64,000 nt of DNA. Origin: Mobula hypostoma (lineage: Eukaryota). Location of the stretch: assembly GCF_963921235.1 (NCBI RefSeq), contig NC_086097.1:169696001-169760000 (forward strand), written 5' to 3'. The notes under the pieces were generated by a model. That model saw nothing but the letters and a program-made list of their open reading frames with translations, was not told where the DNA came from and searched no databases. Position 1 is the first letter of the stretch; each line of letters begins with the position of its first letter. The position numbers were made by a program, and so were the translations under genes. This document shows positions 1 through 64,000 of this stretch, in pieces.

Positions 1-2369
1 TTGAAAATCCAAGTATACCACATCCACCAGTTCTCCCCTATCCACTCTACTAGTTACATCCTCAAAAAATTCTATGAGATTCGTCAGACATGATTTTCCT
101 TTCACAAATCCATGCTGACTTTGTCCGATCATTTCACTGCTTTCCAAATGTGCTGTTATCACATCCTTGATAACTGACTCCAGCAGTTTCCCCACCACCG
201 ACGTTAGGCTAACCGGTCTATAATTCCCCGGTTTCTCTCTCCCTCCTTTTTTAAAAAGTGGAGTTACATTAGCCACCCTCCAATCCTCAGGAACTAGTCC
301 AGAATCTAATGAGTTTTGAAAAATTATCACTAATGCATCCACTATTTCTTGGGCTACTTCCTTAAGCACTCTGGGATGCAGACCATCTGGCCCTGGGGAT
401 TTATCTGCCTTCAATCCCTTCAATTTACCTAACACCACTTCCCTACTAACATGTATTTCGCTCAGTTCCTCCATTTCACTGGACCCTCTGTCCCCCACTA
501 TTTCTGGAAGATTATTTATGTCCTCCTTAGTGAAGACAGAACCAAAGTAATTATTCAATTGGTCTGCCATGTCCTTGCTCCCCATAATCAATTCACCTGT
601 TTCTGTCTGCAGGGGACCTACATTTGTCTTTACCAGTCTTTTCCTTTTTACATATCTATAAAAGCTTTTACAGTCCGTTTTTATGTTCCCTGCCAGTTTT
701 CTCTCATAATCTTTTTTCCCCTTCCTAATTAAGCCCTTTGTCCTCCTCTGCTGAACTCTGAATTTCTCCCAGTCCTCAGTTGAGCCACTTTCTCTGGCTA
801 ATTTGTATGCTTCTTCTTTGGAATTGATACTATCCCTAATTTCTCTTGTCAGCCACGGGTGCACTACCTTCCTTGATTTATTCTTTTGCCAAACTGGGAT
901 GAACAATTGTTGTAGTTCATCCATGCAACCTTTAAATGCTTGCCATTGCATATCCACCGTCAATCCTTTAAGTGTCATTTGCCAGTCTATCTTAGCTAAT
1001 TCACGTCTCATACCTTCAAAGTTACCCCTCTTTAAGTTCAGAACCTTTGTTTCTGAATTAACTATGTCACTCTCCATCTTAATGAAGAATTCCACCATAT
1101 TATGGTCACTCTTACCCAAGGGGCCTCTCACGACAAGATCACTAATTAACCCTTCCTCATTGCTCAAAACCCAGTCCAGAATAGCCTGCTCTCTAGTTGG
1201 TTCCTCTACATGTTGGTTCAAAAAACTATCCCGCATACATTCCAAGAAATCCTCTTCCTCAGCACCTTTACCAATTTGGTTCACCCAATCTACATGTAGA
1301 TTGAAGTCACCCATTATAACTGCTGTTCCTTTATTGCACTCATTTCTAATTTCCTGTTTAATACCATCTCCGACTTCACTACTACTGTTAGGTGGCCTGT
1401 ACACAACTCCCACCAGCGTCTTCTGCCCCTTAGTGTTACGCAGCTCTACCCATATCGATTCCACATCTTCCCGGCTTATGTCCTTCCTTTCTATTGCGTT
1501 AATCTCTTCTTTAACCAGCAACGCCACCCCACCTCCCCTTCCTTCATGTCTATCCCTCCTGAATATTGAATATCCCTGAACGTTGAGCTCCCATCGCTGG
1601 TCACCCTGGAGCCATGTCTCTGTGATCCCAACTATATCATAATCATTAATAACAATCTGCACTTTCAATTCATCCACCTTATTACGAATGCTCCTTGCAT
1701 TGACACACAAAGCCTTCAGGCTTGCTTTTACAACTCTCTTAGCCCTTATACAATTATGTTGAAAAGTGGCCCTTTTTAATGCTTGCCCTGGATTTGTCGG
1801 CCTGCCACTTTTACTTTTCTCCTTTGTACTTTTTGCTTCTACCCTCACTTTACACCCCTCTGTCTCTCTGCACTGGTTCCCATCCCCCTGTTGTGAACTA
1901 ACCTCCTCACGCCTAGCCTCTTTAATTTGATTCCCACCCCCCAACCATTCTAGTTTAAAGTCACCTCAGTAGCCCCCACTAATCTCCCTGCCAGGATATT
2001 GGTCCCCCTAGGATTCAAGTGTAACCCGTCCTTTTTGTACAGGTCACGCCTGCGCCAAAAGAGGTCCCAATGATCCAAAAACTTGAATCCCTGCCCCCTG
2101 CTCCAATCCCTCAGCCACACATTTATCCTCCACCTCATCGCATTCCTCCTCTCACTGTCGCGTGGCACAGGCAGTAATCCCGAGATTACTACCTTTGCGG
2201 TCCTTTTTCTCAACTCCCTTACTAGCTCCCTATATTCTCCTTTCAGGACCTCATCCCTTTTCCTACCTATGTCATTGGTACCTATATGTACCACGACCTC
2301 TGGCTCCTCACCCTCCCACTTCAGGATATCTTGGACACGATCAGAAATATCCCGGACCCTGGCACCAGG
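1..2369 (-). mobile_element. CR1-clade LINE, 5'-truncated, young; ORF1 C-terminus (SGNH esterase-like) plus ORF2 (APE endonuclease to start of RT) running off the window edge
   Basis: ORF 1950-2372 has VVVHIGTNDIG and DGLHLN motifs of the CR1 ORF1 esterase domain. The minus strand near 1720 reads LKALCVNARSIRNKVDEL...VGITETWL (APE endonuclease) and positions 60-1 read DVTSRVDRGELVDVVYLDFQ (RT), both in the same frame. Confidence 0.93.
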
Positions 2370-2667
2370 CAAACTACAATCCGGTAGTTATTCAAGGCTG
2401 AGAGATGACAACAGCCTAATCTGACAGTTGACAGGAAGGGATGCCTTTCCCTTCCTCTGGATCCTCAGAAACATTAGTTCAAATCTAAAAACAATTTGAT
2501 GAGGTCACCCTTCCCCAATTGCCCCTCCTGCCCTCTTGCTCAGAAGTCTTAGATTTTTTAGGTGAAATTGCATTGGCTAGTAGCATTGAAAATTGCAAGG
2601 GAATATGACTGATGGGATTGCTCTGCTCGGAGTCAGCGTGGACCTATGGGCTGAGTGGCCTCATTCT

Positions 2668-2760
2668 GTGTCCTGCTGAAGGGTTTCGGCCCGAAACATT
2701 GCCTGGTCTGTTGAGATCCTCCAGCATTTTGTGCGTGTTGCTTGGATTTCTCATGTTTGT
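2668..2760 (+). repeat. Penelope-derived short repeat with variant hammerhead core (CTGCTGA...GAAA)
   Basis: gtcctgctgaagggtttcggcccgaaac followed by cctccagcattttgtgcgtgttgcttggatttc, matching the family copies at 21485, 45681 and 54336. Confidence 0.7.
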
Positions 2761-3809
2761 CATTCTGTGTTTTGTTAGTGAACATCTTAGTTTCAAAACT
2801 ACCAAAGAATTAAACGAAAAATAAATCTGTAATTGATGAGTTTTCCAATGTGTTTATGAACAGAGTGGTTGCTAGCAGTTTGCATCTGATATTTGAGATA
2901 TACTATCCCTTCTTTTTCTATAGAACATGTTAGCAAATCCAACATTTGATAAAATATAAGCAGAAACAGCTTTTTCCCCTCTGACATCAGATTTCAAGAA
3001 CTGATGAACACAGCCTCGTTATTTCTTTTTATTGCACTATTTTGTAATTTTATATTTTTATACTATACTGCTGCCCCAGAACAATGAATTCATATTGTAC
3101 GTGTTAGTGATAGAATATCTGATTTTGGTTTTTATTCAGCATTGGAACAGACCCTTTGGATCACCTTGTCTTTGACGCCTAAAGACCCTTTAAATCTTTG
3201 ATGATGATCAGCTGCCTCTTTGAACCATTGTAGTGAAGGTAATCCCACTGTAGGGAGACTCAGATTTTGACTCATCAAGGTTGAATCAGGATCTAAGTTG
3301 CATACCAGATCAGAATGTTGTATGATTTGGTGGTGTGCCACAAAAATGGTGGAGAGGCTTTGTGCTTCCAACTCTTCTCCTTCCAAGAGATCATGGCTTT
3401 GGAATGTGAAGCTATGGGAAGTTGTTGCAGTGCATTTGTCAATGATGCATATTGGTGTTTGAATGAGGTACCAATCAAATGGGCTGCTTTACCATTACCT
3501 TCTTGAATGTAATTGGAGTTGTACCCATCTGGAGACATGGAGATTCATTATCTTCCTGTCTTGGGCCTTGAGGTGGTAGAGGGAGAGTCAGGAGCCAAGT
3601 TCTTAGGTTGGTTAAGTTTCTAGTCAGTAATGACATCAGGGTGTAGATTGTACCCTCTTGTTGGAAATGGTCATTGCTTGGCATTAAAATGACAGTAACA
3701 TTTGCATCATACAACAGCTTATACCTGAACCTTGTTCAGGATGCACTGCAGTGTAGAACTCTTGTTTTTAACTTGATGTGGATGAGATTCTGAGCTAAAG
3801 AGAACTGGT

Positions 3810-4312
3810 GCAACTTCACATCCCTTCCATGTTCAAGGGCATTGGAAACGCCTATATGGAACACTGTCGTAGGAAAACAGTATCTGTCATCAGGGACCCC
3901 CACCACTCAGGACATGCTCCCTTTTTGTTGCTGCCAATAGGAAGAAAATTCAAGAGCCTCAGGACTCAAACCACCAGGTTCAGGAACGGTTACTACCCTT
4001 CAACTATTAGGCTCTTGAACCAAAGGGGATATTTTCACTTGCCCCATCATTGAAATGTTCCCACAACCAATGGGCTCACTTTCAAGGACTCTTCACCTCA
4101 TGTTCTTTTATTTAATGCTTATTTATTATTTCTTTGTTCTTGTATTTGCAGAGTTTGTTCTCTTCTGTCCTTTGATTGAACACTCATGTTGGGTGGTCTT
4201 TCATGAATTCTGTTATGGTTATTATTCATTAGATTTGAGTATGCCCACAAGAAAATGAATCTTAGAGTTGTATATGGTGACATATATGTACTTTGATAAA
4301 ATTACTTTGAAC
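3810..4312 (+). mobile_element. Rex1/Babar-like LINE 3' fragment
   Basis: Translation IRDPHHSGHAPFLLLPIGRKFKSLRTQTTRFRNGYYP resembles the Rex1/Babar ORF C-terminus. The tail ...tactttgataaaattactttgaac recurs at 31080-31115 and, inverted, at 40330. Confidence 0.75.
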
Positions 4313-6214
4313 ATTCCTCAAAAGTCAACATAGATGGTTAGATTTTATTTAGAGCGGAGTTTGCATTTCAATGCATGTAGATTATGTTAAAATACACACT
4401 TCTTTACAACAGTAATCTTCAACAGAATGAGCAGATGAATAAATAGATCACACTTTCCACAAGCCGTTCAGGCCATGTCAAAGCCATTTTGAAAGTCTGC
4501 ATATTTCTATGATGTAATGAAGATATAATGAAGACAAACCAGAATTTGAATGTTTTGGCAACTGATTAGTGACAATCAATTCTTGCACTTCTCACAGAAA
4601 TTGTTTTTGGCAGTGTTAGGATGTGTCTTATACCACATAATACATGTTTATTTCTATTAAAGTGGAATAGTGTTCTTTTTAAAACAATCATTGGTACAGA
4701 TAAACTTAATTGTTTGATTGTAAAATGAGGTGTATCAGATATGTTTGGACAGACTACAAAGACTTGTTTGAATAATTAACATGAAGATCATGCAATTATT
4801 TAAACTTTTAGAAAATGTCAGTTTTTGGGATCACTGGAAACTCTACATTTATTACCCATCCCCAATTGATAAGGAAAAGGTGGTGGTGATCCATTTTCCA
4901 TCATTGCCTGGTGACATTGGCTAGGGAGTTCCAGAATGTATTGACAGTGAAGGACTGACAGTTCCAAACTCACAAAGTGTCAACTTGGATGGGAATCTGC
5001 AGATAGTGGTGTTCCCAGGTGTCTTAGTACCCTTGACCTTCTTGGTGGTTGAGTTTGTGGGTTTTGGAGGAACTGTTGGAATAACTGATTGCTTTTGATT
5101 GCTGGTACAAACTGTATTCACTTTGCACTGACATTGGAGTGAATGAGTATCTCATGTGGATAATAGAAGGGCTAATTAAACAGGCAGCTTTATCCTGGTG
5201 TTGAGCTGCTTCCGAGTTGTTGAATCTGGTATTCATGCAGGCAAGGAGAAAGTATGTCATCACATTGGAGACTTATGCCTTGCAGATAGTGGGAAGGCTT
5301 GGGGTGCCTAGAGGTGAACCATTCACACGAGATAGGAAGCCTCTGATCTGCTCCTCTCGCCATCATATTGATAGAGCTGGTCCAGTTGAGGTTCTGGTGA
5401 ATGGTGACCCCGCCAATTTATTGATGCTGGGTGAGGGGACTCAGTGATAGTAAAGCAATTAAAGATCAAAGGGAGGTGATTAGATATTCCCTTACTAGAG
5501 AAAGGCATCTTCCAAAACATTTTATGATAAATGTCACTTGCCACTTCTCAGCCTATTATTGGAAGCAAGCTGGGTATTAGTGCATGCAGACATGAACTAC
5601 ATCATTTGCTTAGGAGTTGTAAATGTAATAAAACATAGAGCAAGCAGTCCCACTTCCAACCTTATGATGAAAGGAGAGTCACTAGTGAAGCAGCTTCAAG
5701 ATGATTAGCCCAAGGGCACTGCCCTTAGGATCTTATATAATAGGCTGAGACTAGGAAAACGGACCAGGAACAATCAAAACTTCACTTCTTCTTGTCAGCT
5801 ATAACCTAATCACTGGAGACAGAGTTACGCTTAATGTTCATTGACTAATTTTTGGTAGTGTTGTAATGACAAGGGCAATTACTTTTACCTCAGCTAATCA
5901 GATCATGATATTTAAATTCCTTAGCTATGTTTGGACCAAAGCTCTGATGACAGATGGAGAGTGATCCTAGCAAAATGCAAACTGAGATCTATGAGCAGGT
6001 TACTTCTAAGTGCCTAACAAGCATCTGCAGATGCTGAAAATCTGAAATAATAACTTAAACTGTTAGAAACACTCAGCATGCTAGAAATATTACTTCTGCA
6101 TCTGTCCACAGATGTTGCCTGACCTGCTGAGTGTCTCTGGCCTTTCATATTTACATAACTATTTGCTGCTGGGTAGCACTGATATACTGCACTTCATATT
6201 ACAAGTGTTTGCAT

Positions 6215-6220
6215 TTTATT
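6215..6220 (-). promoter_or_regulatory. Candidate polyadenylation signal (AATAAA) for the FAM210A-like gene
   Basis: tttatt on the plus strand about 390 nt past the stop codon. Use is unverified. Confidence 0.3.
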
Positions 6221-6609
6221 TAGCTTGAAGGTGTCACAATACACAAAGTTTCAGCTGACACATATGATATTCAGTGACTAAAACTCAAGTCTTGAAATAT
6301 TTACTGTAAACCATTCTTTTTATAACCACTACAAAGCTCAGGAGTTTTGTTTACACCACTGAATGTAGGACTATTTGTTGAACCATTTGGCAACTTTTCC
6401 ACATAAGTTATTTAAAAAAAACAAGAATCGCACTGCCGAAAATTACTCGACTATTTGGAAATAGTTTCAGAAATACCATTGGCATTCTTCAATAGCAGCA
6501 GTTTTCAGAGTTTGTCACAAAATATAGAGCATTTTTACTTTACAGGAGATGATGGAAGTTCTTAGATTATTTAATACAATTAAAAGTTTTTAGTGTGTCC
6601 TCCACATTT

Positions 6610-6843
6610 TTATTCTTTTTTCTTCCTGAAAGAGACCATGTCTTTGGTTTCCTGGATTTTCTCGGATAGCAGTTCCTTTGTTTCTTCCATTTTTTCAGAG
6701 AATCGCTCTCTGGTTTCCTCCATTCTGTCCTGTATATAAACCCTCATCGGAGGTGGTGTCGACAAGTAACCATGAGAGCGAAGATATTTAACTGCGAGGG
6801 AGGTTCCTCCCAGGGTCACTGTGTACCTAGCTGGTGTGGCAAG
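6610..6843 (-). CDS. FAM210A: FAM210A-like, last coding exon (LATPARYTVTLGGTS...coiled-coil C-terminus, stop)
   Basis: Acceptor ttttctgtttcatag|CTT at 6844/6843. Translation LATPARYTVTLGGTSLAVKYLRSHGYLSTPPP...RMEETRERFSEKMEETKELLSEKIQETKDMVSFRKKKE* closely matches the FAM210A C-terminus. Confidence 0.95.
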   Translation of the reverse strand, partial: LATPARYTVTLGGTSLAVKYLRSHGYLSTPPPMRVYIQDRMEETRERFSEKMEETKELLSEKIQETKDMVSFRKKKE

Positions 6844-7485
6844 CTATGAAACAGAAAAGTACAAGTATTTAGTTTGAAGAATGATAAAAATTATAATGTA
6901 AGATATCATCGCAGCCTCTATACCCAAGGAATGCTGCTTTCACTGTCAACTGATCTACAATGTAGTAATGTTTGTTAAGATACCCACTACTCCCATTAAG
7001 CACTCTCAGAATTGTTCTCCAAGTCAAGGTTATTGTCACACAAACAAGGTCATGTATGTAGAGCTGCAGTTAAAAACCTACTTGCAGCAGCGTCACAGAA
7101 ACGTACCAGATACACAACATTCACAAGAAAAACAAATTGTACACAATTTTTAAAAGAGAGAACACAATTAGAGCAGAAGTTGTCCATTGCAGTATACAAA
7201 GTGATCAAAATATTGCTATACTGAGGTAGTGATTAGGAAAGGCAGGATGGGTTAGGGATCTCTAAGGCCATTGAAAACATCTTCAAAAGGAGGTACCTCA
7301 AGCAGGTTGCAGCTGTCAATAAGGACCGGCACCATCCAGGACATCAGGGAAAAGGTACAGGAGTCTGGAGACATACCCCCAACATTTCAGAAAGAGCTAT
7401 TTCTCCTCCACCATCAGATTTCTGAATGGTCCATGAACACTATCTCACTGGTTTGCTCTCTTTTTGTACTTTTTAACAATATATA

Positions 7486-8616
7486 CAGTGGATTCTGGTT
7501 AATTGGGACGCATCAGGAGCAGTACATTTTGAACCAATTAAGCGGCTATTCATGGAAATAGTTAAAAAGGTATAAAAAGAAACTACTGTTTAACTAAGTA
7601 ACACATGAATGAAATACATATTAGAACACTACCAATGCTACTATAGCACCATAAAACTATATTGCACCTAATAGTTTTCCACGGAGAAATCCATCTTGTG
7701 TACACTGCCGTGTATGGGGTGTCCATGGAGGGGGTATCGCCTCTAGTGAATGGGCTTGTGTTCATTCTGGGGCAGCTCACTCACCTTTGGTCCAGCCCAC
7801 TTGAGGCTCTCAGTAGCTACTTGCAGCCAACAGCGACCACGTACCGGTACACACTTTGAGAGGCAGGCTAAACCAAGTGAGGGTAGCCGGTGGGTCTCAT
7901 ATGCTGGTGAGATAGAGACATGCCTGTCCTAACATATGAAGTCAGATCAGACAGACTGGACAGATAAGATAACAGTGAGATCCAACGGCCAAGATGGCAG
8001 TTCTGCAATGCTTCATAGAGAGTAAAATCATGATTAGGCACAGAAGTTGTCATGGTTGTCCACTACAAACTTGGAAGACTCCAGTTGTGATGACTACTCA
8101 TACTACTGGATCTGGACATCCAAAGTCAAGACAGTGGACTGTCCCAGTGCATCAGCTTTTCCACTTTAAAAACTCTCCCACCCAGGTTTCACTGTCATTG
8201 TCATTGGCTGGTTTAGGTAGTGAAATCATTTCATTTTTACTTCTGGCTATTTCTGGCATCCCCAAGCCTGAATGCTTAAACCTGCAGCGAGCAAAACAGT
8301 TTGGAATTGTCTTAATGCTTATTTCTTGTCAACTATTAGTGATAAAAGTCATTGCTTTTTGAACACAAACACGTGTAACTGTCACTATTTAAATATTGTT
8401 CGCTCTAAGCATGGTGCAGTGTCTAATAGCCATACTTGTTCAGACGACTGACGCTAGTTGGAAACTATTCGGTAACCTGTCCCAATTAAGTGGCATATTT
8501 TCCCAAATAAATGAAGGGAATCCAAGTCTTTTTCCTGACGAGTTCTTGTTCTGAAATTTGTCCCAGATAAGTGGCTGCCCTGGTCAACTGATGGACCAAT
8601 TAACCAGAATCCACTG
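7486..8616. mobile_element. Non-autonomous Tc1/mariner-superfamily (pogo/Tigger-like) element with 21-bp perfect TIRs and TA duplication
   Basis: TA|CAGTGGATTCTGGTTAATTGG at 7486 and CCAATTAACCAGAATCCACTG|TA ending at 8616. The flanks join into one Rex-like 3' tail. Confidence 0.88.
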
Positions 8617-8729
8617 TATTTCTTACTATAATGTGTAATTTTTATGTATTGCACTGTACTGATACTGCAAAACAGTACGTCAATGAAAATAGATGAGACT
8701 GATTTTGATCTTGAGAAGATATTATCAAA

Positions 8730-9016
8730 GGGGTGCCATAGTAGCACAGTGTTTAGCGCAATGCTATTACAGCTTGAGGCATCAGTCTAAAGTTCAAATC
8801 CAGCACTGTTTGTAAAGAGTTTGTTCTTCCCGTGAACAGGTGGGCTTCCTCTGAGTTCTCCAGGTTCCTCCCACATTTCAAAGACATACCGGTTAGTAGG
8901 CTAATTAGTCATTGTAAATTGCCTTATGATTAGGCTAAGGTTAAATAGGCGGGTTGCTGGGTCGTATGGCTCCTTAGCCTGGAAGGGCCTATTCCATGCT
9001 GTATCTCTAAAAAAAG
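8730..9016 (+). mobile_element. tRNA-derived SINE (V-SINE/HE1-like)
   Basis: A-box-like tagcacagtg and B-box-like gttcaaatcc, central ttcctcccacatttcaaagac...ggttagtaggctaatt...tgtaaattgcc, CR1-like 3' end and short A tail. Confidence 0.75.
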
Positions 9017-11082
9017 AGGATCTTTTTCCCTACAAAAACAATTTGGCAACAAAAACAGACAACCTTATCAGCCAAATGACAATGTACTTTAATAAACAGA
9101 TTCATTACTGAGGAAGGTACCTGTACTTATAAATTCTAACCTCTGGAGAATTGGTTAGCTGTTGTGTGCACCCTGGGGCACTTTGGATTTAAACAGTATT
9201 TTAATGGGCCTATTGCACTATGGCAGACATGGGTCAATGAACAGATGTAGTAATGTCAACCTCAAGCTGGAAGTTGGTCTGTGATACACAAAAGAGTGGA
9301 AGGTTACAGGGAGAGGGGAATCACGGTTGGGAAAAGTGTAAGGCAACGGGGGGGGGGAGTGGGAAGCATTAGGGAGATACTCTGTAATGATCAATAAACC
9401 AATTGTTTGCAATCAAATGACCTTGCCTAGTGTCTCAGGGCTGGCTGGCATCCTCACCACGTCCACTCTGGCACTCCTTCTCTGCTACCTGTCCCACACT
9501 CCTCCCACAGCATTCCACTCTCACCATTCCCAATATCCCTTGCTCCCACTGGATATACAACTCACTTTCCACTCCACGTTGCCGAATACAGTACTGTGCA
9601 GAAGTCTTAGGCGCCCTAGCTCTATACATGTGCCGAAGACTTTTGCACCCCCTGTAGTTACATGGGCAAGAGAGATTTAGAGAGCTCTGGATCAAATGTA
9701 AGCAGATGGGACTAGACTGACGGACAACACATGGAAGAGTTGGACTGAAGAGCCTACTTCTATGTTGTATGACTCTGATTCTGGTCCCAGATTTATCACA
9801 ATCTGGTTGCCCTTCTCTGCACTGGATTTTGAAACTGAGAATCTCTGATACTCTTTGATGTTTTTGTTTCTTCATTTTTCTTCCACAATCTGATATTTTA
9901 CATTCAATACTCCCAAATACGATGTTATTTATCTCCTTGGTCACTTAAAAAACAAATTGTTGGTCCTTTCCAACAATACACCTGCTGCAATTATACAGGG
10001 TGCTGGTGAAACCACACCCATTTTTATCTCCTTAGTTAAGAGTACACTGTCCTGTAGGGAGTTCAGAACAGGTCCACCAAATTGGTTCCTGAATGGAAGG
10101 GCTTCTCTACGAGGAAAGATCCACCAGGCTAATCTCTACCCATCACAGTGACAGATAATGTAACTGAAACCAAATGAAATTCAGAGGGTTGATTCCCCTG
10201 GAGAGATTATATGGAATTAAAAAGGGAGTTTCATTCATTTAAAACAACGATGAGGAAGAATCTCATCTCAGAGGATCATGGATCTTTGACATTCTCTGCT
10301 GCAATGAACTGCCAGGAGAAGTGGTCAAGGCAGATAAAAGTAACGCTTAGAATACAGTTAGACAGGGACAGGGATAGGAAAGATTTAGAGGGATATGGGC
10401 CAAATACAGGCAAATGGGACTAGCTTAGGTGGATACCTTGATCAACATGGATGAGTTGGGCTGAGGGGCATATTTTCATGCAGCATTGCTGTAGGACTAA
10501 ATATATGTAAGGTTGATATTGACAGTTTGGTTCACAAGGGAGTCTTGGATTCTGAGGAACAAGCAAGAACTTGGGGCCAAGGTCCAGTTCAGATCAGCCA
10601 TAATTAACAGCAGAGCAGACATAAGAGATGATTTAGGTCTTCCTGCTTCTGCTTATGTTCTTGCACGAGATGTAACATCCCCAGAGAAGGCTGAACAAAT
10701 TAGGAATGGACTAATATCTCTTAATATGAAAGATTTGACAAAAAAAACTCTTTTTTGACAAGAATTTATGGCCACAGAAATTATATACATTAATAAATCC
10801 ATGCAAGAATTCAAAATAAATTTGCTTACCCTTGATATATACAAAGGAACTGAGGTGAATAACTTAGAGGCTTTTAGGAAATATCTGAACAAGACCAGGA
10901 GATTCAAACTCACAAAAACAATGGATCAATGGGAGCGACTGTTAACTTCCAATAGTCCCATGGTGAAGCTGGTACCTGTACCTGGTTACTTTGGGCTTGA
11001 CTCCTAATTAAAATCACATTATAACCAATTCAACCTGAATAACATAGATAGTGTATATCCTAACTCAATCACTTTATATTGA

Positions 11083-11221
11083 CGCAAACACAAGGACATC
11101 TGCAGATGCTGGAAATTAAAGCAACACACATCAAAGTTGCTGGTCGGCCCAAAATGTTGACTGTACCTCTTCCTAGAGATGCTGCCTGGCCTGCTGTGCT
11201 CACCAGCAACTTTGATGTGTG
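11083..11221. mobile_element. Fold-back Penelope-derived mini element with 14-bp TSD
   Basis: TSD tcactttatattga at 11069-11082 and 11222-11235. Internal inverted arms acacacatcaaagttgctggt / accagcaactttgatgtgtgt. Confidence 0.85.
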
Positions 11222-11306
11222 TCACTTTATATTGAATTTGTATTATAGTTTAGCAGAACCACCTGTATAATAATGGAAACACTGATCAAGGCAACACCTT
11301 ACTCAC

Positions 11307-11418
11307 CTTATACAATGCATAAGCAGTGAGTGCATTTCCACCTGTAGAATGGTTCAAAATTTGTATTATTCCTTTAGGTGCTCCTATATACTCAAGAAAT
11401 GGGACCACGTTAACACCT
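11307..11418 (-). CDS. FAM210A: FAM210A-like, middle coding exon (112 nt)
   Basis: Acceptor ttttactttcag|A, donor AAG|gtgagt. Reads (K)GVNVVPFLEYIGAPKGIIQILNHSTGGNALTAYALYK, and the phases fit both neighbouring exons. Not present in the ORF track. Confidence 0.95.
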
Positions 11419-13229
11419 CTGAAAGTAAAATGAAAATCAGCATTTAGTGTTTTATCAAAAGCTGTTTTACCAATGCTTTCACTAATTTGGATTGGAAGGT
11501 TCTGGATTTTACTTTTACTATAATTATGTATGAGTCAAAAAAAACTTAATTAAGGCAACTGCTTAAATTTTTAGTTTCTACAGCAATTTACAACTAAGAT
11601 ACTGATGCCAATAAATAACACCCATGCATTGCAAGTCTTGCACTGATGCCTCAGGTTGAACGTTACAGAAATTTAAGAGAAAATTTTGTCCTAGTTAGGA
11701 AACTGGCTGAGTCTATAAAAATGGATAATGGTAGGTTCTCAAACTGGCTTTTAATGGCTTCTCACAAAGATGTGTTTGAGGTCTTGTCTATTAACTGTAT
11801 TTATAAACAATTCACACATCGGGCTCAAAAGTCAGGGAACTGTTTTCTGATGACACAACAGGCGAATAGATGGAAGCACTAAATTACAAGGAGAGAGGAT
11901 CATATCAAGTGGACAGATGAAAATGTAGCAAATGCAATACATACAACCAAGGTTAACAAGACAACCATATTTTGCAAATGCTGAAAAACAAAGCAAATAA
12001 AGCTCTAAAAAAAACACAACTTGGGATTCCTTCATATGGATCATTAAACCTTCATGGACACAGAAATAATCTACAAATCTTATTAATCCTTTTTAATACA
12101 TCAAGCGAAGCAGGATATAATCAGAGTACAGGTTTGGCTACAGTAATAAAAGAATAAATTAGCCATATTGGGAACACACTTTAAGATACTGACCTTGAAA
12201 GGTATGCAGAAAAGATTGCCAATAAAGAGATTATGCAAAGAAAGGGTTGTATTCCCTGGAATTTAAGGAGTCATGGGGCGACGATTCAAGTTTACAGGAA
12301 CTGGACACAAAACTTCAACTATCCCTTTGCCTCCACAGGTGCTGCCATTCTTGCTGAGTTCCTCCAGCAACCTGGGTTTTTGCTCCAGATTCTAACATCT
12401 GCAGTCTCACGTCTAATGGTCCTTTAAACTGGTAAATCCTGAGAAATTGATCATCTGCACCTGAGATTTGTAAGAGATGGCTATAGAGATAGTGAACACT
12501 TTGGTTATCATCTTTCAGATTAGAGAGGGAGCAGATATAACTAAACCGTTTAAGAAAAGAACAGAGAAAAGATGGTATTACTCTGCTTGTTCTTATAATT
12601 GTTAGATGAGCAACTTTGGACTACATGAATGAAGGATATAACACGAAGACACTTTGAAAAGAAAATGATTGAGTAGAGTCAATCCAGATTTATAAAAGGG
12701 AAAATGCTAGTTGACTATTTGAAGACTGAGTCACGGAGGATGGAATCAGGCTCTTTGGTTCTATGTTAGGCCCATAGCCCTCTAAATCTCTCCTGTCTAG
12801 ATGGCTTTTAAATCAAAGTCAAAGAAAAATTTATCATCTCAAGTACACAATTACCATATACTACATTGAGATTCATTTTCTTGCAGGAATTTACAAGAAA
12901 ATAAATACAATAAAATTTATGAAAAACTCTACATAAACAAAGACTAAATCAACGTGCAAAAGATAACAAATTGTGCAAATAAACAAAAAGAACGTGAATT
13001 GTAAGAAGTCCTTGAAAGTGAGTCTGTAGGTTGTAAAATCAGTTCAGAATTGTGGTGACTGAAGTTAGTCATGTCGGTTCAATAGCCTGATAGTTGTAGG
13101 GTAATAACTGTTCCTCAAACTTGGGAGCTTTCCGGTGGTCCAATCGGATCGACAGAGGAGGCTCCACATAAGTAAGGCTGAACGATTTAAAAAGTATCAT
13201 TCACGGGCTTTTGGCTTTTTCTGGTGACC

Positions 13230-14720
13230 CAATCAAATCTAAAAATAAGGCAGCAACAAGCAGAGCGACTATTGTTGGAGGGGACCAGTGTTAAGAGTGG
13301 AGAGACTTTGACTCAACAAGGTTTGACAAGAACAGGGTTGGGCTAGGAAAATTTTTGGTAAGTTTCTTCTTCATTCTTCATCCGTTAGTGCTGTAAGATT
13401 GGTTCCAGGGGCTGTGTTGTGTTCTGTTGGTGGAGGAGGATTTACACTAATTTGGTAGAGCGGATGGGAACCAGAATGATAGGGGTGAGGATGGGGCAGT
13501 TGGTATACAAGCAGATGCAGTGTACAGTGAAACTGTCTGGAAGGACAGGCAGATGATAAGGCAAAATTGCAGTCAGTAGGATGAGTTGCAGTGTATCATG
13601 GGGACAAATTTGAAAAGGGTAAAGAATGCAGACCTGAAGGTCTTGTATTTGAATACACACAGTATATGGAATAAGGTAGATGATCTAGTAGTGCAGCTAG
13701 ATATTGGCAGGTATGACTTTGTGAGCATCATCGAGTCGAGGCTGAGAGAGATTATAGTTAGATACACATTGTATTAAAAGGACAGACAGGTAAGCAGAGG
13801 GGGTGGGATGGCTCTATTGGTAAAAAATGAAACAAATCCTTAGAAAGAGGTGACATAGGATTAGAAGTTATAGAAATTGCAAGGATAAAAAGACCCTGAT
13901 GGGAGGTATATACCAGCTCTTGATCAGTAGTCAGGACGTGGGCCACAAATTACAATGGGAGATAGAAACGCCATGTCAAGAGGGTAATGTTATGATAGTC
14001 ATGGGCGATTGCAGTATGCAGGCAGTCGATGCTGAATGCTGAATCCCAAGAGACAGAATTTGTCTAAGAGATGGCCTTTTAGAGCAGTTTGTGGTTGAGC
14101 CCACTCGGGGAAAGGCTATTCTGGATTGAGTTTTATGTAATGAAGCAGATTTGATTAGGGAGCTTAAGGTAGCAGTGATCATAACATAATTGAGTTACCC
14201 CCCAATTAGAGAGGAAGAAAATAAAGTCAATTGTATTAGTGTTACAGTGGAGTAATGGGAATTATAGAATGAAAGAGGAGCCAGCCAAAGTTGATTGGAA
14301 AGAGACACTAGCAGGGATGATGACATAGCAGTAACGGCTGGAGTTTCTGGAGCAATCGGAAGGCGCAAGATAGATATATCCTGAAGAAGTAGTAGTATTC
14401 TAAAGACAGGATGACGCAACCATGGCTGGCAAGGAAATTCAAAGACAACATAAAAGCAAGAGAGAGGGCATATAATAGAGCAAAAATTAGTGGGAGGTTA
14501 GAGATTGGGAAGCTTTTAAAAACCCACAGCAACAAGAGAAAATCTGCAGTTGCTGGAAATCCAAGCAACAGAAAATGCTGGAGGAACTCAGCAGGCCAGG
14601 CAGCATCTATGGAAAAGAGTACTGTCGACGTTTCAGGCAAAGACCCTTCAGTAGGACCAATAGAAGACAAGTAAAAAAGCCATAAGGAGGGAAAAGATGA
14701 AATATGAAGGCAGGAGGATA
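13230..14720 (+). mobile_element. Degenerate CR1 LINE (5' region, ORF1 end, endonuclease region), internally deleted
   Basis: LKVLYLNTHSIWNKVDDL endonuclease motif at about 13630-13690, plus PWLARKFKDNIKARERAYN. Many stops and frameshifts. Confidence 0.8.
14529..14657 (-). repeat. Penelope-derived hammerhead-type repeat inserted in CR1
   Basis: Reverse complement reads gtcctactgaagggtctttgcctgaaacgtcgac followed by the family body gatgctgcctggcctgctgagttcctccagca. Confidence 0.75.
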
Positions 14721-14734
14721 CCAAAGATTTTTCA

Positions 14735-14975
14735 TATACGAGTCACTCAGGTACCTGCCTTCTGCAACTTGGGTGTGACTACCTCCCCGTAATTCCTGCC
14801 TCACCTCATTCTCCTGTATGAGCCGAAGGTCATCGAGCTGTAGCTCCAGTTTCTTATAATGTTCTCTGAAGAGCTGCACCTCAGTGCACCTGGTGTAGAT
14901 GTGGTTATCCAGGAGGCTGGAGGTCTCTCAGAATTCCCACATCTCACAAACAGAACACAATTTGGCCCCGGAACC
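14735..14975 (-). mobile_element. CR1 ORF1 N-terminal fragment
   Basis: QLFREHYKKLELQLDDLRLIQENE preceded by a Cys-containing segment, as in chondrichthyan CR1 ORF1. Confidence 0.6.
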
Positions 14976-17120
14976 TATGGTGTATCAATTAAAATTGGTG
15001 AGGGTCAAAGGGGACATGCCAAATTTCTCTAGCCTCTGAAGTAGAGGCACCAGTAAGCTTTCCTGGTCATGGCATCAATGTGGTTGGCAGTATTCACTCC
15101 TCGGAACTTGAAACTCTGAACCGTTTTGACCGGAGCACCGTTGATGTAAACAGGACTGTGTGCACCACTTCTTTTCCTGAAGTCAATGACCAGCTTTTTT
15201 GTTTTGATGACACCTCAACCATTATTTCTGGCAGCTCATTCCAAATACGCACTATGCTTTGCATGAAGGGACTGCCTCTGATGTCTCTTGAATTTCTTGC
15301 CTCTGATCTTAACCTATGCCCCAATGAAAAGGCTATGTCCTTTCACCTCATGTCCCTCAAGATCTTATACAACTTTATTTATTTAGTAGATTAAATGAGG
15401 AAAAAGCAAGTGGATGTGTGCATTTTATTTTCAGAAGGCTTTTGAAAAGGTGCTGCACAGGAGAGTAGTGACCAAGGTTAGAGCACATGGAGTTATGGGT
15501 AATCTACTAACGTGCCTTGAAAATTGGTTAACATAGCATGTCACTACAGTAAAGTAGATTCTTCTCAAGTTGCCAGGCTGTTACCAATGTGCTCAGACCC
15601 AATTATATATTTTTTTTAAATCAATGATTTTTCCAAATTCCAAAATAAAAGAAAAATTGATCTCCTTACCAACATACTTGCTATAGAAGGAATACACTGA
15701 AGATTCATTTGACAGCTATTTGGAAAGGCCATTCTGTCATACAAGGAGAAATTAAATAGGCTGGGCCTCTTATCCTCTGGAATTTAAAATTAGAGATGAC
15801 CTCACTGAAAAATATAAGATTCAGAGAGGGCTTGACAGGGTGGATTTTCCCCGACTAATCTGAAGAATCTAAAACTAGATTAAAGTTGCTTCACCGAGAT
15901 TAATAAATATTTAGAATTCTTTGTCCTGGACCTCAATGAGGCCATCTCACTAACTACATTCAAAATTGAGATTAACAGTTTTCTGGACATCGAAACAATC
16001 AACAATTTGGGAATAGGGCATAATAATGGTACTTAATAGAGAAGACTGGTCATGAACTTTGAATGGTGAAGTAGACTTGGAAGAAGACAGGAAACCAGCC
16101 TATTCTAGTTTCCATTTTTTGTTCGTCCTGTCACGAATCAACAACCAGCGTAAAATCTTTGCTTTCCATTGAAAATACTGGGAAGCAAGGTTGCAGGTGT
16201 AGAAAGTAAACTACATGCAACTTAAACCTTTTTTGGTACCTGGGATGGCCTTTTATTCATAGGGATCAACATGGAGAGGTGGAACACTATTCAGAATGGC
16301 TTTGACAATCAGCAGGGCCCCATCTCTAGTTGTTGATGCTGCCAAGGTGACTATAGCTTGTGCATCTCTTCAGAATCAAAAACATTCTGAATTTAACAAA
16401 AGAACAATCTCACTGAAACACTATGCTGTGTATGTTAACAGTATTATGTTTCTTTGTAAAGTAATCTATCCCTATGATAAACTAAAATGCTGGAAGTATG
16501 ACATGCGACAGAAAATTCTGTATGTTTACATCAGGATCATTGTATTCCATTTTAAACTTTATAGCAAACTGAACATTTGCAGAATTAAAACAGCTCTGTA
16601 GCTAGTAGGATAAGCAGATTATGAATTTAATGCTCAACACCAATGAAACATCTTTTGCAAATATTCAGGGTTTGCTTGGCTTTCAATTGATTGCTGATTT
16701 AAAATAGCCCTTAAACCTGATAAGATGCTCAGTAGAAATTGCATCCTATTTGAATTTCAGAATAAATCAATTTTGAGTTTTCAGACTGTAGTACATGTTG
16801 CAGTCTAATAGCTCATCAAATTGTTATGCACTCATTCTATTTTTAGTTACATGGACTTTTAACTGATGATTGATTCAGGCCAGTCACAGTACAAATAATG
16901 AATGGGACCACTATAATGATACCAGGTAATATGTGGACAGATCAGTCAGCTTGGAAAGCTGTACCAGTCTACGTAACTCATTTGGATTCTATAAAGCTTT
17001 CACCAATACGGTTTAGGTGTTCATGTGGCCAGGACTTAACTCTAGGGGAGGTCTGCAATTCAAACTGATGAGGAACATCCCAGCTGCCTGTCCAGTGAGG
17101 TCTGAGGCAGATGATATATA

Positions 17121-18674
17121 CAGGTGTCCCCTGCTTTTCGAACGTTCGCCTTACGAAACCTCATGGTTACGAAAGTCCTACATTAGTACCCTATTTTCGC
17201 TTTCAGAAGGTGTTTTCACTGTTACAAAAAAATATTCAGCGCGCGATAAAAGGCAGCGCGCCCCGAGCAGCTGCTCTCCCCCGGATTCTCGCTGGCATTG
17301 CTTAAACACGAGCCTGTGAGCAGCCGTTTGCAAGATGAGGTATCGGAAAAGCCTGAAAGAGCTTGTAAGGGTGTTACACTTACGATAAAACTAGACATAA
17401 TTAAGCGTTTTGATCGTGGTGAACGAAGTAAGGACAACGTGAGTTTGGCTTGTAGAAGCTGATGAAGGTGATGTTGAAGAGGTTTTGGCATCCCATCACC
17501 AAGAACTGACAAGATGAAGAGCTGATGCAATTGGAAGAAAAAAGGATAACAATCGAAACCGAATGAGTCATGATAAAGTACGACTTTAATTTTGAAAGGG
17601 TACGTCGGTTTAGGGGATATTTGCAGGATGGTTTGAGTCCTCATTAAAGAACTGTGTGATAGAAAAATGCGTGAGGCTCAGCAGTCAAGCAAGCCTTCCA
17701 CATCAGCCACAGCAGACGACGAACCTCGACCTTCGACATCGAGGTGGGCAGTCATAGGAGAAGATGAGCTGCCTGCTCTAATGGAAACAGACGACGAGAT
17801 GACACCCCAGTGTCCCACCACCCCAACCCCCGGGCCACGGACAGATACCGATTCGCAGAGAATGCAAAGGTAGCCGGGAGGCACACAGCACATCTTTAAG
17901 AAAAAAGCCGAAATAAACATGCTAATTAATTGGGGGCCGCTGACACGTAATTGTCGGCCCAGATCAGAGACGACGCAATCGGAAATCGGCACTGATCTGG
18001 GCCGACAATTACGGGCAGCACCTAATTAATTAGCTTGTTTATTTCGGCTTTTTTCTTAAAGATGTGCTGTGTACCTCCTGGCTACTGCTGCACCCCTGCA
18101 TGCTTCGCAGCAATGTATCGCTCAGTGGCCTGGAGGGTGGGGGGCCACTGCACCACCCAAACTCCGACGACTCAGTCTAACACACCATCATCAGTGTGCT
18201 CGGCGCTGAACCAATTCCAGTAAGTGATACTACACTGTACATACATTATTTCTACTTTATATCGGCTGTGTATTTTTACGTGTTATTTGGTATGATTTGG
18301 CAGCTTCATAGCTTAAAGGTTACTGGAGAGCGCTTGTGCGTGTTTTTGCCAACAGGGCTTGCATGAAATTTTCTGCCGACGGCACTTGTGTGAGACTTTC
18401 GCTCTGGAGAACAGTTCAGTAATGATTATGGAAAAGTATTTTTACTTTATATAGGCTGTGTATTTATCATATCATTCCTGCTTTTACTATATGTTACTGT
18501 TATTTTAGATTTTATGTGTTATTTGGCATGATTTGGTAGGTTATTTTTGGGTCTGCGAACGCTCACAATATTTTCCCATATAAATAAATGGTAATTGCTT
18601 CTTCGCTTTAGGACATTTTGGCTTACGAACCGTTTCACAGGAATGCTCTACCTTCGGATGGCAGGGGAAACCTG
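17121..18674 (+). mobile_element. pogo/Tigger-type DNA transposon deletion derivative with TIRs and TA duplication
   Basis: TA|CAGGTGTCCCCTGC at 17121 and GCAGGGGAAACCTG|TA ending at 18674. Remnant N-terminal psq/CENP-B-like HTH (SEKPERACKGVTLTIKLDIIKRFDRGERSKD, about 17340-17436) is fused to acidic C-terminal remnants (EADEGDVEEVLASH, DEELMQLEEK). The DDE core is missing. Confidence 0.88.
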
Positions 18675-18817
18675 TATCATTAAAAAGAGCTACTGTTGCG
18701 GGATGATAAGACTAGAAAGAAGTGAGGTAGGCTTGAGTTTTGAAATGATGAAATGTTTCAGTAATAGTGTTAAGTGTTTGGAATTCTATTTCACAAACTA
18801 AAAAGGAACAGGTGGTC

Positions 18818-19165
18818 AAGAAACACACATAAAAGTTGCTGGTGAACGCAGCAGGCCAGGCAGCATCTCTAGGAAGAAGTGCAGTCGACGTTTCAGGCCG
18901 AGACACTTCGTCAGGACTAACTGAAGGAAGAGTGAGTAAGGGATTTGAAAGTTGGAGGGGGAGGGGGAGATCCAAAATGATAGGAGAAGACAGGAGGGGG
19001 AGGGATGGAGCCAAGAGCTGGACAGGTGATAGGCAAAAGGGATACGAGAGGATCATGGGACAGGAGGCCCGGGGAGAAAGACAAGGGGGGGGGAACCCAG
19101 AGGATGGGCAAGAGGTATATTCAGAGGGACAGAGGGAGAAAAAGGAGAGTGAGAGAAAGAATGTG
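18818..19165 (-). mobile_element. Penelope-like pLTR fragment containing a hammerhead motif
   Basis: A pyrimidine-rich tract (minus strand) is followed by ttcagttagtcctgacgaagtgtctcggcctgaaacgtcgactg and the family body. Same layout as the GIY-YIG-bearing copy at 53172-53676. Confidence 0.82.
18883..18918 (-). ncRNA. Minimal type I hammerhead ribozyme motif (putative)
   Basis: AGUC-CUGACGA-A-GUGUCUCGGCCU-GAAA-CGUC-GACU. Core intact, stem I AGUC/GACU, stem II imperfect. Confidence 0.6.
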
Positions 19166-20347
19166 TAATTTAGAATGTGTGGTCAAGATTTAGCTTTGAA
19201 TCTGAGGTGAGTAAGAATTTTTATTCTAAGACTGTAAAGGAAAGCAGGCCAAAAGTTGGTATTAGGAGTTACGTCACAGATCAGTTGTGATCTCACAAAG
19301 AGCTAAATAGTTTCATCCTCAATTCAGTGCCCCTTCATAGTAAATGCTAATTTGATTGCTGTCAGTTACATAGAAGAACATTCTGTGGGTCATATTACAA
19401 TTCTGTCCGATACAGTGGAAAGTTAAGGAAGAAGATTTCAAAATCAATTATAACTTGATTTGGTACTCTATATCTGTATTTCAATCATCTTCCGCATGGA
19501 ATAGGTATTCCTGTAACAAAACTAATTTATGGTCACATAAGCAAGTTTTCAAGGTATAATTACTGCTAATTTATTTTTAGTTGCCAATGTTCAAAGTCAC
19601 AATTGCTGGACTTGTCAAATTAATGAACTTTAAATAAAGTCAAAATAATTTAAATTTAATTTAAAGAAGCCAAAAGAGAGAATTAATAATTGGAATCTGA
19701 GTAACATTCTTCAGCTTCTTCAGTATTTACTCTTGGACTGCATCAGGTCTTAAAATCTGGACATGTTCTGAACATTTTGAATCCAATATTCCATTCAGCT
19801 AAAGCATACAGACTTGCCCAGCACATAACCTATGCATTAACACAAGCTAAAGCATAACAGACATGCATTACTTAAAATCCTCAGATGAAAAGCTTTGTTT
19901 TATTTACAAACAAAACCACAAATCTAAACTGGAGATCGAGTGTCATACATTACTTAGAATGACTCCTTGCTATAATTACCCTAGGTTGTGACAGAATATG
20001 ACAAATCGGAATAATTTGCTTTGACTTCGTAACTCAATAATTGTGGTATAAAAATGGGAAGCCCGTATAAATTTGAAGAAGGCAGATGATCCTGAACATT
20101 ATTAGAGGTGGAAAGTATAAGAGGTTGGAAAACTTGCTAAACCTTTAATAAAATATTAGTGAGACCTCAAGTGGAGTTTGGTAGCCAATTCTGGCCCCGT
20201 ATTTAGAAAAGGCTCAGATTTAGTCCACAAGACACAGGAGCAGAATTAGGCTGTTCAGCCCACCAAGCCTGTGCCATCATTTGATCATGGCTGATCCATT
20301 TCTCTCTCAATCCCATTCTCCTGCCTTCTCCTCACAATCTTCCATGC

Positions 20348-20785
20348 CCTGACATCCACCTGGTCTCAGAGGCATCAAAATATATCATCCTGCTAGAGCT
20401 GACGGTGCCTTTGGAGGAGCATATGGAAGAGGCCCGTGAGAGGAAGCTTGCCAGATACAGGAATTGGTCAGTGACAGTTGGAGCGGGGATGGAAGGAAGT
20501 GCATGCCTATTGAAGTGGGCTGCTTTGGCTTCGCTGGACAGTCACTTCACAGAGCCCTCAGCGCATTGGGCATTGCTAATTCAAGGAGGCAGAGCGCCAC
20601 TGGCAACAACACTGAGGCAGCAGAGAAAGCCTCAAGATGGCTCTGGATGAGGAGAGCAAGTCCATGGTGATCTGCAGCACATGCTATATGAATACAAGTC
20701 GCCTGGGTGAGGATGTCTGATGTTGAAAGACCTGAAACACCCAGTGACTACAAATTACATCACTGATGATGTGTTCAGAGCATAG
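20348..20785 (+). mobile_element. R2-superclade (HERO/NeSL-like) non-LTR retrotransposon 3' fragment with restriction-like endonuclease
   Basis: Reads PDIHLVSEASKYIILLELTVPLEEHMEEARERKLARY then, after a frameshift, CMPIEVGCFGFAGQSLHRAL. This is the PD-(D/E)xK RLE signature. Confidence 0.8.
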
Positions 20786-21206
20786 TGAAGTATATTCTTC
20801 AAAACAAGAATCTATCAATCTCTTCCTTAAATATACTCAATGACCTGGCCTCCACAGGTGCCTGTGGCAATGAATTCCACAGATTCACCACCCTCTGGCT
20901 AAAGAAATTCCTCATCTCTGTTCTAAATGGATGTCCCTCTATTATGAGGTTCTACACTCTGCTCCTAGACTCCCTCACTATTGGAAACATCCTCTCCACA
21001 TCCACTTTTTCTAAAAAAGTTCAAAGTTTCAAAAATACAAGATTAATTTATTATCAAAGTATACAACTCTGAAATTCTTCTTCTCCTAGAGCTTTCAACA
21101 CTTGATGGGTTTTGATGAGATCACCCCACTCATTCTTTTGAATTCCAGTGAGTACAGGCCCAGAGCCATCAAACACCCTTAACATGTAAGGCCTTTCAAT
21201 CCCAGA

Positions 21207-21580
21207 CACAAGGAAATCTGCAGATGCTGGAAATTCAAGCAACACACACAAAATGCTGGTGGAATGCAGCACAGTAGGAAGAGGTACAGTCGATGTTTTG
21301 GGCCGAGACCCTTCGTCAGGACTAACTGAAAGAAGAGATAGTAAGAGATTGGAAAGTGGGAGGGGGAGGGGGAGATTTGAAATGATAGAAGACAGGAGGG
21401 GAAGGGATGAAGCTAAGAGCTGGACAGTTGATTGTATTTCGATTCTCCCCCTCTCCCAATTTTTTACTATCTCTTCTTTCAGTTAGTCCTGACGAAGGGT
21501 CTCAGCCCGAAACGTCATCTGTGCTTCTTCCTATAGATGCTGCCTGGCCTGCTGCGTTCACCAGCATTTTGTGTGTGTTG
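21207..21580. mobile_element. Fold-back Penelope-derived element with two opposed hammerhead motifs and 14-bp TSD
   Basis: TSD ctttcaatcccaga at 21193-21206 and 21581-21594. Minus-strand arm motif at 21288-21323, plus-strand motif agtcctgacgaagggtctcagcccgaaacgtc at 21485-21516. Confidence 0.9.
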
Positions 21581-22723
21581 CTTTCAATCCCAGAATCATT
21601 TTCATGAACCTCCTTTGAACCTTCTCCAATGTCAGCACATCCTTTCTTAGATTAGGGGCCCAAAACTGCTCACAATACTCCAAGTGAGGCCTCACCAGTG
21701 CTTTATAAATTATCAGCATTACATCCTTGTTTTTATATTCTAGCTCTCTCGAAATGAATGCTAACATTGCATTTGCCTTCATGACCACCAACTCAGCCTG
21801 CGAGTTGACCTTTAGGGAATCCTGCACAAGGGCTCATAAGTCCTTTTGCACCTCGTATTTTGGAATTTTATCTCTGTTTAGAAAATACTCTATGCTTTTA
21901 TTCCTTCAGCCAAAGTGCATGACCATATACCTCCCTACACTGCATTTCATCTGCCACTTCTTTGCCCATTCTTGTAACCCAAGTCCTTCAGCAGCCTCCC
22001 TGCTTCCTTAACACTAGCTGCCCCTCAACCTATCTTCATTTTACATCAATGGTACCAGGGGTAAGTGGCTTCCACTGTGAAAGAGGGCATGTTTTCCTTT
22101 AAATTTGAAGGACATCTTTATTCTGATAAAGGCAGGTGAAGTTATTTCTAGCTGTTAAAAGTAGGTAACTACAAATCATGAAAAGCACAGAATAAACAAA
22201 ATGGAACAGGCAAAAATGTTTTCAGGACTGAACGGGAAGAGGAGTGGGATTAGAAAGCTAACTCTTTGTAAGAGTTTGCATGGGCATAATCAGACATGCA
22301 TCCTTGCTACATCATTCACTCTATGGCTAAAATCATTATCCTACGGTGCAGATATATGTATCATTATTAATGTGATCATTTTTCTCACTTCTATCTGGTC
22401 CTTAATCAAATTCTTTACCAGGCAGCTTGGCCAAGAAAACATGCAACCCAATATCTCTTTTCAGACATGCAGTCTTGTACAAACCTGGCTACTACACTGA
22501 AGCCAATTTTGGAACGATTCAGGCTTCACTGAACAGTGTTTACCATTGTGACTTTGGCAAAAGAAAATGTAAGTTTTTAAACAGCTTTAAAAAAAAATAA
22601 GAAAAAATTCAGGAATGATGCAAAATTCTAAACTTAGATTTGGTAGTAATGTTCGACAAATGAGGATTCAACTTAAGTTTTGTTATCTAAAGACATGTTA
22701 TTGTAAGCACGTGACATACTTAC

Positions 22724-23214
22724 TTTAACGCTGCATAATAAAATGTACCAAACCATATGCTTGATGTCAACAAATGCACTGGGATCATGACCTTCCCATA
22801 TTGCTTGAATGTCTTTTTGAATCGCTGATATAGACCAATTGAGTGGTCGTGGAGAGGATCCTTTTCCACATCTGCTACTTCTTGTTTTGGGGTTGTCTCA
22901 GAAAAGTATGTTTCTTGAACTGAGTCTGATAAAGTGTCTTGATCAGGATCACTCCTTGGTATAGACTTAGGGTCATCTGACTTGGCTTTCTCAGTGTCCA
23001 CGTGCTTTGCGGATGATGGTTCTGCTTGGAAATTCGGCTTTCGCTGTTCCAAGGCAACAACTGGGCGAGACATGTGCAGGAGCTGTCCCTGATGAGGGAT
23101 AAGAAAAGGCATCTTCCCACATGTAGCTGGAAGTATGCGAGAGACACACTGTCGGACATTACAAGCTTGCTTTGAGTGCAGTTTGAGGACAGTTTGAAGG
23201 AAGTAACTCTGCAT
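22724..23214 (-). CDS. FAM210A: FAM210A-like, first coding exon (mitochondrial presequence-like N-terminus, start of DUF1279)
   Basis: ATG at 23214. DPLHDHSIGLYQRFKKTFKQYGKVMIPVHLLTSSIWFGTFYYAAL matches FAM210A. Donor TTAAA|gtaagt at 22724/22723 (phase 2). Spliced CDS is 491+112+234=837 nt, 278 aa. Confidence 0.95.
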
Positions 23215-23869
23215 GTTTAAGTTTCCAGTTTGATGATTTCTAGTCTAATGACAGAAGAACTGGAAGGAAAACAAAGTGTTACAAATGCAGTTTCCAATCA
23301 GTTTAATCATTGCACATTATAGACTCACCTTGCACTTAAAATGCCAAACAATTTTACAATTGCTTTCTCTTCAATGTAAGCTTTAACCTTGAATTTACTG
23401 CCAATGGTCTATTCTGAAATGGAATCATTGTTTCATGGTTATATGTGGCAGCCAACTTGTGCTGCTATTTTTGTGAGACGAAGCTAAGCAATCAGCCCAT
23501 CCACTGTGTTGTTTTTCCAAAGGTGAATTAGGGGAGGGGGCATTCCCAAAAAGGGGCATTTTAAATTAGGTCATCATAACTCCTGCTTGCACCTTATAAT
23601 AGTTTAATATTTTGCCAGCAAGATGAAATCTGTGCGAATATCTTCTTAAGACTTAAATCACTTATACAAATTGAACCAGTGGCACTGATCAGAATGCAAG
23701 ATTTTACTTTGGAAAGCTGGTACTTTTATCTAAGTTGCTATTAATTTTTCACTTCCTTCTCTCCCTACACTTTTTTTTTAATCCATTTCTCAATTTACAG
23801 TGTTCTCAGTATTTTCAGGTTCTCCTCTCCAGTCTTGCTATCTACCTGGCTTCCTCACCATTTTATAAA

Positions 23870-24061
23870 CAAGAAAAAAATTTGCAGATGCTGGAAATCA
23901 AAGGAAAACACACAAAATGCTGGAGGAACTCAGCAGGTCATACAGCATTTACAGAAAAGAGTACACAGTTGATGCTTCGGGCTGAAACCTGAAACGTCGA
24001 CTGTACTCTTCTCCATAGATACTGCCTGGACTGCTGAGTTCCTCCAGCATTTTGTGTGTGG
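23870..24061. mobile_element. Fold-back Penelope-derived mini element, 7-bp TSD
   Basis: Inverted arms cacacaaaatgctggaggaactcagcag / ctgctgagttcctccagcattttgtgtg. ttataaa at 23863-23869 and 24062-24068. Confidence 0.8.
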
Positions 24062-25214
24062 TTATAAAGATTTTCCCCACTTCACTATTGACAATGCTGC
24101 TATACTCTGAAAAATTCTCTCAATATGGGAATTGTTCTGTTAAACTGACAGATTTTCATGTTACTCTGTTGCTTTAGAAAGATGTGATAGGTAATCTAGA
24201 GAAGAAAACTGCCTGGATGTCATGAAAATTTTCAGCTAAACAGACAGCAAGCATGGATTGTAAACTGTAGGTTATGCTTAAGTAGCCTGGATGAAATTTA
24301 AGGATGGATGTTTTGTAGATAGTATTGATATGTACTTCCAAATGCATCTGAAAATCTCTAAGGCAAAGTTTTAAAAAAAAATCACAGAATTAAAGGCAAA
24401 TTTCTGATTTACTGAAGGTGTAGGCTAGTAACAGGAGAATGAGATGAGAAATAATGGCCAGGTATTCAAACTAACAAGATGTAATCTGTGGCAGTGTCCG
24501 AAGAAATGTTAGGGTATTAGCTGCTCTCCTTAACTCTAAATAATTTACACAGTGGATTAGAAATCCAGATATCCAAATCTGGAAATGCCAATTGATGGAC
24601 ATTAGCAGCTTAGCGAGAAGAGTTACACTGCCAATACATGTCAATAGATTCAGTGAAAGTACTGCTACTACACTTTAAACTACCCTACATGGCTGCTACT
24701 TAACAGGTGAGGTAACTTTTTATTTGGAGGTATATGTTTGAGCCTGACTAAATTACTTGAGCTAAGCAAATGACATGTATCAAATTCAGGTCAAGTTAGC
24801 TGTTTTTTTTAAGGTTTGGCTGAGCTGGCTTGGCTCAGTACTCTATTCAAGCCAGTTCTTGATGAGAAACAATCCATTTGCAGCATAACAATACCTTTCT
24901 TTTTGTTTTTATACATACCCCTGGGTCAGGTCATAGGATGAAAAAAAAGAGGTTCAGGTTAAGAGTGGCCATGACCTCATTAATTTCAGATAGATTTTAA
25001 TTTGAATCCAAGCAAACTGCGAATTTGTGTCTCCTGTCTCAGTGCCCAGAAAACAAATAATTAAAATTTTCAATCTTTTATTTAAATTTTCCTATTATCA
25101 CATTTTCCTATAATTTATTGTTTCTTGTTTGGATTTTAATGTATCCTATTTCTTTTTATCATTCATTTCTTTCTCAATTCTGAAATCTCAACGCTAAGGT
25201 ATTGGCCTCATTTC

Positions 25215-25860
25215 AAAGCTCAAAGTTAGATTTATTATCAAAGTATATATATGTTACCATATACTTCCCTGAGATTCATTTTCTTGTGGGCATTTACAGG
25301 AAAAAACACAACAGAACTTTATGAAGAACTTTTCATGAACAACCAGAGCACAAAAGACAAGCTGTGTAAATAAAATTAATATTGATAACCAGTTGTAAAG
25401 AGTCCTTGAAAGTGAGACTGTAGGTCATATAATCAGTTCAGAGTGGTGGTGTATAACCCAAGGCTTCTGTGATGGTAGTACCAGCAGAGGGCATAGCCTT
25501 GCTGGTGGGCATCTTTGACGATGGATACTGCTTTCTCATGGCAGTACTCCATGTAAGTGTACTCAGCAGTGAGGAGGACTTTGCCAGTGATAAAGACTGG
25601 GCTGTTTTACCACCTCTTTCTGTAGCCTTGTCCATTCCTCAGCATAACAAACTGTTTCACAACCAATTAGGGTACTCTTTAATGTGCATTTATAGAAGTT
25701 GTCAAAGTCTTTGGTGACATGCTGTATCTATGCAAACCTCTAAAACTGTGTTGCCTTCTTTGTGAAGACTGGTTCTAGGACAGATCCTCTGATATGTTAA
25801 CATCAAGGAATTTAAAGCTACTGACACTCTCTATCTCCATTCCTCTAATGAGGACTGGTT
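25215..25860 (-). mobile_element. Rex1/Babar-like LINE 3' fragment
   Basis: Tail aaagttagatttattatcaaagta...gagattcattttcttg...gagtccttgaaagtgag is shared with copies at 12815-13120 and 40330-40580. Confidence 0.65.
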
Positions 25861-26199
25861 CATTTGGCACCAAAGTCCTAGTTAAACATTTAATTTTGTT
25901 TGAACTCGCATTTTCAGCAAATTGTAGGACATGTTTTGTTTTCAAGGTAGAGATCTACTGGAAGAACTTTGGAGGTAGGGGTGGGAAGAAGGCACCGCCG
26001 ACTTTCCGAGTCGAAATGCTATCTCAGGACCTTGAAAAGGTTCTTCCAGCAGACTGTCTGCTGCTCTAGATTACAGCATCTGCAGAATCTTGTATTCCCT
26101 CTGGGCTTTATAACCTGATTGCTTCAATGGTCTCCATCACCACGACCCCTTCATTCAATTTAATTACTTTAAATTCCTCCGACTGAAGATGAATGAAGG

Positions 26200-26780
26200 A
26201 GGTCGGTATTTGGGCAGAGAAGCTCAGACTGCAGCCTCTTGCCACCTCGGGAGGGGACGTACCACCCCTACCCTGGGTCCCCTTTAAAAGCCCTTCAAAG
26301 GCCGCAGCCTCAGTGCTACAGACATCGCATACCTCGGGCCTTCTCCTCCTATTTTGGCACTACCGCCTGACCACAAGCAGCTTCCCCCCCTCCCCCTTCC
26401 CCACTGCTAATTAACGCCACCTCACCTTCCAAGGGACAGTTTTTCTTGTTATTTTGTTGGCTTTCCCCCACAACCGCCTGTCTTCCACTCTACACACTGG
26501 CAAGCAGGCTTACCGTTAACCACCGCGCATGTGCCGGCTGTGAGCAACGGAACTCTGGTTATTGTAGTCTTCTCACCAGGGAGGCTGCCAGATTGGCTGT
26601 AAGCGGACTGCAAGTCCCAGAATGCACCGCGCCTGCTTTAATCACTTGTCCCCAGCTTTCATTGACCGGGTGCATGTGCTTGCGGGATGGTGGGGAGATG
26701 TATCGCGGACCGTACGAGAAGGCAATGGGGAGGGCGGAACTCACGGAGTTAAAACAGTCTCATTCTCCGGCTAAAACTAA
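26200..26780 (-). promoter_or_regulatory. GC/CpG-rich region, probable FAM210A-like promoter and non-coding first exon
   Basis: Local CpG enrichment 3 kb upstream of the first coding exon. NRF1-like gcgcatgtgc at 26525-26534, GC box ggagggcgga near 26730, and minus-strand donor-like sites (AG|gtatgc near 26330, AG|gtgagg near 26425, CG|gtaagc near 26510). Confidence 0.55.
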
Positions 26781-27309
26781 ACGAAAAAAAGGTTTAAGAG
26801 AGACTGCAGATACTGGAAATCTGGAGAAAAAAACAAAAATTCTGGAGGAACTCAGTAGGTCAGGCACCATCAATGAAGGAACAGTTGGGCCGAGACCTTC
26901 TATCGGGATTGGAAAGGAAGAGCATAGAAGCTAAACTAAAGGAGGGGGTGGGTAGGGAGAAAGAGTTGGTAGGAGTCAGGTGAATCCAGGTGAAAGGCTG
27001 ATTTGGAGCCGTTTGGCAATGCAATGGTAGTTTACGTAGGCGAGTTTTGGACTAGCGAGTCATTGCAGACATTTAAATGTTTATGTGTGATACCTGTTCT
27101 AGACCTGGAATTTTGTTGTAATGTAGTTGAATTCGATCCAAAAATCTGGGATCGTCCAAATGTTTATTTCCATGTACCCATGCTTGCTGATATGCAGTGG
27201 GTCCTAGTTCAAAATTTTGATCTTTGAATCTTCAGTCATTTTATAACTCCTTCTCGCCCATTCTCAGTAATCTCTTCAGCTTCACAACCTTTCATAACGT
27301 GGTTAGCCA

Positions 27310-27855
27310 CATCTCAGGGAATCTATCCTGGATCCAACATATTGATGTAATCATGAGAAGGCACGCCATTGGTTAGGAATTCGAGGAGATTTGGTACATC
27401 ACTAAAGACTAGCAAATTTCTACAGAGGTATTATGGAGAGCATTCTGACTGGATGTATCATTGCCTGGTGGAGCCTCCAATGAACAAGTTGACAAGAGGC
27501 TGCCGAGTTGTAGGCTCAGAGGCATAACCCTCCCTACTGTCGAGGACATCTTAAAAAGGTGGTTCCTCGAGAAGATGGCATTCATCATTAAGAACCCTTA
27601 CCATCTGGAATATGCCCTTTTCCAATTATTACCATCAGGGAAGAAGTACAGGAGCATGAAGATGGACGCTTAATATTTTAGGAACAGCTTCTTTCCTCCG
27701 CCATCAAATATCTGAACGGTCTATAAACACTATCTCATTATTCCTTTTTTGCACTATTTGTTTTATTTCTTATTATAATTCATAATGTTTTATGTCTTGC
27801 ACTGTACTGCTGCCACAAAACAAATGTCAGTGACAATGTACTTGATTCTGATGTT
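27310..27855 (+). mobile_element. Rex1/Babar-like LINE 3' fragment
   Basis: IIKNPYHLEYALFQLLPSGKKYRSMK motif and the tail ttgcactgtactgctgccacaaaac...gattctgat. Confidence 0.75.
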
Positions 27856-28632
27856 TATGAGTCCTTGTCATTTGATCATCTTAAATTTCTATTCCTTCAA
27901 CTGCCATAGATCTTAATAGAATTACTATTACTTAAAAACTTGTGGATCGTCTCTTCTAATTTATAAGTTCCCATCTGAGCAACTGTTGTGGTTGATGTAC
28001 CATCCAATGTAAGGTTATATAATACACTTGCTGCAATTATAAAAATAAGTAATATATTCCTGAATGGTTTTGCATAAGTAGTTTGTTATATTGGAAATTG
28101 AATGATTCATTTTAAATTGTATGAGGAGGCTTGAATGGTAATTTGAGATGAGCTAAATTGAACTGAACAGTGTTTCCATCTACTTAAATTTAATTCCAGA
28201 TGCCTCAACAGAACAAACTTAATTGCTAAAAGGTAATTTTAAGTATTTATTGAATATTAACTGCTCTGTCATTTTGTGATCATCATGGAAAATGGCAAGG
28301 TTAAAATTAGGTTTGAACGTTTTAACTAGATTACTGAATAATACTAAGTGATTTACTCAATGGTTGCTTATGTAATTACCCTGAATATGATGTGGAACTA
28401 TTCCAACTAGAACAGTCAATGTATTAGGTTGTAAATTAATTTTCAAAGCTTTAGAAATTGTAGAAAATAAAGATTTCCAAAAAGATTTCAATGTGAGACA
28501 TGACCAGAACATGTGTGACAGACTAGCTACTTCATTTTTACACCTATCACAATAATTGTCTATATTAGGAAATATATTAGAAGTTCAATGCTTTTTGATA
28601 TTTGTCTCAGGGATTCATTTTGCATTAAATTT

Positions 28633-29742
28633 ATAGAACATAGAACAGTACAGCACAGTACTGGCCCTTCGGCCCACAATGTTGTGCCGACCCTTAAACC
28701 CTACCTCCCATATGACCCCCCCACCTTAAATTCCTCCATAAACCTGTCTAGCAGTCTCTTAAATTTCACTAGTGTATCTGCCTCCACCACTGACTCAGGC
28801 AGTGCATTCCATGCACCAACCACTCTCTGAGTTAAAAACCTTCCTCTAATATCCCCCTTGAACTTCCCACCCCTTACCTTAAAGCCATGTCCTCTTCTAT
28901 TGAGCAGTGGTGCCCTGCGGAAGAGGTGCTGGCTGTCCACTCTATCTATTCCTCTTAATATCTTGTATACCTCTATCATGTCTCCTCTCATCCTCCTTCT
29001 CTCCAAAGAGTAAAGCCCTAGCTCCCTTAATCTCTGATCATAATGCATACTCTCTAAACCAGGCGGCATCCTGGTAAATCGCTTCAGTACCCTTTCCAAT
29101 GCTTCCACATCCTTCCTATAGTGAGGCAACCAGAACTGGACATGGTACTCCAAGTGTGGCCGAACCAGTGTTTTATAGAGCTGCATCATTACCCCGCGAC
29201 TCTTAAACTCTATCCCTCAAGTTATGAAAGCTAACGCCCCATAAGCTTTCTTAACTACCCTATCGACCTGTGAGGCAACTTTCAGGGATCTGTGGACGTG
29301 TACCCCCAGACCCCTCTACCAAGTATCCTGCCATTTATTTTGTACTCTGCCTTGGAGTTTGTCCTTCCAAAGTGTACCACCTCACACTTCTCTGGGTTGA
29401 ACTCCATCTGCCACTTCTCAGCCCACTTCTGCATCCTATCAATGTCCCTCTGCAATCTTCGACAATCCTCTACACTATCCATAACACCACCAACCTTTGT
29501 GTCGTCTGCAAACATGCCAACCCACCCTTCTACCCCCACAGCCAGGTTGTTAATAAAAATCACAAAAAGTAGAGGTCCCAGAACCGATCCTTGTGGGACA
29601 CCACTAGTCACATCCCTCCAATCTGAATGTACTCCCTCCACCACAACCCTCTGCTTTCTGCAGGCAAGCCAATTCTGAATCCACCTGGCCAAACTTGCCT
29701 GGATCCCATGCCTTCTGACTTTCTGAATAAGCCTATCATGTG
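28633..29742 (-). mobile_element. CR1 LINE 3' end (RT C-terminal part and 3' UTR)
   Basis: SGVPQGSVLGPLLFVIFINNL, FADDTK and LYKTLVRPHLEYHVQFW. The 3' end is a (ttctatg)-type repeat at about 28633-28645. Confidence 0.93.
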
Positions 29743-31109
29743 GATTTAAGCTTCCTTACTATTGTTTGTGAACATTGGATTGAATTATTACAGGAAAAAT
29801 ATTTAAGGTAAAATTTTATCTGATAAATTTAGACCACTTTAATATTTGTAATCTCAATGAGCTGTGAAGAGTGGGATGATACTCCACAACTCTGGAGAGC
29901 TTCTGGCAGGGTGTCAATGGACATTGATTTATTGTTTCTATATACAGTACTTGGAAGTTTTAAGATCTTAAAATGATAAACTGGTATAAAATAATAAAAA
30001 GATAAACTGCAATAACATTTAAATAAAATAAGATTCAGGATGATTTCATTTTTAATGTTACTGTACTTCAAAAAGTGATCTTGTGTCGGCTTAATGTGTC
30101 CTTTTGCCTTTCTCCTTACCTTCCATCGTTCGTTATCAGAATCAAGTTTATTATCACCATCATGTCTCCTGAAATTTGTTATCTTACAAGCAGCAGCAGT
30201 TCAATGCAATAATAATATAGAAGAAAGAAAAAAAAGATAAAATAATAATACCAATAAATAATTAAGTTATTGGGGCACCGTCATGACGGTGTTTCCGTAG
30301 CAAGCTGTTCTTGTTTTTATGAGGCCACGTTGCTAGCTCGACGCTCGTACGTACATTGAATAGATTAAAAATCATACAAAAAAACTAATATATATTTAAA
30401 AAGTGAAGTAGTGTTCAGGGGTTCAATGTCCATTTAGGAATCAGATGGCAGAGGGGAAGAAGCTGTTCCTGAATTGCTGAGTGTGTGCCTTCAGGCTTCT
30501 GTACCTCCTTCCTGATGGCAACAGTAAGAAAAGGGCATGCCCTGGGTGCTGGAGGTCCTTAATAATGTTTCTTGTCTTCTGGCCTTTCCCTTTTGTTCTT
30601 TCTACCCCCCTCCTCCCAGATATCAATGGCACTCTGTATGTGGGGGAAAAAACACTTCCCCTCAGATCTCCTTCCTGTCATCTTAAACCTATGTCCAGTT
30701 GTTTGTGGTATAAATAAATGACTTGGATGAAAATGTAGATGTGTGTGTTAATAAGTCTGCATATGGCACAAAGATTGATTACATTGAATACATTTACATG
30801 AAGCACTGCCACAAGAAAGCAGCATCCATCACCCAAGCCATGTCCTCTTGCTACGACCATCAGATGAGAGGTACAGAAGCCTCAGGTCCCACCAGACTCA
30901 CTTTCAAGGATTCTTTAGAGCTCAAGTTCTCAGTATTTTTTAAATTTGTGCAATTTGTTTTCCTTTGCACATTAGTTGTTAGTCTCTTTATATATAGTTT
31001 TTCATAAATCTATTGTGTTTCTTTTCTTTCCCATAAATGCCTGCAAGTAAATGAATCCTAAGGTAGTATGCAATAACATACAAGTACTTTGATAATACTT
31101 TTACTTTGA

Positions 31110-31800
31110 ACTTTGATGGAGTTGTTGATAGGGTAATGGGTGGTACAGATATTGACAGAGAAATGGCAGATGAAAATTTACCTGAGCATGTATGAGGTGT
31201 TGCACGTTGACAGGCCAATTGCGAGGGGAAAGTTTGTATGCAGCTATTGTTATAGCCCTCAACAGCAATGAGGTACATATGATATTTGAAAGTGGCCACC
31301 CAAGGTGATAGGATGGTAAATATGGCATGATTGCCTTCATTGATTATGCCGCAGCCATATCAAACTTCAGTGAGCCTGCATTTGGAGTATAATGCGCAAT
31401 TCAGGTCACCCCATTACAGGAAGAATGTGGAAGCCTGGGAAAGGCGACAGAAGAGGTTTACCAGGCTGCTTCCTGGATTAGAGAATGTTAGCTATAAGGA
31501 GAGGTTGAATGAACTTGCATTGTTTTCTCTGGACTGGCAGAAGCTGATGGAAGGCGTGATAGAAATTTGTAAAATTATTAGGCATAGACAGGATAGACTG
31601 AATCCTTTCGCAGTGTATGATTGTCAAATACTTAACAACATGCGTTTAAGGTGAAAAGGAGAAAGTTTTTTACATGTGGAAGGTGGGTGCCTAGAATGCG
31701 CTGCTAGGAGTTGTGGTGAAGACAGATATAGTAGTGAAGTTTAACGACCTTTTAGATAAGACGTGTGAACATGCAGAAATATGGATCATGTGTTGGTAAA
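31110..31800 (+). mobile_element. Degenerate CR1 3' fragment
   Basis: HLEYNAQFRSPHYRKNVEAWERRQKRFTRLLPGLE. Confidence 0.75.
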
Positions 31801-31889
31801 AGAGGTTTATTTTAACTTCTTGTATTTTTTCAAAATTAAACTTTATATACAATAAAAATATATACGAAGGAACAAACAGTGCATTCACA

Positions 31890-32225
31890 GTTGTCCAGGT
31901 GACTTACCTAACTTCAGACTTTCCTGTTTCTCAAGTATCTTCCCCCTCGTTATGGTAACTTCACACACTTCATGACCCCTGACAGCTGGAACTTCCACCA
32001 TACTGCTAGTGTCTTCCACAGTAAAGACTGACACAAAATATTTATTCAGTTCATCTGCCATTTCGTTGCTCCCCACTATTACCTCTCCAGTAGTGTTTTC
32101 TAGTGGTCCGATATCCACTCTTGTCTGTCTTTTGCATGTTATGTATCTGAAGAAACTGTTGTTATCCTCCTTTATATTACTGGCTAGCTTACTTCTGTAT
32201 TCCATCTTTGCCTTCTTAATGATTT
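31890..32225 (-). mobile_element. CR1 ORF2 internal fragment
   Basis: KMEYRSKLASNIKEDNNSFFRY...MADELNKYFVSVFTVED...KSPG. Confidence 0.8.
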
Positions 32226-33369
32226 TTTTTCCATAACCTTGTGGATCTTCTTTGGGTGCTCTGATATCCTTTGCACATTCCAAAGACGTATGGGTTAGCA
32301 AGTTGTTGGTGCCATAAACGTGGGTTGCCCTCAGAACATCTTTGGTTTGTGTAGGCCATTGATGCAAATGACACATTTCACTGTATGTTTTGATGTACAT
32401 GTGACAAATCTTTAATCTTTCGTCCATGTCTTTGTGTACACGTGGTCAAGCTACACTGTCTGCATTCCTAATGCCTTACTGAGCTCTGTTATAACAAGTT
32501 AAGTCAAATTTCTTATCATATGCACAATGGGGGTGAGGAAGAGGTACAAGGAAAATCTTGCTTGCAGCAGCACCACCGGCATGTTGATTTGGACAGTGCA
32601 GAATATAAATTATACAAGATTATAAATTATATTAGTGCAAACAAAAATACACAACCAGAGACACATCCATCGCAGTGCAAGAGGTGGCGTGTAGATTTTC
32701 GTTTCTGAGGTAGGTTAGGGTTGTACAGGTCAGTTTAAGAACTTGATTGCTGTAGAAAAGCAGTTGCTCCTGAACCTAGTGACGTAGGACTTGAGGCTTC
32801 TGTATCTCCTGTCTGATCAAAGCAGTGAGAAGAGGGCATGACCCAGATGGTAGGATCCTTGCTGCCCTCTTGAGGTAGTACCTCCTGTATACGTTGTGCC
32901 CATGTTGGGCCACAACTCTCCGCAACCTCTTGTGTTTTTGTGAGTTACAATTGCTGTACTAAGCTATGATGCAACCAGTCAGGATGCTTTCAACTGTGCA
33001 TCTGTAGAAATTTGTTAGAGTATTTGGCAACAAGCCTAATCCTCTTTAACCTTTTAAGAAATTAAAATGCTGGCCCATCTCCTTAGTAATTACAGCTATA
33101 TGTTGGTCCCAGGACAGGTAATCTAAGAAGTTAATGTTAAGGAATTTGAAGCTGATAATTCCAGGGAGACAGGATGCTTTTTATGCCTTCTTGAAAGAAT
33201 GTAAAAAGACTCATTCATGGGGATTCCTGGTTTAAGGCTTCTCAAACGGTCAAAAGCTGCTTAGGAAAAGATGCATCTAGGAAGATGTAAAGCACAGTCT
33301 CTCTGTAGGGAGCATGGGCAGGCCAAGATTAAATACCAGAAGGAATTCACAGCAATTCAATTAATCACC

Positions 33370-36300
33370 CCATCATAGTGCAATCACTCGAATCGAGTAA
33401 GATGTTCTGCTGGAGGTTGTCTATTGGAGAGTGCTCAGGTGGCTGTCGAGGCTGGTCTGGAATCCACATTTTCTGGTGCAGTGTAGACAGAAGTAAAGTC
33501 GTTTGGTTGTTTGTTTGCTCCTTTCGCAGCTGCCTCTTGTTCTCTGCAGCATAGTGAAAGTCACTTTCATGTAGCGCAGCTCGCTCTTGAACAAGCTTCT
33601 TCCAGGCACATCTATAGAGTGCAATGTCTTCCCAGTTTTTAGACGTAGTGTTGGATTTTTTTCAGGTTGATGACATCTTTGAAGCATTTCCTTTGCCTGC
33701 CAGGGGCTGGCTCACCATCCTTCAACTGGGAGTGAAGGTTCTGTTTGGGGAGATGTGAGTTAGGCATCTGTATGACATGACTTATCCATCAGAGTTGGTG
33801 TTGCTTTATCATGGTGGAACTGTTATTCACACTGGCCTCCTCCAGTACGCTGGTGTTAGTGTGTCTGTCCTTCCAGCTGATCCTCATAATCTTCTGCAAG
33901 GTTCTTTGATGATATTCTTCCAGGGCTTCCAGGTTTCTATTGTAGGTGGTCTATGATATAGCTTCATAAAGCAATGCAGGAAGGACAACTGCTCTACAGA
34001 CCAAAAGTTCTGTTTGGGACTGTAAGGCGCAATCTTCAAAGACTCTTTTCCTTAAGCTTGCATAGGCTCCACTAGCACAACTCAGGTGGTGGATGATCTC
34101 TGCATCGATGTCTGTCTTTGCTGCCAAGATAGGGAAAGTGGTTTATCATGATGGAAATACCATTCACGTCGGCCTCCTCCAGTACACTGGTGTTAGTGTG
34201 GCTGTCCTTCCATTTGATCCTCAAAATCTTTTGTAAGATTCTTTGACAATATTGTTCCAGGGCTTCCAGCTGTTTATCATAAAACAAGGATTTGTATGCC
34301 TTGGCAAAGTCATTCAGGATAAATTGGAGGGCTTCTTCAGACTGTACTATGATGCTGCTGCAATTTGCATACTAAAGTTGCACGATAGTGGTTGTGCTGA
34401 CCTTGTTCTTTGCTTTGAACTAGTTTGAGTTGAAAAGCCCATTGTCCATTCTAGACACAATTGGGATTCCCTGTGGCAAGTCTTAGCCAATGAGGTGAAG
34501 GATGTTAGCAATAATGCAGCCCTGTTCAACCCCTGTCTTGACAGTGAAAGGTCCTGATTCAGCATCACTGTTGCTGAGTACTGTGGCTGACATGTCATCA
34601 TGCAGTAGCCTCAGTGTTCATAAGTACTTGTCCATAAGACCATAAGATATAGGAGCAGAATTAACCCATTTGGCCCATTGAATCTGCTCCATCATAGCCC
34701 CAATTCTCCTTGCATCCCTTCATGCTTGACCAAATCTATCAACCTCTACTTTAAATATACACAAAGTCTTGGCCTCCACAGCTGCCTGTGGCAAAGAATT
34801 CCACATTTACCACTCTCTGGCTAAAGAAATTCTTCCTCATCTCCATTCTAAAAGGACCCCCCCTCCTATTTTGTCCCCTCTTGTCTTAGACTCTCCCACC
34901 ATAGGAAACATCCTTTCCACATTCACTCTACCAAGGCCTTTCACCATTTGATAGGTATCAATGAAGTTACCCCTCATTCTTCTGAATTCTATTGAATAAA
35001 GGCTCAGAGCCATCAAATTCTCTTCATTTGACAAATTGTTCAATCCTGTAATCATTTTTGTGAACCTCCTTTGAATCCTCTTTAGTTTCAGCACATCCTT
35101 TCTAAGATAAGAGGCCCAAACCTGCTCACAATACTCCGTGAGACCTCACCAGTGGTTTATAAAATTTCAACATTACATCCTTGCTTTTATGTTCTAGTCC
35201 TCCTGAAATGAATGCCAGCATTGCATTTGCCTGCCTCACCACAGATTCAACCTGCAAATTAACTTTTAGGGAATCCTGTACACAGACTCCAAGTGCCTTT
35301 GCACCTCAGTTTTTTGTATTTTCCTTCTATTTAAAAAATAGTCAACCCTTTTATTTCTTCTACCAAAGTGCATGACCATTTACTTCCCGACACTGTATTC
35401 CACTTGCCATTTCTTTGCCCATCCCCCTAATCTGTCTAGGTCCTTCTGTAGCCTCTCCACTTCCTCAAAACTACCTGCCCCTCTACCTATCTTCATATCA
35501 CCTGCAAACTTTGCAACAAAGCCATCTATTCCAACATCCAAATCATTGACACATAACGTGAAAAGAATTGGTCCCAACACAGACTTCTGTGGATCGCCAC
35601 TAGTCACTGGTAGCCAGACAGAAAAGGCTCCTTTTATTCCCACTCTTTGCCTCCTGGCAATCAGCCACTGCTTGATCCATGCTGGAATCTTTCCTGTAAT
35701 ACCATGGGCTTGTTGCTTGTTAAGCAGTCTCTTGTGTGCCACCTTGTCGAAGGTATTAGGTACCCAACATCAACCGATTCTCCTTTGTCTATCCTTTTTG
35801 TTATTTCTTCAAAGAATTTCAACAGATTTGTCAGGCAAAATTTTCCCTTTAGTAAACCATGCTGTCTAAGGCCAATTTTACCACGTGCCTCCAAGTACCC
35901 TGAAATCTCATCCTTAACAATCGACTCCAACCACTGAGGTCAGACTGACTAACTGGCCTATAATTTCCTTTCTTCAGCCTCTCTCCCTTCTTGAAGAGTG
36001 GAGTGGCATTTGCAATTTTCTAATCTTGCTGAACCATTCCAGAATCTAGTGATTCTTGAAAGATCATTACTAATGCCTCCACAATCTCTTCATCTACCTC
36101 TTTCAGAACTCTGGTGTGTATACCATCTGGTCCAGGTGATTTATCTATTTTCAGACCTTTTAGTTTCCTATGAACCTTCTCTCTAGTTATGGTGACTTCA
36201 AACACTTCATGACCCCTGACACCTGGACACTATGTCAGGATAGCCATGTCTTGATAGAGAGCCAGAGAGCTTGGCAGTCTACTGTATCAAATGCCATTGC

Positions 36301-37600
36301 CAAATCTATTAAAGGCAAGTACAAGGATTGCCTTTGTTCACGGCGTATTTCCTGTAATTTGCAGATTATCGCTGTGGTACCTCTAAATGGACAGAAACCA
36401 TATTGTGATTCGGGGAAAACTTCATCAAGACGCAGAAGGAGTTGGTTGACAAGGATACATGCAAGGACTTTGCCTGTTGTTGACAGAAGGAAGACACCTT
36501 TGTAACTGCCACAGTTTGACTTGCTTTGCTTCTTGAATATGGTCACTATTACAGCATCCCTGAGCTCTTAGGGCAGTTGTTCCTTTTCCCAGACCTTCAG
36601 AAGCAAGGCATGTGTGTGGTGCAGGAGTGCTAGTCCACATGTAAGGATCTCTACTGGGATCCTGTCAGGACCAGATACTTTGTTGCTTTTTAGGCTCCTG
36701 ATGGCATCATGGACCTCTTTCAGGCTTTCCTTTTCCTGGAGATGAGTTGTCCTATCTCCATGTTGTTGCCAACTAACCAATCTTGATGTTTTTGCAGGTG
36801 TTATGGTTGGTGGATTTAAGCAGACCCAAATGTTCTTCGGTATCCTCCGGATATTCCTGTTGGAGATTCACCCCCAAACAGGGCCAGAAGGTGCTGTTGG
36901 ATGGCAGGGTCAAGCAGGCTCTCGAGTTTTAGTGATGGCCTGGACCGCTTCTTATGAATCCTCCTCTTTTACATGAATCTGATAGATGTGGTGGAGTGGA
37001 TCAGGCGATGATCTGTCCAGCAGTCATCTGTGCCCTTATGATATTCATATCACAGTGGTCCCTAGCTTAAACTATAACATAGTCAATGTGATACCACTGT
37101 TTAGATTGGGAGTGCTGCCAAACTGTTTTTCTGGCAGAAGAGAATGCTCGTAACGGTTAAGATTGTGCTCAGCATACATAGTGAGAAACGGTCCTCCAAT
37201 TGAATTGATGTTGCCCATAACTTCCTTTCCTATGGTACTCTTCCAAAGGTTGAAGTCCTGACTGATCTTGGCATTGAAGTCCCTTAAGAGAATTGTCTTA
37301 TCCCCTTGGGGATGCTCGACAGTGTGGCATCTAGGCAAGCGTAGAAGGCCACTTTTTCATCCTCAAGTGAGTCAAGAGTTGGTGCATAAGCACTCATGAT
37401 GGTTGCCATCTGGTTGTTGGCAATCACCAAACAGATGATCATGAGACATTCACTGATCCCCATGAAAGTCAACTAAGGGAGGAGAAGAGTGATTACACCT
37501 TCTTCAGGAAAGGGAAAGCAACTGACAAGCCCAGGATCCATGGGTGTTGGGTTTGCAATAAAAGCCATCCTATCAAGATCACCTGACTCACCTGTGGGTG
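33370..37600 (-). mobile_element. Degenerate RTE-clade LINE, split by a CR1 insertion
   Basis: Endonuclease MSAYAPTLDSLEDEKVAFY and DFNAKI (37070-37470). RT KVSGPDRIP, LLSTTGKVLA, FPESQYGF, DLAMAFDTV (36235-36780). C-terminal LEQYCQRILQKILRIKWKD and a CxxC at about 33470-33490. Confidence 0.85.
34633..36232 (-). mobile_element. CR1 LINE, 5'-truncated, nested in RTE
   Basis: KSPGPDGIHTRVLKE, QHGLLKGKFCLTNLL, SGDPQKSVLGP and FAGDMK. The 3' end cataagaccataagatatagg lies at 34633. Confidence 0.9.
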
Positions 37601-37719
37601 TGGGGATCCCACAATGGATTTAGCAGACCTGTTGAACTGTGGTCGAAGCTAGTTATCCTCGACTCTTAAAAGGCTTGCATATGAAATAAGATGTGACTAA
37701 AAATACAAAGCATTTTACA

Positions 37720-37936
37720 TAGCACATCAGGCAGCATCTATCGAGGGAAAATAAGCAGTTGCTATTTCATGCCAGGCCCTTCATAGCCCCAATCAGTCCT
37801 GATGAAGGGTCTCAGCTCCAAATGTTGACTATTTATTCCTCTCTGACCCTGCCTGAAATGCGGAGTTCCTCCAGCATTTTGTGTGTGTGTTGCTCAAGAT
37901 TTCTAACATCTACAGAATCTCTTGTGTTTACATAAG
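37720..37936. mobile_element. Older fold-back Penelope-derived element, 10-bp TSD
   Basis: gcattttaca at 37710-37719 and 37937-37946. Motif agtcctgatgaagggtctcagctccaaatgttgact has GAAA decayed. Confidence 0.7.
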
Positions 37937-39100
37937 GCATTTTACACATCTATATTGTGCATGCAATCTACCAAATAATGCATTAAGTTTAGATAGACAA
38001 GTGAAAGTACAGAATAAAATTAAGACAGGCTTTTTCTATGTAAACCTATATGTAGCTTTAAAGATACAGAGCTGGATGTCTGCAGGCTATAATCTCTGAT
38101 GGTAATTTACTGTGAATTATTTAAATGTTCCCAAGGATAGAATGCCTATCATCCCACAAATAGCAGTAGATATATTCAAGGACTCTGGTCCGATCTGAGC
38201 TGATATTGCCGGTAAACGCCCTTCCAACAAAATATATCAGAATGCAGGCAGAGAGAAGAGGGTTAAAAGGAATCTGAAAGATAAAATTTTCACACCAAGA
38301 GTAGTTGGTGTCCAGAATGAGCTACCAGAGGGTGTGGTGGAAGCAGGAACAGTAATAGCATTTAAGAAGCATCTGCACAGTTACTTGAATGATTAGGGCA
38401 TAAGGGGATATGGAATTGCCCCTATGCAGGCAAGTGTGAGCAGCACAGATGGGCTTGATGATCAGAATAGATATGGTAGGTAGAAGGGACAATTTCTCTG
38501 CTGTACGGTAAGAATATATTGAATATTTCAAGGTGAATCAATACACTTGAATTTGTCATCTTATATAATGGTATCAAGTTTTCCTCGAACATAATCAATT
38601 CTATTGAATGGGAATCTCCAGTCACTTCATCGTCAATCTCGTTTAATTTTGTTGACTCCCTCTGCACATGCAGCCGATGAGCCATGTATCCATTCAACTT
38701 ACTTCCTCTTCATTTATTTCCCTGAGGACCAGCATGTTCCATTTCATCGCGAAGGGTCCATCCGGATATTTTGCCAACACAAAAATGTATAAAGCAATTA
38801 AAGAACAGACTTCCCAGCTTCGATAAAGGAAAAGCAGAAATGAGGAATTAAAAAATGCAAATTAAAAAAGTATTTGCGGTTCTGCATTGCTACCGCGAAC
38901 AATTTATTGGGCTAAGATGAAATGGAAGGAGACAGGGCACCGAGGAGCTTTGCAGCACCAGTGAACACAGTTCAGTTGCAGTTCCACTGTGCTGTTAAGC
39001 AGGAGAGTTTTAGCTTCAGACAAGAAGGGGGTTACGGCTCAAACCAGTTCATGAGCTGGGATATCATTTGGCGCGATTGCCATCAAGGGTGTATAGAAGA

Positions 39101-39285
39101 ATGGGAAATCGAAATAGAAACGCAAAATGGTGTTCCTTGCTCCTGTGGATTATCTACTTATGGCTCTTAATTGAAGCAAAGAAAGCGGTAAAATGTCCTG
39201 CAGGATGCACTTGCTCGAAGGACAATGCTTTGTGTGAAAATAGAAAATCTATTCCCCACAGTTTTCCCTCTGGTGTGGTCTCCTT
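39101..39285 (+). CDS. LGI1: LGI1-like exon 1 (signal peptide, LRRNT)
   Basis: MGNRNRNAKWCSLLLWIIYLWLLIEAKKAVKCPAGCTCSKDNALCENRKSIPHSFPSGVVS. Donor TT|gtgagt. Family is certain; exact paralog is not. Confidence 0.9.
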
Positions 39286-39604
39286 GTGAGTATTCTATCT
39301 GCGGTATGCAATGTAACTGTTATTTAACAGTAATGGAAGCGGAAACGCCTTGAGATGCTGGTTATATAATGGTGCATTAACACTGTACGGTACGGTACGG
39401 AACCAATAAATAGACACAAGGATGTTACCTTTGTTGCATCTCTGTCACTCATGAGCTAAAAATAGACTATCGTGAATACTGATAACCCGACTTACAAAGT
39501 ATTTAGGTTTTGTGGCCAAATTGGAGTGTGTGCGTTTGCCAACAATGTCCGCTGATTGAAGCATTCGTAATTCTGGCATTTTAATGCATTTATTTTGTTT
39601 ACAG

Positions 39605-39676
39605 ATCATTTGTGAAGTCTGGATTCAGTGAAATCCCAGAAGGCAGCTTCTTACTCATGCCGTCTCTGCAGCTGCT
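39605..39676 (+). CDS. LGI1: LGI1-like exon 2 (72-nt LRR exon)
   Basis: tttacag|A ... SFVKSGFSEIPEGSFLLMPSLQL ... CT|gtaag. Confidence 0.93.
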
Positions 39677-40329
39677 GTAAGATTCCACTGTTTATTCGCG
39701 TAGGCTACCGTGTCCTTGGTGTGTTTTTTTTTTACCAAATTTCCCTTCGTATTTTGCGTGGAAGCAACGGACGTGTCAAGAACAAGAACATTTATGATTG
39801 CAATGGTCCATGGTGTATGCTAAGATTAGCAGTCAACAAGTCTGTCTTAAATCGTCAGGCTATTATAACAGCGAGGAAAAATTATCGTTATATGAAATCT
39901 CTAACGCAACGCGGGTCATTTGCCATGTTTCTGAACCAAATTATTCAGGATTTTCTCAAAACCTCGTTTATTATTCTTCGCACTGGGTTCTGTAACAACA
40001 GAGGTTTGGACATAGATGTAGAAAGAGCGGGGAAATGAATCCTTTCCAATAATAGGAAAGAAATTAACCATTTAAAAAGCGCCTGCCGCATCCAAACTCG
40101 AGAAAGGAATCAGGTATTTTTGGCACCTCAGCCCTTGGGGACTGCAAAGGCATTGACTGCAGCAAAATTTCTAAAGGGGTAAAATTATAATTTATTTTAA
40201 ATTATAGCAAAAATACTTTAAATTTCTTACTGGGGACGAGGATAAAACACATTGTATACACTCAAATGATTTTAAACCGTTAAAACTCATCAAGCAGCTT
40301 TTAAATAGATTTGTTCATAGCAGCATTTC

Positions 40330-42622
40330 AAAGTTCAAAGTAAATTTATTATCAAAGTACATGTATTTCACCATATACAACCCCGAGATTTGTTTTCTTG
40401 CAAGCATACACAGTAAATCCAAGAAACACTATATAATACTGTATTTGAAAGACCACACACAACAGGACAATGTGCAAATTCAAAAAAACCATATAATTAA
40501 ATAAATAAGTAATAAATATTGAGAATTTGAGATGAAGAGTCCTTGAAAGTGATTCCATGGGTTGAGGAAACAGTTCGGTAATGGGATGAGTGAAGTTAGG
40601 TACACAGCCCTGTGGTGTAGCTGTGCTGTTAGAGATTGTTGAAGAGAGGTTCTTGCTGATATGAACTGACTGGGGTCTGCCAGTGAGGAAATAGAAGATC
40701 CATTTGCACAAGGAGGTAGTGAGGCCAAGATCTTGAAGCTTATTGATTAGTTCAGAGGAGATTATAGTATTGAATGCTGAGCTGTAATCAATGAAGAGCA
40801 TCTTTATTGTATGCATCTTCGCTGTCCAGATGTTCCATGATTGAATGAGGAGCCAATGAAATGACATTTGCTGGTGACCTGTTGTGATGGTAGGAAAATT
40901 GGAATGGACTAAAATTGCTTCTCAGGCAGGGGTTGATATGTTTCATTAACAACCTCTCAAAGCACTTCATTACTGTGGACGTTAGTGCTACTGGATGATA
41001 GTTATTGAGGCAGATTGCCACATTCTGCTTAAGTACAGGTATGATTGAAGCCTACCTGAGGCAAAGGTTAAACTTATTGGTGAACACTCCAGCCAGTTGA
41101 TCAGCACAGGTCTTTAGTACTCGGCCAGGTACCCGCTGTGGTCCAGAGGCTTTTTGTGGGTTCACTCTCCTGAAGGATGCTCTCATGTCGGGCTCAGAGA
41201 CTGAAATCACAGGGTCATTGGGGGCTGTGGGAGCTTGTGAAGGTGCCTCCTTGCTTTTGTGGTCAAAGTGAGCATAAGAGGCATTGAGCTCATCTGGGAG
41301 CAAAACTTTGTGATGGCATTCAAGCCCTGCCACAACCGTTGAACATCCTTCAGTGATTTAAGTTTGGGCTGAATTGCTACTTTGCATGTGAGATGGCTTT
41401 CCGGAGATCGTACCTGGACCTCTTGTCTTTAACTTGGACACCAGACCTTAATGCCACTGAGCTGGCCCTCAGAAGGTTGTGGATCTAGTGGTTCATCCAG
41501 GGCTTCTGGTTGGGGAAGACTGAATGATTTTGTGGGGACACACTCGTCTACAACTGTTTTTATAAAATCTGTGGCAATCATGGTGTATTTCCTCTGATGA
41601 GTCTTTGAACGTGACTAAGTCTACCAACTCGAAGCAATCCTGTAGCCACTCCTCTGCCTCCCGCAACCACCTCTTTGATGTCCTTTTTTCGAAAGTCTTG
41701 CTCTTTAGCCTCTGCCTGTATGTAGGTCGGAGGGGGTCAGCTAAGTGATCAGATTTCCTGAAACGTGGTCGAGGCATGGAATGGTAGATATTTCTGATCA
41801 TGGTGTAACAATGGTCAACAGTGCTGCAGGTGATATGTTGATGATAATTGGGCAGAGATTTCTTCAAGCAAACCTGATGAAGTCCCTAACTATGGTTTGA
41901 AAAGCATCGGGATAGGCCGTTTCTTGTTTGCTAATCGTGGCATTCAAAACATCAAGTGCTCATTTAACATCTGCTTTTGGTGGTATGTCAAATGCGATCA
42001 GGATCATGGAGGAGAACTCTTTTGGTGAGTAGAACAGTCAGAACTTAATCATCAGATGTTCTAGGTTGCTGCACCCAAGCACCACAGAGAGTTTATCATG
42101 AAGCACAACCCCCATCCCTCCACCACCTTTTTGCCTTCTCTGAATCAGCAGTCCAGGCCAGCCAGTGTATTGAGAAGCCCACGATTCTTTACTCATGTAT
42201 TTGGCATGTCTGGAGAGAGCCACATTTCCGTGAAACACAGAGCACAGCAATTCCTCATTTCCCACCAATAGAGCAATCTTGCCCTTAGGTCCTCAAACTT
42301 GTTCTCCAGTGACTGAACGTTTGTTAACAAGATGCTGGAGTTTCATTCCTTTGTGTTTCATCCTAGTTTAGAGTCCTTCACTCCTCCCTCTCTTCCAGCC
42401 ATGGCGATATACTTAAAGATGCCAGTTCTGCATGTTAGAGAGTTAAATCTGCCGAGACCTTCAGAAGATCATGAAATTGCTAATTCATGAAGATGGTTCA
42501 AAAGTATGTTGTTTGAAGAGAAATTACAGTCCGCAGATTGCAGGAAGAATAATTCAGAAATATATGTAGAAGTTTTGTAAGCAGCCTGTAACACGTCGCA
42601 GTGATTCACCAGTGCCATCTTG
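40330..42622 (-). mobile_element. Rex1/Babar-clade LINE, degenerate, internally deleted, in LGI intron 2
   Basis: [56 protein letters not shown] and TPQGCV, then a jump to the 3' tail. 5' end near caagatggcac at about 42620. Confidence 0.88.
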
Positions 42623-43840
42623 GAAAGAGCAAATATGTCATAAGGGCATTGACTTGAACATCAATGTGCAAAAGACAACCTGTGCAAATAAAAATAATCC
42701 TGAGAACATGAGATGTAAAGAGTCCTTGAAAGTAAATCAGTTCAGAATAGTGGTGAATGAAATTGTGGTGAATAAAGTTATCCACGGTGGTTCAGGAGTC
42801 ACCTTTTCAGGTGGTTCAGTTGTGGGTTAATAACTGTTACTGGACCTGGTGATATTGGTGGTCTCCTTCTTTGCCTAACAGTTCTGTCATTCTACATGAA
42901 AGGGTTATTCAGTGAGTTTTTCCATTTGTCTACTGGAACTGTTTTGACCCTGATGCTAACGGAAAGCTTCTAAATTTCTTTTGCCTTTAACAATATCAGT
43001 ATCTTCCAAAGTGCTTGTAGACAGGAGACTAGAGATAACTCTAGGTGGAAGATGGGACTTCAGTGTAACATCTCTGGAAAGAACCTCTAATACACCCCTA
43101 ATGGGCCATATTTATTCCTTACTATTGTTAACTCCTTGGACTGATTTCTGTTATCTTATAAGTAAAAGGGAGCATCTGTAAAAATATAAAATACAGAAAT
43201 AATCTTACAATTGTGGTATCAAAACAGCCACATGAAGGAAGTGAACATCACTATTGCAGCTACAAATCCATAACACAGGAACACAAGAAAATAGGACCAG
43301 GAGTAGGCCACTCTGCCCCTCAAGCCTCCCCACCATTCCACACATCATGGCTGATCTATGCTGGCCTCAATTTGTCTTCTCTCTGATAGATGCCCATGGC
43401 TTCAGTCCCCCAGTTTTTCAATAATGTATTTTTCTCCATTTTAAATATGTGTAAATTACAATCTTTGATTATGGTTGCTTTAAAGTTTGCTCTCTAAAGG
43501 GAGCATGGAAGTATTTAGTTTACCTTAATGCTTGCAGGGTGTTTAATGGCCTGAGGTGGCCAAGTTTAGTTTTCAGTGTTGCTTTTAACTTGAATTTGCA
43601 TGAGCTGGCAATACTAGGCAAATAACCATTCCTTCTTCCAAGTCTACTGTTTAGGAGAGAGAAAACAGAATATTCACTAACTTGGCACCAGCTAGGCAGC
43701 ACCATCTTGACCCAGGAAATGGCAAGCATTCAGTAAGAATGGTCAGCTAATGTTACTTTAAAGTGAAATGATGTCAAAAGATAGAGACTTTTAGGTGTCT
43801 GTTTTAAACAGAGCATATTACACTGACTTACATGAATATG

Positions 43841-44067
43841 TTGGGCACGTGGCCAGGTGGTTAAGGCGTTCGTCTAGTTACTTCAAGGTTGCTAGTTCGA
43901 GCCTCAGCTGTGGCAGCGTGTTTGTGCCCTTGAGCAAGGCACTTAATCACACATTGCTCTAGTCTGTGCGAGGATTGGCGCCCCACACAGACTTCCAATC
44001 TGCGCCTTGTAAGGCATGAAAATGCCCGACGCAGGCCTATCATGGTCTGAGTCGACGTTCCCCCCAT
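43841..44067 (+). mobile_element. tRNA-derived CORE-type SINE with 8-bp TSD
   Basis: A box tggccaggtgg, B box gttcgagcc, CORE-like gtgcccttgagcaaggcacttaa. atgaatat at 43832-43839 and 44068-44075. Confidence 0.82.
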
Positions 44068-44144
44068 ATGAATATTGTCAGCAACAATAATGATGTAATA
44101 TACCACCTGAAAAGAAAAATACTCTCCTTTTATTTTCCTAACAG

Positions 44145-44216
44145 CTTGTTCACTTCCAACTCATTTGATACTGTTGGTGATGATGCCTTCCTTGGTCTCT
44201 CTCAGCTTGAGTATTT
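44145..44216 (+). CDS. LGI1: LGI1-like exon 3 (72-nt LRR exon)
   Basis: cctaacag|C ... LFTSNSFDTVGDDAFLGLSQLEY ... TT|gtaagt. Confidence 0.94.
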
Positions 44217-44304
44217 GTAAGTAGATGACAACTGTGGACACATTCTCACTGAATAGTAATTGGGTGCTACCAAAATGATACTGAAATGCTCACCTTTCTT
44301 TTAG

Positions 44305-44376
44305 GTTTGTAGAAAACAATAAAATCCAGTCCATCTCCAGGTATGCTTTTAGAGGACTTAAATCACTTATTCACCT
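44305..44376 (+). CDS. LGI1: LGI1-like exon 4 (72-nt LRR exon)
   Basis: cttttag|G ... FVENNKIQSISRYAFRGLKSLIH ... CT|gtaagt. The preceding intron is 88 nt. Confidence 0.94.
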
Positions 44377-44894
44377 GTAAGTATATCTCTTCTCATTCAG
44401 TACAATCTTTGCATTATGTTTTGTGCCATTATTATAAATGTTTGAGACAGTGAAATAATCCTTGTGTAGTAATAGCTGGAAATAATGTGCTGTTCAGTTA
44501 GAGTGAAATCAATGTATTACTTCCACATCTCTTTCAATAGTTGGTTTATTGCTGTAATACAGGCAAAGTACAAAATAGAAATACTGTAACCCATTATCAT
44601 GTTACATGCTATCTAAATGTATTTAGAAATAAATACACAAATAGCATAAAAATGGTAAATTTGGTTAAAATAATCAATTCCACTTCATGCTTCATTCTGC
44701 TTCACCCTACTCTGAGCTCAAGTTCCAAGTTCAAGTTTGTTGTTCCCTTTAAGTTCATCTGTTGATTATTAAAGCTGCTCATCTGGAATTTTCTCTGTGG
44801 TCAGATCAGTGGAACATGTGGTGAGATGACATCGTGGGTGAAAGATATCAGTTTCTCTGAAACTTCTGTTAGCTTGCAGTCGTACACAATTTGA

Positions 44895-45310
44895 CAGTGA
44901 ACATAGAACAGTACAGTACATGAATAGGCCCCTTGGCCCACAATGTCAGTGCCAACCATGATGCCAATCCAAATTAGTCCCATCTTCCTCTACACGGTCT
45001 ATATCCCTTCATCTCCAGCTGTATTGATCAAAATGTCTCTTAAATGTTGCTGGTGTATCTGCTTCTGCCACCTCCTGGCAAGATGTCCCAGCACCTGCTA
45101 CTCTCTGTGTTTAAAAAATACTGGCCTCATATATCTCCTTTAAACCTCCCCCTCTCACATTAAACCTGTGTCCTCTAGAGGAAAAGTCTAACTGCCTACC
45201 CTATTTATGGTTTTCATAATTTTGGGCTTCTTTGTCTCCAAAGCTCCAGAGAAAACAATCTAAGTTTGTCCAAGTGCTCTTTACAGCTCATACACTACAA
45301 TTCAAGTCAC
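44895..45310 (-). mobile_element. CR1 3' end fragment
   Basis: acatagaacagtacagtaca...ggcccacaatgt end matches the CR1 3' end at 28633. Confidence 0.7.
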
Positions 45311-45620
45311 ATTCACATGAATGGAGATACAAGGGACTGGAGCAAAAGAAAAATTCCTGGAACAAGTCAATGGTTCAACAGTATCTGTGGAAGCAAAGGG
45401 ATGGTTGACATTTTGGGCTGATACCTGCAACAGTGTTAGAGTGGTGTTTTTGAGGCTTTAGATCTTCGAGGCTTCAGTGAGGAGAAGTTTGAGTGAGAGA
45501 AGGCAAAAAGCATTAGGTAGATTTTTTTCCAGTTTATTTACTGTTTCCTTCTTTAGGGGGAGGGGGCTTCAGGGTTCTGATAGTTTTTATGATTCATTCT
45601 TGGAAGTAGGTAGGAAGAGG

Positions 45621-45766
45621 CAATACACAGAAAATGCTAGAAGAACTCAGCAGGCCAGGCAGCATTTACAGAAAAGAGTGCAGTTGACATTTCGGGTCGA
45701 GACCCTTCAGCAGGACCAGACCAGACTGGATTTTCAGCATCTGCAGATTTTCTCTTGTTTATGCTC
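45621..45766. mobile_element. Penelope-derived mini element (CTGCTGA variant, short inverted tail) with 13-bp TSD
   Basis: aggtaggaagagg at 45608-45620 and 45767-45779. Minus strand reads gtcctgctgaagggtctcgacccgaaatgtc. Confidence 0.85.
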
Positions 45767-48700
45767 AGGTAGGAAGAGGGACAAGATTCTGCAAAGTGAG
45801 TTCAGGGAGTTAGGTGCTAAGTTAAAGGACAGAATGTCCAGGGTTGTGTTTGCAGGCCGCAGGCTAGTGAGGCCAGAGATAGGAAGATTATACAGTTTAA
45901 TACATGGCTAAGGAGTTGATCTCCGAGGGAGGGTTTCAGAATTTTGGATCATTGGGCTTTCTTCCAGGGAAGGTGCAACCTGTATGGATGATGGTTTGCA
46001 CTTAAACTGGAGGGGTACTAGCAGGAATGTTTGCTAGTACTGCACGGGGGTGGGGGGGGGGGAGGTGGGGAGATGGTGTTAAACTAGATCTATATGGGGA
46101 TGGGAACCAGAGTGCCAGAACAGATAGTGGAGTGGTTGTGGAGACAGACGTTGTTAAGACCTCAGACAAGGTCAAGAATCAAAAGATTGAGCACGGTGGG
46201 ACTAAAGTTCTGAGTTGTGTATACTTCAATGAAAGAAGTATTATAGGAAAGGCAGATGAGCTCAGGGCTTGGATCAACACATGGCATTATAATTTTATAG
46301 CCATTAATGTGACTTCGTTGCAGGAGAGGCAGCACTGGCCGCTCAATAGATGTGATAGAGTAGGAGGAGTGGTGTTACTAGTCAGGGAAAATATGATGGC
46401 AGTGCTCAGTCAGGACATACCGGAGAACTCATCTAGTGAGGTTTTATAGGTGGAACTGAGAATTAAGAAAAGGTATGGCCATGTTAAAGGGATTATGTTA
46501 CAGACCATCTAATGGTCCGTGGGATTTAGAGGAAGAAATTTGTAGAGAGATCGCAGACTGTTGCAAGAAACATAAGGTTGTTATAGTAGGTGATTTTAAC
46601 TTTCCACATATCGACTGGGACTCCCATGGTGTAAAAGGACTAGATGGGATAGAATTTGTCAAACGCATTCGGGAAAGATTCCGTAATCAGTACGCAAGAG
46701 TCCCAATGAGAGATTGTGTGGTACTTGATCTGCTATTAGGAAATGAGGCTGGGCAGATGACAGAAGTTTTGAGTAGGGGTACATTTTCCATTTTGTGATC
46801 ATAATGCCATTAGCTTGAAGGTAATTATGGAAAAGGATAGGTCTGGTCCTCGGGTTGAAATTTTGATGGTATCAGAAAAGATATGGCAGCTGTGGATTGG
46901 GACAGGTTGTTTTCTGGCAAAGGTGGCAAAGGAGTACTTGGTAAGTGGAAGGCCTTCAAAAGTGAAATGTCGAGAGTACAAAGCCTGTATGTGCCTCTCA
47001 GAGTAACAGGTAAAGATAACAGGTTTAGATATCTCTTGGTGTTTGGTAAATATTGAGGCCCTGGTTAAGAAAAAAAGAGGAGGTGCATAGCAGCTATAGA
47101 CAGGTAGGAACCAATGAGGTACTTGAGGAGTATAAGAAATGCAAGAGAACACTTAAGGATATGAGGAGGGTTAAAAGAAGGCATGAGGCTGCCCTAGCAG
47201 ACAAGGTGAAGGAGAACCCTAAGGGCTTCTACAGAAATGTTAAGAGCAGAAGGATTGCAAAGGACAAAATTGGTCCTCTGGAAGATCCGATTGGTAATCT
47301 ATGCATGGAGCCAAAAGAGATGGGGGAGATCTCAAAATGATTTTCTTTTGCATCTGTATTTAATTGGGAGATGGACACAGAGTCTATGGAAGTGAGGCAA
47401 AGCAGCAGAGAGGTCATGGACCCTGTACAGATTACAGAGAAGGAGCTGTTTGCAGTCTTAAGGCAAATTAGGGTGGATAAATCCCCAGAGCCTGACAAAG
47501 TGTTCCCTCAGATCCTGTGGGAGGCTAATGTAGAAATTGCAGGAGCCCCAGCAGAGATATTTAAAACATCCTTAGCCACAGGTGAGGTGCCGGAGAACTG
47601 GATTATAGCTAATGTTGTTGCACTGTTTAACAAAGTCTCTAAGAAAAAGCCAGAAAATTTTAGACAGGTGAGCCTGTCATCAGTAGTGGGAAAGTTAGTG
47701 GAAGATGTTCTACGGCATTGGATATATAAGTATTTGAATAGACAGGGACTAATTAGCAATAGTCAACATGGCTTTGTGTGTGTTAAGTCATGTCTAACCA
47801 ATTCATAGAGTTTTTCTAGGAAGTTACCAGGAAAGTTGATGAAGCCAGTGGATGGTGTCTACATGGACTTTACCAAGGCCTTTGACAAGGTCCTGCATGG
47901 GAGGTTGGTGAAGAAGTTTCAGTCATCTGAAATTCAAGATGAGGAGTAAATTGGATTAGACATTGGCTTTGCGGGAGGAGACAGAGAGTGGGAGTAAATG
48001 GTTGTCTCTTTGACTGGACGCCTGTGACTAGTGGAGCCCCGCAGGGATCAGTGCTGGGTCCTTGTGGAAGACTATCAAAGCTTGCAGTGGGATCTGGACC
48101 AGCTGGAAAAATGGGCTGAAAAATGCAGATGGAATTTAATGCAGTCAAGTGTGAGGTGTTGCATTTTGGGATGACTAACCAGGGAAGGTCTTACACAGTG
48201 AGTGGTAGGGCACTGAGGAGTGTGGTAGAACAAAAGGATCTGAGAATACAGGTCACGTTCATTGCAAGTGGTGTCACAGATAAATATGGAAATAAAGAAA
48301 GCTTTTGGCACATTGGCCTTCATAGATCAAGGTATTGAGTACAGGAATTGGGATGTATGTTGAAGTTGTATAAGACAGTAGTGAGGCAGTTTGTGTGCAG
48401 TTTTGGTCACCTTCCTGCAGGAAAGATGTAAATAAGATTAAAAGAGTACAGAGAAAACTTCCAAGGGTGTTGCCAGGACTTGAGGACCTGCTGGGACTTT
48501 AAGGAAAGATTGAATAGGTTAAAACTTCATTAGAACATAGATGATAGAGGGGTGATTTGATAGTATACAAGATTATGAAGGGTATAGATGGGGTACATGC
48601 AGGCTTTTTGCACTGAGGTTGGATGAGACTACAACTAGAAGTCATGGGTTAAAGGTGAAAGGTGAAATGTTTAAGGGAAACGTGAGGGGAACGTCGTTAT

Positions 48701-48920
48701 TCAGAGGGTGGTGAGAGTGTAGAATGAGTTGCCAGCACAAGTGGTGAATGCAATTTCTATTCAACATTTAAGAGAAGTTTGGTTAGGTACATGGAGGGAA
48801 GTGTTTGGAGGGGTATGATCTGGGTGATGGTCAATGAGACTAGGCAGTTTAAATGGTTCGAGACAGACCAGATGGGCCAAGGGGACTGCTTCTGTGCTTC
48901 AGTTTTCTCTGACTATAACC
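45767..48920 (+). mobile_element. Degenerate CR1 LINE (ORF1 end, ORF2, 3' UTR) in LGI intron 4
   Basis: GRKRDKILQSEFRELG (ORF1), CVYFNERSIIGKADEL, IVGDFNFPHIDW, KSPEPDKVFP, SQHGFVCVKSCLTN and MQMEFNAVKCEVLHFG. Multiple frameshifts. Confidence 0.92.
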
Positions 48921-48949
48921 GGACTAAGAATGTGAGGGGAAGAGAGCTG

Positions 48950-49360
48950 TATTTATAACTGTGGGGGTGAGGGACAGGTGGTGAGCCAGATGCTGGTAGG
49001 TGATGGGTGGAACCAGATGAGGGGATGATGAGCAGATGGTACCAGATGTGGGAGGGGTTTGGCAGAAGCTAGTAGTGATAGATAGAACCATATAACGTGG
49101 AGATGATGGGCAGATGGGGTAGAATGAAGGAAGAGTGTAGAGACAAAGGCTGATGGGTGATAGGTAGAAACAGATAAGAAGGGACAAATAGGCAAATGGG
49201 GGGAGGGAAGAGACAGAAGTTGGAAGGTAATAGGTGGAAGCAGATAAGAGAGGACAGATGAGCAGATGAAACCATGATGGAGGGGAGAAGATAGGAATAG
49301 TGATCCAAGGGGAAAGAACCCAGGTTGATAGGTATCTGGATGCTGGACAGATGGAGTCAG
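48950..49360. repeat. Purine-rich (GA/GGA) low-complexity tract with recurring gagcagatg motifs
   Basis: Strong G/A bias. The ORFs here are compositional artefacts. Confidence 0.6.
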
Positions 49361-52094
49361 ATGTTACGCTTATGATCGCTCTGTCTTTGTTCAGTCTTCC
49401 ATCTCCCCTCCCCGCATCATTAACCAGTCTCATCACCTGTTTACATTACCCTTCTCATGTTTATGCCAGCCTTTCATTGGAATTACAGTAGGAAACTGGC
49501 GGCTGACCCATAAAATCTCAGAGTTACTGCTTTATTTGAATGTGACCTTCTTAAATTTAGTGTGAGACTCTCAGCCTAATTTTAAAATGGATATGACTTC
49601 GTTTGCAAAGTAAAACAAATACAGTCTACCAGTCTTAGTCAGAAACGTGGCTGGGGCACAAAGAAAATTAAACTTTGCTTAAGTGGATGGAGTGATAACC
49701 TTTATAGAAAGTCTTCTCTGCAGGAATGTGACCATTTAAAATATTAGCTTGTGCTTTTCCAGATAGAATTTTGATGACTTACATGAAAGGCTTGCCAAAT
49801 GTTTCTCTGGCTGTTTTGTTTCTATCTTGTGTTTCTTCTTGCTTTTGGCTTTCAAAAACATTTGCTTGATCCCTTGGGAAAATACTCCATTTAGGGAATG
49901 AAATTTTTAAGGTGACTTAATTTTAAAGGAGCCAGACCTTGGAGCAGCAATGTATCATCATGCAGCAATTTTTGTTTTCAGTTGGGTTTCTGATTTCTGC
50001 ATTAATAGGATGTATGACAAAGAATTTCTAATTTGTTACATCTTCCCTGGGGTAAATCTTCACATTTGTCATTAAGGCCAGGCATAGCTCGTGATCAGCT
50101 GCCTTTTATACATGCTTCCTGACATCTAAGCTCTGTTGATTACATGTTGACTCTAATGGTGTTTTTGTAAAAATTTTAAATCAATAATAGAAGGAAATTT
50201 ATCAAGTATCAAAAAAGGAGAAAATTTTAAACAGCCCTTGTAAACAGTGACTTTTTGATAGAGTGCAATACATGACTAGATGTAAACCATTTTTAAACCA
50301 CTTACTGGGTTTAAAAAAATAAGTGTCAAAATATAACAGAAAACTTCAAAAGATAAAATTCTTCACTTACTAGAAATGTGGACCCTTGATACTTTAAAGC
50401 CATCTCACCAAATTACAGCAATCTGTTTGTAACTAACTGACATCATGGGCTGTAATGGAACCTGCTTACTAAATCTTATTAATATAATGTGTTATTTAAC
50501 AAAACATTACAGGGAAATTAGATGTATGCAGAAGGGAGAAAGGCACAGAAAGTATTTGTGATGAGATGAGATGTAGATTCGGTGGAAGTTCATGGACAGT
50601 AAGTGGTTCAAAGTAAATACTGAGTGAGCAGTCATTAACAGTGGTGAAAGTGTGGCCCAAGCCAGCAAACCCAGCATTTGTGTCTCTTAAATGGTTTTCT
50701 TTTTGGCTCTTTATGGTCTTGTCCTAATTGATAGCTCCATTTGTAGGGAAATGGAGGCACAAATCAATACTTTCTATAGGACAAAGGATAGACAGGATAA
50801 ACTGAAAAGGTCATATTCTTTCCCTCATGGGTAACCTTTGTAATGCAATCTTTAGGTCTAAATGACCATGGTTTGCACAATCAGATATTCTCTGCTTGAG
50901 ACAAGGACACATCCTCTTACCGAAGAATTGTAACTGAACTAGAACACGTTTTCATTGCCAAATGGGATTTACATTACCATTTTAAAAATTATTTATTCAA
51001 AAAGTAACTGTACAGCCAGTGAAGTTAATTACTGTGCCTCTGTTGTCACAGCAGCATAGAATGAGATAGGAAGGACTGAATGAATAGTTTTCAACCTTCT
51101 CATGAGTTGTGGTGCTGATGTCCCTGGGCTGTACTGAAGACAAGAGGAATTGAGATTGATCTGGTCACAGACAACCCAGGAGAAAAATCATAGACACATT
51201 AAATTTAATAAATTGATTTCAATTTGTTTAACTGTTCTTATTGATTAAACTTAAAGTGCTAAGGCTGCTTGACTAAGCAGTGCAGTTGTAATTTCTTGGA
51301 ATACATGCAACTAGAGTTGGCATTCCTGCTCTTAAATTTCAAATACATTCCATCAAAACTTAATACTTTGTAGAGCTTGTACTTAAACAGAAAAATAGGT
51401 TGTTTTCATTCATGTCTGTTATCTATTATTTTTACTGCTAGACAATAGTACCTTATGTTTTAGTATTTGCTAATGTGGTTCTTCTGAATAAATGAATGAT
51501 GGTATGTAAACATTCTATGTTTTGAAGTATTGGTTTTGCTTTTTCCCTCTTGAAGTCATGCTCATCTTTGTTTCATTCACCGTTGAAAGTAATAAGTAAA
51601 TGTTGACATTTATTGCACCCGTTGAGATCTGGTTCATTGTTGACACAGGTCATATTATCTGACAAGTTTGTTAGGACATGGTGAAATTGACAGTCAGGTT
51701 TAGAAATGGTGCCAGTCCGACGTTGCCTGAGCTTCCTGTTCAACCCTCTCTGCAGGATTTGTGAATGAGGCTTACAAAAGAAGTAGGATTGTAACATTAT
51801 TCAGGATTTAAGGTTATTTTACAGTGTTAACTTTGAGTGATGTTCCAATGAGATCACGCAAACTGTCTCAGTCAATGGCAATAAATTGTGCTGATCTCAT
51901 ATAGTGTCTACAACACTTTTGCCCTCTTACTGCCATGATGACTGGTATGATGTTTAAAGGATATGCTTAACATTTATAAGTACAGGTAGTAATCCAATCA
52001 AGAACTTTAAAAGGATTTGCAAACTACAAAGGTTACGTAGAGTAAGCATAGTTATCCATAGATACAGAATGGATTACTGCCTTGATTTCTTTCA

Positions 52095-52945
52095 CAAAAA
52101 GTTCTATTTTAACTTCATCAGTCCACAGGACTTTTTTCCGAAATGCAACAGGCTTGTTTAGATGTTTCTTTGCAAACTTCTGACGCTGAAATTTGGCCGC
52201 AATGAGCAAAGGTATGTTGGAGAAAAAAGGATGAAGAAAAAGAACCCCTCTCCAACTGTTAAGCACAGGGGTGGATCGATCATGCTTTGGGCTTGTGTTG
52301 CAGCCAGTGGCACGGGGAACATTTCACTGGTAGAGGGAAGAATGAATTCAATTAAATACCGGCAAATTCTGGAAGCAAGCATCACACCGTCTGTAAAAAA
52401 GCTGAAGATAAAAAGAGGACGGCTTCTACAACAGGATAATGATCCTAAACAGACCTCAAAATCCACAATGGACTACCTCAAGAGGCGCAAGCTGAAGGTT
52501 TTGCCATGGCCCTCACAGTCCCCCGACCTAAACATCATCGAAAATCTGCGGATAAACCTCAAAAGAGCAGTGCATGCAAGACGGCCCAAGAATCTCACAG
52601 AACTAGAAGCCTTTTGCAAGGAAGAATGGGTGAAAATCCCCCAAATAAGAGTTGAAAGACTCTTAGCTGGCTACGGAAAGCGTTTACAAGCTGTGATACT
52701 TGCCAAAGGGGGTGTTACTAAGTACTGCCATGCAGGGTGCCCAAACTTTTGCTTTGGGCCCTTTTCCTTTTTTGTTATTTTGAAACTGTAAAGGATGGAA
52801 ATTAAAAAATAATCTTGCTTAAAACATTAAAGAAATTTGTCATCTTTAACTTTATGCCTTTTGGAAATCAGGCCATCTTTTACTCGCTTAGCTATTCACA
52901 GTAACAGAAATTTTGACCAGGTGCCCAAACTTTTGCATGCCACTG
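52095..52945 (+). mobile_element. Tc1-family (DD34E) transposon remnant with right IR/DR terminal repeat; 5' part inverted and truncated
   Basis: PTVKHRGGSIMLWAC, QDNDPK and WPSQSPDLNIIE, with 34 residues between D and E. Repeat ggtgcccaaacttttgc at about 52736 and 52920. End CACTG|TA at 52945. The WTDE motif lies on the minus strand at 52095-52190. Confidence 0.92.
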
Positions 52946-53171
52946 TAGATCTGTCATTTTTGATTGGGCAAACTGCATATGGGCCAAGGTTGAAAAGACT
53001 TTGATAGCAAACAAGTTGAATCAAGAAATTGCAATTTGATGATGCTAACATTTCTGTTGGATTGATGGAGGAACAGAAGACTTCAAGTCATAGAACACTA
53101 AAGCATAGAACTAGACTCTTTGGCGCATCTAGTCTGTGCCAAACTAACTATCTGCCTAGTCCAATCAACCT

Positions 53172-53676
53172 CCACTCCGTCCGCCACAACAGACAGGATC
53201 TCCCGGTAGCCACCCACTTCAACTCTACTTCCCATTCCCATTCAGATATGTCCACACATGGCCTCCTCTACTGCCATGATGAGGCTAAACTCAGGTTGGA
53301 GGAGCAACACCTCATATATCGTCTAGGTAGTCTCCAACCCCTTGGTATGAACATAGAATTCTCCAACTTCTGGTAATTCCCTCCCCCTCCCTTCCTCTAA
53401 CCCTATTTCACTCTACCCCCTCCCCCAGCTCCCTCATGGTTCCACCTCCTTCTACTACCCATTCTTTTCAGGGCTATGATGTCAATGCTTCCCCTCCCCA
53501 TCCCTTTGTCTTTCAAATTACTGGTCTTTCAACTGAAGCTACAAGCATTTTTCAAATCTTTCCCCATCTTTCATTCTTCAGTCCTGACGAAGGGTTCCGG
53601 CCTGAAATGTCGACTCATCGTTTCTAACTGATGCTGCCCGACCTGCTGAGTTCATCCAGTGTACTGAAAGTGTTGC
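53172..53676 (+). mobile_element. Penelope-like element 3' end (GIY-YIG endonuclease C-terminus plus pLTR with hammerhead), 12-bp TSD, inserted in a CR1 3' UTR
   Basis: HSVRHNRQDLPVATHFNSTSHSHSDM...RLEEQHLIYRLGSLQPLGMNIEF. TSD tccaatcaacct at 53160-53171 and 53677-53688. The host CR1 tail (minus strand) spans about 53090-53880. Confidence 0.9.
53580..53615 (+). ncRNA. Minimal type I hammerhead ribozyme motif (putative)
   Basis: AGUC-CUGACGA-A-GGGUUCCGGCCU-GAAA-UGUC-GACU. Confidence 0.6.
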
Positions 53677-54234
53677 TCCAATCAACCTGCACCCCGGACC
53701 ATAGCCCTCCATACCCCTCCCATCCATGTACTTAAACAAATTTCTCTTAAGTGTTGAAATCGAACCTGTATCCACCACTTGTGCTGGCAGCTCATTCCAC
53801 ACTCTTACCACCTTCTGAGTGGAGAAGATCCCCCTCATGTTCCCTTTATACATTTCACATTTCATCCTTAACCCATTACTTGGTAAGTAAAGGGTTATGA
53901 AATAGAGACATGAAGGAAAACAAATTAGAAAAAAAACCCTTGAAATTCCATTGCACAATGCTGTTATTTTAAAGTGATAGGGAGTTATAAAAATGAAACA
54001 AGCCCTCTGTCTATCCATCAACCACTGATGCATTTTTTTCTACTCCCCACACTCTCATCAACTCCTCAGATCCTACCACTCACTGACACGAGTGGCAAGT
54101 TGTGATGGCCAGTTAACCTACCAAGCTGCACATCATGGAATGTGGGAGAAAAACAGAGCACCTGGAAGAAAGCCTTGCTGTCCCTGGGAGAATATGCAAA
54201 CTCTACACAGACAACACAGGAGGCTGGGATTAAA

Positions 54235-54545
54235 AACGCAAACATGAGGAAATCTGCAGATGCTGGAAATGTAAGCAACACACACAAAATGCTGGTGAAT
54301 GCAGCAGGCCAGGCAGCATCTCTAGGAAGAGGTACAGTCAACGTTTCGGGCCAAGACCCTTCGTCAGGACTAACTGAAAGAAGAGAGTGAAGATGAAGGT
54401 AGAAGGTGGTGAGGGTGTCGAATGAGCTGCCAGCACAAGTAGTTCTTTCAGTTAGTCCTGACGAAGGGTCTTGGCCTGAACCGTCGATTGTACCTCTTCC
54501 AATAGATGCTGCCAGGTCTGCTGTGTTCACCAGCATTTTGTGTGA
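54235..54545. mobile_element. Fold-back Penelope-derived element with two opposed hammerhead motifs, CR1 filler and 15-bp TSD
   Basis: gaggctgggattaaa at 54220-54234 and 54546-54560. About 100-bp inverted arms. Confidence 0.9.
54336..54371 (-). ncRNA. Minimal type I hammerhead ribozyme motif (best-preserved copy)
   Basis: AGUC-CUGACGA-A-GGGU-CUUG-GCCC-GAAA-CGUU-GACU. Stems I and II are fully paired, stem III is the palindrome ACGU, and the cleavage triplet is GUU. Confidence 0.68.
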
Positions 54546-54689
54546 GAGGCTGGGATTAAACCCGGGTCTCTGCCGGAGTAAATTAGTGGTAATGATCTGG
54601 ATCCTCATTGCCCCCAGCACCAGGAGCTTATTCTCACTGACTGATTACAAGACCAAGACCAAGACCGGGTCCTGCCTAGAACAACCAAC

Positions 54690-55960
54690 ACAATGGGCCA
54701 AAGTCAGCATGGTTTTCTTAAGGGAAAACCTCGTCTGACAAATCTGTTGGAATTCTTTGAGGAAATAACAAGCAGGATAGACAAAGCAGAATTGGTGGAT
54801 GCTGTGTGTACTTGGATTTTCAGAAGCCCTTTGACAAGGTGCCACACCTGAGGCTGCTTAGCAAGGTAAGAGTCATGGTATTACAGGAAAGATGCTAGCA
54901 TAGATAGAAGATTGGCTGACTGACAGGATGCAAAGTGTGAGAATAAAGGGTGCCTCTTCTGATTGGCTTCTGGTGTTCTGCAGGGGTTAGTGGTGGGACC
55001 GATTCTTTTATGTCAATGATTTAATGGCCAGGTTTGTGGACGATACAAAGATAGGTGTAGGGGCAGATAAAGTAGAGGAAGCAGGGAGGCTGTAGAAGCA
55101 CTTAGACAGATTAGGAGAACGGGCAAAGAAGTAGCAGATGAAATACAGTGTCAGGAAGTATATGGTCATGAACTTTGGTAGAAAAAATAAATCGGTAGAA
55201 TATCTTATAAACAAGCCAAAAATTAAAAAAAATCCGAGGAGCAAAGGGTCTTGGGAGTCTTCGTGCAGGATTCCCTAAAAGTTAACTTGCAGGTTGAGTC
55301 GGTGGTGAGGAAGGCAAATGTAGTGTTGGCATTCATTTTGAGAGGACAAGAATATAAAAACAAGGATGTAATGCTGAGGCTTTATAAGGCACTGGTGAGG
55401 CCTCACTTGGAGTATCGTGAGCAGATTTGGCCCCTTATCCAAGAAGGGATGTGCTGACATTGGAGAGGGTTACAAGGAGGTTCACAAAAATGATTCTGGG
55501 ATTGAAAGGCTTATCATATGAGGAGCATTTGATGGCTCTGGGCCTGTAGTCGCTGGGACTTCGAAGATTGGTGGTGGGGGGGAATCTCATTGAAACCTTT
55601 CGATTGATGAAAGGTCTAGATAGGGTACATATGGAGAGGATGTTTTCAATAGTGCGGGAGTCTAGGACCCAGAGGCTACAACCTCAGTAAAGAGGGATGT
55701 CCATTTAGAATGGAGATGAGGAACAATTTCTATAGCCAGAGAGTGTCAATCTGAGGAATTCACTGCCACAGACAGCTGTGGAGGCCAGGTCATTAATTGT
55801 ATTTAAGGCAAAAGTTGATAGATTCTTGATAAGTCAGGGCATAGAAGGTTATGGGGAGAAGGCAGGAGAATGGGGTTGAGAGAGAAATGGATCAGCCATG
55901 ATCAGATTGCAGAGCAGACACAATGGGCCGAATGGCCTAATTCTGCTTCAATGTCTTATA
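54690..55960 (+). mobile_element. CR1 LINE 3' half
   Basis: gtacttggattttcagaagccctttgacaagg (YLDF..AFD-like), LYKALVRPHLEYREQIW, and a CR1 3' UTR ending aatgtcttata. Confidence 0.88.
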
Positions 55961-56955
55961 TTGTGATGCTTTCGCTGCTTCCTTCACCAGTTTCCAGTAT
56001 CTCCTGTAACCTGTCCCAAGAATCCTAAGTCACCCACCTTTGTATCCACTAAAATCATGCCAACCCTTGAGCCACATCAATTCCACGTCAAGGTCTTTGC
56101 TGAACCCATCAATATCATGCCAATTTCTTGCCTATACTCCCAACACCAGTTTGTTCCTTCCTGTACCCTCCAATACCAAGTGCCAGCCTCTCCCTCAATC
56201 AATGCCAGTATAGTGCTAGTCTGTGCCCCCACACTAAGTTCAACCCCAATACCAAATGCTGGTCTCTCTCCCAAACACTTCAGTATCATGCAGTACTCTC
56301 CTCTAAACTCCCCAACACAGTGTTGATTTATCCTAAAGCGCCAACAATCTTTCCTTTGCTGTCCCAACACCAAGTGCTTCACAATTTACCCTGTTTTGAC
56401 CTTTTACATGTTTGTCTACCTGCACTGCATTTTCTCTGTAACTGCTAATTTTATTCTGCACCCTGTTATTGTTTTACCTTGTTCTACTTCAAAGTACTGT
56501 GTAGTGATCTGATCTGTATGAATGGTATGCAAGATAAATTTTTCACTGTATGTTTGTACATGTGGTAATAATAAAACAGTGACCAGTCCAAGCCTTGGGA
56601 AGTTTTTGTGGAATGGTTTCTTACTAGAGCTGGTAAGCATGCATGAGGGAATAGGTTATTGGAATTAAGTAGGGAAATAGGATGATGGGATTGCTCTGAA
56701 GGCCTCCTATGTCATAAGAAAATATGAGAACTGATCTAGGACTAATGATGAAAACAGTTGGTGTGCATATCTAATGCATTCTAGGGGTACAACTGAAGTT
56801 CCTAAGCAGACAATGAAGCAAATTGCAAGACAGTGGAAGGAAATAATGGGATGCTGCAGCCACTGCAGTCGCATTTCTTTTTTTCTCAAAGCTATGTGTT
56901 GCAGGTGTCTCAAAACTGCTCCCCCAGTTTCATCAGCCAGTACCCCACATCATAG

Positions 56956-57087
<132 letters not shown>

Positions 57088-58550
57088 TAAGAATTATCTG
57101 TAATTATGATTTTCTTAGTGGTAATGTAAGATCTTTGATTCTTTAGATGACTAAACTACAATGGCAAGTGCTTGAAATACTCAGCAGGTTCAGTGGAGAG
57201 CTTTCTTACTAGAACTTCTTGGTTCTGATGAAAGGTCATCAAATAGAAAATGCCACAGACAGCTGTCTGCTTTTACCTTCATTGATGCTGCCTGACCTGC
57301 TGAGAATTTCAAGCATGTTTGATGCTTTATTTCCGATTTCCAGCAACTGGAGCGTTTTGCTTTTGCACAAGTTATTGGACGTATTTCATTTTTTAATAGA
57401 ATGGAATTGCGACTGCTGATAGAATGGGGTGAGAGTGAAAGGGCAACCCACATTACACATTGCCAAGTTTCTTTTATTGTTATATTAAATGTCTGTCTAG
57501 CCTGGGATGAAGTGTAATTGTAAATTTTGCCAGCTGTGTTTGGATCCCATTTGCTGAGACTAGAATAATCAGTTTCTGCTAATTGAAGACCTGAATATAC
57601 GATTGGATGGCCTTCAGTTACTATTGGATCTTGGTGGTAAACACTCCATTGATTCAGATATTGGTGATCACTGTAATTTTTTTATGATATCTGTTCTTCT
57701 TTATATAGTTTAACTTATTAAGGTTTATGTCCATGTTTGTATAAGTTTGACTCTGATTGTGGTAAACAATTGATTCACATCATTCTTGACCTACCACAGC
57801 TTTCAAAAACACCCCTTCCATGCATTTCCATGACTTCCCACTGGCTTTAGTGCCTTTCTCTTCTATTGATTCGCAACGTTAGAATCTTCAGTGGTGTCTC
57901 TTCCTACTATTGAACAGTCATCTCTGAATTTTATCCTTGGAGCCATCTTATTTTGCATCTGTAAATTTTTAACTCTGGCATATATCACCTCAATTGATCC
58001 CTCCACTGCTGTTATTTTGTCACATCTCTTGCCTGAAATCTTATATTGGGTGACCTGAAATTTTCTCCTACTAAAGTCTCACCCGTTTTTTATCTGTGAA
58101 ATATTCTCTAATCCATCAACTCTTTGAAATTTCTTCTATATTCCTGTGCTGTTACACAACTCCTATTATAACTACACTATCATTTGTTTCAGTTGCCTTG
58201 GACCGAAACTTTGAAACTGTCATTTTCAGTCTTGATTCTCTAGACTTTGACCGAGGCCAATTGCATTTGTTTGATCGATCTCTGTTTAGTTGAGATTTTG
58301 GTTCACTTGGACACCGTCTCAGATTCTAGTAGGATGCATTTAGTCATCTAAAAGTGAGAAAAGTATTTTAAATTTAGTTAACCTGTAGATATGCAAGGAT
58401 TAGTTTAGTTGACTTATAGCTACTGACCTTCGAGTGTCCCATTTGCAAAATGAACTATCTATCTACATCAGAGTGCAGGGATAGTGTGTTGCTTCATTAA
58501 CTATGAATCTTTAAAGAAAATTTCTTATTATGAATTATTTTTAATTGCAG

Positions 58551-58720
58551 AGATCTTAGAGGGAATTCTTTTCATTGTGACTGCAAACTGAAGTGGCTGG
58601 TGGAATGGTTAAGCAGCACAAATGCAACAGTTGATCAGATCTACTGTGCCAGTCCGTTGGAGTATCAGGGTCGTAAAATCAATAACCTTTCACTGAAGGA
58701 ATTTGACTGCATAACAACAG
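58551..58720 (+). CDS. LGI1: LGI1-like exon 6 (LRRCT, 170 nt)
   Basis: ttgcag|A ... [56 protein letters not shown] ... G|gtgatt. Confidence 0.95.
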
Positions 58721-58817
58721 GTGATTGCAACAAAACAACTTTATCATACTGAAGTGGTAGAACCCTGATTGATGCATTAACTTATCCCATTGTTATCTTT
58801 CCCCTTTTGTCTTATAG

Positions 58818-58982
58818 AGTTTGCTGTGGATCAAATTTTACAATTTCAGTCTCTTTCGATAGAAGCCTTTACCTTCATGAATGATGCCAATGTCGTCATT
58901 GCACAGCCTGCTGTGGGGAAGTGTAGCTTTTTTGAATGGGATCACGTGGAGATGGTTTTCAGAAACTATGACAACATTATTG
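58818..58982 (+). CDS. LGI1: LGI1-like exon 7 (first EPTP repeat, 165 nt)
   Basis: cttatag|AG ... [17 protein letters not shown]...[16 protein letters not shown] ... G|gtatgg. Confidence 0.95.
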
Positions 58983-60324
58983 GTATGGACAGGAAACAAT
59001 GATCAGTGTTGTCACCTGCTCTGTTTGTGGCCTGACTGTCCAATTTCTTTCTGTTCCTGGACTTCAAAAATGCTCCACTTTTAACTGCTGTGTCGACAGC
59101 TCCCTGTCCTAATGTCTGAAATTTCCCTGCAATTCATCTGTGTCTCATTTATGTTGCTCCAAAGTGTGTCCTTCTTTGGCCAAGTTTTTGGTCCCATTAT
59201 CTCTTTATGTGGTTCGGTATTGAGTTTTGTCTGATTATGTTTCTTGGTGGACAGTTTACTACATTAGAGGTACCGTATAACTGTGTGTTGCCCTTTTTAA
59301 TATATTATAGTCTTCACCTCCCTATACACTTTCTAGAAACCTCATAAAATCATAAAAAAATAGTGACATAGCAGAGTATTCAGCTCATTATGTGAATTGT
59401 TGGCTGTAACAGAGCTAGATTCTGATGTAGGGCCTTGACCCTAAATGTCAACTATCCCTCTGCTTCTGCACTTAGTTTCTCTGGTAGCTTGTTGTTTGCT
59501 GTTGACGGCAATTGTGTTTTCCATATTTCACCCCATAATTTTTTGGGTCATAACTTCTGAAATGCAGTAAGGGTTTCTGCCTTTGCCAGCTTTTCTTGCA
59601 GTAAGTTCCAGAGAATCACCACGTATTGGGTAAGAAAAACTGATTTTAATTCTTCTGCCTTAAATTCTGTGCCAGTTAATTATCAGGAGTAGCCCAATCA
59701 GCTTGATGAGCCTGGTTCATCATTCAACAAATATATGCTGATCTCAACACCACTTACCTTCTCTCTCCTCATGCACCCTGACTCCTTCATATTTCAAAAG
59801 TGTTTGACAATTCTCCTTTGAATACATTCAATTACTCCACAGCTACAGCTTGCCAGAGTGGAAGATCCAATTGAAGAAGCATCCTCCTTATCCCAAAGCT
59901 AGTTATTTATTAGGTCCTCCTATTCATCCATTTAAGGCCTCCATTGGTTTTCTGTACCTTCACAAAATCTTCTGTATGCCTCCTCTGGTTCAAAGAAACA
60001 GGTCCAATCATACCAATCTTTACTAATAACTAAATATCTTCATTGTAGGCAGGAGTATGATAGCACCAGCAAGCATTTGGTGTTGCTGTCTACAATGAAC
60101 CCCACCACATTTAATTCTTCTATCTTTAAATTTATGTCACTTAATATTAAAACCTATGACCTGAAATGTATATTGTATCTCCATTTAAACTTTGAATTTT
60201 TATAAAATGTAAATTTAAATCTAATATAAAATATCAAAATTTTGTATTTATATTTTGCATTAAAACATAATTATATTTATATTATATTTAAGTTTAATTT
60301 ATATTTAAATTAATATATAAAAGA

Positions 60325-60660
60325 GGGTCATGATAGTGTAGCAGTTATTGTAAAGCTTTACATTGCCAGCGATCGGTAGATTGGGATTCAGTTCCTGCTG
60401 CTGACTGTAAGCTGTTAGTACATTCTTCCCATCTCTGTGTGAGTTTCCTCTGGGCACTCTGGTTTCTCCCCACATTCAAAAAAGATGTATGGGTTAGTGT
60501 TTGTAAGTTGTGGGCATGTTATATTGGTGCTGGATGCATAGTGACACTTATGGGCTGGCCCCAGCACAATTCTTGGACTGCGTTGGTCTTTGACACAAAT
60601 GACACATTTCATTATATGTTTTGATGTACATTTGACATTTAATCTTTATCTTTGATCTTT
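60325..60660 (+). mobile_element. V-SINE-like tRNA-derived SINE
   Basis: tagtgtagcagtta...gggattcagttcctg head, gtttcctctgggcactctggtttctccccacattcaaa centre, (aatcttt)n-like tail. Confidence 0.7.
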
Positions 60661-60748
60661 CTTTAAGACTTAACAGCTTAAGGTATGACAGTGGTGTTAG
60701 ATTACGCCTTTTCTTGATTGATGACTAACATTCCTTTTCTTGGCGCAG

Positions 60749-61569
60749 GGAGCTCCACTGTGTTCTGCAAGCCACTGGTTATTGATGACCAACTATTTAT
60801 TATTATGGCCCAGTTATTTGGTGGCTCTCACATCTATAAGAGGGATAGTTTTGCCAACAAGTTCATCAAGATGCAAGATGTAGACAACATTAAGATCAGG
60901 AAACCGAATGACATTGAGACATTCAAAATAGAAGGAGAATGGTACTTTGTTATAGCAGACACCTCAAAGGCTGGATCAACTACAGTGTACAAGTGGAATG
61001 GAAACGGATTCTACTCTCATCAAAGTCTACATTCATGGTTCAGAGACACTGATGTGGAGTACCTCGAAATAGCTAATAAGCCACACTTAATCTTGTCAAG
61101 TAGCTCCCAGCGTCCTGTCATATTCCAGTGGAACAAAAACCAGAAACAGTTTGTGTGGCGCACAGATATTCCAGAGATGGAGGACGTGTATGCAGTGAAA
61201 CATTTTGTAGTCAAGGATGATCTCTACATTTGCCTTACCAGGTTCATAGGAGACTCCAAGCTGATGAAATGGGAAGCCTCCAGATTTGTGGAAAAGCAGA
61301 CCTTTCCATCTCGTGGTGCCATGGTCTTTCAGCCTCTCCAAATAAATGGCTGGCAGTATGCTATTCTTGGCAGTGATTACTCCTTCACCCAAGTCTACCG
61401 CTGGGAAACCAAAAAAAGCAAATTTGTGAAATTCCAGGAACTTAACATACAAGCTCCACGGTCATTTACATTTGTGTTGACAGACAATCGTGAGTTCATG
61501 TTCAGTTCAAGTTTCAAAGGAAACACACTAATATATAAACATGTCACTATTGACTTAAGCACAATATGA
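60749..61569 (+). CDS. LGI1: LGI1-like exon 8 (EPTP/EAR beta-propeller, stop)
   Basis: cttttcttggcgcag|GG ... [65 protein letters not shown]. Spliced CDS is 1629 nt, 542 aa. Confidence 0.96.
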
Positions 61570-61904
61570 GAAAACACAAATATGTTTAAAGATTATTAAA
61601 ATGACATCTTAAAGTTTGTTTTGGGTAATAATATGTACATGAACATGATGATGCATGATTTCTCATTGTTCTGCGATGAATGCCATCAGGTTCTGGTTTC
61701 CTAGGAAAAATATTTCTATTCCATGTTCACTTTTCCCATTTTGATCATATTAGACATAGTGGTTTCTGAACTCTATGATATGGTAAGCAATTAACTGCTG
61801 TACTTTGCTGACGCAAGCTGTAAATATTAATCGTATCTGTTCTTACAACAAATATTGAGATGTACATTCTCATTTATTTATTCTACTGAATGAACAATCT
61901 GCCA

Positions 61905-61910
61905 AATAAA
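61905..61910 (+). promoter_or_regulatory. Candidate polyadenylation signal for the LGI gene
   Basis: AATAAA 336 nt after the stop, followed by a T/GT-rich tract (tttttgtgctgttttt). Confidence 0.55.
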
Positions 61911-62397
61911 ACCTTTACATTTTTGTGCTGTTTTTAATGAAATTTATTTCCTATAATTAATTCCTTAAAGAACATTCTTTTTATTCCCACAATTTAGAGG
62001 AGGATTTTGACTGTTCTTGATTGTATTCAAATAAATAGATTGTTTCCTGAGACATATGTAAATGACTTGTCTATGAAGAACATATTTATTATTTCTTTAC
62101 AGAGCCAAAAAAATCTGTTTTTGATGAAAGTAAATTTGTGATCTCTTATTCTCTATACAAACTTACCTAACAATTTAGTAATTTATCATGCCAAAGTTAT
62201 GTAGACTTTTGTACTTGTGAAGACTTAAAATAGTATGCTGACTCTTGCTGGAATGGACTCTTGCAGGACCTCCTCCAATAATTTCTCATCTTATCCCTGT
62301 ACCTTGTTGCCTATGCTTGGCCACTTTCCTATTTCTCATTTCCATATTATTTCTTAACAACATCAGTATACAGTCTGACAAGACATTATTTCAATAT

Positions 62398-62958
62398 ATT
62401 GGAGTACTTGGAGTATTGTGTGCAGCTTTGGGCTCCTTATTTTAGAAAGGATATACTGACATTGGAGAGGGTTCAGAGAAGATTCACGAGGATGATTCCA
62501 GGAATTAAAGGGTTACTGTATGAGAATGATAGGCAGCTCTTGGGCTGTATTCCCTGGAGTTCAGGAGAATGAGGGAGGATCTCATAGAAACATTATGAAT
62601 GTTAAAAAGCCTGAACAGATTAGATATGGCAAAGTTATTTCCCATGATATGGGAGTCCAGGACAAGAGGGCATGACTTCAGGATTGAAGGAAGTCCATTA
62701 GAACAGAGAAATTACTTTAGTCAGAGGGTGGTAAATCTGTGGAATTTTTTGCCACAAGCGGCTGTAGAGGCCAAGTCATTGGGTGCATTTAAGGCAGAGA
62801 TAGATAGGTTCTTGATTAGCCTGGGCATCAAAGGGTATGGGGAGATGGCAGGGGAGTGGGGATGACTGGAAGAATTGGATCAGCTCATGATTGAATGGCA
62901 GAGCAGACTCGATGGACCGAATGGCCTACTTCTGCTCCTATATCTTATGGTCTTATAT
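62398..62958 (+). mobile_element. CR1 LINE 3' end
   Basis: NYFSQRVVNLWNFLPQAAVEAKSL, with 3' end cctatatcttatggtcttat. Confidence 0.88.
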
Positions 62959-63292
62959 TGGTTGAGACACTTGGATCTACCTTGTCATCTCTGTTGAATC
63001 TTTAACTGCTTTTAGGCTGACAGCCTGCTTTTTGATCACCCTGTTTTTTCATCACCCTGTTATACTGTTCTCACAAAGCTTTATGAAAATATGAGGAGTA
63101 TTGCGGCACCTTTTGACTAGGCATGTTACAGGCCTTGGAACTCAGCTGTGAGCTCAACAGTTTTAGGCAACCAGCCTTCCAGCTTGTGTCAGAATTGACT
63201 TGTTCTTCTGAAAAATCACCACTCTGTAACATTAACTATGTTCTTTTTTAAAAATCTCTCCTCAGATGCAGTCTGACTAGCTGGGTACTTCT

Positions 63293-63449
63293 AGCAACAC
63301 ACACAAAATGCTGGAGGAACTCGGCAGGCCAGGCAGCATCTATGGGAAAAAGTACAGTCAACATCTTGGGCTAAGACACTGAGTTCCTCCAGCATTTTGT
63401 GTGTGTGTTGCTTGGACTTCCAGCATCTGCAGGTTTTCTCTTGTTTGTG
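63293..63449. mobile_element. Fold-back Penelope-derived mini element
   Basis: agcaacacacacaaaatgctggaggaactc / gagttcctccagcattttgtgtgtgtgttgct inverted arms. No clear TSD. Confidence 0.78.
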
Positions 63450-64000
63450 ATTTAAAGTTACAAGTTGATGAACTTTCAACAGAAAATTGTGCCTCACACT
63501 TTCAAGACCTTTCTCTCTTGTCTATCTTTATTCACCTCCTCTTTTTAATCTACATCACCTCCAGGCAGATAATATGCAGTTAGCAAGCTTTCACCACCAT
63601 CATTGATGTCATTCAGTCTCTATTGGACAATCTCTCTGTTCTTTTCACCTTCTGTAACCTAAAACCTGTTTGATTCTAACTTTACTTGTGTCTAATGCAA
63701 GTTCATCTATTTACAGCGCTAACTCTGTTCCTCTTTCCACAGATGTTGCCTGGATTGCTGACCATTTCCTGCATTTTCTATTTTTATTTCATAGTTCATG
63801 CACTTGCAGTTTAGTTTGATTTTATTTGTTCCTGGATGAACTTAGATTTGCTTCAATTTAAACCATTTTCTTTTACCTCTGACACTGATTCTGTATCCTT
63901 CCCAACCTTTCAATGAACCAGATCATACGAGCTTGAGCTAAACTATCACTTAATATCTTCATCCTCAAAAAAAACTTCCTTCCATCTCATTACACTGCCC

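What the first reader, a model, noticed from the sequence alone, without database searches (positions are those of the whole stretch)
21193..21594. Fold-back, TSD-flanked, non-coding Penelope derivative presenting a hammerhead on each strand
Seen: a 374-bp insert made of two opposed copies of the same pLTR-like unit, bounded by a perfect 14-bp duplication (ctttcaatcccaga) inside a CR1. The same architecture with different TSDs appears at 11083, 23870, 37720, 45621 and 54235. The inversion point differs in each copy, so the fold-back seems to be made at each insertion rather than copied from one master. Inference: a non-autonomous, retrozyme/SINE-like system mobilised by Penelope RT/GIY-YIG, in which both target ends are primed on the same short RNA. 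Inverted pLTRs are known for Penelope, but this miniature, high-copy form may be undescribed in this lineage.
Basis: partly seen in the sequence, partly recalled or inferred. Interest (0 to 1): 0.72.

Follow-up and report, generated by a model that had tools for sequence, protein, structure and literature searches.

The report
Two-armed truncated Penelope retroelement insertion
This hairpin-shaped insert is a dead, severely shortened copy of a Penelope-like jumping gene in a ray-like fish, a known insertion pattern, although its ends hint that both sides of the cut DNA started copying on the same RNA.

Summary
In detail: a 374-bp insert (21207-21580) with a perfect 14-bp target duplication, two head-to-head arms and an RT-bearing LINE as host. 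It is not a separate SINE or retrozyme. The arms are 3' ends of 5'-truncated copies of an autonomous Neptune-type Penelope-like element. The same sequence runs into RT plus GIY-YIG coding sequence in this window and in ray proteins. Both hammerheads are damaged. Inverted copies with a one-sided tail, and opposite-strand hammerhead pairs, are in print, and this scan noted the form before elsewhere in this genome.

What may be new is mechanistic. 8 of 8 two-armed loci have exactly one tailed end. In 4 of 8 the tail-less arm is not nested in the tailed arm. At 7 tail-less ends the duplicated target matches the element's own tail in register (39 of 85 letters, null 22 +/- 4). This favours twin priming at two sites of one RNA over cDNA fold-back. 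The sample is small and the test was post hoc.

The parts
21193..21206 (+). left copy of the 14-bp target-site duplication (host LINE sequence)
   Evidence: present once in the uninterrupted paralog at 55508-55495
21207..21432 (-). left arm: 3' end of the Penelope-like element with tail, about 226 nt, 13-nt internal deletion near 21272
   Evidence: 81% over 216 columns to the single copy at 18816-19030
21207..21239 (-). 33-nt 'tail', present on this arm only
   Evidence: compare the 30-40-bp one-sided tail in PMC8557442
21287..21324 (-). minimal type I hammerhead motif, degraded: GAAA read as AAAA (21299) and helix III palindrome changed (21294), both CpG-type changes
21381..21432 (-). upstream 3'-UTR sequence found only in the left arm; loop of the hairpin
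21433..21436 (.). inversion junction, 0-4 letters of filler or microhomology
   Evidence: read by eye
21437..21580 (+). right arm: 3' end of the same element without tail, 144 nt
21484..21521 (+). minimal type I hammerhead motif: core boxes intact (CTGACGA at 21489, GAAA at 21509, GTC ending 21516), 3' strand of helix I mismatched at 21517-21518
21581..21594 (+). right copy of the duplication; matches the first 14 letters of the tail at 9 of 14 positions, in register with the arm
20800..22000 (-). host LINE fragment, interrupted by the insert
   Evidence: paralog contiguous with an RVT_1 frame
11083..11221 (.). two-armed copy, TSD 14 bp (11069, 11222); tailed arm left; tail-less arm reaches 59 positions further upstream
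   Evidence: indirect signs of an empty site in runs X11, X14, X19
23870..24061 (.). two-armed copy of a second subfamily, 7-bp duplication, junction in hammerhead helix II
37720..37936 (.). old two-armed copy, TSD 10 bp; tailed arm right, left arm eroded
45621..45766 (.). two-armed copy, TSD 13 bp; arms tile the RNA without overlap (profile positions 117 to 17 inverted, then 116 to 151)
54235..54545 (.). two-armed copy, TSD 15 bp, with a 43-nt filler from another repeat between the arms
18822..19178 (-). single tail-less arm, TSD 10 bp; its 5' part matches the sequence just downstream of the endonuclease gene in P0006
   Evidence: site bridged without it in runs X14 and X19
53172..53676 (+). 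single tail-less arm, TSD 12 bp, holding the last 67 codons of the GIY-YIG endonuclease, the 3' UTR and the hammerhead

Best explanation
The insert is one insertion of an autonomous Neptune-type Penelope-like retroelement (PLE) in which both ends were cut short, leaving only two 3' ends (about 90% sure). It is now dead and decaying. Likely mechanism (about 60%): the element's RT-endonuclease, probably as a dimer, cuts both target strands about 14 bp apart, leaving two 3' overhangs. One overhang primes reverse transcription at the outer start site, which copies the tail. The other primes at the inner start site about 35 nt upstream, at a point partly chosen by loose pairing of the overhang with the start of the tail. 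Both cDNAs stop early at variable places and are joined head to head through a few shared or filler letters, and gap filling makes the duplication. SHOWN here: anatomy, TSD, variable junctions, one-tail rule, non-nested arms, link to coding sequence, target-tail similarity. SHOWN elsewhere, in vitro, for a Poseidon element: cutting and extension of both strands, two start sites bounding the tail, no need for hammerhead cleavage; the dimer was predicted only. INFERRED: one RNA for both arms, strand displacement where arms overlap, pairing as the cause of the similarity, and the joining step.
For: Coding link: 53173-53373 matches 12 ray proteins, best E 5.9e-31. P0001, P0004, P0006 and P0007 have a weak GIY-YIG hit (4 of 5 scanned), and P0006 has the CX4CxxC linker and CCHH pattern that PMC8557442 gives for Neptune/Nematis. 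P0006 continues into the 5' part of the 18822 copy (34 of 37 residues). One event: the two arms share the subfamily variant in 5 of 5 loci where both cover it; the 11083 site looks wholly empty in run X19 (indirect). Two primers: 8 of 8 two-armed loci are head to head with one tailed arm, chance 0.001-0.004 (0.006-0.016 on the 6 with uneroded ends). In 4 of 8 the tail-less arm reaches 40-99 positions further upstream than the tailed arm, so it cannot be a copy of it. At 45621 the arms abut. Target-tail match: 39 of 85 against 22 +/- 4 (2 of 20000 random draws), 18-25 when slid by 1-3 letters; 30 of 71 without the focal copy (61 of 20000); best of 21 registers in 4 of 7 ends, one with a tie. 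In vitro precedent: PMC11167929.
Against: The focal copy alone cannot decide: its tail-less arm is nested in the tailed arm, as in 3 other loci. The target-tail test was prompted by the focal copy, rests on 7 ends, and 3 of 7 ends show nothing (2 of 7, 5 of 13, 3 of 12). [quoted passage not shown] Later deletions could have shortened tailed arms. Two tail-less ends (6080, 37720) are eroded. Three of 8 loci lack a convincing TSD. The orthologous state of the focal site is unresolved. The two arms of a locus are mostly not each other's best match.
Confidence: 0.7

Rival explanations
1. Same element, but one primer only: the first cDNA folds back on a short palindrome and copies itself, and the endonuclease trims the tail from the second end when it resolves the intermediate.
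For: Self-priming is proposed from junction palindromes in PMC3846280, there on an antisense template; the tail is ascribed to EN-mediated resolution in PMC8557442. 4 of 8 loci, the focal one included, have nested arms, and the 23870 junction lies in the helix II stem. An endonuclease that prefers tail-like DNA (D. virilis result as summarised in PMC11167929) could also give target-tail similarity.
Against: 4 of 8 loci are not nested and 45621 has no overlap. The tail-less ends vary over about 8 positions and the similarity follows each copy's own register. Most junctions show only 0-4 shared or filler letters, and one has a 43-nt foreign filler.
Confidence: 0.2
2. Both ends are primed, but on two separate RNA molecules, or on two pLTR copies of a tandem transcript, with an asymmetric dimer using a different start site at each end.
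For: Explains overlapping arms without strand displacement; PLE transcripts are tandem (PMC11167929). The arms of a locus are not closer to each other than to other arms of the subfamily.
Against: Does not by itself give 8 of 8 mixed pairs or the abutting arms of 45621.
Confidence: 0.2
3. A separate non-autonomous retrozyme- or SINE-like short RNA, released by hammerhead cleavage and mobilised in trans.
For: Most copies are under 250 nt and end near the hammerhead. Retrozymes derive from pLTRs and occur in the one chondrichthyan sampled in the 2026 preprint. Short transcripts of truncated copies could be remobilised.
Against: No fixed 5' end; most arms cross the predicted cleavage site; continuity with coding sequence; no head-to-tail array of the unit.
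Confidence: 0.08
4. A MITE or other DNA transposon, or two arms that arrived independently.
For: Hairpin shape, small size, very high abundance.
Against: TSDs of 7-15 bp, unequal termini, a different junction in every copy, single arms with their own TSDs, same subfamily on both arms in 5 of 5.
Confidence: 0.02

Closest known systems
Complex tandem/inverted insertions of endonuclease-bearing PLEs with a one-sided 30-40-bp tail (Arkhipova et al. 2013, PMC3846280: passages and Discussion read; Craig et al. 2021, PMC8557442: passages read)
   Same: Head-to-head inverted 5'-truncated copy, one TSD around the whole insert, tail at one end only.
   Different: Both arms here are so short that no ORF remains and the whole insert is a hairpin; eight such loci in 64 kb.
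Minimal hammerheads of metazoan PLEs (Cervera and De la Pena 2014, PMC4209133: parts 1-2 of 4 read)
   Same: CUGANGA, extra nucleotide after A9, short helix I, palindromic minimal helix III; that paper reports pairs 100-700 bp apart on opposite strands, probably truncated PLEs.
   Different: Both motifs in this copy are damaged; a ray lineage is not named in the parts read.
Poseidon element of Anolis in vitro (Frangieh et al. 2024, PMC11167929: parts 1-2 of 4 read)
   Same: Two internal start sites bounding the tail; both target strands cut and extended; uncleaved RNA is the template.
   Different: Different clade. That work found no homology between start site and target and no strand difference in start site; here the inner end shows partial in-register similarity and the two ends of an insert always differ.
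Twin priming of mammalian L1
   Same: Both target 3' ends prime on one RNA, giving an inverted arm inside one TSD; 45621 has the non-overlapping layout.
   Different: The inner priming site is nearly fixed, and the arms usually overlap.
Non-LTR retrozymes (Cervera and De la Pena 2020, PMC7229834: passages read; Li, Clavereau and Pollet 2026, 10.64898/2026.07.22.740005: parts 1-2 of 5 read)
   Same: Non-coding, type I hammerhead, related to pLTRs.
   Different: Retrozymes are head-to-tail repeats with a hammerhead in each unit; this is head to head, with variable lengths and minimal motifs.

Membership tests
Endonuclease-bearing PLE | PLE-type RT followed by a C-terminal GIY-YIG endonuclease with CCHH motif, linked to this terminal sequence | tested here: met
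   Not in the focal insert itself. Endonuclease C-terminus joined to the hammerhead unit at 53172-53676. P0006 holds RT-like motifs (read by eye), a weak GIY-YIG hit and CCHH, and continues into the focal subfamily's upstream sequence.
Endonuclease-bearing PLE | 5' truncation, inverted truncated copy, variable-length TSD | tested here: met
Endonuclease-bearing PLE | optional 30-40-bp tail at one end | tested here: met
   33-nt tail on the left arm only; 8 of 8 two-armed loci
Endonuclease-bearing PLE | tandem or partial-tandem full-length copy forming a pLTR | not testable with these tools
Neptune clade | CX2-5CxxC linker between RT and endonuclease (shared with Nematis) | tested here: met
   CX4CxxC in P0004, P0006, P0007 and P0009, read by eye; definition
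Neptune clade | placement in an RT phylogeny | not tested
   no tree was built; Neptune rather than Nematis rests on recall of host range
Minimal type I hammerhead | core boxes, extra nucleotide 9b, helix II, palindromic 15.2-16.2, helix I | tested here: inconclusive
   complete across the family (18821 copy: core and helix I intact); focal minus arm lacks G12, focal plus arm has two helix I mismatches
Minimal type I hammerhead | self-cleavage, as a dimer or with protein help | not testable with these tools
   needs an assay; on either strand only one sense motif exists and it is predicted inside the long hairpin
Non-LTR retrozyme | head-to-tail tandem units each with a hammerhead | tested here: not met
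   0 of 6 tandem-repeat rows involve the unit; all 8 two-armed loci are head to head
Non-LTR retrozyme | unit-length linear or circular RNA | not testable with these tools
   only contigs were available
SINE-like non-autonomous family | fixed 5' boundary of a short master unit | tested here: not met
   5' ends scatter from within the tail to inside the endonuclease gene; 94 records continue upstream of 19166 in run X5
MITE | matching terminal inverted repeats, fixed TSD length, fixed interior | tested here: not met
   unequal termini, TSD 7-15 bp, junction differs in each copy

The most novel reading that the evidence does not exclude
Twin priming is built into PLE integration. The two 3' overhangs of a staggered cut engage two start sites on one RNA, and the long-unexplained tail is the pad to which the second overhang anneals. 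That would explain in one stroke the inverted pLTR, the one-sided tail and part of target choice. Ray genomes, with very many miniature copies, would let this be tested by counting alone. I did not find this stated in four searches; most subscription journals are not covered.
Probability: 0.35. Interest if true: 0.62.

Novelty: new member of a known kind. Interest (0 to 1): 0.32.

Why it matters
As an object it is ordinary: a dead truncated PLE insertion. Its value is as a record of mechanism. How PLEs form inverted repeats and the one-sided tail is named as an open question in PMC8557442 and PMC11167929. Miniature copies keep both ends, the junction and the TSD within 100-400 bp, so thousands can be scored. 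If the one-tail rule, non-nested arms and target-tail pairing hold genome-wide, they give the in vivo second-end step that the in vitro system left open. Such inserts also place long hairpins in introns (here FAM210A) and can be misfiled as MITEs.

Tried and rejected
No whole genome was held, so no genome-wide count. Rfam: nothing at gathering score in the window; 19 weak matches at the insert, all far below gathering score, mostly hairpin miRNA models, none a hammerhead. Pattern scans of viral and metagenome contigs: 0 matches each; genome contigs was not scanned. Pfam found no PLE domain: six frames of 10001-22002, and 161 frame references, 159 of them among the 166 stop-to-stop frames of 75 aa or more; the endonuclease end was found by a motif scan instead and has no Pfam hit itself. 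No RNA holder listed. Orthologous state of the focal site: the joints skipping 21173/21174/21176 to 21581 come from 10-21 contigs per run and are taken as paralogous LINE copies, so they were not counted. For 23870 one contig of X14 joins the right arm to its flank but reaches only 23 letters past the arm junction, under the tool's 31-letter rule. Local templating of the 54235 filler from 53774-53816 was rejected as unproven: a second paralog at 48703-48745 matches nearly as well (91% and 88%). Hammerhead cleavage as the turning point: most arms cross the predicted site. Target similarity at tailed ends could not be scored because the sequence beyond the tail is not in the window. A search of earlier findings by sequence gave three unrelated notes. 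Dfam and Repbase could not be queried. No supplements were read; Fig. S1B and S2 of PMC11167929 may bear on target-template similarity.

Full report
Setting. The window is vertebrate DNA. It has FAM210A-like exons on the minus strand at 22723-23244 and about 11298-11423, an EPTP-repeat exon at 60718-61566, and several LINE fragments. All 12 homologs of a retroelement peptide from the window are from stingrays and devil rays, so the host is inferred to be a ray. The insert lies between the two FAM210A exons, hence in an intron transcribed from the minus strand (inference).

Observation. The 14-bp duplication is exact at 21193 and 21581 and encloses 374 bp. Random placements gave no boundary repeat of 13 letters or more in 3000 trials. 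With the insert removed, the flanks align across the site with three paralogous repeats at 77-83%. One of them carries the same 14 letters once, so the duplication is host sequence. The host repeat adjoins an RT frame. The arms lie head to head. The left arm (21207-21432, minus strand) has a 33-nt tail and extra upstream sequence; the right arm (21437-21580) lacks both. The insert folds at -223.7 kcal/mol on the plus strand (z -21) and -188.9 on the minus strand. Each arm carries a minimal type I hammerhead motif, but the minus-strand one has lost G12 and the plus-strand one has two helix I mismatches. The arms differ from the subfamily majority at 5 of 96 and 6 of 108 columns, 5 of these 11 changes being CpG-type, which fits neutral decay.

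Census. A profile built from 19 arms gave 28 hits in the window and 0 in a reversed control; 19 match by construction and 9 are new. Sixteen hits form eight two-armed loci, all head to head: 6020, 11083, 21207, 23870, 37720, 45621, 54235 and 63293. Twelve are single arms, one of them weak (E 0.018) and abutting 63293 tail to tail. Five two-armed loci have perfect TSDs of 10-15 bp; 23870 has 7 bp; 6020 and 63293 have none that convinces. Three single arms have their own TSDs of 10-12 bp. Junctions differ in every copy. In four related runs the summed depth over the focal bin is 0.6-1.1 million against 6-30 in unique bins. The tool warns that this is no copy number, and the bin includes LINE sequence; it shows only that the family is very abundant.

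What the unit is. The single copy at 53172-53676 starts inside a reading frame whose 67 residues match ray proteins at up to E 5.9e-31, then runs through a pyrimidine-rich UTR and the hammerhead. Four of five of these proteins that were scanned have a weak GIY-YIG hit. They show RT-like motifs and a CX4CxxC linker by eye, the linker being a Neptune/Nematis mark (PMC8557442). For the focal subfamily, protein P0006 reads past the usual end of the endonuclease into sequence that matches the 5' part of the 18822 copy at 34 of 37 residues. That copy matches the focal left arm at 81% over 216 columns. In run X5, 94 records continue upstream of 19166 with a shared sequence that by eye matches the preceding residues of P0006 at 4 of 6. 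The arms are therefore 3' ends of truncated copies of a coding element, not a unit with its own 5' boundary. A minority non-autonomous subfamily elsewhere in the genome cannot be excluded from one window.

One event. Both arms share the subfamily variant in 5 of 5 loci where both cover it. Mean identity within loci (0.82, 5 pairs) is little above that between loci (0.76, 74 pairs), and partners are mostly not best matches. In one search the 18822 copy is absent in X14 and X19: one contig bridges the region, and in X14 the piece starts at the TSD with 147 letters between where about 138 are expected if this copy and a neighbouring DNA transposon are both missing. For 11083 a contig of X19 stops aligning exactly at the right TSD, and the same depth value appears on both sides in X11, X14 and X19 but not in X5. 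That points to a wholly empty site, but the left pieces were not printed, so it is indirect. No half-filled site was seen among the pieces shown. The focal site could not be resolved because paralogous LINE copies swamp it.

Mechanism. Three regularities bear on it. First, 8 of 8 two-armed loci have exactly one tailed arm, whereas single arms are 7 tailed, 3 tail-less and 2 unclear. Chance is 0.001-0.004, or 0.006-0.016 on the six loci with uneroded ends (four tail-less ends were clipped by hand from the profile hit to the arm boundary). Second, in 4 of 8 loci the tail-less arm reaches 40-99 positions further upstream than the tailed arm, so it cannot have been copied from the tailed cDNA; at 45621 the arms abut with no overlap. 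The other four, the focal copy included, are nested and also fit self-priming. Third, at all 7 tail-less ends with an identified TSD and an uneroded end, I compared the duplicated target with the element's own continuation, with the register fixed from the arm alone: 39 of 85 letters match against 22 +/- 4 for random words and 23 +/- 4 for shuffled TSDs; slid registers give 18-25 and reverse-complemented TSDs 24. The excess survives leaving out the focal copy (30 of 71; 61 of 20000 draws) and dropping the initial matching run (31 of 70; 12 of 20000; both together 25 of 60, 143 of 20000). The observed register ranks first of 21 in 4 of 7 ends, one with a tie, and three ends show nothing. The test was post hoc. 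The simplest reading is that both 3' overhangs of a staggered cut prime reverse transcription, one at the outer and one at the inner start site, the second helped by loose pairing with the tail. For the Anolis element both strands are cut and extended, two start sites bound the tail, a dimer is predicted, and hammerhead cleavage is dispensable (PMC11167929). Against my reading, that paper found initiation at a site not homologous to the target and no strand difference in start site. Rivals are cDNA self-priming with endonuclease trimming, two templates, and endonuclease preference for tail-like DNA.

Comparison with print. An inverted 5'-truncated copy, one TSD and a tail often at one end only are standard for PLEs (PMC3846280; PMC8557442; PMC8969392, passages). 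Pairs of minimal hammerheads 100-700 bp apart on opposite strands were reported in Schistosoma and ascribed to truncated PLEs (PMC4209133). Retrozymes are defined by head-to-tail repeats, which this is not. Searches for Penelope in stingrays or cartilaginous fish gave 0 and 1 listings (the one was seen as a listing only). Searches on twin priming, inverted pLTR mechanism, structure and microhomology listed nothing that states the model above (listings only, apart from the papers named). L1 twin priming is recalled, not read. This scan already noted the same miniature form in this genome and another; those notes agree with my reading, which was recorded before I saw them, and they are not independent support.

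Verdict. Real, correctly described in outline, and a member of a known kind. The retrozyme/SINE reading is not supported. The one-tail rule, non-nested arms and target-tail similarity are a modest but testable lead on how PLEs finish integration. Interest 0.32.

Noticed in passing
window 17118-18677: 1.56-kb element with 28-nt terminal inverted repeats and TA on both sides, with an internal 230-nt hairpin (17863-18092); resembles a non-autonomous Tc1/pogo-type DNA transposon (label recalled). Contigs of runs X14 and X19 bridge the region without it.
   Followed up: partly
window 54401-54443: 43-nt filler between the arms of the 54235 copy matches another repeat at 53774-53816 (91%) and 48703-48745 (88%): a template switch or repair insert at the inversion junction.
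   Followed up: partly
window 63247-63456: A weak third sense piece (63256-63296) abuts the two-armed copy; a 6-bp word at 63247 and 63451 could enclose all three, but it occurs 78 times in the window.
   Followed up: partly
window 11083-11221 and 18822-19178: Bins holding these two copies lose depth steeply from run X5 to X19 (403,000 to 17,000; 1.1 million to 26,000), while the bins at 14432 and 23512 change little, suggesting a younger subfamily burst (depth is no copy number and bins hold other repeats).
   Followed up: no
proteins P0001, P0002, P0005, P0008, P0010-P0012: Ray gene models named as isoforms of host genes (DIPK1C, ATP synthase C3-like, mucin-2, VKORC1L1, ABHD14A, LAMP3, ULK1) contain this PLE endonuclease end: annotation artefacts or exonised copies.
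   Followed up: no
window 1-2387 (minus strand): Long LINE frame with AP endonuclease and RT hits (655 aa open), preceded by an overlapping frame with an SGNH/GDSL esterase hit.
   Followed up: no
window 11298-23244 (minus strand): The FAM210A-like intron holds the focal hairpin and two single arms; the pre-mRNA could form a duplex of about 140 bp, a possible editing substrate (inference).
   Followed up: no
window 52162-52788 and 60718-61566: DDE_3 transposase fragment, and an EPTP-repeat (LGI-like) exon.
   Followed up: no
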